64,000 bases of DNA from an uncultured delta proteobacterium (GTDB lineage Bacteria > Desulfobacterota > Syntrophia > Syntrophales > Smithellaceae): positions 323 through 64,322 of the forward strand of contig CAVSRI010000031.1 of assembly GCA_963730275.1 (NCBI GenBank), in the 5' to 3' direction. The notes beneath the pieces are model-generated. The model was given only the letters and a program-made list of their open reading frames with translations, did no database searches and had not been told where the DNA came from. Each line of letters begins with the position of its first letter. The first letter of the stretch is position 1. A program made the translations under genes and the position numbers. Below are positions 1 to 64,000 of the stretch, piece after piece.

Positions 1-1257
1 TCCTAGCGCCGGCTTCAGTTTCCGCGGCGTCCCGAAAAGCAAATATACATAAGTGGCAATACCCGCTTTTTTGAGTGATTTCAAAACCGCCGAAGCCGTC
101 GGTAAGTCAATCCCTTTATTCAACCGGTCGAGTACCTCCTGATCGCCGGATTCAATCCCCAGCTTCAGCATGACGCAGCCGCTCCTTTTAAGGCGCAGCA
201 AAAATCATCATCCGCCAAGTGTGATGTAACGCGCGTAAACCCATACCACGGAATGCTTAGCGGTTCTTGAGCCAGTGCGGCTAACAGCGCCGGACTTATG
301 GCGTTATCTAAAATATGAATCAATGCCGGATTTGTTTGCTCCGTAAGCGCCTGCAGTTCTTCCAAAGCTTGAGAAACGGGCAATGGTAAATAAGGGTTTT
401 CTTCCGATTTTTCCGGGCAAAAAGCGCAGTTACGCCAGTAACAGCCGCGGGAACTGCTATAAGGAAGGATAGGGCGCCGGGGGCAAAATATTGGTTGCCA
501 AAAAATACTCTATAGTCGGGTGGATAGTTTATCTGGTCAGCGTAATGATGCCCAGAAGTTGTAATAATTTATTTTCTCCGGCGCCGGCTACCATTTCATC
601 AACAAGCCCGCTAAAATCATCGCAAATGCCCACCTTTACCCAAGAAGTGACAAGCGACCCACCCAAAATAATTTTCTGCTTTGGATTAATGCTCTTGATA
701 AAACCGATCATAGCGAAAGTACAAAGCACCTGACTCAGGTAATTTAAGGAAAAGCCGATAAATTCAGGTCCTTCTTTTAATGCGGCCAGTCAAACAGGTT
801 TCCAAGTATGGGTAAAGAGGATTATCTCAGATATTTTCCGCGGCACAAATTAAATCGGAGCTCTTTACCGGCGTGAGGTTGCTGTCATGATAATCGGCAA
901 GCGACATATCCACAGACCTCGGGCCCTGCCCGCTATCTTTTAAAAGCCGGTGGATCGTCGGAGACAACCCGCTGGTACATACTTCATTTATTGCCGTACG
1001 TCGCAATATTACTTAAGAGCGGCAAGATTGTGGGGCAGATTTTTTACGGCACGCTTCGTCCAGCGGTCGATTACTTTATTTTTGTCAGCAGTTTCTTGCA
1101 ACAGATAAAGGATTCCTTCCAGGTTGGCATCAATTACCCAATGGTTAATGTTATATGCTTGCAGACAGGAGGATAATTTGGCGATGCCTGCCGGCGGTTC
1201 CGCCGGTTTGGTAATAGGCGGATGAATTAAAATGATTTTTGGATTCATCAGATACAA
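1..1257 (-). pseudogene. B12-binding-domain radical SAM protein, disrupted; 3' end runs off the window
   Basis: The gene appears as pieces in different frames on the minus strand. 1009-1257 gives the N-terminus (KIILIHPPITKPAEPPAGIAKL). 529-729 gives a B12-domain-like piece (KQKIILGGSLVTSW). 165-383 is another piece, and my own translation of 1-175 gives MLKLGIESGDQEVLDRLNKGIDL, typical of a radical SAM core. There are at least 4 frame changes plus an in-frame TGA at 790-792. Confidence 0.6.
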
Positions 1258-1432
1258 AATTATTTAAATGGGTTCTTGTTTATCGACATCTTCTTAGTAT
1301 TTAATTAGTGCTGGCACAAGGCCGATTTTCGGTTATTATTTCCAGCTTGACAGGAGGCGCTCTTTACGCAATAGTTCCGCCTAATGGTTAAACAGTAAAA
1401 AAATTCGTCTCTTCATAATCTTTTGGTACCTT

Positions 1433-2218
1433 GTGATAAATGAAATGATCAAACCTCTCCGCAGCAGAGGTAAAATAATACTGCCTCTATGCACAGCGAT
1501 ATTTATCACTCTGCTGATGGGCACGGCATTCGCAGTCGAGAAGTATCCATCGCCGCGCGGTGCGGTCAACGATTTTGCCAATGTTATTGATCCGGCCGAT
1601 GCCGCCAGAATGGAGGCTCTGGCGCGCGAAGTATTGCAGAAGACGGGCACGGCGGTTGTCGTGGCAACTGTTGATACTGTCGGCGAGAATGGAGATTATA
1701 GCCTCTACGCCAACGGCCTTTACCAAGCGTGGGGTATTGGTAAAAAAGGCGAGGATAAGGGTGTTTTAATCTTCCTTACCGTCAAGGAAAGAAAAATCCG
1801 CATTGAAACCGGCTATGGGGTGGAAGGAATACTGCCGGACGGTTTAGTTGGTGAAATTCTGGATAAGTATGTTGTCCCACTGCTTAAGGAAGGCAATTAC
1901 GGCCAAGCCCTTTATAATGGCATGTATGCTTGTTCCGTCTACATTGCCAGGGATGCGAATGTTCAATTGAGCGGATCACCCGCACCATACCGGACAAGAG
2001 TCCGAGCAGAGAATAAAGGCATTAATGTTTTTGGACTTATTTTTTTATTGATTATGGCTGCTCTGCTTTTAGGCACAAGAACAGGCCGATCAATGCTCCC
2101 CTGGCTGTTGCTTTTGTTCTTGAGCGGCGGCCGTGGCGGTGGCGGTGGTTTTGGCGGCGGGTTTGGAGGCTTTGGTGGCGGCGGCAGTGGCGGCGGCGGA
2201 GCCGGCCGAGATTTTTAA
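1433..2218 (+). CDS. TPM domain-containing protein (YgcG-like), membrane anchored with a Gly-rich tail
   Basis: ORF with an N-terminal signal/TM segment. Core sequence AVNDFANVI...GVLIFLTVKERKIRIETGYGVEG is typical of the TPM domain. C-terminal TM segment plus GGGGGFGGGFGG tail. GTG start at 1433; alternative ATG at 1445. Confidence 0.8.
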   Translation: MINEMIKPLRSRGKIILPLCTAIFITLLMGTAFAVEKYPSPRGAVNDFANVIDPADAARMEALAREVLQKTGTAVVVATVDTVGENGDYSLYANGLYQAWGIGKKGEDKGVLIFLTVKERKIRIETGYGVEGILPDGLVGEILDKYVVPLLKEGNYGQALYNGMYACSVYIARDANVQLSGSPAPYRTRVRAENKGINVFGLIFLLIMAALLLGTRTGRSMLPWLLLLFLSGGRGGGGGFGGGFGGFGGGGSGGGGAGRDF

Positions 2219-2224
2219 TCACGG

Positions 2225-2400
2225 GTATGAATCCCAAAGCAAGCTGCGGGGTATTACCCTCCGCTTATGCGGGATAGCCCCAATAGCCTTTGGCTATGGG
2301 ATTAATTCAGCTAGCAGATATTACTGCACTGTGTTTGTAATATCTGAGTTTCATTAATTCGACCTGCAAGCTTCAACGGTGACGTGACCTTCAGGTTATG
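2225..2400 (-). repeat. Interspersed structured repeat family A, inverted copy
   Basis: The reverse complement aligns with 24046-24190. Shared blocks are ataacctgaaggtcac, gtcgaattaatgaaactcagatattacaa, gtaatatctgctagctgaattaatccc and aagcggagggta. Confidence 0.6.
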
Positions 2401-2451
2401 CACTATATTTTTGAAGCTTGGGTCTCATTACAAATTAATTAGGTGTATAAT

Positions 2452-3177
2452 ATGGCAAAGATACCGGATAAACCACAAGATGTTTTTGTTCCTTTAACTC
2501 AAAACTATCTGAAAGTGTTCGGCAGAGAGCTTGTGTCTCTTATACTTTACGGCAGCGCCGCCGGCGGCTCTTATATAAAGGGCAAGTCAGATATTAATTT
2601 GCTTTTGGTTTTGACGCCGGAAGGCATAGATAAATTAGCGGACGCATTTGCTACCATTAAATACTGGAAGAAACGCGGTGTCGCCTTACCACTGGTTATG
2701 ACTAAAGCGTTTATTAATACCTCTTTGGATTGTTATCCCATCGAATTTTTGAATATGAGAAATAACCATATTTTGATTTATGGCGAAAACATTCTGGAAC
2801 AAATAGATGTCCGCCCGGAAAATCTGCGTTTGCAAATAGAAAGGGAACTAAAGGGAAAGCTGATTTTACTGCGTCAGGGTTATCTGGAAGCCGAAGGTAA
2901 GCCGCGGCAGTTGAAAAATTTAATCAGCCGTTCCTTTACAGCATTTATTTCCATTTTTAAAGCTCTGCTTTATTATAAGCATGATGCTGCGCCGCGGGAA
3001 AGGCGCGCTACAATTAAAGAGCTGGCTAAAGTTTTTGCAATTGATGCCGAAGCGTTTCTCCAATGCGCGGATATTAAAGAAGGGAAGAGCAATTTGTCCG
3101 GTGATGATATCGTCAGACTCTTTACAAAATATACTCAGGAAGTCGCGAATATGTGCAATATCGTCGATTCATTATAA
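2452..3177 (+). CDS. Nucleotidyltransferase-fold protein (minimal NTase-like) with a helical C-terminal half
   Basis: Motif LILYGSAAGGSYIKGKSDINLLLVL matches the G[GS]-x(9-13)-D-x-D pattern, but with D-I-N. RBS aggtg lies 6 nt before ATG 2452; the ORF track begins at GTG 2443. Confidence 0.55.
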   Translation: MAKIPDKPQDVFVPLTQNYLKVFGRELVSLILYGSAAGGSYIKGKSDINLLLVLTPEGIDKLADAFATIKYWKKRGVALPLVMTKAFINTSLDCYPIEFLNMRNNHILIYGENILEQIDVRPENLRLQIERELKGKLILLRQGYLEAEGKPRQLKNLISRSFTAFISIFKALLYYKHDAAPRERRATIKELAKVFAIDAEAFLQCADIKEGKSNLSGDDIVRLFTKYTQEVANMCNIVDSL

Positions 3178-3207
3178 AATGAGCTAACATAATTTAGGAG
3201 GATTAAA

Positions 3208-3783
3208 ATGGAATCAGGAAAAAGAAATTTAATCATCGCGCTAGTGGTGATACTTGTCATCGCTCTTGTCATTTACTCGCTTTTTGCCGGCAACTACAAT
3301 AAGTTTGTCAAGCTGGATGTGGCAGTAAAAGCCGCATGGTCACAGGTGGAAAACCAGTTGCAGCGTCGTTATGATTTGATTCCCAATTTAGTGGAAACAG
3401 TCAAAGGTTTCGCCAAGCAGGAAAAAAGTGTTTTTGTGGAAGTGACCAACGCGCGCGCGAAAGTCGGCGGAGCCGGCAATATTCCCGATAAAATTGCGGC
3501 CAACAATCAATTATCCGGCGCCTTAAGCAGACTTTTATTGGTAGTAGAAAGATACCCGGATTTGAAATCGAACCAGAATTTTATACGCCTGCAGGATGAG
3601 CTGGCCGGCACGGAAAATAGAATCGCCGTGGAAAGAATGAGATATAATGAAGCGGTCAAGGCTTATAACGAGGCCATCAGAACATTTCCCGCGAACATAA
3701 TTGCCGGTATGTTCAATTTTAAAGAAAATCCTTATTTCGAAGCGCCTAAAGAAGCAAAAACTGCTCCCCAAGTAAAATTCTAA
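3208..3783 (+). CDS. lemA: LemA family protein
   Basis: N-terminal TM segment. KFVKLDVAVKAAWSQVENQLQRRYDLIPNLVETVKGFA is the LemA signature region. Strong RBS aggagg upstream. Confidence 0.85.
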   Translation: MESGKRNLIIALVVILVIALVIYSLFAGNYNKFVKLDVAVKAAWSQVENQLQRRYDLIPNLVETVKGFAKQEKSVFVEVTNARAKVGGAGNIPDKIAANNQLSGALSRLLLVVERYPDLKSNQNFIRLQDELAGTENRIAVERMRYNEAVKAYNEAIRTFPANIIAGMFNFKENPYFEAPKEAKTAPQVKF

Positions 3784-3800
3784 GCGTAAAACGCTTTTTT
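3782..3800 (+). terminator. Rho-independent terminator after lemA
   Basis: aagcgt-aaa-acgctt perfect 6-bp stem followed by tttt, starting at the stop codon. Confidence 0.55.
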
Positions 3801-3812
3801 GTGGAAATAATC

Positions 3813-3850
3813 AGCCCCGGACTTTACATAATAAGGTTCGGGGCTTTTTA
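3813..3850. terminator. Second hairpin plus T-run between the convergent lemA and NUDIX genes
   Basis: agccccg ... cggggct stem followed by tttta. Confidence 0.45.
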
Positions 3851-3975
3851 ATGAGACGCCAATTGGTAGCTACCTGAAAGGTACCTACGATACTTAAGGT
3901 AGATACTTATTTGCTATTTTCCCGCTCACATCGCCGCTTGTCAGCGGCTGATTGCGCGGGAAACTGTATTCAAAA

Positions 3976-4024
3976 GCGAAGTGAATAACTTGAAGGTCAG
4001 ACGTTGAAATTTGTTAGTCGAATT
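3976..4024 (+). repeat. Repeat family A, partial copy (5' module)
   Basis: gcgaagtgaataacttgaaggtcagacgttgaaatttgttagtcgaatt aligns with gaagtgaataacctaaaggtcacacgctgcaatctgtaagccgaat at 24050. It abuts the NUDIX stop codon. Confidence 0.45.
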
Positions 4025-4964
4025 ATACCGGTGGTTTTTTTTCATAGAATGCTGTCTTCCACACACCGTTTTCAGCCAATATCCGGGAAGGCTCTTTAGG
4101 ATTTGGCGGCCGTTTATAAACATCAATACTGTACTCGGGATCATGCGGTAACTTGAGGCTGTTTCCTGCTAATTGCGGCAAAATGGGATAGATAATCTTT
4201 TTTTTGGTTGCGGAAAAAAGTTCGTCAATATCTCTAAAGGTCGATAACTCTTCTATAGTTTTCAGGGTGGGCGGCATTAAAATAATTTTTTGTTCGCGCT
4301 GCATTTCCAGTGCTTTTTGCGGTGTTACCCAGAGTGATTCCGTAAGCTCTGCCGCATCGGCCACAGGTATTTGGCATGGCGGCAACTCGGCCAGAAAAAA
4401 GCGGGTGTTAAACCTCATTTTTTCAAATTCCGGCGTAATCCAGTGGGCATAAGGGATCAGGGTGTCGGGGAATAACAAAATCTTTTCTTTTCGGGCAATT
4501 TCCGCCAGTGTAATTTGCGAGGCATTAAGCTCCCGCCGGTAATCATTGAATCTTTTAAGAACTTCCTCATTATAAAACGAAATAAAATTTCCAGTGGTTT
4601 TGCCGCCTAAAAGAATTCCGGCCTCTTCGAAAGTTTCCCTGATGGCGGCGATAAACAATCCACGCGCTTTTTCTATGGACAGGTTATTATCCTGCAGCAG
4701 CCGGCAGGGATCAAATACATCCGCGGTCTTGATATAATTTTCGAGTTGCGGGTCGCTGTCTGTTTCTTCCAATTGCCCGCCGGGAAACACATACGCCCCG
4801 GCCATGAAAGCCTGCTTCTGATGACGCCGCGCTAAAAATATTTCCCAATCGCTTGATTTCGATGGCCGGATTAAAATCACGGTCGCCGCGTCTTTAAAAA
4901 CAATTTTATTTATCGTTGTTGAATACATAATGGAGATATTATTCTTACCTTGCCGGTAATTCAC
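4023..4964 (-). CDS. NUDIX hydrolase family protein
   Basis: Nudix box GGQLEETDSDPQ...AAIRETFEEAGILL. Start is uncertain: GTG at 4964 or ATG at 4930. Confidence 0.8.
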   Translation of the reverse strand: MNYRQGKNNISIMYSTTINKIVFKDAATVILIRPSKSSDWEIFLARRHQKQAFMAGAYVFPGGQLEETDSDPQLENYIKTADVFDPCRLLQDNNLSIEKARGLFIAAIRETFEEAGILLGGKTTGNFISFYNEEVLKRFNDYRRELNASQITLAEIARKEKILLFPDTLIPYAHWITPEFEKMRFNTRFFLAELPPCQIPVADAAELTESLWVTPQKALEMQREQKIILMPPTLKTIEELSTFRDIDELFSATKKKIIYPILPQLAGNSLKLPHDPEYSIDVYKRPPNPKEPSRILAENGVWKTAFYEKKPPV

Positions 4965-5147
4965 GTCACACTATCTGTGAATTCCGCGTATATCGGTACT
5001 ATCACCAAAAGGAATATCATCATAGCAAATTTTGTGGGTGGGAAATTTCCAATAGATTGGCTGGAAGCTCATCCCTGGAAAGCGCCTGCAATTAGCGTTA
5101 ATGCTGATTGTTCTTCCGGTTGTGTTCGAATAAATTGATGTAGCCAC

Positions 5148-5244
5148 AGACGGGAGTGGGAATCGAACCCACATCTACTCGGTTTCACACGAGTAGCATC
5201 ACAGGTTTGAAGCCTGCGCCGCACACCAGCACGAACGTCCCGTC
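5148..5244 (-). tRNA. selC: tRNA-Sec (anticodon UCA)
   Basis: Folded by hand from the reverse complement. Anticodon stem CAGG/CCTG with loop CTTCAAA (UCA). D-stem of 6 bp (TCGTGC/GTGCGG) with a 4-nt loop. Long variable arm CTACTCG/CGAGTAG. T-arm GTGGG-TTCGATT-CCCAC. I find only 7 clean acceptor pairs, so the ends are approximate. TATAAT lies just upstream. Confidence 0.85.
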
Positions 5245-5477
5245 GTCTCAATTATAAAAAGACCATTGACTGCCTGAGCCGTCCATCATAATAGCCAAGG
5301 CTACGGGTGTCAAAAGGAGCTTGAATTCTTTTTGTACCATAGCTTCAGCTTTTATTGTTCCTCCCGATAAATAATAATTTAAAACGGCCTTTGGGTTTGT
5401 TGTGGAGGAACTTTGATTGGCTTGATTAAAACACTAGATATAAAATTATCGATATTTAACATCTGCAAATTTTATTT

Positions 5478-5564
5478 TGGTGCCGGAGGTCGGAATCGAA
5501 CCGACATGTCCTTGCGAACGGGGGATTTTGAGTCCCCTGCGTCTACCAGTTTCACCACTCCGGC
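5478..5564 (-). tRNA. tRNA-Leu (anticodon CAA)
   Basis: Reverse complement is GCCGGAGTGGTGAAACTGGTAGACGC...GGGGA-CTCAAAA-TCCCC...GGTTCGATTCC...CTCCGGCACCA. It has a long variable arm and encodes CCA. Confidence 0.9.
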
Positions 5565-5669
5565 ACGGGCAGCGATTATATAGTCGGTCAGCAGAAAGTC
5601 AAGCTAAAATCTGTTGACAAGCAATTAATGCCTGTGTTAAGGGGGCTGCACAATTTATCAAGGCTTATT

Positions 5670-5745
5670 GGGGCTGTAGCTCAGCTGGGAGAGCGCTTGA
5701 ATGGCATTCAAGAGGCCAGCGGTTCGATCCCGCTCAGCTCCACCA
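5670..5745 (+). tRNA. tRNA-Ala (anticodon GGC)
   Basis: GGGGCTGTAGCTCAGCTGGGAGAGCG-CTTGA-ATGGCAT-TCAAG...GGTTCGATCCCGC..CTCCACCA. Confidence 0.9.
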
Positions 5746-5804
5746 ATAATTAAAGGGAACGGTTTTTATCTGCTCCTCCCTTCAATGACACTCGCTGAAA
5801 ACGA

Positions 5805-5912
5805 GCTACGCGAAGTTTGAAGCGCAAGTGGAATTAATCCCGGCGAGCGAAGCAAGTCGGGGCAATACAAGTATCCCTCCATAGGCGGAGGGTTTCATAG
5901 ATACCCGTGGGT
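5805..5912 (+). repeat. Repeat family A, partial copy (3' module)
   Basis: gaattaatccc...ccataggcggagggtttcatagatacccgtgg matches the 24141-24186 and 24290-24340 units. It lies between tRNA-Ala and the stop of the ppiD-like gene. Confidence 0.5.
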
Positions 5913-5916
5913 GTGG

Positions 5917-7515
5917 TTATAAATCTTTTGCTTCCTTTTTAATATTGATTCTTTTCTCCTTAATCATGGCCATTTTATTGCCCTCCAGCCATGCCTGCAT
6001 AGCTTCTTCCCTTTTGATGGAGGCAAATATCTTTTTATAGGAATCTTTTTTTGATTCAAAATCTTTCATATCCAGTTTGCTCAAATCTTTGAGCTTTAAT
6101 ACGACATAAGAATTATTGATGAACAATGGCCTTTCCGCATACGGTTTACGAAGTGAAAGTTGATAAAGAGTTTCGGCCGCTTCCTGATTAAATCCCAACT
6201 TGGGGATAGTATTAGCCGGCATGAAGAACCCTGTTTCATTAATTTTCAACCCTTTTTCTTTGGCGATTTTATCGAAAGATTCTCCCGATTTTACCCGATC
6301 CAAAATCGTTTGCGCTTCCCTTCCGGCCAGCATATTCATTTCGTTTTCAACAAAATATTTTTTAACTTCGTTTTCTATATCTTTGAATTTCGGCAAATAA
6401 GCCGGTTTTTTATCTATAATCTTCAAAAGGTAATAGCCGTTTTCAGCAATAAGAATTTTGCTGATATCGTTTTTCTGCAAATCCAAAAGCACAGCGGCAA
6501 AATCCCGCAGGGGGGTAAATTCTTTCGGTGGTTTATTAAGAGGGAAAAATTCCACATTGTAAACTTTTAAATTATTTTTATTGCTGTAGACATCAAAATT
6601 ATCTTCTTGATAAATAATGTCATGAGTCTTTTTGGCTTCTTTATAAGCGTTTTGCATTCCTCTTGTTTTTTTGAATTCTTTGATGATGGTATTCTTTACA
6701 TCGGCCAGTGATAATTGTTTGCCGTCCTTTTTTCTATATTTATCTCTGTTGCGATTGTAATAATCGCGGACATCGGAATCGCTGATACTGCCCGACGAAT
6801 ATGCATCACTGGAAAAATATAGATATTTAATTTTTACCTGTTCGGGACGGCGGAATAAACTGCTGTTGTTACTTAAATAATTTTCCAGTTCCGCCGACGT
6901 GGGTGTGATTTTCTTTTTCACGTTTTTACCGGAAATTTGCACAAAATTTACGTTGATTTTTTGATTTTGTAAAACGTAAATGTCGTAAATTTCCTTGTCG
7001 GAAACCTTAATGCCTTCGCGAACAATTGCTTCAATTTTACTGGCCATTAGGTTAATTTTTTGCTGAGCTTCAAAATCTTCGGCAGAAGATCTGTTATAGC
7101 GCAGCATTTGCCGATATTTGCGTTCATCAAACACTCCGTCTGTTTGCAGAGACGACATATTTAAAATCATGTTTCTTAATTCTTCATCGGAAACCTGAAC
7201 CTTTAAATCCGCGGCTTTGGCAATGATAACTTGCTGGTTAATCAGGCTATTGTATGACCTCTCCTTAAGATACATTTTCTGCAGTATTTCCGGAGAAAGA
7301 TTTGCGCCGTAACGTAATCTGACCATATCCAATAATTTTTCGTATTCATTGCGAAATTCGGCTTCGGTGATTGTTTTTCCATCAATTATAGCTATTACAT
7401 TTGCCGAATCTCTGCCTCGATTCGAACCGAAATAAAGGACAAAAACGAAAATGATTACCCCCAGTATTATGTACATTACCCAACTGCGCGCGTTTTTACG
7501 CAAGAACCTCAACAT
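5917..7515 (-). CDS. Periplasmic chaperone / peptidyl-prolyl isomerase, PpiD-like (SurA N-terminal domain)
   Basis: N-terminal TM anchor (WVMYIILGVIIFVFVLYFG) after MLRFLRKNARS, followed by a long Lys-rich SurA/PpiD-like body. RBS gaggtg precedes ATG 7515; the ORF track start at 7599 is probably too early. Confidence 0.75.
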   Translation of the reverse strand: MLRFLRKNARSWVMYIILGVIIFVFVLYFGSNRGRDSANVIAIIDGKTITEAEFRNEYEKLLDMVRLRYGANLSPEILQKMYLKERSYNSLINQQVIIAKAADLKVQVSDEELRNMILNMSSLQTDGVFDERKYRQMLRYNRSSAEDFEAQQKINLMASKIEAIVREGIKVSDKEIYDIYVLQNQKINVNFVQISGKNVKKKITPTSAELENYLSNNSSLFRRPEQVKIKYLYFSSDAYSSGSISDSDVRDYYNRNRDKYRKKDGKQLSLADVKNTIIKEFKKTRGMQNAYKEAKKTHDIIYQEDNFDVYSNKNNLKVYNVEFFPLNKPPKEFTPLRDFAAVLLDLQKNDISKILIAENGYYLLKIIDKKPAYLPKFKDIENEVKKYFVENEMNMLAGREAQTILDRVKSGESFDKIAKEKGLKINETGFFMPANTIPKLGFNQEAAETLYQLSLRKPYAERPLFINNSYVVLKLKDLSKLDMKDFESKKDSYKKIFASIKREEAMQAWLEGNKMAMIKEKRINIKKEAKDL

Positions 7516-7704
7516 AAATTCACCTCGAAAGGATAATTCGTTTTTCCCGGTAGCAACTAAAACTCCGGCTTTTCTATTATAGTCACTTGGAAAAAGCAAA
7601 CATAATTTAAAAAGGCGTTGATTAGGGTCAGGAAATACGGTATAGAAAAAACGTTCGCAAAAGAGTAAATCATCTCATTTTGTGTAAAAAAGACTGGAGG
7701 ATAA

Positions 7705-8742
<1,038 letters not shown>

Positions 8743-8836
8743 AAGTATCTGGTGATAAAATGAGCTCTCTCTATCTTCGTATATAATAATCAGCGTTCGA
8801 AGCGATTTTATGATTATTTCCCTATTTAGGTAAAAA

Positions 8837-9664
8837 ATGTTTTTTTTAAGAAATTATAAGACTAGTATTTTTATTACTGTTCTTCTTATCATAGCCCTGG
8901 TTATGCTATCCTATAGCGTTAAGTATGATACAGGTGGGGGATTTTTCAGAAAAATTGTGTTAGAAGCAACCGTGCCCGTGCAAAAAGTTTTGAGCATTTC
9001 CGTTAAAAATGTAAGTGACGCCTGGCTACGCTATATTTTTCTTGTCGGTCTCCAAGAAGAAAATAAAAATTTAAACAAAAAAATTAACGAACTCAAAGCG
9101 GAGCTTGTTTTGTATCAAGAAGGTTATCTGGAGGCGCAGAGACTAGGCAAACTTCTTGCCCTTAAAAGTGACTATAAAAATCGTGCCGTATCCGCCTTAG
9201 TTATCGGCAGAGAGCAGGCCGCCCTATCCAAGACGATATTGATCAACAAAGGTTCGGCTCATGGCCTGAAAATAGGCATGCCGGTTATTGCGATTCCCGG
9301 ATTAATCGGCCGCTTGATTGATGTTTCCTGGCATGTTTCTAAAGTGCTGTTGCTTATTGATGAAAACAATAACATTGGCGCTATTTTACAAAGAACACGA
9401 ACGCAAGGAATTGTCAGCGGTGCGGGCTCCCGCGGCTGCATTTTAAAATATATTTATAAAAATCAGGATGTTAAGGAAGGCGATCCCGTTATCTCATCCG
9501 GTATGGGGGGTATATTCCCCAAAGGTTTGTTAATCGGCAAGGTTAGCCGTGTCCAAAAACAAGATGCCGGACTATTTTTGAAAATTGATGTTGCTCCAAT
9601 TGCCGATTTTGCTAAATTGGAAGAAGTCTTGGTTTTAGCTTCCGAGGAACCGGGAATTAAATAA
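8837..9664 (+). CDS. mreC: Rod shape-determining protein MreC
   Basis: TM segment plus coiled coil (ENKNLNKKINELKAEL), then GSAHGLKIGMPVI and GGIFPKGLLIGKV. Position after mreB supports the call. Confidence 0.85.
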   Translation: MFFLRNYKTSIFITVLLIIALVMLSYSVKYDTGGGFFRKIVLEATVPVQKVLSISVKNVSDAWLRYIFLVGLQEENKNLNKKINELKAELVLYQEGYLEAQRLGKLLALKSDYKNRAVSALVIGREQAALSKTILINKGSAHGLKIGMPVIAIPGLIGRLIDVSWHVSKVLLLIDENNNIGAILQRTRTQGIVSGAGSRGCILKYIYKNQDVKEGDPVISSGMGGIFPKGLLIGKVSRVQKQDAGLFLKIDVAPIADFAKLEEVLVLASEEPGIK

Positions 9665-9666
9665 CA

Positions 9667-10206
9667 ATGCTTTATTATTTATCGCTCCCCTTTTTATCAA
9701 TATTACTGGTAGTAGTGCAAACAACTATAGCCGATATAATATTTTCGGGCCGTCTGATGGTCGAAATATCCCTAATTGCTGTCATTTACGCCGGATTCAG
9801 GCTTGATTTAATCAGGGGATTAATCTTCGCCTTTATTCTGGGGTTTGTATTTGATTGTGTCGCCGGTTCGGTAATCGGATTATTTACTTTTATTTATGTA
9901 GTCATTTTTCTGTGCTCATTTCTTGCTTCTTTTCGGATGGCTACCGAAAAAATGTATTTCCTTGTCTTGTTTAGTTTCATTTGTGCTTTCCTGGAGGAAA
10001 TTTTGGTGATTTTATTTTACACTATATTTTTTAAATTTGATATACTGACAAATGTTACTTTTATTTTTTTACCGCAGGCCTTGGTGGTGGGCCTCACTGC
10101 ACCCGTGTTTTTTTATCTGATGCATCGGTTAGAGGTATTGCTCTATGGAAAACCGCTTAAACTTGCTGAACGGACCGGAAACGTCCGAATTTCGGCGGAA
10201 GTTTAA
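9667..10206 (+). CDS. mreD: Rod shape-determining protein MreD
   Basis: Small polytopic membrane protein immediately after mreC. Confidence 0.75.
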   Translation: MLYYLSLPFLSILLVVVQTTIADIIFSGRLMVEISLIAVIYAGFRLDLIRGLIFAFILGFVFDCVAGSVIGLFTFIYVVIFLCSFLASFRMATEKMYFLVLFSFICAFLEEILVILFYTIFFKFDILTNVTFIFLPQALVVGLTAPVFFYLMHRLEVLLYGKPLKLAERTGNVRISAEV

Positions 10207-12028
10207 AATCTTTTTCGTTTTATTGTTGATTATCTTCTCCGTTTTGTTGATCAGGCTTTGGTATCTACAAGTTATCAAGGGAGGAGAATTGAAGCAAAGA
10301 TCGGAAATTAATTCCGTTCGTTTTCGTAAAATCAAGCCTTTGCGCGGCCTGATTATGGATAGAAAAGGACGTTTGCTGGTGGATAATCTTCCTTCTTTTG
10401 ATGTCGTTTACATGCCCGGCAAAGTAAAAGATCAAGGACAATTAATAGAAAAACTCAAAATCCTGTACAAAAGGAAATCCATCCAATTTGTTCTTGACCA
10501 GCACTTTCCTAAAATAGTGAAACCATATTTGCCGATAACATTGGAAAAGAATGTGGGCATGGAGAAAGTAGCCTTGGTGGAAACCAATTCCATGGATCTG
10601 CCGGGCGTCTATATCGATGTTTCACCTGTCCGCTTATATCTCGATGGAGAGATGATGGCGCCGGTAATTGGTTACACAGGGGAAGCCAGCAAAGAGGAAA
10701 TGGAAGAGGGTGATGAAGAATACACTTACGGCGATATTTTAGGAAAACATGGCGTGGAAAAAACTCTTGATGCTTATATCCGCGGCCGTGACGGCGCGGA
10801 ACTGGTTGAAGTAAATGCTCACGACAAAGAAATAAAAAATTTAGGCCGAATCGAACCTGTTCCCGGTTATAATGCTGTGTTGACCATCGATGCCGATTTG
10901 CAAAAGGCTGCTTGGCAAGCATTGAAAGGAAAAGCCGGCGCGGCAGTTGCTTTGGATCCACGCGACGGTTCGGTGTTGGCCATGATAAGTTCGCCTTCCT
11001 TTGATCCCCATTTATTTAATAGTGGGATTTCCTACGATCAATGGGATAAACTGCAAAACAGTCCATTGGCACCTATGTCCAATAGGGCTATATCTGGTCA
11101 ATATCCTCCAGGTTCGACTTACAAGTTAATAGTTGCCGCTGCTGCTTTGGAAGAAGGCATTATCACTCCCGACACAAAATTCTTTTGTAACGGATATTTT
11201 AAGATGGGTAATAAAACCTTTCGTTGCTGGCATAAAAACGGTCACGGTTATATAAGCCTCCATCGGGCCATTGTCGAATCATGTGATGTCTATTTTTATA
11301 ATGTCGGCAAATTACTAGGTGCCGATAAAATAGCAAAATACGCCAAGCTCTTTGGCTTAGGAGAAGCAAGCGGTATTGATTTACCCAATGAAAAAAACGG
11401 AATTGTGCCGACGGAACAATGGAAATTGACGAAAATGAGAGAGCCCTGGCAGCCTGGTGAAACTATATCCATAGCTATCGGGCAGGGCTACGATTTAGTC
11501 ACCCCTCTACAATTGGTCAACGCTTACAGCGCTTTTGCCAACGGGGGTACAGTATGGCAGCCGCGCATAATAAAACGTATAGAATCAATAGACGGTAAGA
11601 CGTACAAAGAATTTCCACCGGTAAAAAATGGAGAGCTTCCTCTAAGTAAAAAGACTTTTGATATTTTGAGCCATGCTTTATGGGGTGTAGTTAATGAGCA
11701 GGGCGGTACCGGAGGAGCTGCCAGGATATTAAATGCTGACGTTTGTGGCAAAACAGGAACTGCACAGGTTATCAGCTTACCGGAAAATGAAAAAAGAAGT
11801 CGCCAGAGAAAAATGGATGTTTTTCTAAAAGATCACGCTTTGTTTGTTTGCTACGCGCCCTTGAAAGATCCGGAAATAGCTGTCGCGGTAATCGTCGAAA
11901 ATGCCGGTCATGGCGGTTCGTTTGCCGCTCCGATCGCCCGTAAGATTTTGAATGCTTATTTTGAAGAAAAGGCAAAGCAGCCGCAAATTATGGCGCAAAA
12001 CCTGACGGTAAATAAAGCGAATCCGTGA
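10145..12028 (+). CDS. mrdA: Penicillin-binding protein 2 (peptidoglycan D,D-transpeptidase)
   Basis: N-terminal TM segment. Motifs PGSTYK (SxxK), SCD (SxN-like) and KTGTA. Overlaps mreD by 62 nt. Confidence 0.9.
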   Translation: MENRLNLLNGPETSEFRRKFKIFFVLLLIIFSVLLIRLWYLQVIKGGELKQRSEINSVRFRKIKPLRGLIMDRKGRLLVDNLPSFDVVYMPGKVKDQGQLIEKLKILYKRKSIQFVLDQHFPKIVKPYLPITLEKNVGMEKVALVETNSMDLPGVYIDVSPVRLYLDGEMMAPVIGYTGEASKEEMEEGDEEYTYGDILGKHGVEKTLDAYIRGRDGAELVEVNAHDKEIKNLGRIEPVPGYNAVLTIDADLQKAAWQALKGKAGAAVALDPRDGSVLAMISSPSFDPHLFNSGISYDQWDKLQNSPLAPMSNRAISGQYPPGSTYKLIVAAAALEEGIITPDTKFFCNGYFKMGNKTFRCWHKNGHGYISLHRAIVESCDVYFYNVGKLLGADKIAKYAKLFGLGEASGIDLPNEKNGIVPTEQWKLTKMREPWQPGETISIAIGQGYDLVTPLQLVNAYSAFANGGTVWQPRIIKRIESIDGKTYKEFPPVKNGELPLSKKTFDILSHALWGVVNEQGGTGGAARILNADVCGKTGTAQVISLPENEKRSRQRKMDVFLKDHALFVCYAPLKDPEIAVAVIVENAGHGGSFAAPIARKILNAYFEEKAKQPQIMAQNLTVNKANP

Positions 12029-12068
12029 TTATTTATATGTCCGGTGTTTATAATATTTAGGAGAGCCG

Positions 12069-13184
12069 ATGTTTTTTTTAAAATTTGACCGCCGTATTTT
12101 CCAGAATTTCGACTGGCCGCTTATGATGCTCGTACTATCCATTTGCGCCATCGGCATTTTAAATATCTATTCCGCAGGTTATGCTGCCGGTGAAGGGCAA
12201 ATTACTTTTTATTTCAAGCAAATTCAGTGGATCGCACTTGGATTAATAATAATGATGGTTATTTTTTTCATCGATTACCGCCTAATCATCAAAGGCGCTT
12301 ATGTAATTTACGGCATTTCTATCGCACTTCTCGCTCTGGTATATATTTATGGGTATACGATGCACGGCTCACAAAGGTGGCTCGCTTTAGCTGGCTTTGT
12401 CTTTCAGCCTTCGGAGTTAGTGAAGCTGACAATAATAATTGCCTTGGCGCGCTATTTTGATGATCATAAATCCAATGAACCTTACAAATTAAAAGAGCTC
12501 TTTGTACCTTTTCTAATCGTTATCGCGCCTTTTTTAATGATATTGAAACAGCCGGATTTAGGCACGGCATTAATCATTATGATTATTTTCGTTTCCATTA
12601 TTTTTCTTGTAGGAGTTAATTGGAAATCCTTTCTCATTGCCCTAGCGGGAGGATTAATTTTAATTCCCATAGGATGGGTTTTTTTGAAAGATTACCAAAA
12701 AGAAAGATTAATTACTTTTTTTAATCCGGAAAATGATCCTTTAGGTGCTGGGTATCACATTATTCAATCTATGATAGCTGTAGGTTCGGGAGGATTTTTT
12801 GGCAAAGGCTTTTTAAACGGTTCACAAACACAATTGAAATTTTTACCTGAGCAGCAGACTGATTTTATATTTTCCGTTTTTGCTGAGGAGTGGGGTTTTA
12901 TTGGCGGGATGGTTTTGATCATCATGTTTATTTCACTTATCCTTTGGGGGCTAAAAATTGCCTTACATGCCAGAGATTTATTAGGCACGATTATAGCGTT
13001 CGGAATAACAGCCCTTATTTCGTGGGAAGTTTTTATCAACATAGGAATGGTTTTGGGGATGTTGCCGGTAGTCGGCATTCCGCTTCCTTTTTTGAGTTAC
13101 GGCGGTTCGGCGATGGTTGCTTTAATGACAGCGATAGGACTGTTAATGAATATCAATGTACGAAAATTTATTTTGCAGCGCTAG
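12069..13184 (+). CDS. rodA: Rod shape-determining protein RodA (SEDS glycosyltransferase)
   Basis: Polytopic protein with QPSELVKL, KQPDLGTAL and LPEQQTDFIFSVFAEEWGFIGG as SEDS signatures. Confidence 0.9.
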   Translation: MFFLKFDRRIFQNFDWPLMMLVLSICAIGILNIYSAGYAAGEGQITFYFKQIQWIALGLIIMMVIFFIDYRLIIKGAYVIYGISIALLALVYIYGYTMHGSQRWLALAGFVFQPSELVKLTIIIALARYFDDHKSNEPYKLKELFVPFLIVIAPFLMILKQPDLGTALIIMIIFVSIIFLVGVNWKSFLIALAGGLILIPIGWVFLKDYQKERLITFFNPENDPLGAGYHIIQSMIAVGSGGFFGKGFLNGSQTQLKFLPEQQTDFIFSVFAEEWGFIGGMVLIIMFISLILWGLKIALHARDLLGTIIAFGITALISWEVFINIGMVLGMLPVVGIPLPFLSYGGSAMVALMTAIGLLMNINVRKFILQR

Positions 13185-13358
13185 CAATTATTGAAGCGTA
13201 TGAAGACGTCTTTAAAAAGTGAGACGAATTACCGGAAGCATACACCTTACCGTGGAAACGCATGATGAAAATATCTTTTCATACCGGTAATCGCCCTCTT
13301 TAGGGCTCCGAATTTAATGCTATTTAACACAGGAATTAATGATTAAGGAGAGAATGTT

Positions 13359-13736
13359 ATGTGGGAAAAAAAACAAGAAAGCGAAGAAATCAAAGCGATT
13401 TTAGGCAAAGGAGCAGAGTTTGTCGGGAAGCTTATTTTTAACGGATCCGTCCGCATCGATGGCGATTTTCAAGGTGAAATTCACGGACAAGGATCACTGG
13501 TTGTTGGAGAAGGTGCACTGGTAAAAGCTAATATTGCGGTTAAAAGTGTTTACCTAGGCGGCGAAGTACAGGGCAAAATTGAGGCTAAAGAAAAAATTAC
13601 AATTCATTCTACGGGCAAATTTTTGGGCGATGTACACACACCGATACTTATTATGGAAGAAGGCGCTTTTTTTGACGGCAAATCCCATATGTCCGGAGCC
13701 GTGGAAAAGAAAATTAATGATCATCAAGTAGATTGA
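13359..13736 (+). CDS. Bactofilin family cytoskeletal protein
   Basis: Repetitive beta-helix pattern (FVGKLIFNGSVRIDGDFQGEIHGQGSLVVGEGALVKANI...). Confidence 0.8.
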   Translation: MWEKKQESEEIKAILGKGAEFVGKLIFNGSVRIDGDFQGEIHGQGSLVVGEGALVKANIAVKSVYLGGEVQGKIEAKEKITIHSTGKFLGDVHTPILIMEEGAFFDGKSHMSGAVEKKINDHQVD

Positions 13737-14019
13737 ACGACAGCAAAATTATTATAAATCCGGTAACTAAAAAGTGTAATAATTTCCAACTGCTTTAATC
13801 GCTTCTAGCTTATCATTATCGTTGATAATATATGATCAGGGAAAATTAGACTGCCGGTCATAAAAAAGCTTGACAAGTAATCAAGGCTATGATTAATAAT
13901 CCACAAGTTTTGGGTATCAATGGTAAGGTCTTTTCTGCTTATACATTAAACATATTCAAAACATCCTTAAGAGTAATTAGAAATTTATACGTTTGAGGTT
14001 ATGCATATTAATGAAAGCG

Positions 14020-14060
14020 GCCGAGTGAGCAAAAGGAATGTTCAACACTCGGCTTTTTTT
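14020..14060 (+). terminator. Intrinsic-terminator-like hairpin 25 nt upstream of the atp operon RBS
   Basis: gccgagtg / cactcggc 8-bp stem, 18-nt loop, followed by T7. Confidence 0.6.
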
Positions 14061-14085
14061 ATGAAAAAATGCAATGAGGTAAGCA

Positions 14086-14521
14086 ATGGTTACTGTCATT
14101 CCTGATTATACGCTGTTGATCCAAATAGTTACGTTCCTAGTGCTAATTTATATCCTCAATCTTCTTCTTTTCAAGCCGATTCTTAATATAATTGACCGCC
14201 GCAAAAAACAGTTGGAAGAATTAGAAAACGAAATCAAGCTGTTTAACGATTCTGTGGATAAAAGAGTATGCTGAATACAATGAAAAACTCAAACAAGCCA
14301 AAACAAATGCTTCCGAATTAAAAAAAGAAATAGTCAAAGAAGGCGATGATCGGGCTAAGAACATAGTAGACATTGTCCGTGGTGAAATACCTTTGATGAC
14401 ACAGGAATTTCAGAAAAAAATGGATAAAGAAATCCTAGCCGCACGGAAAATTTTGGATAATCAATCCCGAAAGTTATCTTTAGAGATTGCTGAAAAAGTG
14501 CTGGGAAGGAGCGTCCAATGA
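14086..14521 (+). CDS. F-type ATP synthase subunit b' (frame break at A-run 14260-14263)
   Basis: ORF 14086-14274 gives the TM N-terminus. My translation of the next frame gives EYAEYNEKLKQAKTNASELKKEIVKEGDDRAKNIV...AEKVLGRSVQ, ending in an ATGA overlap with atpF. One base fewer in the A-run restores a single 144-aa b-type subunit. Confidence 0.7.
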
Positions 14522-15117
14522 AAAATTCCCCTCAATCGGCACGGCCTTCATTATTTCTTTCGTTGCCCTTGATTTTTTTATTCTTTATTTACATATCCGT
14601 TGCTTATGCTTCCGGCAGTGAAGGCAACCATGAAACAGGTAAATGGTGGGACTTCGGCTGGAAGACATTTGATTTTCTTGTGCTGGTTGGTTTCCTTTAT
14701 TGGCTCTTAGCGGCAAAAATAAAAGAATTTTTTGTTGGGCGGCGCAAGGAAATTAAGGAATCGCTGGAAAACGCGGCAAAGCAAAAATCAGAGGCTGAGA
14801 AAAAATATCGGGAATATTCGGAAAAAATCGATAAAGCTTCCCTCGAAATTGACGGCATCTTTGAAATGATCAAGGAACAAGGATTCGCCGAAAAACAAAA
14901 GATAATCGACGATGCGAAAAAAGTCGCCGAGAAAATGAAGCAAGATGCTCAAGCACGTATTGAGCAGGAATTACAGAAAGCTTCTTCCCAATTGCGCATT
15001 GAGGCAGTGCAGCTTTCCGTGCAAATGGCGGAACAAATCTTAAAAAGAAACATTACCGAGAAAGATCATGAATCCATGGTCAAAGAATACATGGACAAGG
15101 TGGTGAGTAAAAATTGA
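14518..15117 (+). CDS. atpF: F-type ATP synthase subunit b
   Basis: TM segment plus a long charged helix. Position before atpH supports the call. Confidence 0.8.
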   Translation: MKNSPQSARPSLFLSLPLIFLFFIYISVAYASGSEGNHETGKWWDFGWKTFDFLVLVGFLYWLLAAKIKEFFVGRRKEIKESLENAAKQKSEAEKKYREYSEKIDKASLEIDGIFEMIKEQGFAEKQKIIDDAKKVAEKMKQDAQARIEQELQKASSQLRIEAVQLSVQMAEQILKRNITEKDHESMVKEYMDKVVSKN

Positions 15118-15656
15118 TCAGCAACATTTCCAAACGTTACGCTCACGCATTTTTTGAAATCGCGGAAAAAGACAAAAATCTGGAAAGATATTATACCGAA
15201 CTGAATAAATTTTCTTCGATTATTGCTCAAAATAAGGCTTTGGGAGACTTTTTATTTAACCCGATTTTTGAGCAGGAAAACAAGAAAAAAGTTTTGGAAA
15301 AGATAATAAGCAAGCTTAAGTTCTCTAGCATGACGGTCAATTTCTTAAAATTGTTAGTAGATAAAAAAAGAATAGATTCTTTATCGGATATTGTAGCTTG
15401 TTACCGGCAATTAATGGATGAAGCATTAAAGAAAGTCCGGGTCAATTTAAAAACTGCATTTCCCCTTTCCCTAAAACTGCAAGACTATATCAACTCGAAG
15501 ATGGAAAAAATAACGGGCCGGAAAGTGGAAATAACAATGGAAACAGACCCTGGTCTTTTAGGGGGCATAGTTATTGGTGTTGGCGATACACTTTACGATG
15601 GCAGCGTCAAAAACCAGTTAAACAATATGAGGAATCTCTTAGGGGAGGCAAGATAA
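15114..15656 (+). CDS. atpH: F-type ATP synthase subunit delta (OSCP)
   Basis: ISKRYAHAFFEIA at the N-terminus and DPGLLGGIVIGVGDTLYDGSVKNQL at the C-terminus. Confidence 0.85.
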   Translation: MISNISKRYAHAFFEIAEKDKNLERYYTELNKFSSIIAQNKALGDFLFNPIFEQENKKKVLEKIISKLKFSSMTVNFLKLLVDKKRIDSLSDIVACYRQLMDEALKKVRVNLKTAFPLSLKLQDYINSKMEKITGRKVEITMETDPGLLGGIVIGVGDTLYDGSVKNQLNNMRNLLGEAR

Positions 15657-15659
15657 GGC

Positions 15660-17174
15660 ATGGATACAATTAGGGCGGAAGAAATTAGTCAAATTATTTC
15701 TGAGCAAATTAAAAGCTATGAAAAAAAGCTGGATATAAGCGAAACCGGAACTGTCTTATCCGTAGGTGATGGTATAGCTAGAGTTTATGGTGTGCAAAAC
15801 GCGATGGCGATGGAACTTCTGGAATTTCCCGGCGGTATTTTAGGCATGGTTCTCAATTTGGAAGCGGACAATGTCGGTGTTGCCGTTTTGGGTGAAGTTA
15901 CACACATTAAGGAAGGTGATATTGTCAAAAGAACGGGCAAAATTGCCCAGGTGCCAGTGGGTGATGGATTACTCGGCCGCATAATCGATGCGACCGGTAA
16001 GCCCCTCGATGGCAAAGGCCCGATTGAAACAAACGAATATCGTCGTATTGAAATGATCGCGCCAGGCGTTATTCAACGCCAACCGGTTAACGAACCTATG
16101 TACACAGGCCTGAAGGCTATCGATGCCATGACCCCCATTGGCCGTGGACAGCGCGAATTGGTGATCGGGGACCGCCAAATCGGTAAAACGGCCATTTGTG
16201 TCGATACAATAATCAGGCAGAAGGATACAGGCGTTAAGTGCATATATGTCGCTATCGGTCAGAAAAAGTCCACCGTGGCACAAGTTGTGGAGAAATTGAA
16301 ACAGAATGATGCCATGTCCTATACCTGCGTTGTTGCCGGTTGCGCAAGCGACCCGGCAACTCTGCAGTACATCGCCGCTTATGCTGGCTGTAGTATTGGT
16401 GAATATTTCCGTGATCGTAGTCAGGATGCTTTGATTATTTATGATGATTTGTCGAAACAAGCTGTGGCTTACCGGCAGATTTCATTGTTGCTTAGGCGTC
16501 CTCCCGGGCGTGAAGCTTTTCCGGGAGATATTTTTTATAATCATTCCCGACTGCTGGAACGCGCTGCGCGCGTGAGCAAAGAACTGGGCGGTGGCTCTTT
16601 GACTGCCCTGCCCGTTATTGAAACTCAAGCTGGCGACGTTTCTGCGTATATTCCGACAAACGTCATCTCGATTACTGACGGCCAGGTTTATCTGGAACCA
16701 AGCTTATTTTTTTCCGGTATTCGTCCGGCAATCAATGTTGGTTTGTCGGTTTCGCGCGTTGGTGGCGCCGCGCAGGTCAAGGCAATGAAACAAGTCGCGG
16801 GAACTTTAAAACTTGATCTTGCTCAATACCGTGAATTGGCGGCATTTGCCCAGTTTGGCAGTGATCTGGATAAGGCAACGCAAGCGCAATTGGATCGTGG
16901 TGTGCGTTTGGTGGAATTACTGAAACAACCTCAATTTAAGCCTATGTCTCTTTCCCAAGAAGTGGTTATCCTTTTTGCCGGAACCAGAGGATTTATCGAT
17001 AAATATGAAGTGGAAAAAGTGCGTGTCTATGAGCAGCAACTTTTGGGTTTTATAGAAAGTAAGTATTCGGGAATAATGAAGGAAATCGAAGAAAAGAAAG
17101 TTATTTCTCCGGAATTGGAAAAGAAAATGAAGGAAATTTTGACGGATTTTGATTCCGCCTTTGTTTCCGAATAA
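15660..17174 (+). CDS. atpA: F-type ATP synthase subunit alpha
   Basis: P-loop GDRQIGKT plus [23 protein letters not shown]. Confidence 0.97.
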
Positions 17175-17272
17175 ATTTATCCAATAACCAACGGATTAAT
17201 AATAAGTCCTTAATTCGCATAAACTGGATTTTTTACAACGCCGTCCAATAATTATTTGAGGAGAATTCGTCA

Positions 17273-18148
17273 GTGGCCTCAGTCAAAGATATTAAAAGAA
17301 AAGTAGGTGCCGTTCATAAAACGAAGCAAATTACGCGGGCAATGAACATGGTTGCCGCATCGAAGTTTAAGGCGTCACAATTGCGGATGGAAAATTTCCG
17401 TCCTTACGCCAGCAAATTCATGGATGTGCTAAATTCTCTGGCCCTGCGTGTCGAAAGCATGTCCCATCCGCTTTTGGCTGTACGGGATCCCAGAAGGATC
17501 AGAGTAATTTGCATGACTTCCGATCGCGGTCTTTGCGGCGGGTTTAATTCAAATTTAATCAAAGCGACAGAAAGATTTTTAAAAGATAAAAGCAAAGAAG
17601 ATAAAGAGATCGCCTTGATTAATGTCGGGCGCAAAGGAAGAGATTTTTTCCGAAAAAAAGCGAACATTATTGGACAATGGGTTGACGTTTTAAACAAGTT
17701 CGATATGACCCTGGCGGTTTCCATTTCCAATGATGTAATAGTACCTTTTATTAAAGAAGAGTATGACGAGCTTTATTTAGTTTACAATCAATTTGTCAAT
17801 GTTTCCGTGCAGCGGCCGACAGTGGTCAGGTTATTCCCCCTGCCTTCCATTGGACAAGACGTGGACATTGATCCCGAAAAACGCCTGGATTATCTGTACG
17901 AACCGTCGGAGGAAGCCCTACTGCAAAAGCTTTTACCCATGTATGTTCACGTTCTTGTTTATCGTGCTCTTTTGGAAACATCAGCAGGTGAAAACGGCGC
18001 GAGAATGGCGGCAATGGACAATGCCACCAACAATTGCGAAGAGTTAATCAGGTCATTGACTCTAAAAATGAACAAAGCAAGGCAGGCGGCGATTACTGCG
18101 GAATTGATGGATATTGTCGGTGGTACGGAAGCTCTGGCAAAAGGATAA
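17273..18148 (+). CDS. atpG: F-type ATP synthase subunit gamma
   Basis: IKRKVGAVHKTKQITRAMNMVAASK at the N-terminus and ITAELMDIVGGTEAL at the C-terminus. GTG start with a gaggag RBS. Confidence 0.95.
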   Translation: MASVKDIKRKVGAVHKTKQITRAMNMVAASKFKASQLRMENFRPYASKFMDVLNSLALRVESMSHPLLAVRDPRRIRVICMTSDRGLCGGFNSNLIKATERFLKDKSKEDKEIALINVGRKGRDFFRKKANIIGQWVDVLNKFDMTLAVSISNDVIVPFIKEEYDELYLVYNQFVNVSVQRPTVVRLFPLPSIGQDVDIDPEKRLDYLYEPSEEALLQKLLPMYVHVLVYRALLETSAGENGARMAAMDNATNNCEELIRSLTLKMNKARQAAITAELMDIVGGTEALAKG

Positions 18149-18176
18149 TATTTTTGCAGAAATTTACCGCGAATAA

Positions 18177-19619
<1,443 letters not shown>

Positions 19620-19639
19620 TTTTTAGTTGGAGGAAGTAA

Positions 19640-20047
19640 ATGGCGGATGAATTAATGCTGGAAATTGTAACTCCGGGAAAGATGGCCTTTTCCGGCAATG
19701 TGGAAGACGTTACGATTCCGGGTACGGAAGGAGAATTTGGTGTTCTGCGCGGTCACGAAGCATTGTTGAGTTCCGTAGATATTGGGCAGTTAGTTTTTAC
19801 AAAAAACAACAAAAAAACCTATTATGCTGTTAATACCGGTTATGCTGAGGTTACTGCCAATAAAGTGACCGTTTTAATCGAAACAGCCGAAAGGTCCGAC
19901 TATATCGATAAAAACAGAGCCAGAAGAGCAAAAGAAAATGCGGAAGCCCGTTTGGAGAGGATAGCCAAAGATAGTGACGAATTCGAAAAAGCACGTGCCG
20001 CATTGGTGCGGGCAATCGTGCGATTAAACGTTGCTGAAAAACAGTAG
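19640..20047 (+). CDS. atpC: F-type ATP synthase subunit epsilon
   Basis: [33 protein letters not shown]. Position after atpD supports the call. Confidence 0.9.
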
Positions 20048-20398
20048 AATTTTTTATTTTAAAAATGATTGTTCCTACGACACAGGCAGCAGGGTCTTTA
20101 TAAGGCAATGTTTTCTCTGGATAAGAAAACCTTGGCAGACAAAATTAAACTAATAAATTATCCGAACCTCTTAGTGGCTTCCGGGCAACTCCGCTGCTGG
20201 ACAGAAAAAAATCTGCTGAAATCCTTATCGCTCGGGGGGAAATCGGTCTTCTGTATCCACGCATCAAAAAAGTTGATATCAATCCGATGATTTTAACAGC
20301 ATCAGGAGCAGTCGTTGTTGATGCCACAATTATCCTGGAATAGCGACTTTTTTTGTTGAATCACCAGATAAAAATAATTCTTACCTTGCACTTATTTC

Positions 20399-20878
20399 TT
20401 ATTTTTCTTTAGTCGAAATGTTGCTGATCTCAAAATTGCGCGTGCCGCCGGGTGTTTTCACGCTGATTTCATCACCAATATTTTTACCGATGAGGGCTTT
20501 GCCGATTGGAGATGTTACAGAAATTTTATTTTGATTGATGTCCGATTCCAGTGGCCCTACCAGCTGGTACTTAATTTTTTCTCCACTGTCGATATCCTCT
20601 ATAGTGACATAACAGCCAAAAACAACTTTGTTGGTTTTTAAACCTTTTAACTCAATGATATTGGACAGGGCGAGATTATTTTCCAACTCCTGTAGTCTTC
20701 CGTGAAGATAAGATTGCCGCTCCTTGGCGGCGGCATATTCGGCGTTTTCGGAAAGATCGCCATGCGCACGGGCAACTTCAATATCGCGAATATTTTCCGG
20801 AATGGATTTATTTTTTAACGTTTCCAAATCTTTTTTCAATTTTATGAAGCCTGCTTTGGTAATTGGTATTTTTTGCAT
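20399..20878 (-). CDS. greA: Transcription elongation factor GreA
   Basis: MQKIPITKAGFIKLKKDLETLK...ARAHGDLSENAEYAAAKERQ. The start is taken at the internal Met (159 aa); the ORF track start at 20947 is probably too early. Confidence 0.9.
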   Translation of the reverse strand: MQKIPITKAGFIKLKKDLETLKNKSIPENIRDIEVARAHGDLSENAEYAAAKERQSYLHGRLQELENNLALSNIIELKGLKTNKVVFGCYVTIEDIDSGEKIKYQLVGPLESDINQNKISVTSPIGKALIGKNIGDEISVKTPGGTRNFEISNISTKEK

Positions 20879-21134
20879 AATAACTCCAAAGTATTTTACC
20901 GCATCCTGACTTGATTTTTGTTTAATAGAGAATACGCACTCTGTCAAGAAACATTTGACTACCCTGTATGCTTTAATTGTCTTCCTTTGTAGGATTTCTC
21001 AATCTCCTCTCACCGAGTATTTTGCCCGTATGGTCTATAATACTGCAACATCTCAGCATGGTCAGGTGGAAGTTGTGTTGTCGCGGTAATTATGTTATTT
21101 GTTTTCAAACTAAAAAAGTTCCACTACTGAAACC

Positions 21135-22127
21135 ATGCGTGATAAATTCGAACGTGAAATAAATTACCTACGCGTTTCCATTACCGATAGATGCAATTTG
21201 CATTGCAGTTATTGTAGGCCCAAAGAAGGAATTTCGCTGCAAAGCCATGATGATATTCTCCGATACGAAGAGATAATCCGCATTGTTTCCGTTGCCGTAA
21301 AGATGGGACTAATCAAGGTTCGGCTGACCGGCGGCGAACCGCTTGTCCGCCGCGGCTTTATCGAATTTATTGCCGCACTAAAAGGCATCAACGGTTTACA
21401 GGACATAAGCCTTACCACCAATGGTATTTTCTTGGAAGAATTTGCCCAGAGTATTTTCGGCGCCGGTATTCGCCGTATCAATGTCAGCCTCGATTCGCTC
21501 GACAAGGATAAGTACTTCCGCATCACTAATGGCGGAAATTTAGACGCTGTTTTGCGTGGGATTGCCAAAGCCGAAGAAATTGGTTTTTCGCCGATAAAAA
21601 TTAACACTGTCGCCATCAAAGGGTTCAACGATGATGAAGTACTGGAATTTGCTCAATTGGCATTCAATAAACCTTTTCAGGTACGTTTCATTGAATTGAT
21701 GCCGGTGGGGCAAGTAAAATCCGAATACAACGATGATTATCTGCCGGCAACTCAATTAATGCAGGAAATCAATCGTCGCTATGAGTTGGAGGAGGTAACG
21801 GGCAAGAAAAACAAGTCGGATGGTCCGGCAACAATCTTCAGGATTAAAGGAGGCCGCGGCGAAATAGGTTTTATCAATCCGATAAGCAATCATTTCTGCG
21901 CGACCTGCAACCGTTTGCGTCTGACCGCCGAGGGAAAATTGCGTTCTTGCTTGCTTAACGAAGACGAAATTGACTTAAAAAAGGCTTTGCGGGAAAATTG
22001 CAGTGATGCGGAACTGGAAAGATATATACGGAAGGCGATATTATTAAAGCCCAAACAACACGATCTGGCTTGTGCGGGGAATCATTTGAAAAAATGCCAC
22101 CGGGATATGTCGGCGATTGGCGGTTGA
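21135..22127 (+). CDS. moaA: GTP 3',8-cyclase MoaA (molybdenum cofactor biosynthesis, radical SAM)
   Basis: YLRVSITDRCNLHCSYC (CxxxCxxC), CATCNRLRLTAEGKLRSCL and a C-terminal GG. Confidence 0.9.
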   Translation: MRDKFEREINYLRVSITDRCNLHCSYCRPKEGISLQSHDDILRYEEIIRIVSVAVKMGLIKVRLTGGEPLVRRGFIEFIAALKGINGLQDISLTTNGIFLEEFAQSIFGAGIRRINVSLDSLDKDKYFRITNGGNLDAVLRGIAKAEEIGFSPIKINTVAIKGFNDDEVLEFAQLAFNKPFQVRFIELMPVGQVKSEYNDDYLPATQLMQEINRRYELEEVTGKKNKSDGPATIFRIKGGRGEIGFINPISNHFCATCNRLRLTAEGKLRSCLLNEDEIDLKKALRENCSDAELERYIRKAILLKPKQHDLACAGNHLKKCHRDMSAIGG

Positions 22128-22237
22128 AAAAAGATAACAGAAACGATACATTTTCTTTAAAAAAATAGTATAATTTGTTATGCTTGAAAACACCTCTTGA
22201 AATTTGCGGTAAAACCTTAACATCAGGGAGCATCCCG

Positions 22238-23020
22238 ATGGTTTTTGAACAAAAAAATGCCGAACTACCAGAACAACGACTGGAAACGTCGTTGGGGCAT
22301 TACATTTTTTCACGGCAAAAGGAACTGATCCTGGATTTAGTGGCTCCGCACGCCGGTGAAAGGGTGCTGGACGTGGGTTGCGGCACGGGTAATCATCTGC
22401 AGTTTTTCCGGGAAAAATGGTGTTCCGTAACAGGAATTGATCCCTGCGCGGAAGCATTGAACATTGCCCGATCTAAATTAGGAGAAAATGCCGAATTGCT
22501 TGTCGGTAAGGCCGAAGATATTCCTTTTTCCGACGACGACTTTGATATTGTAACCTTGATTAACATTCTGGAGATCGCCAATAATCCACAGAAAGTAATC
22601 GCGGAAGCGATCAGGGTTTGCCGCAATCGTGTTTTTATCGGGTTCTTAAATAACTTTTCCTTTGCGGGGACAAAACAGCGGCTCAAAGAACTATCTGGTT
22701 TTCCCCTTTCTCAAAAAATACGTTTTTTTAGTTTGAGCGAAATTAAAATCATGGTGGGAAGTTTAATTGGCGACGTGGCCATTAAATGGGGCAGTGTTAT
22801 TTATTTCCCCGGCATTTTTTACGGCTTTTCCGAAGAGTTGGAAGAATTATTTCCTCTGGAAAAAAATCCACTGGGAGCTTTTGCCGGTCTTACCTTTCCC
22901 GTAAAATACACTTACAGAACAGTTCAAAGCCCCGTTATGGAATCATTTAAGTTAAATGCCGAAGCCCCAGCCTCGGCTCCCGGTACTGTCCGGAACATGT
23001 TACAAGAGACCCATAAATGA
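22238..23020 (+). CDS. Class I SAM-dependent methyltransferase
   Basis: VLDVGCGTGNH motif I. Start is uncertain: the ORF opens at 22175 and Met 22238 is chosen here. Confidence 0.7.
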   Translation: MVFEQKNAELPEQRLETSLGHYIFSRQKELILDLVAPHAGERVLDVGCGTGNHLQFFREKWCSVTGIDPCAEALNIARSKLGENAELLVGKAEDIPFSDDDFDIVTLINILEIANNPQKVIAEAIRVCRNRVFIGFLNNFSFAGTKQRLKELSGFPLSQKIRFFSLSEIKIMVGSLIGDVAIKWGSVIYFPGIFYGFSEELEELFPLEKNPLGAFAGLTFPVKYTYRTVQSPVMESFKLNAEAPASAPGTVRNMLQETHK

Positions 23021-24054
23021 TTCGCGAAGCCCTTCTCTACGAAAAGCTCGATAATAAGCGCGTACATTGTAATTTATGCGCACATAAATGCACAATTAAA
23101 CCGGATAAACGAGGCATCTGCGGAGTAAGGGAAAATAAAGAAGGCCTTCTTTATTCGTTGGTTTACGGAACGCTGATTGCCAAAAACATTGATCCTATCG
23201 AAAAAAAACCTTTTTTCCATGTTTATCCGGGCTCTTTTTCCTACTCCATCGCTACCGTCGGATGCAATTTCAGTTGTGAATTCTGCCAGAACCATGAAAT
23301 TTCGCAGATGCCGCGCTCCACGCTTATGATAGCAGGTCAAGATATTATGCCCGACGAAATTGTGTCAAGGGCGAAAAAAAGCAGCTCGAAAACAATCGCC
23401 TATACTTACACTGAACCGACGATTTATTTTGAATTGGCATATGATACCGCAAAGATTGCCCATGAAAATGGTTTAAAAAATGTGTTTGTCACCAATGGCT
23501 TTATGACTCCAGAGGCAATTGATACAATCACTCCTTTTTTAGCCGCCGCTAACGTGGATTTGAAATCTTTCCGTGATGATTTTTATAAGAAACAGTGCGG
23601 AGCAAGGCTCAAACCAGTTTTGGAAAGTCTGAAAAAAATGAAGGAGCTGGGAATTTGGGTGGAAATAACTACGCTGCTTATCCCCGCTTTGAATGACAGC
23701 GATGAAGAACTTAAAGATATTGCGCAATTTATTGCCGGATTGGGAAAAGAAACTCCCTGGCATATCAGCCGCTTTCATCCGCAGTTTAAAATGAACAACT
23801 TACAGGTAACCCCTGTGGCCGCACTGCATCGGGCGGTGAAAATCGGAAAACAGTCTGGATTGAAATACGTGTACAGTGGCAATATACCCGGGGATGAAGG
23901 GGAAAGCACGTACTGCTTTAATTGTCAGAAACTTCTGATTGAACGTTATGGCTTTAAAATCATAAGCATCAATCTAACCAGGAATAAATGTTCCAACTGC
24001 GGGACCGAATTGGAAGGCATTTTTAGTGAGACTCAGGTCGCAGGAACGAAGTGA
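23017..24054 (+). CDS. amrS: AmmeMemoRadiSam-system-type radical SAM enzyme (PflA-like activase fold)
   Basis: VHCNLCAHKCTIKPDKRGICGVREN at the N-terminus and GCNFSCEFCQN (CxxxCxxC). Start overlaps the previous gene by 4 nt. Confidence 0.8.
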   Translation: MIREALLYEKLDNKRVHCNLCAHKCTIKPDKRGICGVRENKEGLLYSLVYGTLIAKNIDPIEKKPFFHVYPGSFSYSIATVGCNFSCEFCQNHEISQMPRSTLMIAGQDIMPDEIVSRAKKSSSKTIAYTYTEPTIYFELAYDTAKIAHENGLKNVFVTNGFMTPEAIDTITPFLAAANVDLKSFRDDFYKKQCGARLKPVLESLKKMKELGIWVEITTLLIPALNDSDEELKDIAQFIAGLGKETPWHISRFHPQFKMNNLQVTPVAALHRAVKIGKQSGLKYVYSGNIPGDEGESTYCFNCQKLLIERYGFKIISINLTRNKCSNCGTELEGIFSETQVAGTK

Positions 24055-24400
24055 ATAACCTAAAGGTCACACGCTGCAATCTGTAAGCCGAATCAATAAA
24101 ACTCAGATATTACAAGCGCAGCGAAGTAATATCTGTTAGCTGAATTGATCCCGCCGAAGGCGGAGGGTATCGCACGATACCCGTGGTTAATGGAACTCAA
24201 ATATTATCCCGTTACGGGATGTCGTGTCTTTGAAAATAGCCTTTGGTTCCTTTCAGAGGTGCTCGACAAACGCAGTGTAGTAATATTTGCAAGTTGAATT
24301 ATCACGCCATAGGCGGAGGATATCAAAGATATCCGTGGTATCCCGATGGCGTAGCCTATCGGGACTAATGGCACTAAGAACAAATCACTTTATCAAAGGC
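24046..24400 (+). repeat. Repeat family A, longest copy (two tandem sub-units, multi-hairpin)
   Basis: Starts inside the last codons and stop of amrS (gaagTGAataac). Sub-units at about 24100-24190 and about 24260-24345 share gcag.g.agtaatat.tg..ag.tgaatt.atc.cgcc.aaggcggagg.tatc...gata.ccgtgg. Hairpins: cagatattac/gtaatatctg, ccgcc/ggcgg, ggtatc/gatacc. Confidence 0.6.
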
Positions 24401-24482
24401 TGCCACCATCTCTGCAATATCAAGTTTTGGGGGAGGACTCGTAATTATAATTGGTAATGATCACCCTGGGATCCATCTTTCC

Positions 24483-24520
24483 TTGACAGACAGGAACTCT
24501 ATCCGCATACTTCCGTATGC
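24483..24520 (+). promoter_or_regulatory. Putative sigma-70 promoter with an overlapping palindrome upstream of mop
   Basis: TTGACA (24483-24488), 17-nt spacer, CATACT (24506-24511). Palindrome gcatac-ttcc-gtatgc at 24505-24520. Confidence 0.4.
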
Positions 24521-24555
24521 TATTGAAGCAAATTCTTGTCTAAAAGGGGGGCACC

Positions 24556-24765
24556 ATGAGGATAAGTGCGCGTAATGTACTGAAGGGGAAAATAATCAAA
24601 GTTATAAGTGGGGCTGTGAATACAGAAATACTTTTAGAACTTCCGGGCGGAGAACAATTGGTTTCGATCATTTCCAAAGAATCCGCAACAAAGCTCGATT
24701 TGAAATCTGGTAGGGCAGCATACGCGGTTATAAAGGCTTCCAATGTAATGATAGCTGTCGATTAA
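24556..24765 (+). CDS. mop: Molybdenum-pterin-binding protein Mop (TOBE domain)
   Basis: 69 aa. MRISARNVLKGKIIKVISGAVNTEILLEL...AVIKASNVMIAV is the classical molbindin pattern. Confidence 0.8.
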   Translation: MRISARNVLKGKIIKVISGAVNTEILLELPGGEQLVSIISKESATKLDLKSGRAAYAVIKASNVMIAVD

Positions 24766-24962
24766 AAGCCTTTAGTCTCGTAGCCTGAATTCAAGTTCAA
24801 GCCCATTGACTTTCCACTGGCAGGTGGGTATTTTGTCCACAAATGGTTACTAAAATTGGATACTTATTACCCATATTTATGTCTTCAAAAGAAACTTACT
24901 GATCATTGCAAAATTATAATATTAATATTAATTCAATATGTTGCACTTTAAAATGATATGAC

Positions 24963-24978
24963 TGGCACATCCCTTGCT
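24963..24978 (+). promoter_or_regulatory. Sigma-54 (-24/-12) promoter
   Basis: TGGCAC-atccc-TTGCT matches the consensus TGGCAC-N5-TTGCW exactly. It lies about 120 nt upstream of ATG 25101. Confidence 0.6.
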
Positions 24979-25100
24979 TTTAATTATTACGTAAGATATA
25001 TCTAAAACTCATAAAAAGAGAAAGAATAATCAACAACGGGGAAAAACCATCCTTTTGTGACGATCATTTCTCTGGTCTTTAACTACGAAGGAGGACATAA

Positions 25101-25709
25101 ATGATGATGTCAATCGGGAAGATGACGACAGGAAAGCATGTACCGAAAAGGTGGTTATCAAGAGCAATCCTTCGGCTTTTGCTTTTCTTATTAATCCTTG
25201 CTCTGACTGCATGTTATCCTGCAACTTATCGTGAGGTGCCCAGCACAAGCCCAGCCCCAAGGGCTCCCCTTACCCAGGTCTATTTTTACCCGAAAGAGGG
25301 TCAGACAACCGAGCAGCAGTCGCGTGACCACTATGAATGTTACAACTGGGCGGTGCAACAGACCGGCTTCGATCCGAGTCAGTCCTCGATTCCGCCCGAG
25401 CGTCGCGTCAAAGTGGTGCCGATGCCTCCGCCGGGGCATGATACCGCTATTCTGGCGATCGCCGGTGCGGTACTGGGTGCATTAATAGCCGGTCCGAGGC
25501 ATGCAGGTGCTGGCGCTTTGATTGGTGCAGGGAGCGGAGCTGTCGTCGGTGCTGCATCAGATGTATCGCGGCAGCAGCAAGCCCGGCAGATGGAAGAAGC
25601 TTATGCCAATCGTGATCAGGCGCTCGATGCCCGCTATGAGGGTGAGGCGCGTGACTTCCGGCGGGCAATGTCCGCTTGTCTCGAAGGCCGCGGGTATAGT
25701 GTGAAGTAA
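25101..25709 (+). CDS. Lipoprotein with a glycine-zipper segment and a Cys-containing conserved module
   Basis: Lipobox LALTAC. Glycine zipper AIAGAVLGALIAGPRHAGAGALIGAGSGAVVGAA. GGAGG RBS upstream. Confidence 0.6.
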   Translation: MMMSIGKMTTGKHVPKRWLSRAILRLLLFLLILALTACYPATYREVPSTSPAPRAPLTQVYFYPKEGQTTEQQSRDHYECYNWAVQQTGFDPSQSSIPPERRVKVVPMPPPGHDTAILAIAGAVLGALIAGPRHAGAGALIGAGSGAVVGAASDVSRQQQARQMEEAYANRDQALDARYEGEARDFRRAMSACLEGRGYSVK

Positions 25710-25751
25710 GGAAGACTAAAAACTATATTTAATTCTATGGAGGTAATTACC

Positions 25752-26428
25752 ATGTCATGTATTCGGAATACGAGTCGGTACCTTGTGATCGGGCTTATGC
25801 TGATAGTGTTGTCGGGGATTATGCTTTTCGGGTTTACGCAGGTGGCAAGTGCGGAAGGGCGCGGCGTTCGGTCGTCACGAGGTCATGGATTCGCGTCACG
25901 GCCATAACCATGCCTACCCGGCACGCGGTCAGCACTTTGAAAGGTTGCCCAGCGGCTACCGGGCTGTATTTTATGGCCGCTCACAATATTTTTTCTACGG
26001 AGGTGTCTGGTACCGCCCATACGGTCCACGCTTCGTTGTCATTGCACCCCCGTTCGGCCTTGTAGTTCCCTTTTTGCCACTATACTACACGACACTCTGG
26101 GTAGGCGGTGTACCTTACTATTATGCCAATGAAGTATATTATACTCAAACCGCGGGCGGTTACATGGTTGCTGAACCACCGAAGGGTGAAGCCACGCAGC
26201 CACCGAGTGACAACAAGACAGATTTTCATCTATCCCCGCAAAGGTCAGAACGATCAGCAACAGGCTAAAGATCGTTACGAGTGCCACAGCTGGGCTGTGG
26301 GCCAGACAAATTACGACCCGACTCAGCCGACAGGCAGTGTTCCCGAAGCTCAGCCGAACCAGAAGCGCGCAGATTATGACCGTGCGATGGGTGCCTGTCT
26401 GGATGCCCGGGGATATACCGTGAAATAA
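25752..26428 (+). CDS. Secreted Tyr/Pro-rich protein, paralogous C-terminal module to 25101-25709 (two frame breaks)
   Basis: ATG 25752 with a ggagg RBS gives the signal peptide MSCIRNTSRYLVIGLMLIVLSGIMLFGFTQVASA. The body is in ORF 25849-26268 (GVWYRPYGPRFVVIAPPFG...GGVPYYYANEVYYTQ). The C-terminus is in ORF 26108-26428 (IFIYPRKGQNDQQQAKDRYECHSWAVGQT...AMGACLDARGYTVK). Frame changes occur near 25865 and 26215. Confidence 0.55.
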
Positions 26429-26869
26429 CTGAAGAATGCCATTTCTGGTTCTGCTGCTGCTGAAAGATTACCCGGCTCGATAACTCAAATTTAGGAGAAG
26501 TGGGTTCCGACAATCCAAGGCATATTCACAGAGCCGCAACTTAAGTGTGGAAGCCACATAAGGAGTAAATCCAGCATAGTGAATTTTTTCAGGACATATC
26601 ATTGAAGCAGCTAACCATTTATCTTTCCAGTAGCATGTGTGGACTTGGGGTGAAGTCAACAACCGGTTGGGGCTTAATTTGACAGTGTTTGTAAAGTCGA
26701 ATATCATTCAACACGTTTGTCCTGAGTCAAACACTAATAAATGTCACATAATCCGTTTTCTTGACAGGGGCGCTTTCATCGTATACTCAAAGAATAAATG
26801 AGCGAGTTCTTATCAAATTTTCTGAAGGCAAATGTAAATTTCTCTTCTGTGGATTAAAAAGGAGAAAAA

Positions 26870-27799
26870 ATGATTATTGACATTCACCGCCACTTCGTGG
26901 CTAAAGAGTGGTCTTCCGAAAATTGTTGGAAAAACTACGCCCGCATGATTCAGCTAATAACGTCCCGCCGTGGTTTATCGTTTTCTCTGGAAGATATTCA
27001 AGCGAAAATCTTTCCTCGATATTTTGATATTACCGGAGAAAAACATCTGGAACAAATGGAGAAAGCCGGAATTGATAAGACGGTTGTTTTTCTTTTTGAT
27101 ACCGGTCTTTTAACGGGAGAACCGGAAGTTTCTATCGAAAAACAAAATGAAATTATTTTCCAGGCCGCCAAAAAGTATCCCGATAAAATTATCCCTTTCG
27201 TGCATATTGATCCTAGGAGGCGAGGCGCCATAAAGTTTGTTAAGAAATGCGTCGAAGAATGGGGCGCAAAAGGATTAAAACTGCATCCGGGTGCCGGATT
27301 CAATCCGGAAGAATCGGCAACGTTAAAGCTCGTCGAATCAATCGCGGATTATGGAATTCCGGTGATAACGCATACCGGACCCAGTATTGTTCCCACGTCC
27401 AGCAGATACTGCGACCCGATTTATCTGGACAAGATGTTGCTCAGCTTTCCGGAAGTTAATGTCATCGCCGCCCATATGGCTTATGGGTATCGACTGCAGC
27501 TTTGTTCCTTCGGGTGGCAAAGGCCGAACCTCTATACCGATATTTCGGTTGCGCAGGATATAGCCAAAACGGATTATTCGAAATTCGCCCGAACGATCCG
27601 GGAGGTAGTGGACGCTTTTGGACCGGAAAGAGTCTTGTTCGGTACGGATGGCCCCTTTACCTGGGGCGTGCTATCGGAGAAAGATTTTGTTACAGCCGTA
27701 AAAGATTTGGCAACCAAAGCGCCGGATGACGCCAGATTTACCGCCAGCGAAATTGAAATGCTTCTCGGAATGAACGCCAAAAACCTGCTTAATATCTGA
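26870..27799 (+). CDS. Amidohydrolase family protein (TIM-barrel metal-dependent hydrolase)
   Basis: MIIDIHRHF N-terminal His pair; also HPGAGF, ITHTG and FGTDGP. Confidence 0.8.
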   Translation: MIIDIHRHFVAKEWSSENCWKNYARMIQLITSRRGLSFSLEDIQAKIFPRYFDITGEKHLEQMEKAGIDKTVVFLFDTGLLTGEPEVSIEKQNEIIFQAAKKYPDKIIPFVHIDPRRRGAIKFVKKCVEEWGAKGLKLHPGAGFNPEESATLKLVESIADYGIPVITHTGPSIVPTSSRYCDPIYLDKMLLSFPEVNVIAAHMAYGYRLQLCSFGWQRPNLYTDISVAQDIAKTDYSKFARTIREVVDAFGPERVLFGTDGPFTWGVLSEKDFVTAVKDLATKAPDDARFTASEIEMLLGMNAKNLLNI

Positions 27800-27872
27800 T
27801 TTTTTCAGCAGGTTGCATTTCATTGTTCCGATACGGCTCTGGATTTCCCTCTGTTAAAAGTTAACCACTGTT

Positions 27873-28706
27873 CTAAGCTCTTGCACGGGGTAAATCTGCC
27901 CGGGTTTTGGCGGCATAGGGATTATACACCCAATCAATATCCACGCATCCCAGTGTGATCCCCCGATGTCTTTTATATCCCGTAAAAACACTCCGAACCA
28001 GAACATCCTCCATGTCCAGGGTGAGGCCGAATACGGCAACGGAACAACCTTTACGCAGAACGTTTAATTCGTCTTGATAGGCTGAAAGAGAGAAGGCTAA
28101 CCTCGTGCTGTCTGTCGCCTGACACTGAATGAGCGGTATAAGTACCGGGAAACCGTCTTTGTCGGTATAAGAGAGGAACTTGATGCTATCGAGACGGTTG
28201 AACAGGCCTTCGGCCCAGGGTTTTAAGATGTGCTGGGGGCGATTTTTTTGTTTGGCGGCGGACTTTGAGACCATCGTCAGAATTGATCCCAGACCGATCC
28301 GCACAAGGGGCAGAGACTCCCGGCCATAAGTCTCCACAAGATCCATGTAGTGCACAGTGTGAATACCGAAGTAGGCGTTGTACCGGAACATGGGCTTGTT
28401 GTTGAACATCTCGTAGTCTTCGCCATGAGTGGTTTTTCCGGTCCATAGAGCCTTCCCCCGCCAAAGGCTTCTATCCAAAGTCATGATAAGAAAGCCCGTC
28501 TTTGGGTTGGTCTCCACATTCTGTTTGCTTTGTCCTTCCGAGAATTGACCCCAGATGAGTTCGGTCGGAGTTTTTGCTTGCAGGGCTGTGATGAGGGTTA
28601 TATGGGGCAGACCTTCCGGATTTACGGTAGCGATCAACCCCACTTTGGCTTCGGGCTCAAAATGTTTCAGGTCATTTTCATCGAAACGCGTTAATTTCTT
28701 TTTCAT
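27873..28706 (-). CDS. Pyridoxamine 5'-phosphate oxidase-like (FMN-binding split-barrel) protein, two-domain
   Basis: VGLIATVNPEGLPHITLITAL is typical of the PNPOx-like fold. Its ATG overlaps the stop of the activase by 4 nt. Confidence 0.65.
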   Translation of the reverse strand: MKKKLTRFDENDLKHFEPEAKVGLIATVNPEGLPHITLITALQAKTPTELIWGQFSEGQSKQNVETNPKTGFLIMTLDRSLWRGKALWTGKTTHGEDYEMFNNKPMFRYNAYFGIHTVHYMDLVETYGRESLPLVRIGLGSILTMVSKSAAKQKNRPQHILKPWAEGLFNRLDSIKFLSYTDKDGFPVLIPLIQCQATDSTRLAFSLSAYQDELNVLRKGCSVAVFGLTLDMEDVLVRSVFTGYKRHRGITLGCVDIDWVYNPYAAKTRADLPRARA

Positions 28707-29761
28707 GCGTAACCTCCCTCACTTCTGCATTCGCGGGTATCGTTGTTGATGACACTTTTATGTGGCCTGTCTTCCATAGATTCTGTGGAGTCGGCATTTC
28801 TCATGGGTCCGCTCAAATGAATGATCTCGGTTTTGACCCCCGAATCCCGGGCCAGAGAAGCCAGGTTTCCAGCTTCTTCGGGGGAAATCAGACGGGTTTT
28901 TTTTAATGCCCAATCGATTCCCAAACTCTCGTATTTATGAATGCACAGGTTATTGAAGGTGCAAATCTCCCATCTGCCGACAATTTCTCCCAAGTGTTCC
29001 TTAATAAATACGCCGATGCCCTTGATGTTCTCTCGTGTGGCTGTGAAGTCCGGTATTAGAGGTGTACGTATCCAGAGCGCACCGGACAGTCCGCGCTCCT
29101 TCATGGAGCGACCAAGCCCGACAAGGTTTTCGAGTATTCTGGTATTGGAAACACCGGTGAATTTTTTATGTTTGTCCGGATCGATCTCCTTGAGATCATA
29201 CAGCACGAGATCTGTATATGGCAGGAGTGACTCCAGGGTCTCCCCTGAACATTGTCCGCAGGTATCCAGAGCTGTATGGATGCCGTTCTGTTGGAAAGCG
29301 GAAAGAAGCTCTTTGGTAAAAAGCGGCTGCATAGTTGGTTCGCCGCCCGATAATGTCACTCCGCCCCCTGACTTCTGGAAGTACACCTTGTCCTTCATAA
29401 CTTCACGCGCCAGATCATCGGGCTGGCAGTCTTCTCCGTAGGTATCCATGGCTGTTGATGGGCAGGCCGTAACACAAGCGGCGCAGGAATCGCACGTAAG
29501 TCTATCGATAACAATGCCGGCTTGTGCCATCGTCAGAGCCCCTTTCGAGCATGCCTCTATACAACTCCGGCAGCCAAGGCATCTGGTCTTTGCCCAATGC
29601 ACCTGCACTTGGGGTGAGATGCTTTCCGGATTATGGCACCAGACGCACGCAAGCGGACAACCTTTGAAAAAGATAGTACTCCTGATGCCCGGTCCGTCTT
29701 CGGTGGACATGCGCTGTATTCTCAGCATTGTTCCTGAAATGTTTTTTTCGGTTGCGCTCAT
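28703..29761 (-). CDS. Glycyl-radical enzyme activating protein (radical SAM with two ferredoxin-like clusters)
   Basis: GPGIRSTIFFKGCPLACVWCHNPES plus CLGCRSCIEAC and CDSCAACVTACP. Confidence 0.9.
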   Translation of the reverse strand: MSATEKNISGTMLRIQRMSTEDGPGIRSTIFFKGCPLACVWCHNPESISPQVQVHWAKTRCLGCRSCIEACSKGALTMAQAGIVIDRLTCDSCAACVTACPSTAMDTYGEDCQPDDLAREVMKDKVYFQKSGGGVTLSGGEPTMQPLFTKELLSAFQQNGIHTALDTCGQCSGETLESLLPYTDLVLYDLKEIDPDKHKKFTGVSNTRILENLVGLGRSMKERGLSGALWIRTPLIPDFTATRENIKGIGVFIKEHLGEIVGRWEICTFNNLCIHKYESLGIDWALKKTRLISPEEAGNLASLARDSGVKTEIIHLSGPMRNADSTESMEDRPHKSVINNDTRECRSEGGYA

Positions 29762-29770
29762 CGAACGACC

Positions 29771-32288
29771 CTACAGAGACCCGTGGCTGATTCTGGCAAT
29801 GACTTCGTCCTGCAATTCTCGTCCGATACTTGTGAAATAGGCGTTGTATCCCGTGATCCGAACCAAGAGTGAGCGGTAGTCTTCCGGCCTCTTCTGGGCG
29901 TCACGCAACATGTCGGCATCCAGCATATTGATCTGCAGAGCACTTCCTCCGTTTTCCATATAGCCCTTAAGAAAGGCTTTGAACTTATCCCTGTGTTCCG
30001 GGCTGTTGATGAGAGCGGGATTAATGGTGATGGTGTGGCTCGCGCCGTTAGGAAGACAATTGTAATATCCCTCGAAAATCGCCCCTGCCTTCCGTATCTT
30101 TGCCGCCCAGGACTTTACCCACGGAGTTGGTATTGGCTGTGGGACCGTTGATATCAGCCCCATTGGAAGGACATATGGCGTTCGACAGAAATCTGCCCTT
30201 GGGTCTGCCGTCGGGGCTTGCCGGCAGAATAAATCCGTCGCCCACCCAGTAATTCCAGCTTAACATGCCGGGGCGGAACTGCCGGTTGGTGGAGTGGGTT
30301 TTATGCTTCCAAGTCTCTTCGCTCCAAAGGTCCATGACGGCTTTGGCCAGGGCATCCGCGTCGTTGTTATCCTGGCCGTATTTGGGGGCCTTGAATCGGG
30401 CTTTAGCCTGCAGCTTTTCATAACCTTGCCAGTTGGCTTTTAGTGCATCAATAAGTTCGGCCATAGTGCATTCTTTTTTGTCGAATACCAGATATTTAAC
30501 AGCCAAAAGCGAATCAACGGTAGTGGCAAATGCTATCGCCTCCAGTGTCGTGAAGCTCAGTTCAGCACCTCCTTCAGTGATATCCAGCCCCTTTTCCGCG
30601 CAACCCTTGACCAGGCAGGAAAGGTAAGGTGTAGGGCAAAACAAAGCCCTGATGGATTCCGATTTTTCATAGAGCTCTGCACAGCGTTTAATTATAAACC
30701 GGGTTTGTTCGGCATAGGATTTCCAAAACTGCTCCCAGGTAGCAAATGCCGTAGAGTCGCCCGTCTTGGGGCCGTCCTGCTTGATCTTTTCGCTCTTCCC
30801 CGTGATCGGGTCGACAAACACATGAAAATCTTTGCCGCTATTCAGAGCAAGCTCCACGGCCTTCAGCAGGTTGAGGTTATTGTCCACCGTGCCGGATCGA
30901 TCGTTGCCTTGCATGGTATTTTCCAGGCAGCCAACCGGCGCGTAGTCGTGTACATTGTTTTCGTTGATGAGATGGGTAATGCCTGCCTTCCTGGCCTCGT
31001 GCATCATTCCGGCCATGGAGCGCTCATCAAAGTTGAGCAGGAACGGCGCGCCCTGACTCACCGAAATCATATCCACCACCTTGTTCAAAAGTGCCTCCGG
31101 AGAGCCCCGATGAAGGCGCACGTTGGGTTTGGGCTCCAGGATAGGCGACATTTCATCAATAACTTCCAGCATGGCATAAGTTAAATCGTTAGTCATGTCC
31201 TTACCGCCGGGTCCTGCACCCGCAAGTGTGATAAGCTGGCCATAACCCGAGGTAATGCCTTGATTGCCGATGCGGATCATGGCGTCATAGACCGTATTGG
31301 CGTGAATCCAGAAACATTTCAGTATTTCCTTGCCGAACTCTCTATCCATGCCGTTTTTCAATGAGTATTGCCAGTAGGGCAGCAGGTACTGATCGATCCT
31401 TCCGAAGGAAACGCCCGGTCCCGGATAGTTTTCATCGCTCATGACCAGCATATGCGTGAGCCACAAAGACTGCACGGCCTCCCAGAAATCTTGGGCCGGC
31501 TCCCAGGGGACCCGGTGTAAATTTTTCGCCATCTGCGTAAGCTCGTCCCTGCGGATTGCATTTTTCTCCGTTGCGGCGAGTTTTTCGCATAGGCTTGCGT
31601 ATTTTCCGGCCAGTTCTCCGGGCATGGCGGCGGCTGTTATCATGGCCCGTAATTGGGTGCCTCTTTTGCTTTTCTTGTCTTTCGGGGACAGAGCGTTGTA
31701 TCTTTCTTCCAGGTCTTTGCAGACTCCTTTCCAGCCGATTTTCAGCGCCCGTTCGTATCCGGGAATAAGGTGACCGCTGGTGGCTCCCGAATTGCCGTAG
31801 CCATGATCGTGGAACCACTTCATCTGCGCACGCACGCCCTTCTTGCCGTAGATGAGCCTGTCGCGTTCTTTTGCTTCTTTTTCGTTCCAGCACATGGATG
31901 TCTGGAGATTGAAACGGCCGCCCGCAATAAGGTCACCCGGCAGAATTTCCTGGGGGACATATTTCACCATCACCTCTTTGACGAACCAGGCCTTGCGTTC
32001 AGGCAGGCTCCAGGACCAAAAATCCGGATGCAGTTTTACTGGTTTCGCGTTCTGCTGCATGGAGATGCGGAAAGGTTGGAGAAAGGGATATGTTTCGGGT
32101 ACAATATAGAAGGTCATCTCATCGAATTGCACATCCCACGGGGTGCCTGTGCTCCAGGCACTGAACTCGTTATTCCAGGCGCGGCTCACCCCCTGGAAAT
32201 AGTAATCCCTTAACCAGGTTATTCGCGGGGAAAGGTTTTTGGGTTCCTTTATCTTCTGAACCGTCTTACGTACTGCTGACGTATTCAT
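29771..32288 (-). CDS. Glycyl radical enzyme, PFL2/glycerol-dehydratase-like family (frame break at G-run 30082-30085)
   Basis: ORF 30048-32288 (746 aa) carries the Cys loop VGCLENTMQG. ORF 29771-30163 carries the glycyl radical motif LLVRITGYNAYF. Removing one G from GGGG joins them (..GRAIFEGYYNCLPNG..). Confidence 0.9.
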
Positions 32289-32572
32289 TGCTCCCTCCTA
32301 ATTCGTCTGGTTGAAAAAATTAATAATACTGGGCAATCTAATCATACGAAAAATATACATCTAAAATGACATTGATACAAGGGGAAAGGACTGTTTCGGT
32401 TTTCGTACCATAAATTCAGAGCGTTGCGAACAGGGATGAAGCAAAGATAGATACAAGGATTAGCTGGATTTTAAGAAATCGGCAGAGGCATTAATATTAA
32501 TTCTTTGACCTAATCCCGCGCTAATGTTAATGCACATTCATCAAAATCAAGTATTGGAGTTACAAAATAACT

Positions 32573-33490
32573 ATGCTGAATTTTTTGCCGCCTCTGGTGC
32601 TGGGGATAGTTGCCTCGCTGCTTTTTGGTTTGAATGTTATGTTTTGGCCGATGCTCGTGTTTGGGTTTTCCATTTTGAAATTTCTCTTACCGTTTTCGCC
32701 CTTACGCCGTCTGCTTGACAGGATTTTACTGTGGCTCGCGGAAAACTGGATTTCGTGCAACAGCGGCTGGATGCGCCTGACCCAAAAGACTAAATGGGAT
32801 GTGCAGGGACTGGAAGGGTTGAATTATCACGGCTGGTATCTGGTCATCAGCAATCACCAGTCCTGGGTAGATATTTTTGTAATGCAGCATCTGTTGAACC
32901 GGCGCATTCCTTTGATGAAATTTTTTCTGAAACAAGAACTTATCTGGGTGCCGGTGATGGGCATTGCCTGGTGGGCGCTGGATTTTCCTTTCCTGCGCCG
33001 TCACGGTGTCGAATATTTAAAAAAGCATCCCGAACAAAAAGGCAAAGATTTCGCCACAATGCGTCTGGCTTGCGAGAAGTTTGCGCATGCCCCGACCAGC
33101 GTGATGAATTTTCTTGAAGGTACTCGTTTTTCTAAGGCAAAGCACACCCGGCAACAGTCACCATACAAACATCTTTTGCGCCCGAAAGCCGGCGGAATGG
33201 CGCTGGCTTTAGATGTGCTCGGTGAAAAGTTTCATTCCCTGTTAAATATTACGATAGTTTACCCCGACGGCATTCCGACATTCTGGATGTTTCTCTGCGG
33301 CAAGGTCAAGAAAGTAATTGTGCGCTTTCAAGCAATGGAAGTGCCCAAACAGCTTCTGCACGGCGATTATGCCGCCGATAATGATTTTCGTATTACATTT
33401 CACCGGTGGGTGCATCAGTTATGGCAAGAGAAAGATCAGCAGATCCAATTGCTGATGAAAGAAGTAATCGGCGCTCCAAGAATACCTTAA
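32573..33490 (+). CDS. Lysophospholipid acyltransferase family protein (YihG-like)
   Basis: HX4D motif NHQSWVD and EGTRF motif. Confidence 0.75.
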   Translation: MLNFLPPLVLGIVASLLFGLNVMFWPMLVFGFSILKFLLPFSPLRRLLDRILLWLAENWISCNSGWMRLTQKTKWDVQGLEGLNYHGWYLVISNHQSWVDIFVMQHLLNRRIPLMKFFLKQELIWVPVMGIAWWALDFPFLRRHGVEYLKKHPEQKGKDFATMRLACEKFAHAPTSVMNFLEGTRFSKAKHTRQQSPYKHLLRPKAGGMALALDVLGEKFHSLLNITIVYPDGIPTFWMFLCGKVKKVIVRFQAMEVPKQLLHGDYAADNDFRITFHRWVHQLWQEKDQQIQLLMKEVIGAPRIP

Positions 33491-35205
33491 TGATATTGTC
33501 CGGCTCTAGCTTCCACCCGGAGTGATTTTTTATCAATTTTCCCCACCATTGTCAAAGGCAGCTCTTTGCGGAATTCGATTATTTTAGGAACTTCATAAGG
33601 GGCAAGTTTTTCTATGGCCATTTTTATGATATCGGCCTTCAAGGCTTCTTCATTTTTTCCAAAATCGTATCCGGGAGTCTTAGTCAGGTAAGCCTTCACC
33701 AGCTCGGAACCGGGACGTTTGGGGTTGGGGATACCGATTGTGGCGGCGCTTTCTATCGCCGGGTGCTTTGTCAATACATCCTCCACTTTTTTGGAAAATA
33801 CCTTGAATCCGCTGATGATGATCATGTCCTTGGTGCGATCGACGAGACGCAAATAACCGTCTTCATCCTGGACGGCGATGTCTCCGGTATGTAGATAACC
33901 ATTATCGTCGATGATCTGCCTGGTCTCTTCGGGATTTTTATAATACCCGACCATCACTTGGGGCCCTTTAACACAAATCTCTCCGGGTTCGCCTTGCGCT
34001 ACCTTTTCACCGGTAATCGGATCCACCAAGATAATGTCTGTATTGATTATGGGCAGTCCGATAGTTCCCAGCTTCCGTAGTCCTTTCGACGGATTCATGG
34101 TGGTAATCGGCGAGGTTTCGGTCATCCCGTAAACTTCGAGCAACTTTCCTTTGCCGACGATGCTCTCCAGAATTTCCTGTGATTCTTCCGGGAAAGGCGC
34201 CGCGGAAGAGATGCAGGCCTGTAGCCGGGAATGATCGAGAGTCTTGAAGAGCGGATTGGCTATCAGCATCTGATAAAGAGAAGGCACGTTCACCAGATGG
34301 GTCGGTTTGTGTTTGCGAATTTCCTTGCAGATATGATTCGTGTCTCTGGGGTTGGGAATGAGAATTTGCGGCCATCCCAGATAGATGGCGTTGGCCGCGA
34401 AAAATGTGCCGGCAATGTGAAAGAAGGGAAATCCGGAAAGCGCTATCCCTTTGCCTTTTTCCCAGCCGAGCCACTTTTGCGCGATAAGCAAGTCGGCTAC
34501 GGAATTCCTATGGGAAATCATGGCGCCTTTGGGCATTCCCGTGGTACCGCCGGTATATTGAATATAGGCGATATCATCGGGAACCACTTTTACTTCCGGA
34601 GGTGCATCCGAGTATCTTTGGGGACAAATAGTCTCTTTAAAATGCAACACGTATTTGCCGGCAAGCGCTGTGACTTTGCCCCGCGGGATTTTTTTCAAAA
34701 GTTTTCCCAGGATGCGCTTGATGCGCGGCATGAATCCACCCACGTTGGCCGCGACCACGAGTTTTAGTTCATGAAGTTTGGAAGATATATGGATAAGCCT
34801 TCTGGCAAAGATAGCATCCAGAGTTACCAAGCCGCGGGCGTCGGAATCTTTGAGCTGATGTTCCATCTCCTCTGTGGATAGGAGAGGGGAAAGGCCGGAA
34901 GCCACGCAACCTGCTTTCAAAGTTCCCAGCCAGGCGATAATATATTCGGGAATATTCGGAAGATTTATTCCTACCACATCCCCTTTTTTGAAGCCGTGAG
35001 CAATCAGCATATTGGCAAAGCGGTTGGCATAACAATCCAGCTCGGCTAACTTTACTTTCATGCCCATAAAGCTAAAGGCTAACTGCTGGGGGAATTTTTC
35101 AAAAGTCTCCTTAATTGCGTCGACATAGCTTGTTTCCCACTCTTTCGGATCAAGGTCAGTAAGACCTGCGTCATAAGACAAGCGCCAGAACTGTTCATTT
35201 TTCAT
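33487..35205 (-). CDS. Long-chain fatty acid-CoA ligase (AMP-binding)
   Basis: YTGGTTGMPKGA and GYLHTGDIA..DEDGYLRLVDRTKD. RBS ggagtgg precedes ATG 35205; the ORF track start at 35283 is probably too early. Confidence 0.9.
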   Translation of the reverse strand: MKNEQFWRLSYDAGLTDLDPKEWETSYVDAIKETFEKFPQQLAFSFMGMKVKLAELDCYANRFANMLIAHGFKKGDVVGINLPNIPEYIIAWLGTLKAGCVASGLSPLLSTEEMEHQLKDSDARGLVTLDAIFARRLIHISSKLHELKLVVAANVGGFMPRIKRILGKLLKKIPRGKVTALAGKYVLHFKETICPQRYSDAPPEVKVVPDDIAYIQYTGGTTGMPKGAMISHRNSVADLLIAQKWLGWEKGKGIALSGFPFFHIAGTFFAANAIYLGWPQILIPNPRDTNHICKEIRKHKPTHLVNVPSLYQMLIANPLFKTLDHSRLQACISSAAPFPEESQEILESIVGKGKLLEVYGMTETSPITTMNPSKGLRKLGTIGLPIINTDIILVDPITGEKVAQGEPGEICVKGPQVMVGYYKNPEETRQIIDDNGYLHTGDIAVQDEDGYLRLVDRTKDMIIISGFKVFSKKVEDVLTKHPAIESAATIGIPNPKRPGSELVKAYLTKTPGYDFGKNEEALKADIIKMAIEKLAPYEVPKIIEFRKELPLTMVGKIDKKSLRVEARAGQYH

Positions 35206-35486
35206 TATTCCACTCCAATAATCAAAGATGTTAATGCTAATAGCGCACAGACTGTAGGATATTCGATACCGTATGATAAACAAATCTGCAATCTTTTTTC
35301 TTGCAGCAGCTTTCTGCTTTCATAATTATAAATTTACAGCGTATAGAAATGAATATTCCTATTTGCTGCCAAACAATACGTAATGGAATTTAAGGGGGAT
35401 ACCTTACTTAATTGTGTTCTTATGTCTGTTGGATATATATTAAAGGGGAAAGGAACTATTAACAAATTTTCCAGATAAATAAGAAA

Positions 35487-35512
35487 GCGGTTGGAGACTA
35501 AGCTCCAACCGC
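35487..35512 (-). terminator. Hairpin terminator after the 35641-36180 gene
   Basis: gcggttggag / ctccaaccgc 10-bp stem, T-rich on the minus strand downstream. Confidence 0.5.
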
Positions 35513-35640
35513 CGGAACATCATTAATAATTATTAATAATAAAATGAGGGAAAGACGAACGGTTACTCTCCCCATACAATCGTTCCCCTAAACCTTGTTG
35601 AACTCCTATAAGTCCATAGGGTCACGATTTTAACCTGATA

Positions 35641-36180
35641 TTACTTGAATTTCAATGTGCGGACAATATCCCAGGACGGATCGTCATTTGCTGACTGGTG
35701 AACATCAACACGTATCCACTTCTTGTCCTTAAAGACTGCCAGAACGACCGCCTGTAAAGGCAACCAGTTCTGGTACTTATATTTCAGTAATGTTTCGTTG
35801 GCTTTGGTTCCGTCCTTCAGGGTTATTTGCTTATCCGAGACTATTTGACAATCCTGGCCTTGTTCCGGATCACAGACGAGCTTTTTCCATAGTTTCCCGG
35901 TGTCCGCAAGAGTAGCACCGGTAGGAATTTCCCGCACCTGCACATTAATAACGGGAATGCCGACAGAATTCTTTGCGCTAAACAATACATGATATTGGCT
36001 AACGTTGTCGGGATTATCAATCCAATCGTCGGGATAGGTAACGGAGAAAGCCGGCTTCTGATCATAGGTGAACACTGCCGCCGCAGCTATAGACGGAGAA
36101 AGTGCCGATACCAACATCCAGGCCCCCGCCAGAAACAATATTACCAGCATACTACTTTTCCCTGCTTTGTGTTTCATCAT
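35641..36180 (-). CDS. Secreted hypothetical protein
   Basis: Signal peptide MLVILFLAGAWMLVSALSPSIAAAA. I recognise no motif. Confidence 0.5.
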   Translation of the reverse strand: MMKHKAGKSSMLVILFLAGAWMLVSALSPSIAAAAVFTYDQKPAFSVTYPDDWIDNPDNVSQYHVLFSAKNSVGIPVINVQVREIPTGATLADTGKLWKKLVCDPEQGQDCQIVSDKQITLKDGTKANETLLKYKYQNWLPLQAVVLAVFKDKKWIRVDVHQSANDDPSWDIVRTLKFK

Positions 36181-36438
36181 TTACCTCCTGTTTTTTTATA
36201 GTAGTTCGACTTCTCTATTTATGCTTTATGAAAACCAGCCTTTTTATTGGCCGAGTATATGTAGAAGGCACTTATGTGTCAAGAAAATTAGGTCACAGGA
36301 TATTGTGTACTTAGCCGGGGAGATTCCCTGGTAAAGAGAGGGATTTTCATAGTCGCGGTATGCTGATCCAGCTAATTTCGGGAAGAGTGATCGGATATTT
36401 GCTGGCAAAATATTTTGTAATTATTGTTTGTATTATAT

Positions 36439-37428
36439 TTAGACCTTCATTAAATTTGCTATTCGCTTAATATTTTCTCCGGCTTCTTTAACCATCCGCT
36501 CGATCAGTTCTTTACAGGTGGGAATATCCTTTACCAGTCCGACCGATTGTCCCATCATCATGGGGGCGTCTTCGACATTGCCCAGTTCCCAGGCTTCTTT
36601 TACCTTTTTTCCGGAGATGAGCGGGACAAGTTCTTCGAGGCCGCAGCCCTTTGCTTCCAGAGCTAAAACTTCAGCAACTACCTTGTTTTTAATAGCCCTC
36701 CCCTGCAGGCCGATGGTTTTACAGATAAGAGTGGTCTCGTTTTCCTGCCGCCGGATAAGTTCCTGCTTGATATTTTCATGCACTTCACATTCCTTAGTTG
36801 CCACAAAGCGGGTCGCCATCATCACACCCTGGGCTCCTAAAGCGAGTGCCGCGGCCATGGTGCGTCCATCCGCGATACCGCCCACGGTTACCACCGGAAT
36901 CTTGACTGCTTCTACAATACGCGGCGTAAGCAGCATCGTGGTCACGTCGTCATCAAGCGGATGGCCTCCTTCTTCGATGCCCGCAGCGTAGATGCCGTCA
37001 TAACCAATCTTTTCGGCGTGTACGGCATGGCGCACCGATCCCACTTTATGAAAAAGTTTGATTCCCGCCTTTTTGAGTATGTCGATGAATTCTTTTCCTA
37101 CCGCTTTATCCAGCGGCGTACCGGATATTTCCAAACCCGCCACTTTCTCCTCGGCGCAAACGCGCAAATACATTTTGTGATATTCCGGGGTGATATGTAC
37201 CGAGGGCAGGATGGTCACATTGACCATAAAAGGATTTTTAGTAAGCCTCCTCGTTTCCCTGATGGCGTTGCGGAATTCATCTTCGGTGGCATAATTTCCG
37301 GCGGTCAGATTTCCCATCCCGCCCGCGTTGGATACTGCCGCGCAAAGCCTGGGTTTGCAAAGCCACATCATAGCGCCGCACATAATGGGATATTTGATGC
37401 TAAACATTTCGGTAATTGCTGTTTTCAT
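36439..37428 (-). CDS. NAD(P)H-dependent flavin oxidoreductase, nitronate monooxygenase / FabK-like
   Basis: KYPIMCGAMMW..SNAGGMG and VVTVGGIADGRTMAAALALGAQGVMMATRF. Confidence 0.85.
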   Translation of the reverse strand: MKTAITEMFSIKYPIMCGAMMWLCKPRLCAAVSNAGGMGNLTAGNYATEDEFRNAIRETRRLTKNPFMVNVTILPSVHITPEYHKMYLRVCAEEKVAGLEISGTPLDKAVGKEFIDILKKAGIKLFHKVGSVRHAVHAEKIGYDGIYAAGIEEGGHPLDDDVTTMLLTPRIVEAVKIPVVTVGGIADGRTMAAALALGAQGVMMATRFVATKECEVHENIKQELIRRQENETTLICKTIGLQGRAIKNKVVAEVLALEAKGCGLEELVPLISGKKVKEAWELGNVEDAPMMMGQSVGLVKDIPTCKELIERMVKEAGENIKRIANLMKV

Positions 37429-37486
37429 TTCTTTCCTGCCTCGTTAATGTAAATTGTAATCGCTAATTTTTTGTCTGCCGCGTATA

Positions 37487-38212
37487 TCAATCGGACATAG
37501 TCAGAGAAGAAGTCTCACTTAACATTGATGCCTCCCGGGCATCCATAATTTCAATAATATCCCTGTACAGACGCTTTTTTAACTCCCCGAAAATTCCGCG
37601 CTTCTTCTGAAAAGTTTTGGCAAAAGCTAACGCCTCGGCCATAAGTTCTTCTTTATTGGCGCACGCCTTCAGAATAATATGGTGCGCTTCCAATTCTTGC
37701 GCGGTGTAGCGGTTTCCGGTGAGCTGCATTTCCGATAACTTATCCAGCGGAACGGCCTTTTTGATAAAAGCATTCATGCCGTGCCGGAAAGGAATTCCGA
37801 GGTTTACTTCCGGGAAACAGAAAAATCCGCGATCCGACTTCATAAACCGAAAATCACAGGCGCAGGACATAATCGAGCCGTTGCCGTAGGCATGCCCATT
37901 GATTGCCGCGATTACCGGCACCGGATAAAGAAGTAATTTTTTAAACACGCTATCCATGCCGCTGATGAAATCATTGAGTGGCTGATATTCTTCTTTCTGT
38001 AATTTTGCCAATATCCATTCCACATCTATCCCCTGCGAAAAATTCTTCTCATCATTGGAGGTAATAATCAGGGCGGTTACTACTTTGTCGGCTATTATTT
38101 CATCGAGCATGGCATTTAAGGTTTGGGCAAAGGTGAGATTTTGCTTGTTTTCACCATTGGTCATGGTGAGAATCGCCACGGTTTCGTCTTTGGTCCAGGT
38201 CATTATAGGCAT
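37487..38212 (-). CDS. Enoyl-CoA hydratase/isomerase (crotonase) family protein
   Basis: PVIAAINGHAYGNGSIMSCACDFRFM. Confidence 0.85.
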   Translation of the reverse strand: MPIMTWTKDETVAILTMTNGENKQNLTFAQTLNAMLDEIIADKVVTALIITSNDEKNFSQGIDVEWILAKLQKEEYQPLNDFISGMDSVFKKLLLYPVPVIAAINGHAYGNGSIMSCACDFRFMKSDRGFFCFPEVNLGIPFRHGMNAFIKKAVPLDKLSEMQLTGNRYTAQELEAHHIILKACANKEELMAEALAFAKTFQKKRGIFGELKKRLYRDIIEIMDAREASMLSETSSLTMSD

Positions 38213-38454
38213 ATATTGTTTCTTCCTTTTTTATTTTTTGTTGTTTCCAACATATTAAGGTTATGTTTATAGGTCAAGAAATAAAAATTGCATTTCGTCA
38301 TTCTGGTCGCAGATGACCTTGCGTGACCTTATAGTGACCTTCAGGTTATTTAGGTTATTAGATTACATGTTTTTAGCCGTAATGCAGAAGTTCTTAATCC
38401 ATTTTATCTTTATGGTCTCAGTTCATCTTTGTGGGAGCTGTCTCTCGTTTCCCT

Positions 38455-38600
38455 GACTTATAGATGTTATGGGCTAATATTTTCTTTTAAAAGGGTATTT
38501 TTAAGATTATGCGTATTTTCTTAAAAATACCCTCAAGTGTTTCACCCACTACTATTCAGTGGAGAGCAATTGACAGAATTGAGAATTACAAATCACAATC
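38455..38600 (+). repeat. Composite repeat: palindromic module B (38455-38535) plus hairpin module C (38541-38598)
   Basis: Module B carries agggtatttttaag / cttaaaaataccct, a 14-bp inverted repeat, and recurs inverted at 53941-54015. Module C is gtttcacccactactattcagtggagagcaattgacagaattgagaattac and recurs at 39326-39383. Confidence 0.55.
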
Positions 38601-38753
38601 TGCGTTTGTCGGCGTGTTGGGATTGATTTCTTGTAAACGAGAATGTATAGTAAGCCATCTATCTGGTTAAAAAAATGGACACCGCTGTGAGCTGGGTTGG
38701 TTTCAACACGTAAGACCGGCTCCCATGGCGCTAAATGAGGCAAGATAATCCTG

Positions 38754-39269
38754 ATGAAAAATGTTTTTTGCATCAATCGCCGGCTGGAACCGGGGCAATA
38801 TCGTCTGGAAGAAGTTTTTACGGATATCCACTCCTACGATATTCTGTATACGATCTTTGCCGGAACGGAAGAAATCGATCAGGTCATTGCTCATACCCGG
38901 GTGTTTGTAGTGGACCATTCCTATGAAATGTTTGTGGATAACAAAGACGGTTCCATAATCATTGGTCTGGCGCACCTGCGCACTTCTCCCGACAATATCC
39001 TGTATCTGGACATTATTCACGAGCTCTGCCATGTCCAGCAACTCCGGCAGGGACGAAATCTTTACGATCAGAGTAGAGCTTACGTGGATCGGGATACCGA
39101 AATCGAGGCCTATCTCGTGACCGTACGGGAAGCCCGGCGAATCGGTTTAAACGATGAGGCTATCGCCGATTATCTGCGCGTGGCCTGGCTGACACCCCAA
39201 GAGCATCAACGACTTGCCCGCAGACTGAATGTGATCGTAAACATGCGAGATGATGATCCGAAATCATAA
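38754..39269 (+). CDS. Hypothetical protein with an HExxH motif (putative zinc metallopeptidase)
   Basis: DIIHELCHVQQ with a downstream EIEAY. I recognise no family. Confidence 0.5.
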   Translation: MKNVFCINRRLEPGQYRLEEVFTDIHSYDILYTIFAGTEEIDQVIAHTRVFVVDHSYEMFVDNKDGSIIIGLAHLRTSPDNILYLDIIHELCHVQQLRQGRNLYDQSRAYVDRDTEIEAYLVTVREARRIGLNDEAIADYLRVAWLTPQEHQRLARRLNVIVNMRDDDPKS

Positions 39270-39325
39270 CTCGCTTCAATGCCGCGTTTTCACCTGAAGA
39301 TGGCAATTTATTTTTTGTTTGTTTC

Positions 39326-39385
39326 ACCTACTGCTGTTTAGTAGCGGGCAGTTGTCAGAATTGAGGATTACGGGTGGAAAGAGAG
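39326..39385 (+). repeat. Hairpin module C, second copy
   Basis: gtttcacctactgctgtttagtagcgggcagttgtcagaattgaggattac is about 78 percent identical to 38541-38598 by eye. Confidence 0.5.
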
Positions 39386-39442
39386 TAACGCAAGGGATCA
39401 CGGGGAGCGGCGGAGTTTGCAGCGATCCAGTGGAGTAATTCG

Positions 39443-40123
39443 TTATGTGTTCAATTCCAATATTGCTTTATCTGATTTCTTCTGACCGATCATGAGAAAC
39501 ACGGTAAATTGCCTCATTTCTCCATTGAGAGTTGGTTTCACTACTTCTGCGGCGGACATATCCTGGACATTATCAAATCCCGTTTCTGTGAAAGTCTTGC
39601 GCAGTATTGCCCGATCAAATCCGAAGTGAAATACGCCGTCATTATTGCTGTGAAACTTACCACCGTCTAAATCCAGATCAGCGATACACAAAGTACCGGA
39701 AGGACGTAAAACCTGATGGAGCAGTTTCAACAGAGGCCCGATCTCTTTGATATGATGCAAAGTCATACTGCTGACGATAAGATGATAGGAACCATTCAGA
39801 ACATCACCCTTGTCCAGATCAAGGTAATTGGCTTTTACATTGCTCAAGTTTTGTTCTTTGATCTTTGTTTTAAAAACATCGAGCATTCCCTGGGAACTAT
39901 CCACACCGGTTATGGAATGGACAAAAGGCTGTAAGGCAAATGTCAGAAGCCCAGTGCCACAACCGAAATCCAGAACGTCCATATCTGGCATCAAGGTTAA
40001 CTCCCGGATCATGCTGTGAGCGATATCCTGAGCCACTTTTATACGTCCAGGAACCTGATCCCAGTTGGCGGCTTCCTGATCGAAATTGCGTTTTTTAGTA
40101 TTTATCTCATTTTCTCCAGACAT
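39443..40123 (-). CDS. Class I SAM-dependent methyltransferase
   Basis: VLDFGCGTGLLT motif I. Confidence 0.8.
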   Translation of the reverse strand: MSGENEINTKKRNFDQEAANWDQVPGRIKVAQDIAHSMIRELTLMPDMDVLDFGCGTGLLTFALQPFVHSITGVDSSQGMLDVFKTKIKEQNLSNVKANYLDLDKGDVLNGSYHLIVSSMTLHHIKEIGPLLKLLHQVLRPSGTLCIADLDLDGGKFHSNNDGVFHFGFDRAILRKTFTETGFDNVQDMSAAEVVKPTLNGEMRQFTVFLMIGQKKSDKAILELNT

Positions 40124-40234
40124 TTAATAATGCTCCGCCCATTCACCGTGTTTTGACGATAGAGACATTATTGCAAAAATACAAGAACAATCATTTGTTC
40201 ATCTGGAATTTCTCGAGCAGAAAAAATTTAGTCC

Positions 40235-40263
40235 TTGACAAGTTATGAGCATATGCTTATAAT
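40235..40263 (+). promoter_or_regulatory. Consensus sigma-70 promoter
   Basis: TTGACA, 17-nt spacer, TATAAT, both perfect hexamers. The spacer contains the palindrome agcatatgct. Confidence 0.65.
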
Positions 40264-40288
40264 CCTTAAAAAGGAGTAATAAAGACAA

Positions 40289-40636
40289 ATGCCACGACCT
40301 AAGTGCTGCCGTCATATTTGCGGCATTCCGGATAAAAACTATTTCAAGCCACGGGGAATACCCACAGTGGATCTCGAGGAGGTTCTTCTAGGCCTTGATG
40401 AATTTGAAGCAATTCGTCTAGCGGATTACGAACATTTATATCAGGAAGAGGCAGCAACCAGAATGAATGTTTCCCGCCAGACATTCGGCAGGATCATCGA
40501 AGCGGCGCACAAAAAGATTGCCGATGTGCTGATAAATGGCAAAGCGCTGAAAATTGAGGGCGGCGAAGTTGCTTTTGATGAAACAAAGCCGTGCGACCAC
40601 GGAAAAGGGCGCAGAGCAAAAAAAGATATTCAATAA
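40289..40636 (+). CDS. DUF134 (UPF0251) putative DNA-binding protein
   Basis: MPRPKCCRHICGIPDKNYFKPRGIP...LDEFEAIRLADYEHLYQEEAATRMNVSRQTFGRI. Confidence 0.8.
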   Translation: MPRPKCCRHICGIPDKNYFKPRGIPTVDLEEVLLGLDEFEAIRLADYEHLYQEEAATRMNVSRQTFGRIIEAAHKKIADVLINGKALKIEGGEVAFDETKPCDHGKGRRAKKDIQ

Positions 40637-40656
40637 TAATTATAAAGGAAAATTTT

Positions 40657-41019
40657 ATGAAAATCGCACTACCATCCCGTCAGAACCAGATTGACGAACA
40701 CTTCGGACACTGTGAACACTTTACGGTATTCACCATTGACGGCCAGAAAAAAATAACAGCGGAAGAAAAGATTGCTTCACCCGTTGGTTGTGGCTGCAAA
40801 TCTAATATAGCCCAGACACTTGCCGAAAAAGGCGTAAAACTCATGCTGGCTGGCAACATGGGACAAGGAGCCGTTACTGTATTAAACAGCCATGGCATTG
40901 ATGTTTTGCGCGGATGTTCAGGCGATGTGAAAGCCGTTGCTGAAAACTGGCTTTCAGGCAACCTGGAAGATTCGGGTATCGCCTGTGCTCAGCATCAACA
41001 CAATTGCCACGAACACTAA
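40657..41019 (+). CDS. NifB/NifX-family FeMo-cofactor-binding-domain protein
   Basis: MKIALPS...IDEHFGHCEHFTVFTI...GVKLMLAGNMGQGA. Start is taken at the internal Met. Confidence 0.8.
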   Translation: MKIALPSRQNQIDEHFGHCEHFTVFTIDGQKKITAEEKIASPVGCGCKSNIAQTLAEKGVKLMLAGNMGQGAVTVLNSHGIDVLRGCSGDVKAVAENWLSGNLEDSGIACAQHQHNCHEH

Positions 41020-41085
41020 GATAACGCTGTAGGTTGACCTCTTTAGTGGAGGCGATAGACTGAAGGTGCAAGAAACAAGTATGAG

Positions 41086-41140
41086 CGCCCGTTTCATTTT
41101 CAATCGGAGTCCAGACTGGGATGAAACGGGCGTTTATTTT
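41086..41140. terminator. Bidirectional terminator between convergent genes
   Basis: cgcccgtttcat / atgaaacgggcg perfect 12-bp stem followed by tttatttt. Confidence 0.65.
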
Positions 41141-41156
41141 GCTGCAGTAATTAGTT

Positions 41157-41363
41157 TCACTTTGATTTGCCTATCGTGGAAATTTTGAAAGGGAGATACA
41201 GAGGGCAAAAACCGATCAAGCTCGTTATTATAAACACTAGCGCTAGGATGCCCAGGATGATCGCTGCAACGCCTGTAATGTTGCCGGTCAGATAGAGAAC
41301 TATAACAACAATGGCCAAAAGTATTCTAATAATTCTATCTATTGTTCCCATGTTCTTTTTCAT
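41157..41363 (-). CDS. DUF2892 (YgaP C-terminal-like) small membrane protein
   Basis: GTIDRIIRILLAIVVIVL...SLIGFCPLY. Confidence 0.7.
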   Translation of the reverse strand: MKKNMGTIDRIIRILLAIVVIVLYLTGNITGVAAIILGILALVFIITSLIGFCPLYLPFKISTIGKSK

Positions 41364-41575
41364 ATGTTTCTCCTTTTTTTAACCCGATAAATAAGAAAAA
41401 TAATCATAAACGACTTGCGGGACATTGCTTATATTTCAGTAAATACCTATCCGTTACAAGATTGCACAACTAAATGAACGGGTATTTTTTATCACTAATA
41501 CATCCTTCAGACAATATAATTCTGTTACCGAATTAACAAGCTGGTTCAACCAACTCGCATTATTTTACAAACTCC

Positions 41576-41618
41576 TTGACAGAGAGGATTAGTACGTTTA
41601 GTATACCCTAGGGGGTAT
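41576..41618 (+). promoter_or_regulatory. Sigma-70 promoter plus CsoR-family operator
   Basis: TTGACA (41576-41581), 17-nt spacer, TAGTAT (41599-41604). Palindrome ATACCC-TAG-GGGGTAT at 41603-41618 ends 2 nt before the regulator ATG. Confidence 0.65.
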
Positions 41619-41620
41619 AT

Positions 41621-41884
41621 ATGAATCCAGAAAGAAAAAAGGTTTCCAACCGCCTGCGGCGGATTGAGGGGCAAATTCGAGGACTTCAGCGTTTAATTGA
41701 GGAAGGAGCACCTTGCATTGATATTTTAACCCAGGTATCGGCGGTTACATCCGCCATTAAGAAAACTGGGGGCGCCATATTTTCCAATTACATGAAAACA
41801 TGTGTAGAGGAATCCGCAGGCAATCCGAATAAATTGCACGAAGATTTTCGTGCTGCATTATCCATGTTTATTGATTTATCTTGA
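41621..41884 (+). CDS. CsoR/RcnR-family (DUF156) metal- or persulfide-sensing repressor, CstR-like Cys/Cys fingerprint
   Basis: RLRRIEGQIRGLQRLIEEGAPCIDILTQ...NYMKTCVEE. There are two Cys, and Tyr rather than His sits four residues before the second Cys. Confidence 0.85.
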   Translation: MNPERKKVSNRLRRIEGQIRGLQRLIEEGAPCIDILTQVSAVTSAIKKTGGAIFSNYMKTCVEESAGNPNKLHEDFRAALSMFIDLS

Positions 41885-41949
41885 GCAGTTATTTCTTCAT
41901 AAAATTGCTTTATCATTTATCGTCTCGCTTATCGGCGAAAGGATAGAGT

Positions 41950-43149
41950 ATGGCAGGTTTCAGCGAAGCCCCGATGATTCTCAATATCAAATCTGCTTAT
42001 AAGCGTGTGGTATCCGGCGGCCGGGTATATCTGATCTTTGTTGGCTTATTTGGCCTTTTGATGCTGATCGGTATTGGGGCCGGATTTCACGCCTTATTCA
42101 TTGCCGGCTCGCGTCATGCCTACGGAACGTACCGCGAAGTTCCTGTGGCCATGCTCATTTCCACGTATGTCTATTTTGTTGTAGCATCCACAGGACTTTG
42201 TCTGGTTTCTTCGATAGGACATATTTTCGGCGTCCGTGATTTCATGCCCATTGCCAAGCGTTCCGTTTATTTGTCCATTATAACTATCCTGGCCGGTTTT
42301 CTAGTCATCGGGCTGGAAATCGAGCATCCCTTCCGCATGGTTCTATACAATATTATTTCGCCGAACTTGAGCTCCAATATCTGGTGGATGGGAACACTTT
42401 ATAGCTTTGCGTTGGTTTTTCTGACAATCGAATTCATTTTTCTTTTGAAGGAAGAAAAACACAAAAAAGCAGCAATTGCAGGTTTGTTGGGGGTAATCAC
42501 AGAAGTGGCGGCCAACACCAATCTGGGAGGCGTTTTTGCCATGATGCATAGCCGCTCTTACTGGTATGGCCCCTATTTACCCTTTTATTTCCTTTTGTCC
42601 GCCATGATCACAGGTTGCGCCTTTATCATATTTTTTTTCGTTCTGTCCCACTGGATCAACAGGAAAACCATCGATCAGCCAACCAAAAAGGCACTGGAGT
42701 CTGTGGGAAAGCTCGCCATCCTTCTACTCGTAATCATCATGATTTTTACTGTCTGGAAAATGCTGACAACATCTGTAGGCGGAGAATCGGCGATTGCAGC
42801 CATGAACGTATTTATCAGCGGTCCTTATATCTTCAGCTTCTGGGGGATTGAAGTGCTTGGGGGAATGATTATTCCGTTTGTCCTGCTCCTCATCTCTGGG
42901 GGGAAAAATATAATGATCATGTTTGTAGCCTCGGCCATCATGATTTTCTGCATTTTTTTCATGCGCCTGGATATGGTTGTCGTGGGACAAATTGTGCCTC
43001 TTTATTTCGAACTTGGTGTTAACGAATACTCTAAACTGCATACTTATACGCCCAGCGTTAGTGAAATCCTGGTGGTGCTGGGCAGTGTCGGCTTTTGCGC
43101 TTTGGCCTTTCTCCTGGGGGAGAAGATTTTTGACGGATTTAAAACATGA
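41950..43149 (+). CDS. NrfD/PsrC-family polytopic membrane quinone-interacting subunit
   Basis: 399-aa multi-TM protein. Position before an NrfC-like Fe-S gene, with an ATGA overlap at 43146. Confidence 0.8.
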   Translation: MAGFSEAPMILNIKSAYKRVVSGGRVYLIFVGLFGLLMLIGIGAGFHALFIAGSRHAYGTYREVPVAMLISTYVYFVVASTGLCLVSSIGHIFGVRDFMPIAKRSVYLSIITILAGFLVIGLEIEHPFRMVLYNIISPNLSSNIWWMGTLYSFALVFLTIEFIFLLKEEKHKKAAIAGLLGVITEVAANTNLGGVFAMMHSRSYWYGPYLPFYFLLSAMITGCAFIIFFFVLSHWINRKTIDQPTKKALESVGKLAILLLVIIMIFTVWKMLTTSVGGESAIAAMNVFISGPYIFSFWGIEVLGGMIIPFVLLLISGGKNIMIMFVASAIMIFCIFFMRLDMVVVGQIVPLYFELGVNEYSKLHTYTPSVSEILVVLGSVGFCALAFLLGEKIFDGFKT

Positions 43150-43158
43150 AAAAGTTTT

Positions 43159-43896
43159 TTGAACTTCAGGGAAAAAGAAAAAGAAACCCCGGAATATCCT
43201 CTCGATCAGGAACGTCGCGAGTTTCTGAAAATCGGTCTTACGATAACGGGCGTCCTTGCCGGCGGCACTGTTCTGTCTCTTATATCCAACGTGGGGAAAG
43301 CTTATTCTCTCGATGCTTACCGCAGAAAGTATCCCTATAAGCCGCATTACAGCATGGTAGTAAGGCAGGATCGTTGTATCGACTGCAAGCGTTGCATGGA
43401 GGCCTGTGTGGCCACCAACCGCGTGCCCAATTACGGATGGAGAACAATTATTTTAAAAAGGGAAGTTCCCGAATCTGTCGATCAAAAATGGGATTTCATA
43501 CCCATCCTTTGCAACCAGTGCAACGATCCTCCCTGTGTGCGGACTTGTCCAACACGGGCAACCTATAAAGATAAAACCAACGGCATCGTGATGATGGATA
43601 ACAAGAAATGTATAGGATGCAAGTCCTGCATGATGGCCTGTCCCTACGATGCTCGCTACTATAACGAAGCCAGGAAAGCGATTGATAAGTGCGATTTCTG
43701 TTTTGAAGCGCGGCTCTCGAAAGGCATAGAGAACGTGGCCTGTTCCCAGGCCTGCCCCGCCGATGTGCGGGTATTCGGCGATTTATCTGATCTCGAGAGC
43801 AGAGTCTATAAGCTCGTCCATCAATTACAAAAGCCGGTTTGGGTATTAAGAGAAGAAGTGGGCGCTAAACCAAATATTTTTTATATGAAAGGCTGA
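43159..43896 (+). CDS. NrfC/PsrB-like 4x[4Fe-4S] ferredoxin subunit with a Tat signal
   Basis: Twin-arginine motif QERREFLKIG. Cys clusters CIDCKRCMEAC, CNQCNDPPCVRTCP, CIGCKSCMMACP and CDFC...CSQACP. The real start may be ATG 43146 (coupled to the nrfD stop), with a 1-nt homopolymer error, for example at CCCC 43187-43190. Confidence 0.85.
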   Translation: MNFREKEKETPEYPLDQERREFLKIGLTITGVLAGGTVLSLISNVGKAYSLDAYRRKYPYKPHYSMVVRQDRCIDCKRCMEACVATNRVPNYGWRTIILKREVPESVDQKWDFIPILCNQCNDPPCVRTCPTRATYKDKTNGIVMMDNKKCIGCKSCMMACPYDARYYNEARKAIDKCDFCFEARLSKGIENVACSQACPADVRVFGDLSDLESRVYKLVHQLQKPVWVLREEVGAKPNIFYMKG

Positions 43897-43906
43897 GAAA
43901 GTTTCG

Positions 43907-44674
43907 ATGAAAAAAAGCCGCATGCTTTTAATGTTACTAGCATCTCTTTGCATCGCGAATATCTGCGCGGCTGCCGATAGTGATTTTTCCGACGGAGGAG
44001 GTATTCTTTACACCCAGCCGGTGCCGGCTGTTATCTTCCGGCATAAATATCACGTGGATGTCAAAAAGCTAAGCTGTGAAAAATGCCACAGCGGCCTTTT
44101 TGAGATGGAAGCACTAAATGCCCAGGAAAAAAATGATTTCACTATGAAGTCCCTGGACGAAGGAAAGTATTGCGGAGCCTGCCACAATGGGGAAGACGCT
44201 TTTGCTTCCGATACCCAGTGCGCCAGATGCCATGTCCGTCTGACCGATTGGGAAGATCAAGTGGGGCACGTCAAGGGAAAACCAGCGCCATATAAAATCC
44301 CCATTTACAATACATCTATAAATTATGGCAAAGGTGAAATGCAAGTCCGCTTTAACCACGAAAAACATTCAGCGCCTTTGAACTGCCGTGATTGCCATTT
44401 AAAGCTCTTTTCAATCAAGAAAGGGTCGAACAGTATGACACTTGCGGATCACAACCGGCAAAAATCCTGCTTTGGATGTCATGACGGGAAAGAGACCTTT
44501 TCCTGGTATAGCTGTAATAAATGCCACAAAAATTGGACAGAAATTGCCCAGGTAGGGCCTCTGAAATACAAAGCTGTTGCTAGTAAAGGCAGTTGTTATA
44601 AATGTCATACCAGCGACAGCGAAATGAAAGCACTAGTAAAAGCGCCGGTCATTCAAGGTGAGGGCGAGGGGTGA
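43907..44674 (+). CDS. Secreted heptahaem cytochrome c (two c7/c3-like trihaem units plus one), ends at TGA
   Basis: Signal peptide MKKSRMLLMLLASLCIANICAAA. Seven CxxCH motifs (CEKCH, CGACH, CARCH, CRDCH, CFGCH, CNKCH, CYKCH). Confidence 0.8.
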   Translation: MKKSRMLLMLLASLCIANICAAADSDFSDGGGILYTQPVPAVIFRHKYHVDVKKLSCEKCHSGLFEMEALNAQEKNDFTMKSLDEGKYCGACHNGEDAFASDTQCARCHVRLTDWEDQVGHVKGKPAPYKIPIYNTSINYGKGEMQVRFNHEKHSAPLNCRDCHLKLFSIKKGSNSMTLADHNRQKSCFGCHDGKETFSWYSCNKCHKNWTEIAQVGPLKYKAVASKGSCYKCHTSDSEMKALVKAPVIQGEGEG

Positions 44675-44722
44675 GCAGGAGCGCCTCCCCCAGTTAGGGC
44701 GGAAGAATATTACAAGGGTTAT

Positions 44723-45733
44723 ATGATAAATCAGGAGTCGATCAGCAAGGATTTTCACTTTGCCCTGGAATGCGTTTTTTGCCATAAAGGCGATGACAAA
44801 AAAGAAACGAAGGAGTCAGCGCACGCGGGATTAATTGCCAGGCCATCCGATGATTTTAAAATCTGCGGCATCTGTCACAAGAAAGTCGTGCTTAACTACA
44901 GCAAAGCCCTGCATTATACCAGCCTGGGACAGCGGGAAGGCGTCAAGCACAGGTTTTCCGCGGAAGAACTCAAAACTTTCGACAGCAAGGTTTTTGAACA
45001 ATCATGCCGGACCTGTCATGCCTCCTGCGGCGACTGTCATGTCAAATCTCCGCCTGTTGCCGGCATTACCACCGGCTTTTTGCAAGGCCATAAATTCGTC
45101 AATAAAAATGAAGGCAAAACCTGCGCCTCCTGTCACGGCGGGCGTGTTTATCCAGAATTTACCGGTGAATACGGAGGGACGCCCGATGTTCATTACCAGA
45201 AGGGCATGATGTGTGTGGATTGCCACAAAAAGCGTGAAATGCATGGAGACGGTATGATGTATAAATCCAAGCAGGAAGTCAAGGATCGTCCCCAGTGCTT
45301 ATCGTGCCACAAGAAAAGAAAATACGAGCGTTCCCATGAAACACACAAGGATACGGTTAGCTGTCAGGGTTGCCATTCTTCCGATCAATATCGCCAGTGC
45401 TATAATTGCCACACGGAGTCGGGATCAACGTCCAAGCCGGATTTCCTTTTGGGTTTAAACCCGCGGGATAAGAAGACATTAACAACGCTCAGGCTCATTC
45501 CTACTATAAAGACTACATTTAATAAGGCCGGAATCAAGATGAAGAACTTCGATGCCCTGCCCAACTACTGGGATTCGTCCGTGCACAACATCAAGAAACG
45601 GACGGAGCGGACTCGTTCCTGCGATTCCTGCCACGTAGCAAAAGAAGGGTTCCTTAAGCGCGAAATGCTTATTAAGGATGGTTCAAAAGCGAATGAAGAG
45701 TTAATCTACAACATTAAACCAATCAACAAGTAA
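44723..45733 (+). CDS. Decahaem cytochrome c ORF without a signal peptide, probably the continuation of 43907-44674
   Basis: Ten CxxCH motifs (CVFCH, CGICH, CRTCH, CGDCH, CASCH, CVDCH, CLSCH, CQGCH, CYNCH, CDSCH). No hydrophobic N-terminus and no convincing RBS. Same frame as the upstream ORF. Confidence 0.7.
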   Translation: MINQESISKDFHFALECVFCHKGDDKKETKESAHAGLIARPSDDFKICGICHKKVVLNYSKALHYTSLGQREGVKHRFSAEELKTFDSKVFEQSCRTCHASCGDCHVKSPPVAGITTGFLQGHKFVNKNEGKTCASCHGGRVYPEFTGEYGGTPDVHYQKGMMCVDCHKKREMHGDGMMYKSKQEVKDRPQCLSCHKKRKYERSHETHKDTVSCQGCHSSDQYRQCYNCHTESGSTSKPDFLLGLNPRDKKTLTTLRLIPTIKTTFNKAGIKMKNFDALPNYWDSSVHNIKKRTERTRSCDSCHVAKEGFLKREMLIKDGSKANEELIYNIKPINK

Positions 45734-45749
45734 CCAAAGGAGGGTATTT

Positions 45750-46643
45750 ATGAAAAAAGTGAAATGGTTGAAAGCAGTAGTGATTGTTATTGCGTTATTA
45801 CTGCCGCTGACGGCTATGGCCAGAGGCATTGATCCCATCGTATCCACGGACTGGCTCCAGAAAAATCTGAAAAACGCAAAAATAGTCATCGTGGATGTGC
45901 GCAAGGTGGAAGATTACCAGACAGGCCATATTCCGGGTGCTGTTAATGTATTTTACGGTTCCTGGGTAATCAAAAAGGGAGACTTGCTCAACGAACTGCC
46001 GCCGATTGATGACCTTGCTGACATTATCGGAGGCGCGGGAATTAACAAAAATTCTCTGGTGGTAATTGTCGGAAAAACAGAGAAAGTCCCTGATCAGTTC
46101 GACATGACTCGCGTTGCCTGGACATTGAAGGATGTAGGTGTCTCCAATGTTGCCATTCTCAACGGCGGATACACTCAATGGGCAAAGGAAAACAAACCCC
46201 TATCCCAGGATATCGTGAAGGCGAAGGCAAAACCATTCAAGGGTGCCGCCTATAAGAATCTATTCGTGGATAAAGCCTTTGTGCTGGACAAGATAGGTAA
46301 GACCACCATTATAGATGCCCGTGGTCCAGCTTTCTACGAGGGGAAAGAAAAACTTGCTTTCGTGCCCAAAACAGGGCGAATCAAGGGAGCTGTTAATCTT
46401 CCTGTAGGCCAATTGTATACACCGGAAGGTTTATACAAAGCTAAGTCGGAGCTTGCTGCACTTGCTGAAAAGGTGGCAGGGAAGGATCTGACCAAAGAGC
46501 TCATTCTTTATTGCGACACCGGCAAGACTGCCACAGCCTGGGCATTTATCATGACCGATATGCTCGGCTACAAAGATGTAAAGGTCTATGATGGCTCCTC
46601 CCAGGAGTGGTTGGCAGATCCCAATGCACCGACGGAACCATAA
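45750..46643 (+). CDS. Periplasmic tandem-rhodanese sulfurtransferase
   Basis: Signal peptide AVVIVIALLLPLTAMA. Two rhodanese domains. The C-terminal domain has the active-site loop YCDTGKTA; the N-terminal domain has no Cys. Confidence 0.85.
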   Translation: MKKVKWLKAVVIVIALLLPLTAMARGIDPIVSTDWLQKNLKNAKIVIVDVRKVEDYQTGHIPGAVNVFYGSWVIKKGDLLNELPPIDDLADIIGGAGINKNSLVVIVGKTEKVPDQFDMTRVAWTLKDVGVSNVAILNGGYTQWAKENKPLSQDIVKAKAKPFKGAAYKNLFVDKAFVLDKIGKTTIIDARGPAFYEGKEKLAFVPKTGRIKGAVNLPVGQLYTPEGLYKAKSELAALAEKVAGKDLTKELILYCDTGKTATAWAFIMTDMLGYKDVKVYDGSSQEWLADPNAPTEP

Positions 46644-46676
46644 CAAAAATAACAAAGAAGTTGTGTAAAAGAAAAA

Positions 46677-46710
46677 GCCCGGTGGTAAAATTATCGCCGG
46701 GCTTCTTTCT
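46677..46710 (+). terminator. Rho-independent terminator after the rhodanese gene
   Basis: gcccggtg / cgccgggc 8-bp stem followed by ttctttct. Confidence 0.65.
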
Positions 46711-46796
46711 ATATGGGTTCAACAATTTTTTATGGTGCTAACTGCCGACCAATCAAAAAAATAAGTCAATATTTAGCAATAAGGACAGATTCAAAT

Positions 46797-47126
46797 TTAT
46801 TGTAGCTCATTTTTCATTCGATCAAATTCTTCTTTTGTTATCTCGCCTTTGGCATAACGCTTCTTTAGAATGTCTATGGGTGACTCCATTGTCTGTCCCG
46901 TTCCATTCTTCAACTTAACATTTTGAACAATAAAGTAAATCGCTACACCGAGTACAATCAAAAACAGTATCCACATAAACATACCTCCATATCCAAACGA
47001 ACATCCATAATTTCCAGTACGATCCCAACCACCCATCATATATCCATAAGGACCAGAGCACATGGTTAAAAACGGCACCAATGTTAAAACAACAAATAAA
47101 TAAATTTTCTTCACTAACTTTTGCAC
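46797..47126 (-). CDS. SHOCT-domain membrane protein
   Basis: TM segments plus C-terminal IDILKKRYAKGEITKEEFDRMKNEL. Confidence 0.7.
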   Translation of the reverse strand: MQKLVKKIYLFVVLTLVPFLTMCSGPYGYMMGGWDRTGNYGCSFGYGGMFMWILFLIVLGVAIYFIVQNVKLKNGTGQTMESPIDILKKRYAKGEITKEEFDRMKNELQ

Positions 47127-47289
47127 CTTTCCAGGTCATCGTCTCATATGACCTTTTTAGCTTTCATCTAAGTAAAGAATTGGTTTACGAAATCTGAATA
47201 TTTGGTAATCAGGATATTGTCGTTTATCTTTTAAAAAAACCAATATCGTTTAATACTCGTACCGACAAGACCTGCTGCAGACAAGGTTG

Positions 47290-47613
47290 CTATCTATTTT
47301 TGCCCGTCAAGTAATCAATCATCGGTTGTGTCACCAACGGCACAAGATCACCGATCATGTGCGGCATCAGGCTATCCATAACTTTAGGCATCAGTTCCGG
47401 CATCTGCTCACGCATGTAATCGGGCATGGCAATCTGCGCGGCAACTCTTTCGAGCATTGCCGGCATGACCTTGGGCATCATCATCGGCAGAAGTTTGGGG
47501 AACAAAACGGGAAACATGGGCTTCATCATATTGAGCGCTCCGGGAATCTTGCCCATTACCCGCATCATCGGCCCCATGCCGAAGGGCATGGCATCGATTA
47601 ATTGCGGCCACAT
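47290..47613 (-). CDS. Met/Pro-rich segment, probably the C-terminal tail of the upstream Fe-S protein
   Basis: I count 22 Met in 107 aa, with repeated MP..M / LMP.VM units. It joins ORF 47598-48875 if one A is added near 47615 (..ADLMGKMWPQLIDAMPFG..). Confidence 0.5.
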   Translation of the reverse strand: MWPQLIDAMPFGMGPMMRVMGKIPGALNMMKPMFPVLFPKLLPMMMPKVMPAMLERVAAQIAMPDYMREQMPELMPKVMDSLMPHMIGDLVPLVTQPMIDYLTGKNR

Positions 47614-48960
47614 CTTCCCATGAGATCGGCAAAACCCTGCGGTGTCATCAGCGAGATAAAAGCGTCAAAAACACCCCACTGGCTGTGCACATCCGGATTG
47701 GGATCGGGGAATTCATAGCCCAGAGCGTTTCCGGCCAGATGAGCCAAATCAATAACTTCCAACGGCAAATTTTTCTTTTTCGCGGTTATGCGTAATTGCA
47801 CCTGACAGCAGGGACATAGCGCCAGGACCTTCTCGGCTCCAATCTCAACTGCTTCATCAAGCCTTATTTTACCGATTTCCGCGGCGACAGGAGGATCTTT
47901 AATGAGAGTAAGAACACTGCCGCAGCAGTGGCCTTCCTCGCGGTTGTGCGCCATTTCCACAAATTGTACATTGGGAATCGCCTTGATCAGATCGCGGGGC
48001 GGTTCATAAACACCGGAAGCCCTGCCGATATGACAGGAGTCATGCCAGGTAACCTTTATCGGCTTTAGATTATTCGCCGGAAATTTGAATTCACCGGATT
48101 TGATTTTCTCGGCAATAACTTCCGAATAATGTTTGGTTTTGATATTGTATTCTATTCCTAATTTCTTGGCCCATTCGGGATAGACATTTCGCCACATCAT
48201 ATCGCAGGCTGGGCAGGAGGCAATCACGGTATCCGCACCGGTATGCTTTACAACGGCGATGTTCTTGCGCATGATATCCGCAAAAAGATCCCATTTACCA
48301 GCCACCAGCATCGGCGTCCCGCAGCAATTCTCCGGTTCACCGGCATAGGTAAAATCCACACCGGCCTTGTCAAGCAATCTCACGGTTGCCATGCCGATAT
48401 CATTTTCTACATAGCTTACCGTGCATCCGGCAAAATATACTGTCGGCGCTTTGCGACCGGGACCGTGTTTTTCCTTCAGATCTTGCGGAAACCAGTCGGC
48501 TCTGTTTTTGCGGTAACCGGCCCAAATGTTGCCCTCCGTTCGTAACGCTTCGGCCATCATTTCAAAAGGCGGGAATGTCATCCGTTTTTCCTGATTAATC
48601 AGCTTGCCGCGCAGTTTCATCCAGGAAGGTTCTATGGGCAGAGCCGCGGAACAGCGCAAATTACAAAGCTCGCAGGTCGTGCAGACTAAAAAAGTATCTA
48701 TCTGCGCCTGAGTCCACTTGGCCCTTCCTTCCAGATATTCCCTGAGCCAATACCACTTGCCGCGCGGAGCACTGGCTTTCCCAGCCGCGGCCGTAGAATT
48801 GATCACATTCCTCCACACAATAGCCGCATTGCGAACAGCTGTAGGCATACCAGACAACATCCGAAGGGATGTCACTTACGGGATAAGTTTTTCTCTCTCC
48901 GATATGCGTGATGACGTAATTACCGAAAGGCCGAATCAGTGGCTCAAAAGCGGAGCTGAT
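47598..48960 (-). CDS. (Fe-S)-binding / CCG-domain (GlcF/HdrD-like) part of a fused oxidoreductase, frame-broken
   Basis: My translation of 48790-48960 in another frame gives YSCSQCGYCVEECDQFYGRGWESQ (ferredoxin-like cluster). It then continues in ORF 47598-48875 with TCELCNLRC, ENCCGTP and GHCCGS (CCG motifs). Confidence 0.75.
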
Positions 48961-48962
48961 AC

Positions 48963-50361
48963 TCAGGCGCTGTCCATTAGACTGTAACCGATAACTTTCC
49001 CCGGATTGAAAATATCATTTTTATCCGTCTTTTTCTTAAAAGCTTTCAATCTGGCTACACGTTCGGCACCCAATACTTTTTCGGCTTTGGATTTGAAATA
49101 CAAGCCGGTAGAGTAGGCTCGGCCGCCGTTGGCTTCGGCAATTTTCATGATGGATAACGAAAGGCTGAACACAAAATTATAGCTGAATTTGCGCTGATCC
49201 GCGGGAATAAATCCCAGGATAACGACTTCCGGTTTTCCATCCTTGCCTTTGCGGATTACCGTCCCTTCCTTGACAATGGGTTGATTGATTTTATTTTCCA
49301 CTTCCGCCATGAAGCGGCCCAATCGGGAAAGCGGGATGACAACTTCGGCCGGTACCAAGACTGGGGCCAAGACGTTTGACCACCATAAGTTTGAAGCGGT
49401 TTTTCCATTCATGTTCGGCTATGCGCTCGCTTAATATTTCAGCCTGACAACGGCGTAAAATTTCTGGCAGCTTGCTCATCACCTGTGTTGCATCTTTTTT
49501 ATGAAAAGCTATCGTGGCCACATAGGAAGCAGGCAAAAGCACCCTTTCTTCCGCAGGATGACCGTTATGTTCCATCAAGGGCGAACGATTTTTCATTTCC
49601 GCCATTCTGGGGTTAATGAAAACCAAAGACCATAAAGGCAGATCAGCTTTCACTATATCTTCTACAATCTGTTTGAGTGCTTCAGCCTCCGGGCAACCAA
49701 TGGCAATAATTTCGAGTGCTTCTTTCGGTTGGACTTTCATGGTCAAATCGATAATAAAACCGGTTGTTCCTTCCGCGTCGGCAATTAAATCCAGATCAGC
49801 GTTGGTAAAAACACGCACCGAACCATCGGGCAGAGCTACACGGGCGGAAACTACATTTTCCCGAAACCAGCCGTATTGATAAGAACCAAAACCTGCTCCA
49901 CCCTGCGCCAGCCATCCGCCGACAGTAGAACCAGGATAGCTCGACGGATAAAGATTTACCGTAAGCCTCTCCTTGGCCAAAGCTGCATCAACTTTTTCCC
50001 AGACAACACCGGCCTGACAGGTTACTGTTTGCGCTTTTTTATCTATGGACAGAATTTTGTTCAGGCGGAAGAAATCAACAACTATACCTTGTTTGACAGG
50101 CAGAACCCCGCCATAACCGGAAGAAGCTTTTGCCCGTGGCGTGAGAGCGATCTTATTTTGCCTGGCCCAGTTAATGAGATTGACCAGTTCTTCTTCATTT
50201 TGGGGCTGAACAACCGCATCAGGAACGGTCTTGCCGATGAGCGGCGCAATGAGGGAAGGTATTGCCGCAATATCATGGCTGTATAATACGCGCTCCATTT
50301 CATTAAAATTGGCGCGATTGCCAAATTGCTTTTCCAGATATTCTTTCGTCTGCGTGTCCAT
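48963..50361 (-). CDS. FAD-binding (PCMH/GlcD-like) part of a fused oxidoreductase, frame-broken near 49345-49375
   Basis: ORF 49291-50361 gives the FAD-binding N-terminus (ALTPRAKASSGYGGVLP). ORF 48963-49412 gives the C-terminal cap (..GGRAYSTGLYF...DIFNPGKV). Confidence 0.8.
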
Positions 50362-50421
50362 ACATAACCTCCCGTTTCCGGTAAATTGGCCGGATTATAG
50401 AAATGCTTTATATATCCATCG

Positions 50422-51714
50422 TCACAAATAAGCCCCTAAAATTCTATGATAATTTAAATCCCTAATTAAAATAATGCCAAATTTGTTGGTACGGCAGTGA
50501 CACCTGCCGTACCAATTAAATAAATTTAAAAAGTGTAGGTGAGCACCCATATCAAGGGAATACTGTGACATCTCCGTTTCATATGATCTTATGCCCTGTG
50601 CCGTATTAGAGCCGCTAATCTTTGCCGTTGGTGAATACATTCCGCCGATATTAATAGTGAACTGGTTGGTTAAATTAATGCCAATACCTGCGGTAAAGTG
50701 ATGCTCGGAAACAGCGGGGAAGGCAATATTTTCGAATGCTCGATTGCTATCGAGAGGCATTTTACCATAGTTATAACCGGCTCGCAATACCACCATTGGA
50801 TGAACTGTGTACTGAATACCTAGCTTATAGACAAACTGGTCGCTCCAATCCAGATTCCAAGGCATGGCCCCACTGGCGTTGGCCGTGTATTTGGGCAGGT
50901 TTTGCCCATTTGTTTCCGACCAGTTTATCCATTCAACGTCAAAGCCAATTACCAAATCTTTGATAGGTTTTACACCAATGCCTATTGTCGCCACTTCGGG
51001 TTGATCAAATTCTATTTTATCTACGCCGGCAGCAGTGTTAAAAGAAAAATCCTGAAAAAAGCTCTTCGTCTCATAAGCCAATCCAATCTGAAGAAAATCG
51101 ACCGGTTTCACCAACACTCCGATCGTGGCCCCATAACCAAAAGACGATGCCCCCATATGCGGTTGCTGTTTTAAAGCACTGGCGGCATTAAATTCCATGG
51201 TTGCATACATAATGTTGGCTGCGATCCCTACAGATATTATATCGTTAATTTTGTAAGAAAGCGCCGGCGCAAAACGCATCTGTGAATACGATGTATAGGT
51301 GGTGCTACCATAAAGATTTGAAGCATAATCAACACCCATACCGGCGACACCATATGCACCTATGCCAAATCTTAATTTTTCACCAAGAGGTATGATCAAG
51401 CCAAAAGCAGGAACAGGCGATCCTCCACGATCAGAATCAATTGTAGCCCCATTCGCCGCTCCAGTTGCTTTATAATCAACCGTAGGTTTAAAATATGAGG
51501 CGCCAAAATCTATCCGCCCCAGCAGAACACCCATGCCGGCTGGATTAGTCAATATTGATGCAGCATCCAGCGGAAGCCCCACGCTAACTCCACCCATGGA
51601 GTCTTGCACAGGACCAAAACCAATCATTCGCATACCGTTAGTAGCGTGAGCATTGGCCGTGATAAACAATACCGCAATGACTCCCAAAAAAGAAAATACA
51701 ATATTATTTTTCAT
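50422..51714 (-). CDS. fadL: Outer-membrane transport protein, OMPP1/FadL/TodX family
   Basis: Signal peptide followed by a beta-barrel pattern. The barrel ends ..YSLDMGAHLHF. The extra 35 codons read through the terminator hairpin, so the stop was probably lost by a T-run (50528-50532) length error. The true 3' end is probably near 50527. Confidence 0.85.
   Translation of the reverse strand: MKNNIVFSFLGVIAVLFITANAHATNGMRMIGFGPVQDSMGGVSVGLPLDAASILTNPAGMGVLLGRIDFGASYFKPTVDYKATGAANGATIDSDRGGSPVPAFGLIIPLGEKLRFGIGAYGVAGMGVDYASNLYGSTTYTSYSQMRFAPALSYKINDIISVGIAANIMYATMEFNAASALKQQPHMGASSFGYGATIGVLVKPVDFLQIGLAYETKSFFQDFSFNTAAGVDKIEFDQPEVATIGIGVKPIKDLVIGFDVEWINWSETNGQNLPKYTANASGAMPWNLDWSDQFVYKLGIQYTVHPMVVLRAGYNYGKMPLDSNRAFENIAFPAVSEHHFTAGIGINLTNQFTINIGGMYSPTAKISGSNTAQGIRSYETEMSQYSLDMGAHLHFLNLFNWYGRCHCRTNKFGIILIRDLNYHRILGAYL
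50486..50515 (-). terminator. Terminator hairpin after fadL
   Basis: ttggtacggcag / ctgccgtaccaa 12-bp perfect stem with a 6-nt loop. Confidence 0.6.
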
Positions 51715-51961
51715 AATTTCTCCTTATATTTATGGTTATTGGAAATATCTTTTCTCCCTTTGCCAAGTTACTCGAAAAATAATGTCATACCTCCTTTCTC
51801 CAATCTTTCTTCTTTAGTTTAAGATTCATCAATTTATGAATGGACAAAACACTGATGAGTTTCTTGATCCGATTCAGCGCCGGGGATAGAACGATTATGA
51901 ATTGTAGCAATTAATAAAAAGTTTATAGCCGCTGGGCATCTTGCCTACTTAATGTCTTATT

Positions 51962-52301
51962 TTAGGATTTCTTATTTGAGGCTTTAACCAGCTTGGAAAC
52001 CACCTTTTCTTTTTCCCGAAGCTGTTCCACTAAAACTTCTTTCATCAGGTTGCAGGCTTGAATTATTTTGGGATTGGCGATCCGGTAATATAATTGGACA
52101 CCTTCACGCCGCACCACAATGACACCTTTAGACTTTAAAACATTCATATGCTGAGTTATAGTCACCTTACTCAGAGCCGGTTTTTTGCATTAATTCGCTG
52201 TTAGACATTTCTTCATCCTTTAGTAAATTAATAATTTCCAGACGTTTATCATTGGCAAATATTTTACAGATATCAGCCTGAAGCTTCAGAATACTTTCCA
52301 T
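51962..52301 (-). CDS. ArsR/SmtB-family transcriptional regulator (frame break at run 52181-52186)
   Basis: My translation from ATG 52301 gives MESILKLQADICKIFANDKRLEIINLLKDEEMSNSELMQKTG. It continues in ORF 51962-52165 with LSKVTITQHMNVLKSKGVIVVRREGVQLYY. Confidence 0.75.
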
Positions 52302-52385
52302 TTTTCCTCCGTAAAAAGTCTAAATTCTTCGATATTATTAAAATATACTTCTGCTTTTCATATTCATACGATCGAAATTACATAT

Positions 52386-52417
52386 ATATACATATATATA
52401 TTATATAATATGTATAT
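52386..52417. promoter_or_regulatory. AT-only 10-12-10 inverted repeat upstream of arsR
   Basis: atatacatat-N12-atatgtatat, located 85-115 nt upstream of ATG 52301. Confidence 0.3.
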
Positions 52418-52803
52418 TTATATCTGTCAACATAAATATTCCAATATTAAGTATAGGAGTTTTCTAATCTAGAATGATTAGTACTTATTGATAAGGACTA
52501 CCGTTTACAAGATGGGAATATGTGAAAAGAGATCGTGTGTATCAAAAGAATTTTAACTGCAAAATATAAGGTGTAGTGCTGATGTTTGTCGTCGGGCGTG
52601 AATTGTGTTTATTACGGATTGAAATGTAGCATCAAGAATGGAAATTCAAAAAATAACATTAAGGAAGAAGTGCTGCCTACGCCTACAACTAAATGGAATC
52701 AGTGCGGTTAAAGTTTATCGATTATCAATGGAAACATGTGATAGACACTCTACGAATTCCATATCCAGTATAGTTTCGTCCAAGAATTCAGAACCATGCC
52801 TCG

Positions 52804-53628
52804 TTATCCCTTTTCAAACGGATTCAGGATCATCTTCCAAAAGCGGGCATACCGGACATCCAGGAAGCCTGTGAGACCAATTATCATCCTCTCGCGGCCT
52901 GCCGCAGGCTCTGCCTGATACGTACCAAAGAGCCGGTCCCACCAGGAGAGGTTGAAACCAAAATTGTGGTTGGACTCCTGCCGGAGAACGGAGTGGTGCA
53001 CGAGGTGCATGTCGGGGGTGACTATAATTCCGCGAAGACGATTGTCCAATCGTACGGGGATTATGAAGTTTCCATGGTTAAACATGGCCATGCCATTGAG
53101 AAAAATCTCGAAGACGAGGACGGCGACTGCGGGTGGCCCGAGGACACTCACCACGGACATTTTGATCAGTAGTGATATTACGATTTCCAACGGATGAAAG
53201 CGGAGTGCCGAGGTGAGATCAAGGTCCATATCCGTGTGGTGCATCCGGTGGATCCGCCAGAGAAAATGGATCCGATGAAACAGGACGTGTTGGATATAGA
53301 TGGCCAGATCAAGAACCAGAAGGCTTAAAAGAATGGCAGCCGTCGCCGGTAGTGGCACAATATTCAAGAGACCCCATCCTTTCTGCGTCCATATTACAGT
53401 CATGCCGACAGGGAGGATAGGGAAAATCAGGCGCGGCAAGACCATATTGACGAGTTGAACAGACAAATTTCCGAACCAGCGTAATGACTTTTTCACGATA
53501 AGCGGGCGTCTGGGAACGACGATTTCCGTGATGGCAACGATCATGAAGACGCCTAGGAAGCACATGATACGGATCGCAGTTTCATGTTGGAAAAAACTTA
53601 ATTGGGAACCTGTATTTGGGAAAATCAT
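52804..53628 (-). CDS. Fatty acid hydroxylase / sterol desaturase superfamily membrane protein
   Basis: His boxes HVLFH, HRMHH and HLVHH. Confidence 0.8.
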   Translation of the reverse strand: MIFPNTGSQLSFFQHETAIRIMCFLGVFMIVAITEIVVPRRPLIVKKSLRWFGNLSVQLVNMVLPRLIFPILPVGMTVIWTQKGWGLLNIVPLPATAAILLSLLVLDLAIYIQHVLFHRIHFLWRIHRMHHTDMDLDLTSALRFHPLEIVISLLIKMSVVSVLGPPAVAVLVFEIFLNGMAMFNHGNFIIPVRLDNRLRGIIVTPDMHLVHHSVLRQESNHNFGFNLSWWDRLFGTYQAEPAAGRERMIIGLTGFLDVRYARFWKMILNPFEKG

Positions 53629-53940
53629 TGGCGCCGTCTTATAAGCTGCTTGTATAAAGACATCGTTATATATGTTCTATGTTGTTATTCCCGCCCTTGA
53701 TCTACTTTTAACCCAAAACCCTGCACAAGCAGGGAGGATGATACAGCGAACCGCTGGCAATGACCCTTGCCATGACGTCGTAATTTTTGTCAAGACACCT
53801 GGCGGCCACTTCTCTTACCTTAAGTAATGTATTATTCTTATCATAATTATCGAGGAAATAATATTAATGATAACGAATTGAAGTCCTGCATTTTTGTCGA
53901 GGTTGACGATTTGCGTATAACAGGAAGAACTATGTAAACC

Positions 53941-54015
53941 ACTATTTTTAAGAAAATATACGATCTCTTAAAAATACCCTTTCTTTAAAAAATATTAGTC
54001 CATAACAGCTACAAG
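53941..54015 (-). repeat. Palindromic module B, inverted second copy
   Basis: The reverse complement cttgtagctgttatggactaatattttttaaagaaagggtatttttaagagatcgtatattttcttaaaa aligns with 38458-38530. Confidence 0.5.
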
Positions 54016-54190
54016 AATTTAATTAAACAATTTAAGGGTAACATATTTACTCTTGATAATTGGCCATCCAAAAATCGTAATGCGTGAAACGTTAAGCGTG
54101 AAGCGCAAATAATGAAGCATCATTCATATCTCGTGAAGCCGAAGCCCAGCGTATACCGGGGGAAGGTCACCTCTTGTGAAGCGTATACTT

Positions 54191-55831
54191 TTACCACGGA
54201 TCAATAAAAGAGTGATCTGCCTCATGAGGTCGCTGAGCAGAAACAGAATTCAAACCTTGCATAATCCATTTGCGGGTATCGGCCGGATCAATGACCGCGT
54301 CGATTTCCAGGTAGGCGGCCATATTGATGGCTTTGCCTCTTTCATACAGTTGGGCAACCAGTTGCTCGTAGAGCGCTTCGCGCTCCTTCGGGTCTTTTAT
54401 TGCTTCAAGCTCTTTTTTAAAACCAGCCTTAACCGCGCCTTCCAACCCCATGCCTCCGAATTCCCCGGTCGGCCAGGCGGCGGTAAAAAAAGATTCATGA
54501 AAGCCGCCTTTGGCCATAGCCATTGCTCCGAGGCCGTAACCTCGGCGTAAAACAATCGTAAAGTAAGGCACGGTTAAATGCGCGCCTATGACAAACATCC
54601 GGCAGACATGGCGCACCTGCGCGCGCTTTTCGATTTCTGGCCCGACCATGAAGCCCGGAGTATCGCACAAAGAAAGAATCGGCAGATGATGCGCTTGGCA
54701 AATCTGCATCAGCCGCGCCACTTTGTCCGCACCTTCCGCTTCAATGGCTCCGGCCATGTGCATGCAGTTATTGGCGATAACGCCGAAAGGTCGGCCTTCG
54801 ATTCGGAGAAAGCCGGTAACCATGCTCGGGCCGAATTTCGGTCTCAGCTCCAGAAAGGAATCCGTATCGGCCAGTGCCTTAATGACTACGCGCACGTCAT
54901 AAGCGCGCCGCCTGTTTTCCGGAATCAAACGGCGTAGGTGCAGTTGATCGGCGGCCTCCCACTTGGAAATTGTTCCCTGAAAATAAGAAAGATATTTTTT
55001 GGTGACAGCCACCATTTCTACATCATCAGCCACTTCAATATCGACAACGCCGTTTTGCGTCTGCACATCAATCGGGCCGACCTCTTCCGGTTTGAAAACA
55101 CCAAGGCCGCCGCCTTCAATCATCACCGGGCCGCCCATACCGATATTGGAATTGCTGGTGGCGATAATCACATCGCAGCAGCCCAGGAGCGCCGCGTTCC
55201 CCGCGAAACATGGTCCCGATACCACGCCGACCACCGGCACCTTGCCGCTGAGCCGGGCGAAAGAGGCAAAGGTAGATAAATCCAGCCCTGCTACCATAAC
55301 GCCTCCGGCGTCAACGTCGCCTGGCCTGCCGCCACCACCTTCCGCGAACAAAACCAGAGGCAAGCTCTGTTCATGCGCGAGATTAAGCATTCGATCCATT
55401 TTTTTGTGATTGAAAAAGCCCTGTGTGCCGGCCAGAACGCTATAATCGTAAGCCATAACCATGCAGCGGGCTTTGTCCTCAGAAAATAGCGAGCCGTTGA
55501 CCGCTCCGATGCCCGCGATCAGGCCGTCGCCGGGAGTTTTGCTGATGAGATCATCTATTGAACGGCGACCGCGCTGCGCGGCGATGGTCAGAGCTCCGTA
55601 TTCGAGAAAACTGCCGTTATCGCAAAGATCCTCCACATTGGCGCGGGCCATGCGTTGATTTTTCTGCTTTCTTTTGGCCACTGCGTTGGGACGATTGGCA
55701 TCAAGGCCGAAAGAATGTCTTTTGATCACCTCGGCCAGGTCAGAGCGTACGGGATTGTTATCGGTTTCTTTGCTCAAGGGCGGGGTGGTTTTTCCTTTTT
55801 CCGTATCTTCTTTGTCTTTAGTTGTTTTCAT
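54191..55831 (-). CDS. Acyl-CoA carboxylase carboxyltransferase (beta) subunit
   Basis: Two crotonase-like CT domains (GGGRPGD..., PILSLCDTPGFMVG). Confidence 0.9.
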   Translation of the reverse strand: MKTTKDKEDTEKGKTTPPLSKETDNNPVRSDLAEVIKRHSFGLDANRPNAVAKRKQKNQRMARANVEDLCDNGSFLEYGALTIAAQRGRRSIDDLISKTPGDGLIAGIGAVNGSLFSEDKARCMVMAYDYSVLAGTQGFFNHKKMDRMLNLAHEQSLPLVLFAEGGGGRPGDVDAGGVMVAGLDLSTFASFARLSGKVPVVGVVSGPCFAGNAALLGCCDVIIATSNSNIGMGGPVMIEGGGLGVFKPEEVGPIDVQTQNGVVDIEVADDVEMVAVTKKYLSYFQGTISKWEAADQLHLRRLIPENRRRAYDVRVVIKALADTDSFLELRPKFGPSMVTGFLRIEGRPFGVIANNCMHMAGAIEAEGADKVARLMQICQAHHLPILSLCDTPGFMVGPEIEKRAQVRHVCRMFVIGAHLTVPYFTIVLRRGYGLGAMAMAKGGFHESFFTAAWPTGEFGGMGLEGAVKAGFKKELEAIKDPKEREALYEQLVAQLYERGKAINMAAYLEIDAVIDPADTRKWIMQGLNSVSAQRPHEADHSFIDPW

Positions 55832-56055
55832 GTGTGCAAGCTCCCTTATCTGATGCTGATTGCGCTGATGATAAATTCATACAATAATCATCTGCGTATA
55901 TCAAGTAATCCGTTAGTATCTGCGAGAAAACATGAATATAACTTAAAAAAATCCGCTTTAAATTTACGGGCTGTTCAAATTTGGAAATATCGCAACTTAT
56001 TTGCGAAAATTGTGTATAATTAGATTATCAATTAATAAGATGAGATAGTGTATTT

Positions 56056-56697
56056 ATGTTTGCTTTTGATATCCATGTCCATACACGCAGATATTCCGAT
56101 TGTTCTTTCATCGGCCCCGAAGATCTGATTCATCAGGCAGTGGAAATGCGTCTTGACGGCATAGCCATTACCGAACATGGCATGCGCTGGCCGGATGAAG
56201 AATTCGCTAAGCTTCAAAAATTGGCCAATTCTCAAGGCATCGTTTTAATCAATGGGCAGGAGATATATACTCAAAACGCCAAAAATGAGATGGAGGGAGA
56301 TTTTTTGGTGTTCGGTATAAAACAAAGTTTAACCGGCCGTTATTCGGCGCAGGAGCTTAGCGAAATGGTTCATAAAGAGGGAGGTATTCTCATTGCGGCG
56401 CATCCCTACAAATTATCACGCGGGGGAAAATCCCACTATTATGGCGCCGGTGATCGCATTTACAAATTGCCGATTGACGCCGTCGAACTTTATCATCCCG
56501 ATCATACCGATCTGGCTGTAAGTAAAGTCCACAAGGCGATGAGTAAGCTCGGGATACCCGGAACCGGCGGCAGTGACGCTCATAAAATTTTCAAGGTAGG
56601 TTCATGCGTAACCATTTTTGAAAATAAAATTCTTGATGAAAAAGATTTTATTCGGGAAATACGGGAGGGGAGAGTTAAAGCGGAAAAAAAGTTTTAG
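56056..56697 (+). CDS. PHP-domain metal-dependent phosphoesterase
   Basis: FDIHVHTRRYSDCS, GIAITEHG, AAHP and GGSDAH. Confidence 0.8.
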   Translation: MFAFDIHVHTRRYSDCSFIGPEDLIHQAVEMRLDGIAITEHGMRWPDEEFAKLQKLANSQGIVLINGQEIYTQNAKNEMEGDFLVFGIKQSLTGRYSAQELSEMVHKEGGILIAAHPYKLSRGGKSHYYGAGDRIYKLPIDAVELYHPDHTDLAVSKVHKAMSKLGIPGTGGSDAHKIFKVGSCVTIFENKILDEKDFIREIREGRVKAEKKF

Positions 56698-56915
56698 CTT
56701 TCCTCGCATCTTCGCTGTTTTGCAGGTTGCAAGCCTTGCCGCCCAATGATACTTCTCTTTTTTCCAGAACTTCGGCGGCGGTTGTAAGCAGCAGGCTGGG
56801 TGGGCATCGAACTGTCGGCGACTAACCACTCGAAATCCGACGCATCTACACTGCTGGCTGCCAAAGCCTCGGCCACTGTGCTCCGAATGGAATGTGAGGC
56901 AGGAGAACGAAAAAT
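56694..56915 (-). pseudogene. Degraded C-terminal fragment of a tyrosine recombinase/integrase
   Basis: My translation gives SPASHSIRSTVAEALAASSVDASDFEWLVADSSMPTQPAAYN. It follows the HxxR...(LLGH)...Y pattern of integrase C-termini, but the second His is lost and there is no N-terminal body. Confidence 0.35.
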
Positions 56916-56986
56916 TTAACCCGCCTTTTAGGCACGCTCGAAAGAATAATTTCCTTAATTTTCCCGTCCTATTGCTTTAGCGTTCT

Positions 56987-57091
56987 TTAGATAACCTTGA
57001 AGTAAAGCAACAATGCGTAAATGATGATGACAGCAACCAACACTGCTAATAAGACAAAATTGAACTTGCGTTTTTCTTTCACTATGGCCAT
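56987..57091 (-). CDS. Small (34 aa) single-TM protein
   Basis: Not in the ORF track because it is under 60 aa. Sequence MAIVKEKRKFNFVLLAVLVAVIIIYALLLYFKVI, with a strong RBS gggagg 6 nt upstream. Confidence 0.35.
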   Translation of the reverse strand: MAIVKEKRKFNFVLLAVLVAVIIIYALLLYFKVI

Positions 57092-57312
57092 CGTTTGCCT
57101 CCCGCGTTGTTAATGTTACTATAATCCTTTCCTCATCGAGACAGCCAGTTACCATATCTCTTCTGGCCTACCCATACCGTTGATAATCGTTACTCACCCG
57201 CTACGCCATTATTTTTATATTTAATAAAACATTACTTCCTTATGGAAGTAAGTATAAAAAATCCGGGTTTGAATGTCAAGGCAATACTTATTTCCTGCAT
57301 CGTTTAGCTTCA

Positions 57313-58995
57313 CTATTTTTTCTGTTTTGCTTGTGCTTTCGCCTTTGCTTCCTCTTCCTCCCTCAAAACCTTACGCAAAATTTTCCCGACGGCGGACTTG
57401 GGAATCGAATCACGGAATTCAACCAGTTTGGGCACCTTATAGGGCGCCAGCTTCTCCTTGCAGAATTTGATGATTTCCTCTTCCGTGCACTTTTGGCCGG
57501 GTTTTAGAACGACAAAGGCCTTAACTGTTTCTCCCCGGTATTGGTCTTTAACGCCCAGTGCCACAGCTTCGGCGACTTTGGGATGTTGAAAGAGCACTTC
57601 ATCAATATCGCGCGGATAAATGTTGAATCCGCCGGCGATAATCATATCTTTCTTGCGATCAACGATAAAAATATAACCATCTTCATCTTTTATAGCAATG
57701 TCGCCAGTGTAGAGCCAGCCATCTCTCAGTTGTCCTTTCGTTTCCTCTGGATTGTTCCAGTATCCCTGCATGACCAGCGGGCCCTTCATGATGATTTCGC
57801 CCGGCTGACCGTCCGGAACATCCGTCTGTCCGTTTTCGACATCTACCAGCCGAACGTCGTTATCCGGGAAGGGAATGCCGATGCTGCCGACTTTTTTCAA
57901 ACCTAGAACGGGGTTAGATATACCCAGGGATGTGGATTCGGAAAGACCATAGCCCTCGGAGAAATAGATTCCCATGTCTTTGACCTGCTCGATGAGTTCC
58001 ACGGGCATCGGGGCTCCGCCCGAGTTTAACATGCCTAATTTCTTGCCCAGAATCAGTTCCGCCGCTTTGGGATGACTGATCAAGGCGGTGATCAACGTGG
58101 GAACCGTCGGGAAAAAAGTGATTCTGTCGAATTTGGAGAGAAGTTCGATCATCTCGTCGATATTGAAGCGGGGAACCTGGATTTGCGTGGCGCAATTGAA
58201 TAGTGCCCAGTTCATCACGACGATGTTACCGTAGACATGGAAGTAAGGCAGTATGGCCATGACGTTGCGCTTTTCGTAAGGTGTGAGAGAGGTGGTGGCG
58301 TTTCCCCACAAAGAACATTCGAAGGTAGCTGCCACAATGTTGGCATGAGTGAGAACCGCACCTTTCGGGATACCGGTTGTGCCGCCCGTGAACTGAAGCA
58401 TGGCCGGATCATCGGGACTGACCTGGACTTTGGGACGTTTGGGGTTTGGATGCTGCGCAATAAGTTCGGCAAAATGGTGCCAGCCCGCCTCCAGATCGAG
58501 GCTTTTGGTAGAACTCAGGGGAAACCCCTTGATGTAGTCTGTTACGGCGGTCACGATGACCCTGGGTATCCGGATATCTTTACATAACGTGCGGATTGCC
58601 GGAAGGGCCATGTCAAAGGTAATCAACGTTGTCAGTCCCGAGATAGTCGCCATCAGCTTCAGCTCATCAGGCGTATACAACGGGTTGAGGTTAACGACGA
58701 TTCCCCCGATGTATAGTACTGCAAAATAAGCGATCATATATTGAGGGCAATTAGGCAGCTGCACGCCCACCCGGTCTCCCTTACGGATACCGAGGCCGGC
58801 CAGGGCATTGGCAAAGCGCGTGCACTCCTGGCGCAGTTCGTGAAAAGTCATCTCGCTGCCGAAAAAAGTCAGGGCAGCCTTGTCCGGGTAAGATCCGGTG
58901 GGAATATCCAGCAGTTCATGGGCCGCTAGGCGCGGATAACGGATGGTTGTGGGAACGTTGTAATCGTAGTGACGATGCCATGGTTTTGCTTCCAT
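57313..58995 (-). CDS. Long-chain fatty acid-CoA ligase (AMP-binding)
   Basis: FTGGTTGIPKGA and GWLYTGDIAIKDEDGYIFIVDRKKD. Confidence 0.9.
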   Translation of the reverse strand: MEAKPWHRHYDYNVPTTIRYPRLAAHELLDIPTGSYPDKAALTFFGSEMTFHELRQECTRFANALAGLGIRKGDRVGVQLPNCPQYMIAYFAVLYIGGIVVNLNPLYTPDELKLMATISGLTTLITFDMALPAIRTLCKDIRIPRVIVTAVTDYIKGFPLSSTKSLDLEAGWHHFAELIAQHPNPKRPKVQVSPDDPAMLQFTGGTTGIPKGAVLTHANIVAATFECSLWGNATTSLTPYEKRNVMAILPYFHVYGNIVVMNWALFNCATQIQVPRFNIDEMIELLSKFDRITFFPTVPTLITALISHPKAAELILGKKLGMLNSGGAPMPVELIEQVKDMGIYFSEGYGLSESTSLGISNPVLGLKKVGSIGIPFPDNDVRLVDVENGQTDVPDGQPGEIIMKGPLVMQGYWNNPEETKGQLRDGWLYTGDIAIKDEDGYIFIVDRKKDMIIAGGFNIYPRDIDEVLFQHPKVAEAVALGVKDQYRGETVKAFVVLKPGQKCTEEEIIKFCKEKLAPYKVPKLVEFRDSIPKSAVGKILRKVLREEEEAKAKAQAKQKK

Positions 58996-59426
58996 AATTC
59001 TTGCCTCCTAAATTAAGTGGACTTGAACTTTTCTGAAAAGGACTTTTGGGCTTCAATTATACATATGGAAAGGTACCTTACCCTTGTAAGTAACCTCCTA
59101 TATCGAAACTATATTCTGTGTTAAAATAACTGTCAATTATTAATTGTATTTTATCAAAAATACCATTTTATTGTAAAATACCAATATTACACGGCGATAA
59201 GCAGGGCTCTCTGGAATGGGCGAGAGCGGAATGTGAACGCTATCATTGTCCCTCCTGCGAGGGATCTCTTTACAGAAATGCGCAAAATTGCAGAGCTTGT
59301 AAAAAATCAGTAGCTGATGAATTGGATGGCGTTATTTGATTTTTTTTGTTAAAAAGATTTAGCCGATATTGAAGCTATTGGTCGAAAAGATTAAAAATAG
59401 TGTCCAATTCCAATGATGAATAATTT

Positions 59427-60158
59427 ATGAGCCTGAATAAAAAAATCCGGAAATTTACCCAAAAATTCGACGTCAATTATTTCGGAATCAGCGATCTTTC
59501 GCTGGCTAAAGATTTTATAATCGATCAGGGCGGAAAAATTCTGTCGGATTTCCAATATTGCATATCAATCGGCTTGAAACTTCCGGATGCCATTATCGAT
59601 CAACTGCCGCTACGCGCAAACAAAGCTGTCGCGGTTAATTACAGGTTCCATGCCTACAAAATAATTAATGATAGATTGGATTATAACACCTCTATGATAA
59701 GCAGTTTTATTCAGGAGCTGGGTTATAATGTGATGCCGATTCCCGCCGCGGAAAGATGTGATGATGAACGCATTTGCGCCGTTTTTTCTCATAAGCTGGG
59801 AGCGCATCTATCCGGCCTTGACTGGATAGGGAAAAGTTGTCTGCTAATTACACCTGATAACGGTCCGCGTGTTCGCTGATCATCTATTCTAACCAACGTT
59901 CCGTTTCAATCAACCGGAAAGCCCATGGACGAAAAATGCGGCAATTGTCTCGACTGCGTAAAAATTTGTCCCGTAAAATCGTTTACGGGAAGAAATTTTG
60001 ATCCGAATGAACCCCGGGAAATGCGATATAACGCTCAACTGTGCAATGATTATTTTGTGGCAATGACGAAAAAAGGACAACTGCCTGTGTGCGGCATGTG
60101 TTTATACGTACGTCCTTATGGGAAAAAGAAGACCGGAAACAATGTTTTCAAAAAATGA
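59427..60158 (+). CDS. Epoxyqueuosine-reductase-like / 4Fe-4S protein interrupted by an in-frame TGA (59877-59879)
   Basis: ORFs 59427-59879 and 59925-60158 are in the same frame (498 nt apart) with one TGA between them. The joined sequence reads ..LLITPDNGPRVR-x-SSILTNVPF...CGNCLDCVKICP...CGMC. Confidence 0.6.
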
Positions 60159-60245
60159 CTAGAAAAGATATTGGGATCATCAAGAGTATAAATATATAAT
60201 TTACCCTACTTCTTTATAAAAGGCCACGCCCGCGTGCTGTAAATT

Positions 60246-61100
60246 TCAATCTTCCAGATTCATTTTCTTCTTGAAGGCGGCGATAATTGCCTGTGTTGCT
60301 GCTTCCAGCGACATTCCTCCCGTATTGATTACGATGTCGTAGTGTTTGGGATCCGCAACGTCGGCATTAAAATATTTCCTGACGAATGCCTTGCGGTTAT
60401 TTTCTGTCTTGACCACATATTGTTCCGCTTCGGCTTTAGTATATCCCCTGTCTTCCATGAAATATTTAATTCTGTAATCCAGCGGGGCAATTATTCTGAC
60501 CTTAAATGCTTTTTCCGGTGGCAGGATATGATTCGCTCCCCTTCCTACGATGATAGTGTTGCCAAAGACTCCGATAGTCCCGATTACTCGAGTCAGGTGC
60601 TGCAGATATTCACCAGGCCAGGGACGATATTCCCCAAACAGAGATAAAAGTAAAGTATCGCGAAAGCTTACTTCTTTTTCATCCAGCGATTCGATAACTT
60701 TTCTGCTCATCTTGGCGCTATCCGCGACATGCTGTATTATTTGAGCACCGATCAATTCCATGTCTAATGCCTTGGCTAGTCTTCTGGCAATTTCACTTCC
60801 TCCGCTTCCCGGCTCTCTGGAAATAGTGATTATCGGTCCGCCTTTAAATTTTTCTATTTCAATTCCGTGTTTTAAGGCTTTATCCAACAGCTTGCGCCAC
60901 TTATCCACCTGCTGTGCAACCATTCTATCCATGATTACTTTTTCATCATCTTGTTCACTCGACGCTGCGGCCTTAATAGACAGATCTCTTGTGTAATCAG
61001 GACAATGACTGCCAAGAAAAGCGTCCGATGATAACTTAAACCTTTTTTGACATTCCCGACGCCAAGCGCATATGCCGCATATGTGTTTTTCTGCCGTCAT
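60246..61100 (-). CDS. Cytidylate-kinase-like family protein with an N-terminal 4-Cys segment
   Basis: P-loop-like ISREPGSGGSEIARRLA. N-terminus [13 protein letters not shown]...HCPDY. ATG 61100 has RBS gagggtg. Overlaps the gamma subunit gene by 65 nt. Confidence 0.75.
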   Translation of the reverse strand: MTAEKHICGICAWRRECQKRFKLSSDAFLGSHCPDYTRDLSIKAAASSEQDDEKVIMDRMVAQQVDKWRKLLDKALKHGIEIEKFKGGPIITISREPGSGGSEIARRLAKALDMELIGAQIIQHVADSAKMSRKVIESLDEKEVSFRDTLLLSLFGEYRPWPGEYLQHLTRVIGTIGVFGNTIIVGRGANHILPPEKAFKVRIIAPLDYRIKYFMEDRGYTKAEAEQYVVKTENNRKAFVRKYFNADVADPKHYDIVINTGGMSLEAATQAIIAAFKKKMNLED

Positions 61101-62052
61101 GACTAGCACCCTCTTTCTGATTGACGATGGTTTGCTTTTTTTCTTCACTTAACGCCTCAAAGCCGGCCACAATATCCAACAACTCCTCGGTAATGGTCAT
61201 CTGGCGCTGCCGGTGAAACTGTCCATGAAGTTCCTGCATTTGTTCTTCGATATTTTTTTCGGCATTTTGCATCGAGGCCAGACGGCTGGCATTTTCGCTG
61301 GCTAGAGATTCCGCAAAAGCCCGGTATAAGGAAACAAAGAGATACTCTCTGATCAACGAGGAAAAAATAAGATCGCCATCCATCCGGAAAATAGGCAGTG
61401 ATTTGGAATCCCATTTCTTTTTGGCTATTTCTTTGAGCCATTCCCTGTTGACAGGAAGGAGCTGAACCAGATGCGGCCTGTAGGAGGCTCCCGTTAGATA
61501 TTTATTGTAAAAAAGCAAAAAATGGTCGACCTGATGGCGGAAATGCCACTCATCAATAATCATTATTATTTCCTGGACAAGTGGTGTAATCCCGGCCGTC
61601 GAACTGGGCGTTGTCAAAACCTCGTAGATCGGCTGTCCGGCATCCTCTACATAATCGGCCACCCGTGCACCTACAGACAGAACCATACGATTTTCCTTCT
61701 TCACGCCAATATTCTTCATATGTTCCAAGGTAAAGACCGAGATCTGTTCGTTGAGTTGGCCGCACAATCCTTGATCGGACCCGAAAACGATGGCGCCTAA
61801 ACGCTTCACTGTCGGGGCCTTTGTCTGTGCCGGTGGCTCCATTCGCTCTTTCAGCACAATCTGTAAGCCCATCTCTACCGCGCTGTTGTAATCGGTCAGG
61901 GATTCGACAGCCCGCTGGTATTGACGGATACTCACCGCGGCCAGAGCCTTCATAGTCTTGACGACGGAAAGAAGATCACCGGCGCTCTTAATCCTTCTTT
62001 TGATGGACTCAGTTGTTTGCATCAACTTCCTCTGTAACTTCAAAGGGGGCAA
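61036..62052 (-). CDS. atpG: Second (N-type-like) ATPase gamma subunit
   Basis: [25 protein letters not shown] at the N-terminus and [15 protein letters not shown] near the C-terminus, plus a tail of about 35 aa. Confidence 0.85.
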
Positions 62053-63577
62053 CGTCAGCTTTGACCTTGTTTAAAATACTGTCCCGATCCGATATTTCCA
62101 GTTTATTTCCCGCGTCAATACGCCCGCACACTTCCGGTAGTTGTTGCGTTACCGTTTGGAGGAGACTTTCTTCTGCTTCTCTCACCTTTTCTGTAGGGAC
62201 ATTGTCGAGGCTTCCACCTGTTACGGAAAGCAGCGAGGCAATCTGCTCCGATGCTCTCAGCGGCTTGTACTGTCCCTGTTTCAATATCTCCCGGACACGC
62301 CACCCGCGCTCCAGGGTTTTACGAGTGCTTTCGTCAAGACGTGTCCCGAAACGGGAAAATGATTCCAGTTCCTCAAATTGCGAGTAGGAAAGGCGCAAAT
62401 CGCCGGCCACGGAGCGGTAAGCAGGCAACTGTGTTTTACCGCCCACGCGCGAAACCGACTTCCCGACATCGACGGCGGGCAGGATACCTTTGTTGAAGAG
62501 AACAGGGGACAGGTAAATTTGTCCGTCTGTAATTGAGATCAGATTTGTGGGGATATAGGAAGATAAATCTTGAGCTTCGGTTTCCGTAATCGGGAGTGAA
62601 GTCAACGATCCGCCGCCCAACTCGGGACGTAAATGAGTTGACCTTTCGAGTAGTCGGGAATGAATGTAAAAAATATCGCCGGGGAAAGCCTCGCGTCCCG
62701 GAGGACGCCGCAGCAGCAGAGAAACCTCACGGTAAGCGCGCGCGTGCGAAGTTAGATCATCGTATATAATGAGAACATCGCGCCCCTGCTCCATGAAATA
62801 TTCTCCCATTGTTGTTGCCGCATAGGGCGCGACAAACTGCAGGCCCGGTGTGTCTTCGCCTGTAGCCACAACAACAATACACGATTGCATCACGCCGTGG
62901 TCACGCAAATCGGCTATAACTTTGGCCACATCGGAGCTCTTCTTGCCGATGGCGCAATAAATGGAAATAATTCCCGTCTCCTTCTGGTTGATGATGGTAT
63001 CTACAACGATGGCCGTCTTTCCCGTCTGGCGGTCGCCTAAGATTAGTTCCCGTTGGCCGCGGCCGATGGGGATGAGAGCATCGATTACCTTGATTCCTGT
63101 CTGGAGCGGAACAGTCACCGGGGCTCGATCCATGACTGCCGGCGCGGGTCTCTCGACGGGGAGACGTTTGACGGTATTAATCTCTCCCAGACCATCCAGA
63201 GGACGACCCAGAGGATCAACCACCCGTCCCAAAAGGCCTTCACCGACAGGGACGTCGAGAACGCGCTGAGTGCGGTGAACTTCCTCTCCTACTTGGAGGT
63301 TTTCACTGGGATCAAGAAGGATAATGCCTATTTCTTCCGGGTCTATATTGAAGACAAGTCCCATGTAATTTCCGGAAAATCGCACCAGCTCTTCGGCACG
63401 TATGTTCGGTAGTCCGCTAACCCTGGCGATGTCCCTTCCCACAAATTGAATTGTGCCGATTTCGTATTGCCGCAGTTCAGGTTTCTGTTTTTTTAAAACC
63501 TTGTCCATCGTCGAAAAGGTATCATCAAGAAAAGTTTTTAATTCTTGAGTTTCGGTTATATTAACATGCTGGCTCAT
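62009..63577 (-). CDS. atpA: Second (N-type-like) ATPase alpha subunit
   Basis: P-loop GDRQTGKT plus [23 protein letters not shown]. Clearly divergent from the alpha at 15660-17174. Confidence 0.9.
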
Positions 63578-63605
63578 TCTACTACTCCTCCCTCAATATT
63601 CCCTA

Positions 63606-64000
63606 CTATCCGCTGTGTGCTTCTTTCTGAAGGGTTTCAGTCAAATTTTCCACCAGTGTTTCCAGATACTCATTCAGACTCCAGGCGATCTTATGGCCGT
63701 TAACCCGCAACTCGATGCCGGAAACAACTTCCGGCTGCATGGAATAATTGATAGTAAAGCCTTTCGTAATCTGCTTCTTTAACGCTTGTTCTATCCGGCC
63801 TTGTGTTTCCGCCGGAATATCGAAAGCGCTCTGGATGGTCACTCTATTACCGCCACCGGTAATGGCTTTGCGGATTTGCGCGGATTTTTCTTTATCCAAT
63901 TCCCGGACCCGCCGAATAAATTCGTCGACAATCCGCGCTTCCAGGTCCACATCGGCCAGATCCGTCAACGCCCGTCGAGCGGTGGCATAAATCTGCCGGG
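63606..64000 (-). CDS. Second ATPase b-type subunit with a delta/OSCP-like C-terminus (5' end outside the window)
   Basis: The frame stays open to the window edge (..RQIYATARRALTDLADVDLEARIV..). The C-terminus EVVSGIELRVNGHKIAWSLNEYLETL resembles delta C-termini. No separate delta gene precedes alpha. Confidence 0.6.
   Translation of the reverse strand, partial: RQIYATARRALTDLADVDLEARIVDEFIRRVRELDKEKSAQIRKAITGGGNRVTIQSAFDIPAETQGRIEQALKKQITKGFTINYSMQPEVVSGIELRVNGHKIAWSLNEYLETLVENLTETLQKEAHSG

Follow-up and report, generated by a model that had tools for sequence, protein, structure and literature searches.

MccSep, the selenocysteine (Sec) cytochrome of the Geobacter Ext cluster, has been shown by experiment to act as a polysulfide reductase, for which its Sec is indispensable (PMC13510729, PMC5877670). 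It prefers polysulfide but also reduces selenite, less efficiently, and its authors draw a link to the TsdA/SoxAX reactions run backwards (PMC13510729); without ExtI, the reduction of both selenite and tellurite is impaired (PMC5877670). Among regulators, CsoR-type proteins with an x-C-x-C fingerprint are candidate persulfide sensors (PMC8643695), and TTHA1953, a CsoR-family regulator of Thermus (PDB 6AHX), controls sulfur oxidation (PMC10318464). The order to which the present DNA belongs is rich in Sec, as exemplified by Syntrophus aciditrophicus with 19 selenoproteins (PMC1794560).

In the window, by which we mean the whole analysed stretch of 64 kb, we found a gene set in the order csoR-like, nrfD, nrfC, cytochrome and rhodanese, whose intergenic gaps of 65, 9, 10 and 16 nt make it compatible with a single operon. 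It appears reasonably probable to us that this is indeed one operon, with a previously unannotated selenoprotein at its centre that is predicted to be a sulfane-sulfur reductase. The first-pass annotation had described a single compact gene unit without a molybdopterin subunit; the ORF and domain content of the locus bears this out, and all the features it had reported were recovered where it had placed them. The features of the locus are the following:

41157..41363, minus strand: divergent DUF2892/YgaP-like transmembrane protein of 68 aa (PF11127, E 6.7e-22)
41576..41604, plus strand: sigma-70-like promoter, TTGACA-17 nt-TAGTAT, with 10/12 consensus matches
41603..41618, no strand assigned: operator palindrome ATACCCTAGGGGGTAT, i.e. 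ATACCC-TAGG-GGGTAT, overlapping the -10 box, with 2 nt between its end and the ATG
41621..41884, plus strand: CsoR-family repressor of the x-C-x-C type, 87 aa (PF02583, E 5e-26), with Cys32, Tyr57 and Cys61
41950..43149, plus strand: NrfD/PsrC-family integral membrane subunit of 399 aa (PF03916, E 2.7e-19)
43159..43896, plus strand: NrfC/PsrB-type periplasmic ferredoxin with four [4Fe-4S]-binding Cys groups and the Tat motif RREFLK (Fer4_11, E 6e-24)
43907..45733, plus strand: cytochrome c selenoprotein read as one gene of 608 residues and 17 haems, from its 17 CxxCH motifs and the coding conservation across the read-through
44672..44674, plus strand: UGA codon of predicted Sec256, in the context GEGEG-U-AGAPPPV
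44686..44703, plus strand: SECIS-like hairpin with a 6-bp stem, a bulged C and the 5-nt loop AGUUA, beginning 11 nt after the UGA
45750..46643, plus strand: periplasmic tandem-domain rhodanese of 297 aa with a signal peptide (PF00581, E 2e-35, in two stretches)
46675..46704, plus strand: terminator-like hairpin of the intrinsic type at the operon end, with a 13-bp stem containing 7 G-C pairs, followed by CTTTCTATAT

The count of 17 CxxCH motifs in the first-pass annotation was correct, with seven in 43907-44674 and ten in 44723-45733, but these two same-frame ORFs belong to one selenoprotein gene: judging from comparative sequence evidence, the in-frame UGA between them is recoded as Sec. The homologous codon is TGA in 81 of 82 sequences, with GCA as the single exception and TAA or TAG in none, an exclusivity that argues against a true stop. 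The peptide is conserved on either side of the UGA, and coding sequence is conserved throughout the 16 codons that separate it from the ATG at 44723 (AGAPPPVRAEEYYKGY). Further against a stop, the second ORF has neither a signal peptide nor a conserved start codon, and the upstream ORF of most relatives would amount to a stub of only about 55 aa, comprising a signal peptide and one haem. Nearly all of the best 120 protein matches are C-terminal halves of about 346 aa, suggesting that the split at the stop is conserved among homologs. The hairpin downstream of the UGA, which lies in coding sequence and would direct the recoding, points the same way, showing covariation and constraint at synonymous sites. 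Of 68 distinct sequences, 66 pair along the whole stem, using either of two registers; the loop G-U is invariant and the spacing to the UGA is fixed at 11 nt. Compensatory pairs are seen at 18-28 (GC in 15, CG in 14 and AU in one), 19-28 (CG to GC) and 18-29 (GC to UA), and a four-fold degenerate site within the stem is U in 67/68, in contrast to the four-fold site of the upstream Gly, which is evenly mixed. The remote members L083 and L084 likewise have TGA at the Sec position, and in remote members the hairpin that accompanies it differs in sequence. Cys stands at the homologous position in at least 14 remote cluster representatives (for example GEG-C-GG in P0186), which likewise argues against a stop. 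Some natural variants have Trp (TGG), Ser, Arg, Ala or Tyr there, which shows that loss of the redox residue is tolerated by the fold. Were the TGA a true stop, there would be no selenoprotein, and the locus would contain two separate cytochrome genes, a pseudogene or a leaky stop codon decoded by tRNA-Trp. The occasional Trp would fit this, as would the ordinary thermodynamic stability of the window hairpin taken alone (-8.8 kcal/mol, z = -0.05, and also z = +0.66), the lack of a match to any SECIS family of Rfam, and the lack of Sec-machinery genes or tRNA-Sec within the 64-kb window; nevertheless, given the conservation described above, we regard it as very improbable.

The recoded protein comprises a signal peptide, two c7-type trihaem domains (haems 1-6), haem 7, the linker with Sec256 and a decahaem domain; it is a fusion of a six-haem wire of the c7 type with an 11-haem Sec domain. 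The N-terminal part matches GSU1996 (3OV0, E 4.6e-48) and TIGR04257, the model for c7-type 'nanowire' trihaem domains (137 bits), and the C-terminal part bears a weak resemblance to decahaems of the DmsE/MtrA type and to MtrC domain II/IV. In about 8 loci NrfD, NrfC and a cytochrome homologous to the N-terminal part form a separate gene set beside the Sec cytochrome, suggesting that the window protein is a Rosetta-stone fusion. Hence, what had been called a giant cytochrome rather joins the NrfCD-associated cytochrome, by fusion, to an 11-haem Sec cytochrome, which most genomes encode as a protein of its own, and the supposed cytochrome in place of PsrA becomes, with the in-frame UGA that had been overlooked, a predicted Sec-dependent multihaem enzyme. 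In the AlphaFold model the pLDDT falls below 50 around the Sec linker. The Sec domain has only 9 conserved non-motif His residues for its 11 haems, and Sec could therefore be an axial ligand. This, together with the nanowire-like N-terminal part, the decahaem resemblance, the additional large multihaem cytochromes in many loci and the homologs with neither Sec nor Cys, would suit a protein that is mainly a wire for periplasmic, extracellular or direct interspecies electron transfer, with a structural or haem-ligating Sec and an accessory rhodanese. We consider this decidedly unlikely, since the conservation of a costly Sec and its SECIS across at least 80 species and the Sec/Cys alternation typical of redox-active sites argue for catalysis. 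A pure wire would explain neither the dithiol-type regulator (see below) nor why the protein is almost always paired, and in some cases fused, with a sulfurtransferase, and outer-membrane porin genes were not found in the window.

The rhodanese was recovered as previously described, with a signal peptide and one active Cys loop: the catalytic Cys lies in the loop YCDTGKT of the C-terminal domain, and the N-terminal domain is inactive. Of 84 aligned homologs, 81 retain this Cys, and none has Sec in its place. Comparison of gene neighborhoods revealed a conserved pairing with the Sec cytochrome, as a tandem rhodanese adjoins it in 69 of 81 loci, directly downstream in most of these, and the two are naturally fused in P0163 and P0165 (the latter from locus L084). 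Conservation of the neighborhood, on which the earlier proposal depended, thus holds for this pair but is narrower for the other genes, with NrfCD in about 24 of the 81 loci and the x-C-x-C CsoR-type repressor in 16. NrfCD is absent from the majority of family members, which carry other cytochromes in its place. The divergent DUF2892 protein is present as reported but is no universal partner; only L002 and L004, the two closest relatives, have a homolog beside the module, making it a weak member of the system.

The regulator had been claimed to carry a Cys/Cys fingerprint without His, and alignment to the CsoR structures 4ADZ, 4M1P and 2HH7 upheld this, placing Tyr57 opposite the Cu-ligand His. 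Both Cys residues are present in all 16 module-linked homologs, in which the Cu-His position is occupied by N (11), Y (4) or H (1). The further label of CstR-like stands at the level of this fingerprint only, given that Cu-CsoR structures score higher (54.7 bits) than entries 7MQ1-3 (40 bits), which we take to be a CstR; 6AHX is also among the closest solved relatives (E 5e-13). The palindrome ATACCCTAGGGGGTAT occurs once in the whole window and, as a GC-rich inverted repeat, has the form typical for operators of the CsoR family. Sequence comparison indicates that it is conserved across the regulator-carrying loci: ATACC(C)-N3-5-GGGTAT was detected at the equivalent position in 16/16, in 15 with the search pattern and in one (L078) by eye. 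A cTTGACA -35 box at equal spacing to the operator likewise precedes the csoR-like gene in 16/16. Consensus promoters in the window are not above chance (11 found versus 12.1 expected), and it is this conservation, not the consensus count, that renders promoter and operator credible. At the other end of the unit the terminator hairpin is present as claimed, though its T-tract, CTTTCTATAT, is weak.

The NrfD and NrfC assignments were also sustained. NrfD has about 9-10 hydrophobic segments, weakly matches the HmcC model (39.6 bits), finds no sequence match in the PDB and is presumed to interact with quinol. NrfC scores 165-174 bits against the TtrB, NrfC and DsrO models, all under the equivalog cut-offs, and its closest solved relative is PsrB of the Thermus polysulfide reductase (2VPW_B, E 1.6e-38). 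NrfC, the cytochrome and the rhodanese each carry a Tat or Sec export signal. The Sec cytochrome family, its pairing with rhodanese and the wiring to the quinone pool together suggest a sulfur reductase, for which we infer the following substrate, direction of electron flow, role of Sec and inducer. NrfD would draw electrons from menaquinol and pass them through the exported four-cluster NrfC to the N-terminal hexahaem wire and onward via the 11-haem Sec domain. There, Sec256 may act as the nucleophile attacking a chalcogen-chalcogen bond in polysulfide, or in the persulfide sulfur of proteins or low-molecular-weight compounds, which the tandem rhodanese would bind and present, with sulfide as the product. 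The repressor would sit on the promoter palindrome and be freed once reactive sulfur species bridge its two Cys residues, so that sulfane sulfur would induce the operon.

Reduction of polysulfide by menaquinol is uphill under standard conditions and sulfide-to-menaquinone flow is exergonic, so the reductive direction is not certain. Identical parts would work both ways, and Sec/haem-site oxidation of periplasmic sulfide, thiosulfate or persulfide sulfur, delivering electrons via NrfCD to menaquinone, would make the system a haem-based analogue of TsdA/SoxAX or SQR. The affinity of the regulator to TTHA1953 and the TsdA/SoxAX comparison drawn for MccSep are consistent with this, but the hosts are strictly anaerobic syntrophs (Syntrophales/Smithella), which would need electron sinks rather than extra low-potential donors, and the single characterised Sec multihaem enzyme is a reductase; we accordingly judge oxidation quite unlikely.

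The Sec cytochrome did not match any curated family of Sec cytochromes (ExtKL/MccSep, GSU2204 and Otr) and is a member of a widespread selenoprotein family found in no curated list. Its locus has as its only named NCBIfam relatives proteins of the 'selenite/tellurite reduction operon', namely ExtH for the rhodanese (68.5 bits) and ExtM for the cytochrome (32-45 bits), both far below the family thresholds (200 and 800 bits) and both, like MccSep, from the Geobacter Ext cluster. Reduction or detoxification of selenite, tellurite or another chalcogen oxyanion, with Sec attacking the oxyanion and the rhodanese handling selenium, for example as perselenide, would suit these relatives, the ExtI phenotype and the secondary activity of MccSep. 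However, the weakness of the matches, the persulfide-type dithiol fingerprint of the associated regulators, the preference of MccSep for polysulfide and the scarcity of selenite in methanogenic habitats make it unlikely. Similarity between the Sec domain and MccSep was undetectable in sequence, and MccSep has a haem-ligating Cys239 outside the haem motifs, whereas the Sec domain of the window has no conserved non-haem Cys, so that the mechanistic analogy is a loose one. The earlier idea of a quinone-linked role in sulfane-sulfur turnover gains from this analogy (PMC13510729), from the PsrB-like NrfC, from the weak ExtH and ExtM homology and from the x-C-x-C regulators with their conserved operator, its substrate and electron direction being those that we infer above. 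By comparison with the Geobacter enzyme, the system is probably a menaquinol-linked periplasmic polysulfide/sulfane-sulfur reductase, analogous but not homologous to MccSep.

An ORF map, Pfam and NCBIfam scans and a promoter/terminator scan recovered all the features that the first-pass annotation had described at this locus, and these are arranged as follows.

41157-41363, minus strand: DUF2892/YgaP-like membrane protein, 68 aa (Pfam/NCBIfam scans, ORF map)
41576-41604: promoter-like site TTGACA-17-TAGTAT (promoter/terminator scan), overlapping the palindrome ATACCCTAGGGGGTAT
41603-41618: palindrome ATACCCTAGGGGGTAT, occurring once within the window
41621-41884: CsoR-family gene, 87 aa
41950-43149: NrfD, 399 aa
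43159-43896: NrfC with Tat signal and four clusters, TTG start at 43159
43907-45733: pair of cytochrome ORFs in the same frame, 7 + 10 CxxCH motifs
45750-46643: tandem rhodanese with signal peptide and the loop CDTGKT
46675-46704: terminator-like hairpin, 13 bp

The successive intergenic gaps from the CsoR-family gene to the rhodanese measure 65, 9, 10 and 16 nt, and are thus compatible with a single operon. As had been claimed, the system has no molybdopterin subunit: neither the operon nor the set of large window ORFs includes a molybdopterin oxidoreductase of the PsrA, PhsA or TtrA type. The flanking genes (a SHOCT protein, a GlcD/CCG oxidase pair, FadL, an enoyl-CoA hydratase and a methyltransferase) are unrelated. 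The DUF2892 gene is indeed divergently transcribed; a homolog lies beside the module only in the two closest relatives, and we rejected it as a conserved core member on this account. Directly upstream of it (40289-41019, plus strand) are genes for a DUF134 DNA-binding-like protein and a NifX/NifB-type 'dinitrogenase FeMo-cofactor' domain protein, a pair that is also seen upstream of nrfD in the related locus L007. The stop codon of nrfD is a TGA in frame with nrfC, which begins 9 nt further on (window 43147-43161). We considered it as a selenocysteine (Sec) codon and judged its frame to be a coincidence, because NrfC requires its own N-terminal Tat signal.

Elsewhere in the window, the gene for the GlcD-like FAD-binding oxidase (48963-50361, minus strand) seems to be broken into two overlapping ORFs that use different frames (49291-50361 and 48963-49412). 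The cause could be a frameshift or a sequencing error, or the gene could be a pseudogene; it is followed by the gene for a CCG-domain (GlpC/HdrD-like) Fe-S protein (47598-48875, minus strand). A glycyl-radical enzyme (PFL-like, 746 aa) adjoins a radical-SAM activase (28703-32288, minus strand), and two AMP-dependent ligases, a carboxyltransferase, an enoyl-CoA hydratase and FadL are encoded among 33487-35283, 54191-55831 and 57313-58995. This region looks like a neighborhood for the activation and degradation of hydrocarbons or fatty acids, which fits an organism of the Smithella/Syntrophaceae type. The window also contains two ATP-synthase alpha-type genes and a beta gene (15660-19619, plus strand; 62009-63577, minus strand), and the two alpha-type genes suggest the presence of two F-type ATPase operons.

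A TGA (44672-44674) stands between the two cytochrome ORFs. The second ORF has its ATG 16 codons past this triplet and lacks a signal peptide, and c-type cytochromes cannot mature without export. We found TGA at this point in 81 of 82 homologous sequences, with TAA and TAG in none and GCA in the sole exception, locus L079; it is also present in the remote members L083 and L084. The read-through peptide is uniform and takes the form ...CxxCHT...KPP....GEG-(TGA)-AGAPPPV(R/K)AEE.YKGY..., with conservation on both sides of the TGA. Moreover, the stretch 5' of the stop encodes, in most loci, no more than a signal peptide and a single haem motif, which would be meaningless as a protein in its own right. 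Searching with the read-through product recovered 619 relatives, and nearly all of the best 120 were C-terminal halves of about 346 aa, indicating that the split is a property of the family. Hence, the 17 CxxCH motifs that the first-pass annotation had distributed over two same-frame ORFs stand as counted, and their carrier is a single predicted selenoprotein (608 residues, Sec256) that is split by its UGA. Comparative sequence analysis establishes this recoding, and the alternatives, namely that the TGA is a genuine stop or that the locus is a pseudogene, are effectively excluded. A scan using one genome per GTDB species yielded 379 relatives; nearly all of the best 80 of these 379 loci carry Syntrophales, Smithella, Syntrophaceae or generic Deltaproteobacteria MAG labels. 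The Sec cytochrome family is widespread in Syntrophales (Smithella, Syntrophus), an order known to be rich in Sec, the cited example being Syntrophus aciditrophicus with 19 selenoproteins, including SelD, none of those listed being a cytochrome (PMC1794560). No convincing candidates for other selenoprotein genes, tRNA-Sec or selA/selB/selC/selD were detected in the 64-kb window.

A 6-bp hairpin begins 11 nt past the UGA, and 66 of 68 distinct sequences can form the full stem in one of two registers. Its consensus is UCCGCC-loop-GGCGGA, with an invariant G-U (G22-U23) in the loop. In the bulged register, pair 18-28 occurs as G-C (15 sequences), C-G (14) and A-U (one), while in the other register pair 19-28 changes from C-G to G-C and pair 18-29 from G-C to U-A. 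The four-fold degenerate third base of the proline codon within the stem is U in 67 of the 68 sequences, and the glycine codon situated two codons 5' of it uses all four third bases evenly; the fixation of one and the mixture at the other show selection on the RNA beyond that on the protein. The hairpin of the window itself (44686-44703, loop AGUUA) has a predicted energy of -8.8 kcal/mol with z = -0.05, which is no better than shuffled sequence, and we therefore dropped thermodynamic stability as evidence for a SECIS element in favor of the comparative analysis. A scan of 44600-44800 against Rfam matched no SECIS family, its sole match being a chance viral one. Given this weak folding energy and the lack of an Rfam family, the case for a SECIS element is comparative rather than thermodynamic. 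The two remote loci, which were fetched independently, display the arrangement of the window with different stem sequences: in L083, GEG-TGA-GG is followed after 11 nt by GCCUCC-GUUG-GAGGC, and in L084, GKG-TGA-GG is followed by GCGCC-GUU-GGCGC.

To survey the family more widely, a profile of the decahaem domain was run against 1.84 billion cluster representatives. It retrieved 1151 matches at E ≤ 1e-3 and 134 clusters (50% identity) at E ≤ 1e-30, and the scaffold is present in at least 379 species-level genomes. Among the best 150 profile matches, about 38 are candidate Sec forms, since their sequences start directly past the Sec position. At least 14 are full-length proteins with a cysteine at or beside the homologous linker position (several with CC or CxxC), and a few carry tryptophan at the Sec position. 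Examples of the cysteine forms include the proteins P0186 (GEG-C-GG), P0135 (SSS-C-GG) and P0190 (GGG-C-GG). Finding both Sec and Cys forms in one family is the classical mark of a redox-active site in selenoproteins. The close relatives without Sec, listed below, show W, S, R, R, W, A, A or Y at this position and never cysteine, and mostly lie one nucleotide from TGA; they look like escapes from Sec decoding. The GCA-bearing locus L079 retains the SECIS-like hairpin. In public records, the relatives are entered as two ORFs labeled 'hypothetical protein' or 'cytochrome c3 family protein', and the selenoprotein has been missed.

Close relatives without Sec (proteins): P0010, P0015, P0016, P0017, P0036, P0084, P0096, P0113
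Codon replacing TGA in locus L079: L079:1324-1326

The N-terminal part of the window protein (residues ~37-208) consists of two c7-type trihaem domains (TIGR04257, 137 bits; structure of GSU1996, 3OV0, E 4.6e-48). The Sec domain that follows possesses 11 CxxCH motifs in an alignment of 81 sequences, with haem 7 attached at C230 and the remaining ten distributed from C289 to C572. The same alignment revealed nine conserved histidines outside the motifs (H284, 306, 336, 395, 429, 446, 477, 480 and 560) and conserved residues M434, M545 and K241, and no conserved cysteine outside the CxxCH motifs. Nine such histidines for 11 haems leave two haems without a conserved distal histidine, and, as far as the alignment allows, Sec could lie near one of these or act as its ligand. 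A rival reading places the emphasis on this last role, with the protein serving mainly as an electron wire and Sec as a haem ligand; the Sec/Cys alternation in the wider family is the hallmark of a redox-active site. An AlphaFold2 model of P0016, a natural serine variant, has a mean pLDDT of 71.8, and the Sec linker falls below 50 in it, so the geometry between Sec and the haems is not readable from this model. A Foldseek search of the PDB with the P0016 model gave nothing at E ≤ 0.001 (best E 4.7), a result that says little because haem-free models match poorly. A sequence search of the PDB likewise recovered no solved relatives for the Sec domain or for NrfD.

The gene neighborhoods of 81 loci were compared by local tblastn and ORF clustering. 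The Sec cytochrome and the tandem rhodanese are paired in 69 of them, with the start of the rhodanese usually 10-20 nt past the cytochrome stop, and this co-conserved pair is the invariant core of the system. Three arrangements surround it. In the first, that of the window (loci L002-L016), the order is [csoR]-nrfD-nrfC-(7 haem::U::10 haem)-rhodanese. The second (about 8 loci) reads [flavocytochrome c + tetrahaem]-[csoR]-Sec undecahaem-rhodanese-...-nrfD-nrfC, and after these comes a free-standing cytochrome (~361 aa) homologous to the N-terminal part of the window protein. The separate existence of this homolog makes the window protein a Rosetta-stone fusion of an NrfCD-associated cytochrome with the Sec cytochrome. 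In the third (about 30 loci), the Sec undecahaem-rhodanese pair is followed by an octahaem cytochrome (~662 aa), a lipoprotein rhodanese, a membrane-anchored nonahaem cytochrome and ResB/CcsA. Loci with these extra genes downstream of the rhodanese include L019, L022, L024, L025, L033-L036 and L038; the lipoprotein is a double rhodanese of ~252 aa with the active loop CESERC, and the nonahaem protein (~620 aa) has a C-terminal membrane anchor. The extra proteins of this arrangement matched no named NCBIfam family. A second TGA-split cytochrome (~620 aa + ~110 aa) that appeared in related loci was rejected, the small ORFs being out-of-frame artefacts. In 24 loci (L018, L023, L027, L028, L043, L052, L061, L062 and others), we also observed genes for the FAD subunit of a flavocytochrome c (TIGR01813, E 5e-137), with a Tat signal, and for a small tetrahaem cytochrome, which often lie immediately 5' of the Sec cytochrome gene.

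Other lineages instead have the cytochrome fused to the rhodanese, as in P0163 and in P0165, the Sec form from L084. The rhodanese of the window shares 32% identity with P0163 (E 1e-26). Both fusion proteins (the one in L084 spanning L084:77-2047) combine an undecahaem cytochrome with a C-terminal tandem rhodanese, and L084 adjoins a NosL-like gene. The window rhodanese contains PF00581 twice, with the catalytic cysteine in the six-residue loop C-D-T-G-K-T of the C-terminal domain. This cysteine lies in the context YCD[TS]G[KRQ]; 81 of 84 aligned homologs keep it, and none has Sec in its place. The best solved relatives are the two-domain proteins 1UAR, 3HWI and 1RHD of the TST/MST type, and against NCBIfam the protein scores below the equivalog cut-offs of both SseA and ExtH (68.5 bits for ExtH vs 200). 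Many of the module-linked rhodaneses (L002-L081) have a second cysteine five residues on (CDTGKTC), and a subset shows CD[IVA]GQCC; the window protein has alanine at the second site (CDTGKTA).

The Sec cytochrome is thus coupled to a rhodanese, and in the window its partners further include the NrfCD quinol module and a CsoR-type repressor of the dithiol kind. Alignment of this regulator to solved CsoRs places Tyr57 opposite the histidine that ligates Cu(I), and Cys32 and Cys61 at the X and Z positions. Its W-X-Y-Z fingerprint is accordingly x-C-x-C, with two cysteines and no histidine ligand. Both cysteines occur in all 16 module-linked regulators, with the Y position being Asn in 11, Tyr in four and His in one. 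In all 16 loci, cTTGACA is followed by 17-18 nt and then by an operator palindrome ATACC(C)-N3-5-GGGTAT, which ends directly before the ATG. CsoR-family clusters with the x-C-x-C pattern have been assigned as candidate persulfide sensors, CstR having an Asn 'wedge' (PMC8643695). The window regulator resembles CstR in this fingerprint, in the Asn found at Y in most of its module-linked homologs, in the GC-rich palindromic operator lying over the promoter and in the sulfurtransferases encoded nearby. It differs in having Tyr rather than Asn at Y, and in its origin from Desulfobacterota-type anaerobes, whereas the CstR clusters comprise proteins of S. aureus, E. faecalis and actinomycetes (PMC8643695). 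In direct comparisons, it scored 54.7 bits against a Cu-sensing CsoR (S. lividans CsoR) and 40 bits against the entries 7MQ1-3, which we take to be a CstR. The earlier label 'CstR-like' therefore survives at the level of the fingerprint, with Tyr57 in place of histidine after alignment, while the sequence score is higher for Cu-CsoR.

The best-supported model is one in which electrons would pass from menaquinol to NrfD and NrfC, through the c7 wire to the undecahaem domain and finally to Sec256. Sec256 would attack sulfane sulfur, in the form of polysulfide or persulfide, supplied by the rhodanese, and reactive sulfur species would derepress the operon. This model builds on a demonstrated recoding, topology, gene coupling and operator, to which the substrate, the direction of flow, the role of Sec and the inducer are added by inference. 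The proposal of a sulfane-sulfur-responsive, quinone-linked module made in the first-pass annotation is therefore partly supported, and is substantially upgraded by the finding of Sec in the cytochrome. Two rival explanations concern the substrate and the direction of flow: the system might reduce selenite or tellurite instead of sulfur compounds, or it might run oxidatively, which would be thermodynamically easier with menaquinone. Returning to the reductive sulfane-sulfur model, we regard as a serious possibility, a shade short of probable, that these proteins are a second, evolutionarily independent family of multihaem selenoenzymes, with an 11-haem core and Sec in a flexible EG-U-AG linker. 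Lacking a partner cysteine, this Sec would carry out or gate the reductive breaking of S-S (or Se) bonds on sulfur that a dedicated periplasmic rhodanese delivers. If so, classical 'obligate syntrophs' would gain a quinone-linked sulfur respiration or a sink for reactive sulfur, and in methanogenic habitats the cycles of selenium and sulfur would be connected in a new way. Should the protein be a sulfane-sulfur reductase, sulfur and selenium chemistry would reach the syntrophs of methanogenic environments, the Sec, Cys, Trp and other variants, along with the fusions to rhodanese or to the NrfCD-associated cytochrome, would constitute a natural experiment on the cooperation of Sec with haem, and a systematic mis-annotation would be corrected. 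The hypothesis is directly open to enzymology and 75Se labeling.

The one characterized multihaem selenoenzyme found in our literature search is MccSep (ExtKL, GSU2937-2936) of Geobacter sulfurreducens, a pentahaem polysulfide reductase that is induced by S0 and essential for S0 respiration, described in 2026 work that answered a sulfur-respiration question of about 50 years' standing (PMC13510729). The Sec325 of MccSep belongs to an Ig-like domain at the C-terminus and operates next to a His/Cys-ligated haem (PMC13510729), and the gene neighborhood of this enzyme, the Ext cluster extHIJKLMNOPQS, encodes the rhodanese-like ExtH, the 12-haem ExtM, the 10-haem ExtN and a Rieske/cytochrome b module (PMC5877670). 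At the center of both systems stands a periplasmic multihaem cytochrome c, annotated as two ORFs, whose coding region contains an in-frame UGA/Sec and a SECIS element. Both systems encode with it a rhodanese-like protein, further multihaem cytochromes and a membrane quinol-oxidizing module, and both show Sec/Cys alternation within the family. However, MccSep has five haems, as against 11 in the minimal form of the present family or 17 in the window protein, and its Sec is in a loop of the Ig-like domain (D-G-U-P), whereas that of the window protein is in a Gly/Pro-rich linker (EG-U-AG) after the first haem of the domain. Likewise, MccSep has a strictly conserved haem-ligating Cys239, which contrasts with the lack of a conserved non-haem cysteine in the window family; its membrane module is of the Rieske/cytochrome b type rather than NrfCD, and its hosts are Geobacter/Desulfuromonas rather than Syntrophales. 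Here, Sec has been recruited into a very different and much larger cytochrome scaffold. A 2026 review of selenoproteomes lists three Sec cytochrome-related families, ExtKL (NF040886), GSU2204 (NF041027) and the Otr octahaem cytochromes (TIGR04315) (PMC13188914). The ExtKL model did not match either half of the window protein or its full length at E ≤ 10, and neither NF041027 nor TIGR04315 matched the window protein at the same threshold; its similarity to ExtM (32-45 bits) and DmsE-type decahaems (39 bits) was weak and sub-threshold. Our literature searches returned MccSep/ExtKL and general selenoproteome lists only, so that this predicted selenoprotein family, though widespread, is found in no curated list or paper within the literature searched.

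The NrfCD part invites comparison with other complexes. The best solved relative of NrfC is PsrB of the Thermus polysulfide reductase (2VPW_B, E 1.6e-38), and the scores of NrfC lie below the equivalog cut-offs of TtrB (174 vs 416) and DsrO (165.5 vs 200). The PsrABC and Sud/Str systems of Wolinella and Thermus (2VPW) share with the window the NrfD-type anchor, a Tat-exported four-cluster NrfC/PsrB protein and a periplasmic rhodanese-type sulfur carrier. They differ in that the molybdopterin PsrA is replaced in the window by the Sec multihaem cytochrome, and Sud is a single-domain protein, in contrast to the tandem two-domain rhodanese of the TST/MST type. The trio of NrfD, NrfC and a multihaem cytochrome c also recurs in the Hmc, Nhc and Qrc complexes of sulfate reducers and in Cbc of Geobacter, and weak matches were obtained to HmcC (39.6 bits), HmcA, QrcA and QrcC, all far under the equivalog cut-offs. 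We know of no Sec cytochrome and no obligatory rhodanese partner in these complexes. The GSU1996 nanowire (3OV0) resembles the window protein in its c7-type trihaem domains; in the latter these form an N-terminal appendage on the Sec undecahaem domain, and elsewhere a separate cytochrome encoded after nrfDC. Taken together, the comparisons with MccSep/Ext and Psr/Sud suggest a system that works like both and is a member of neither.
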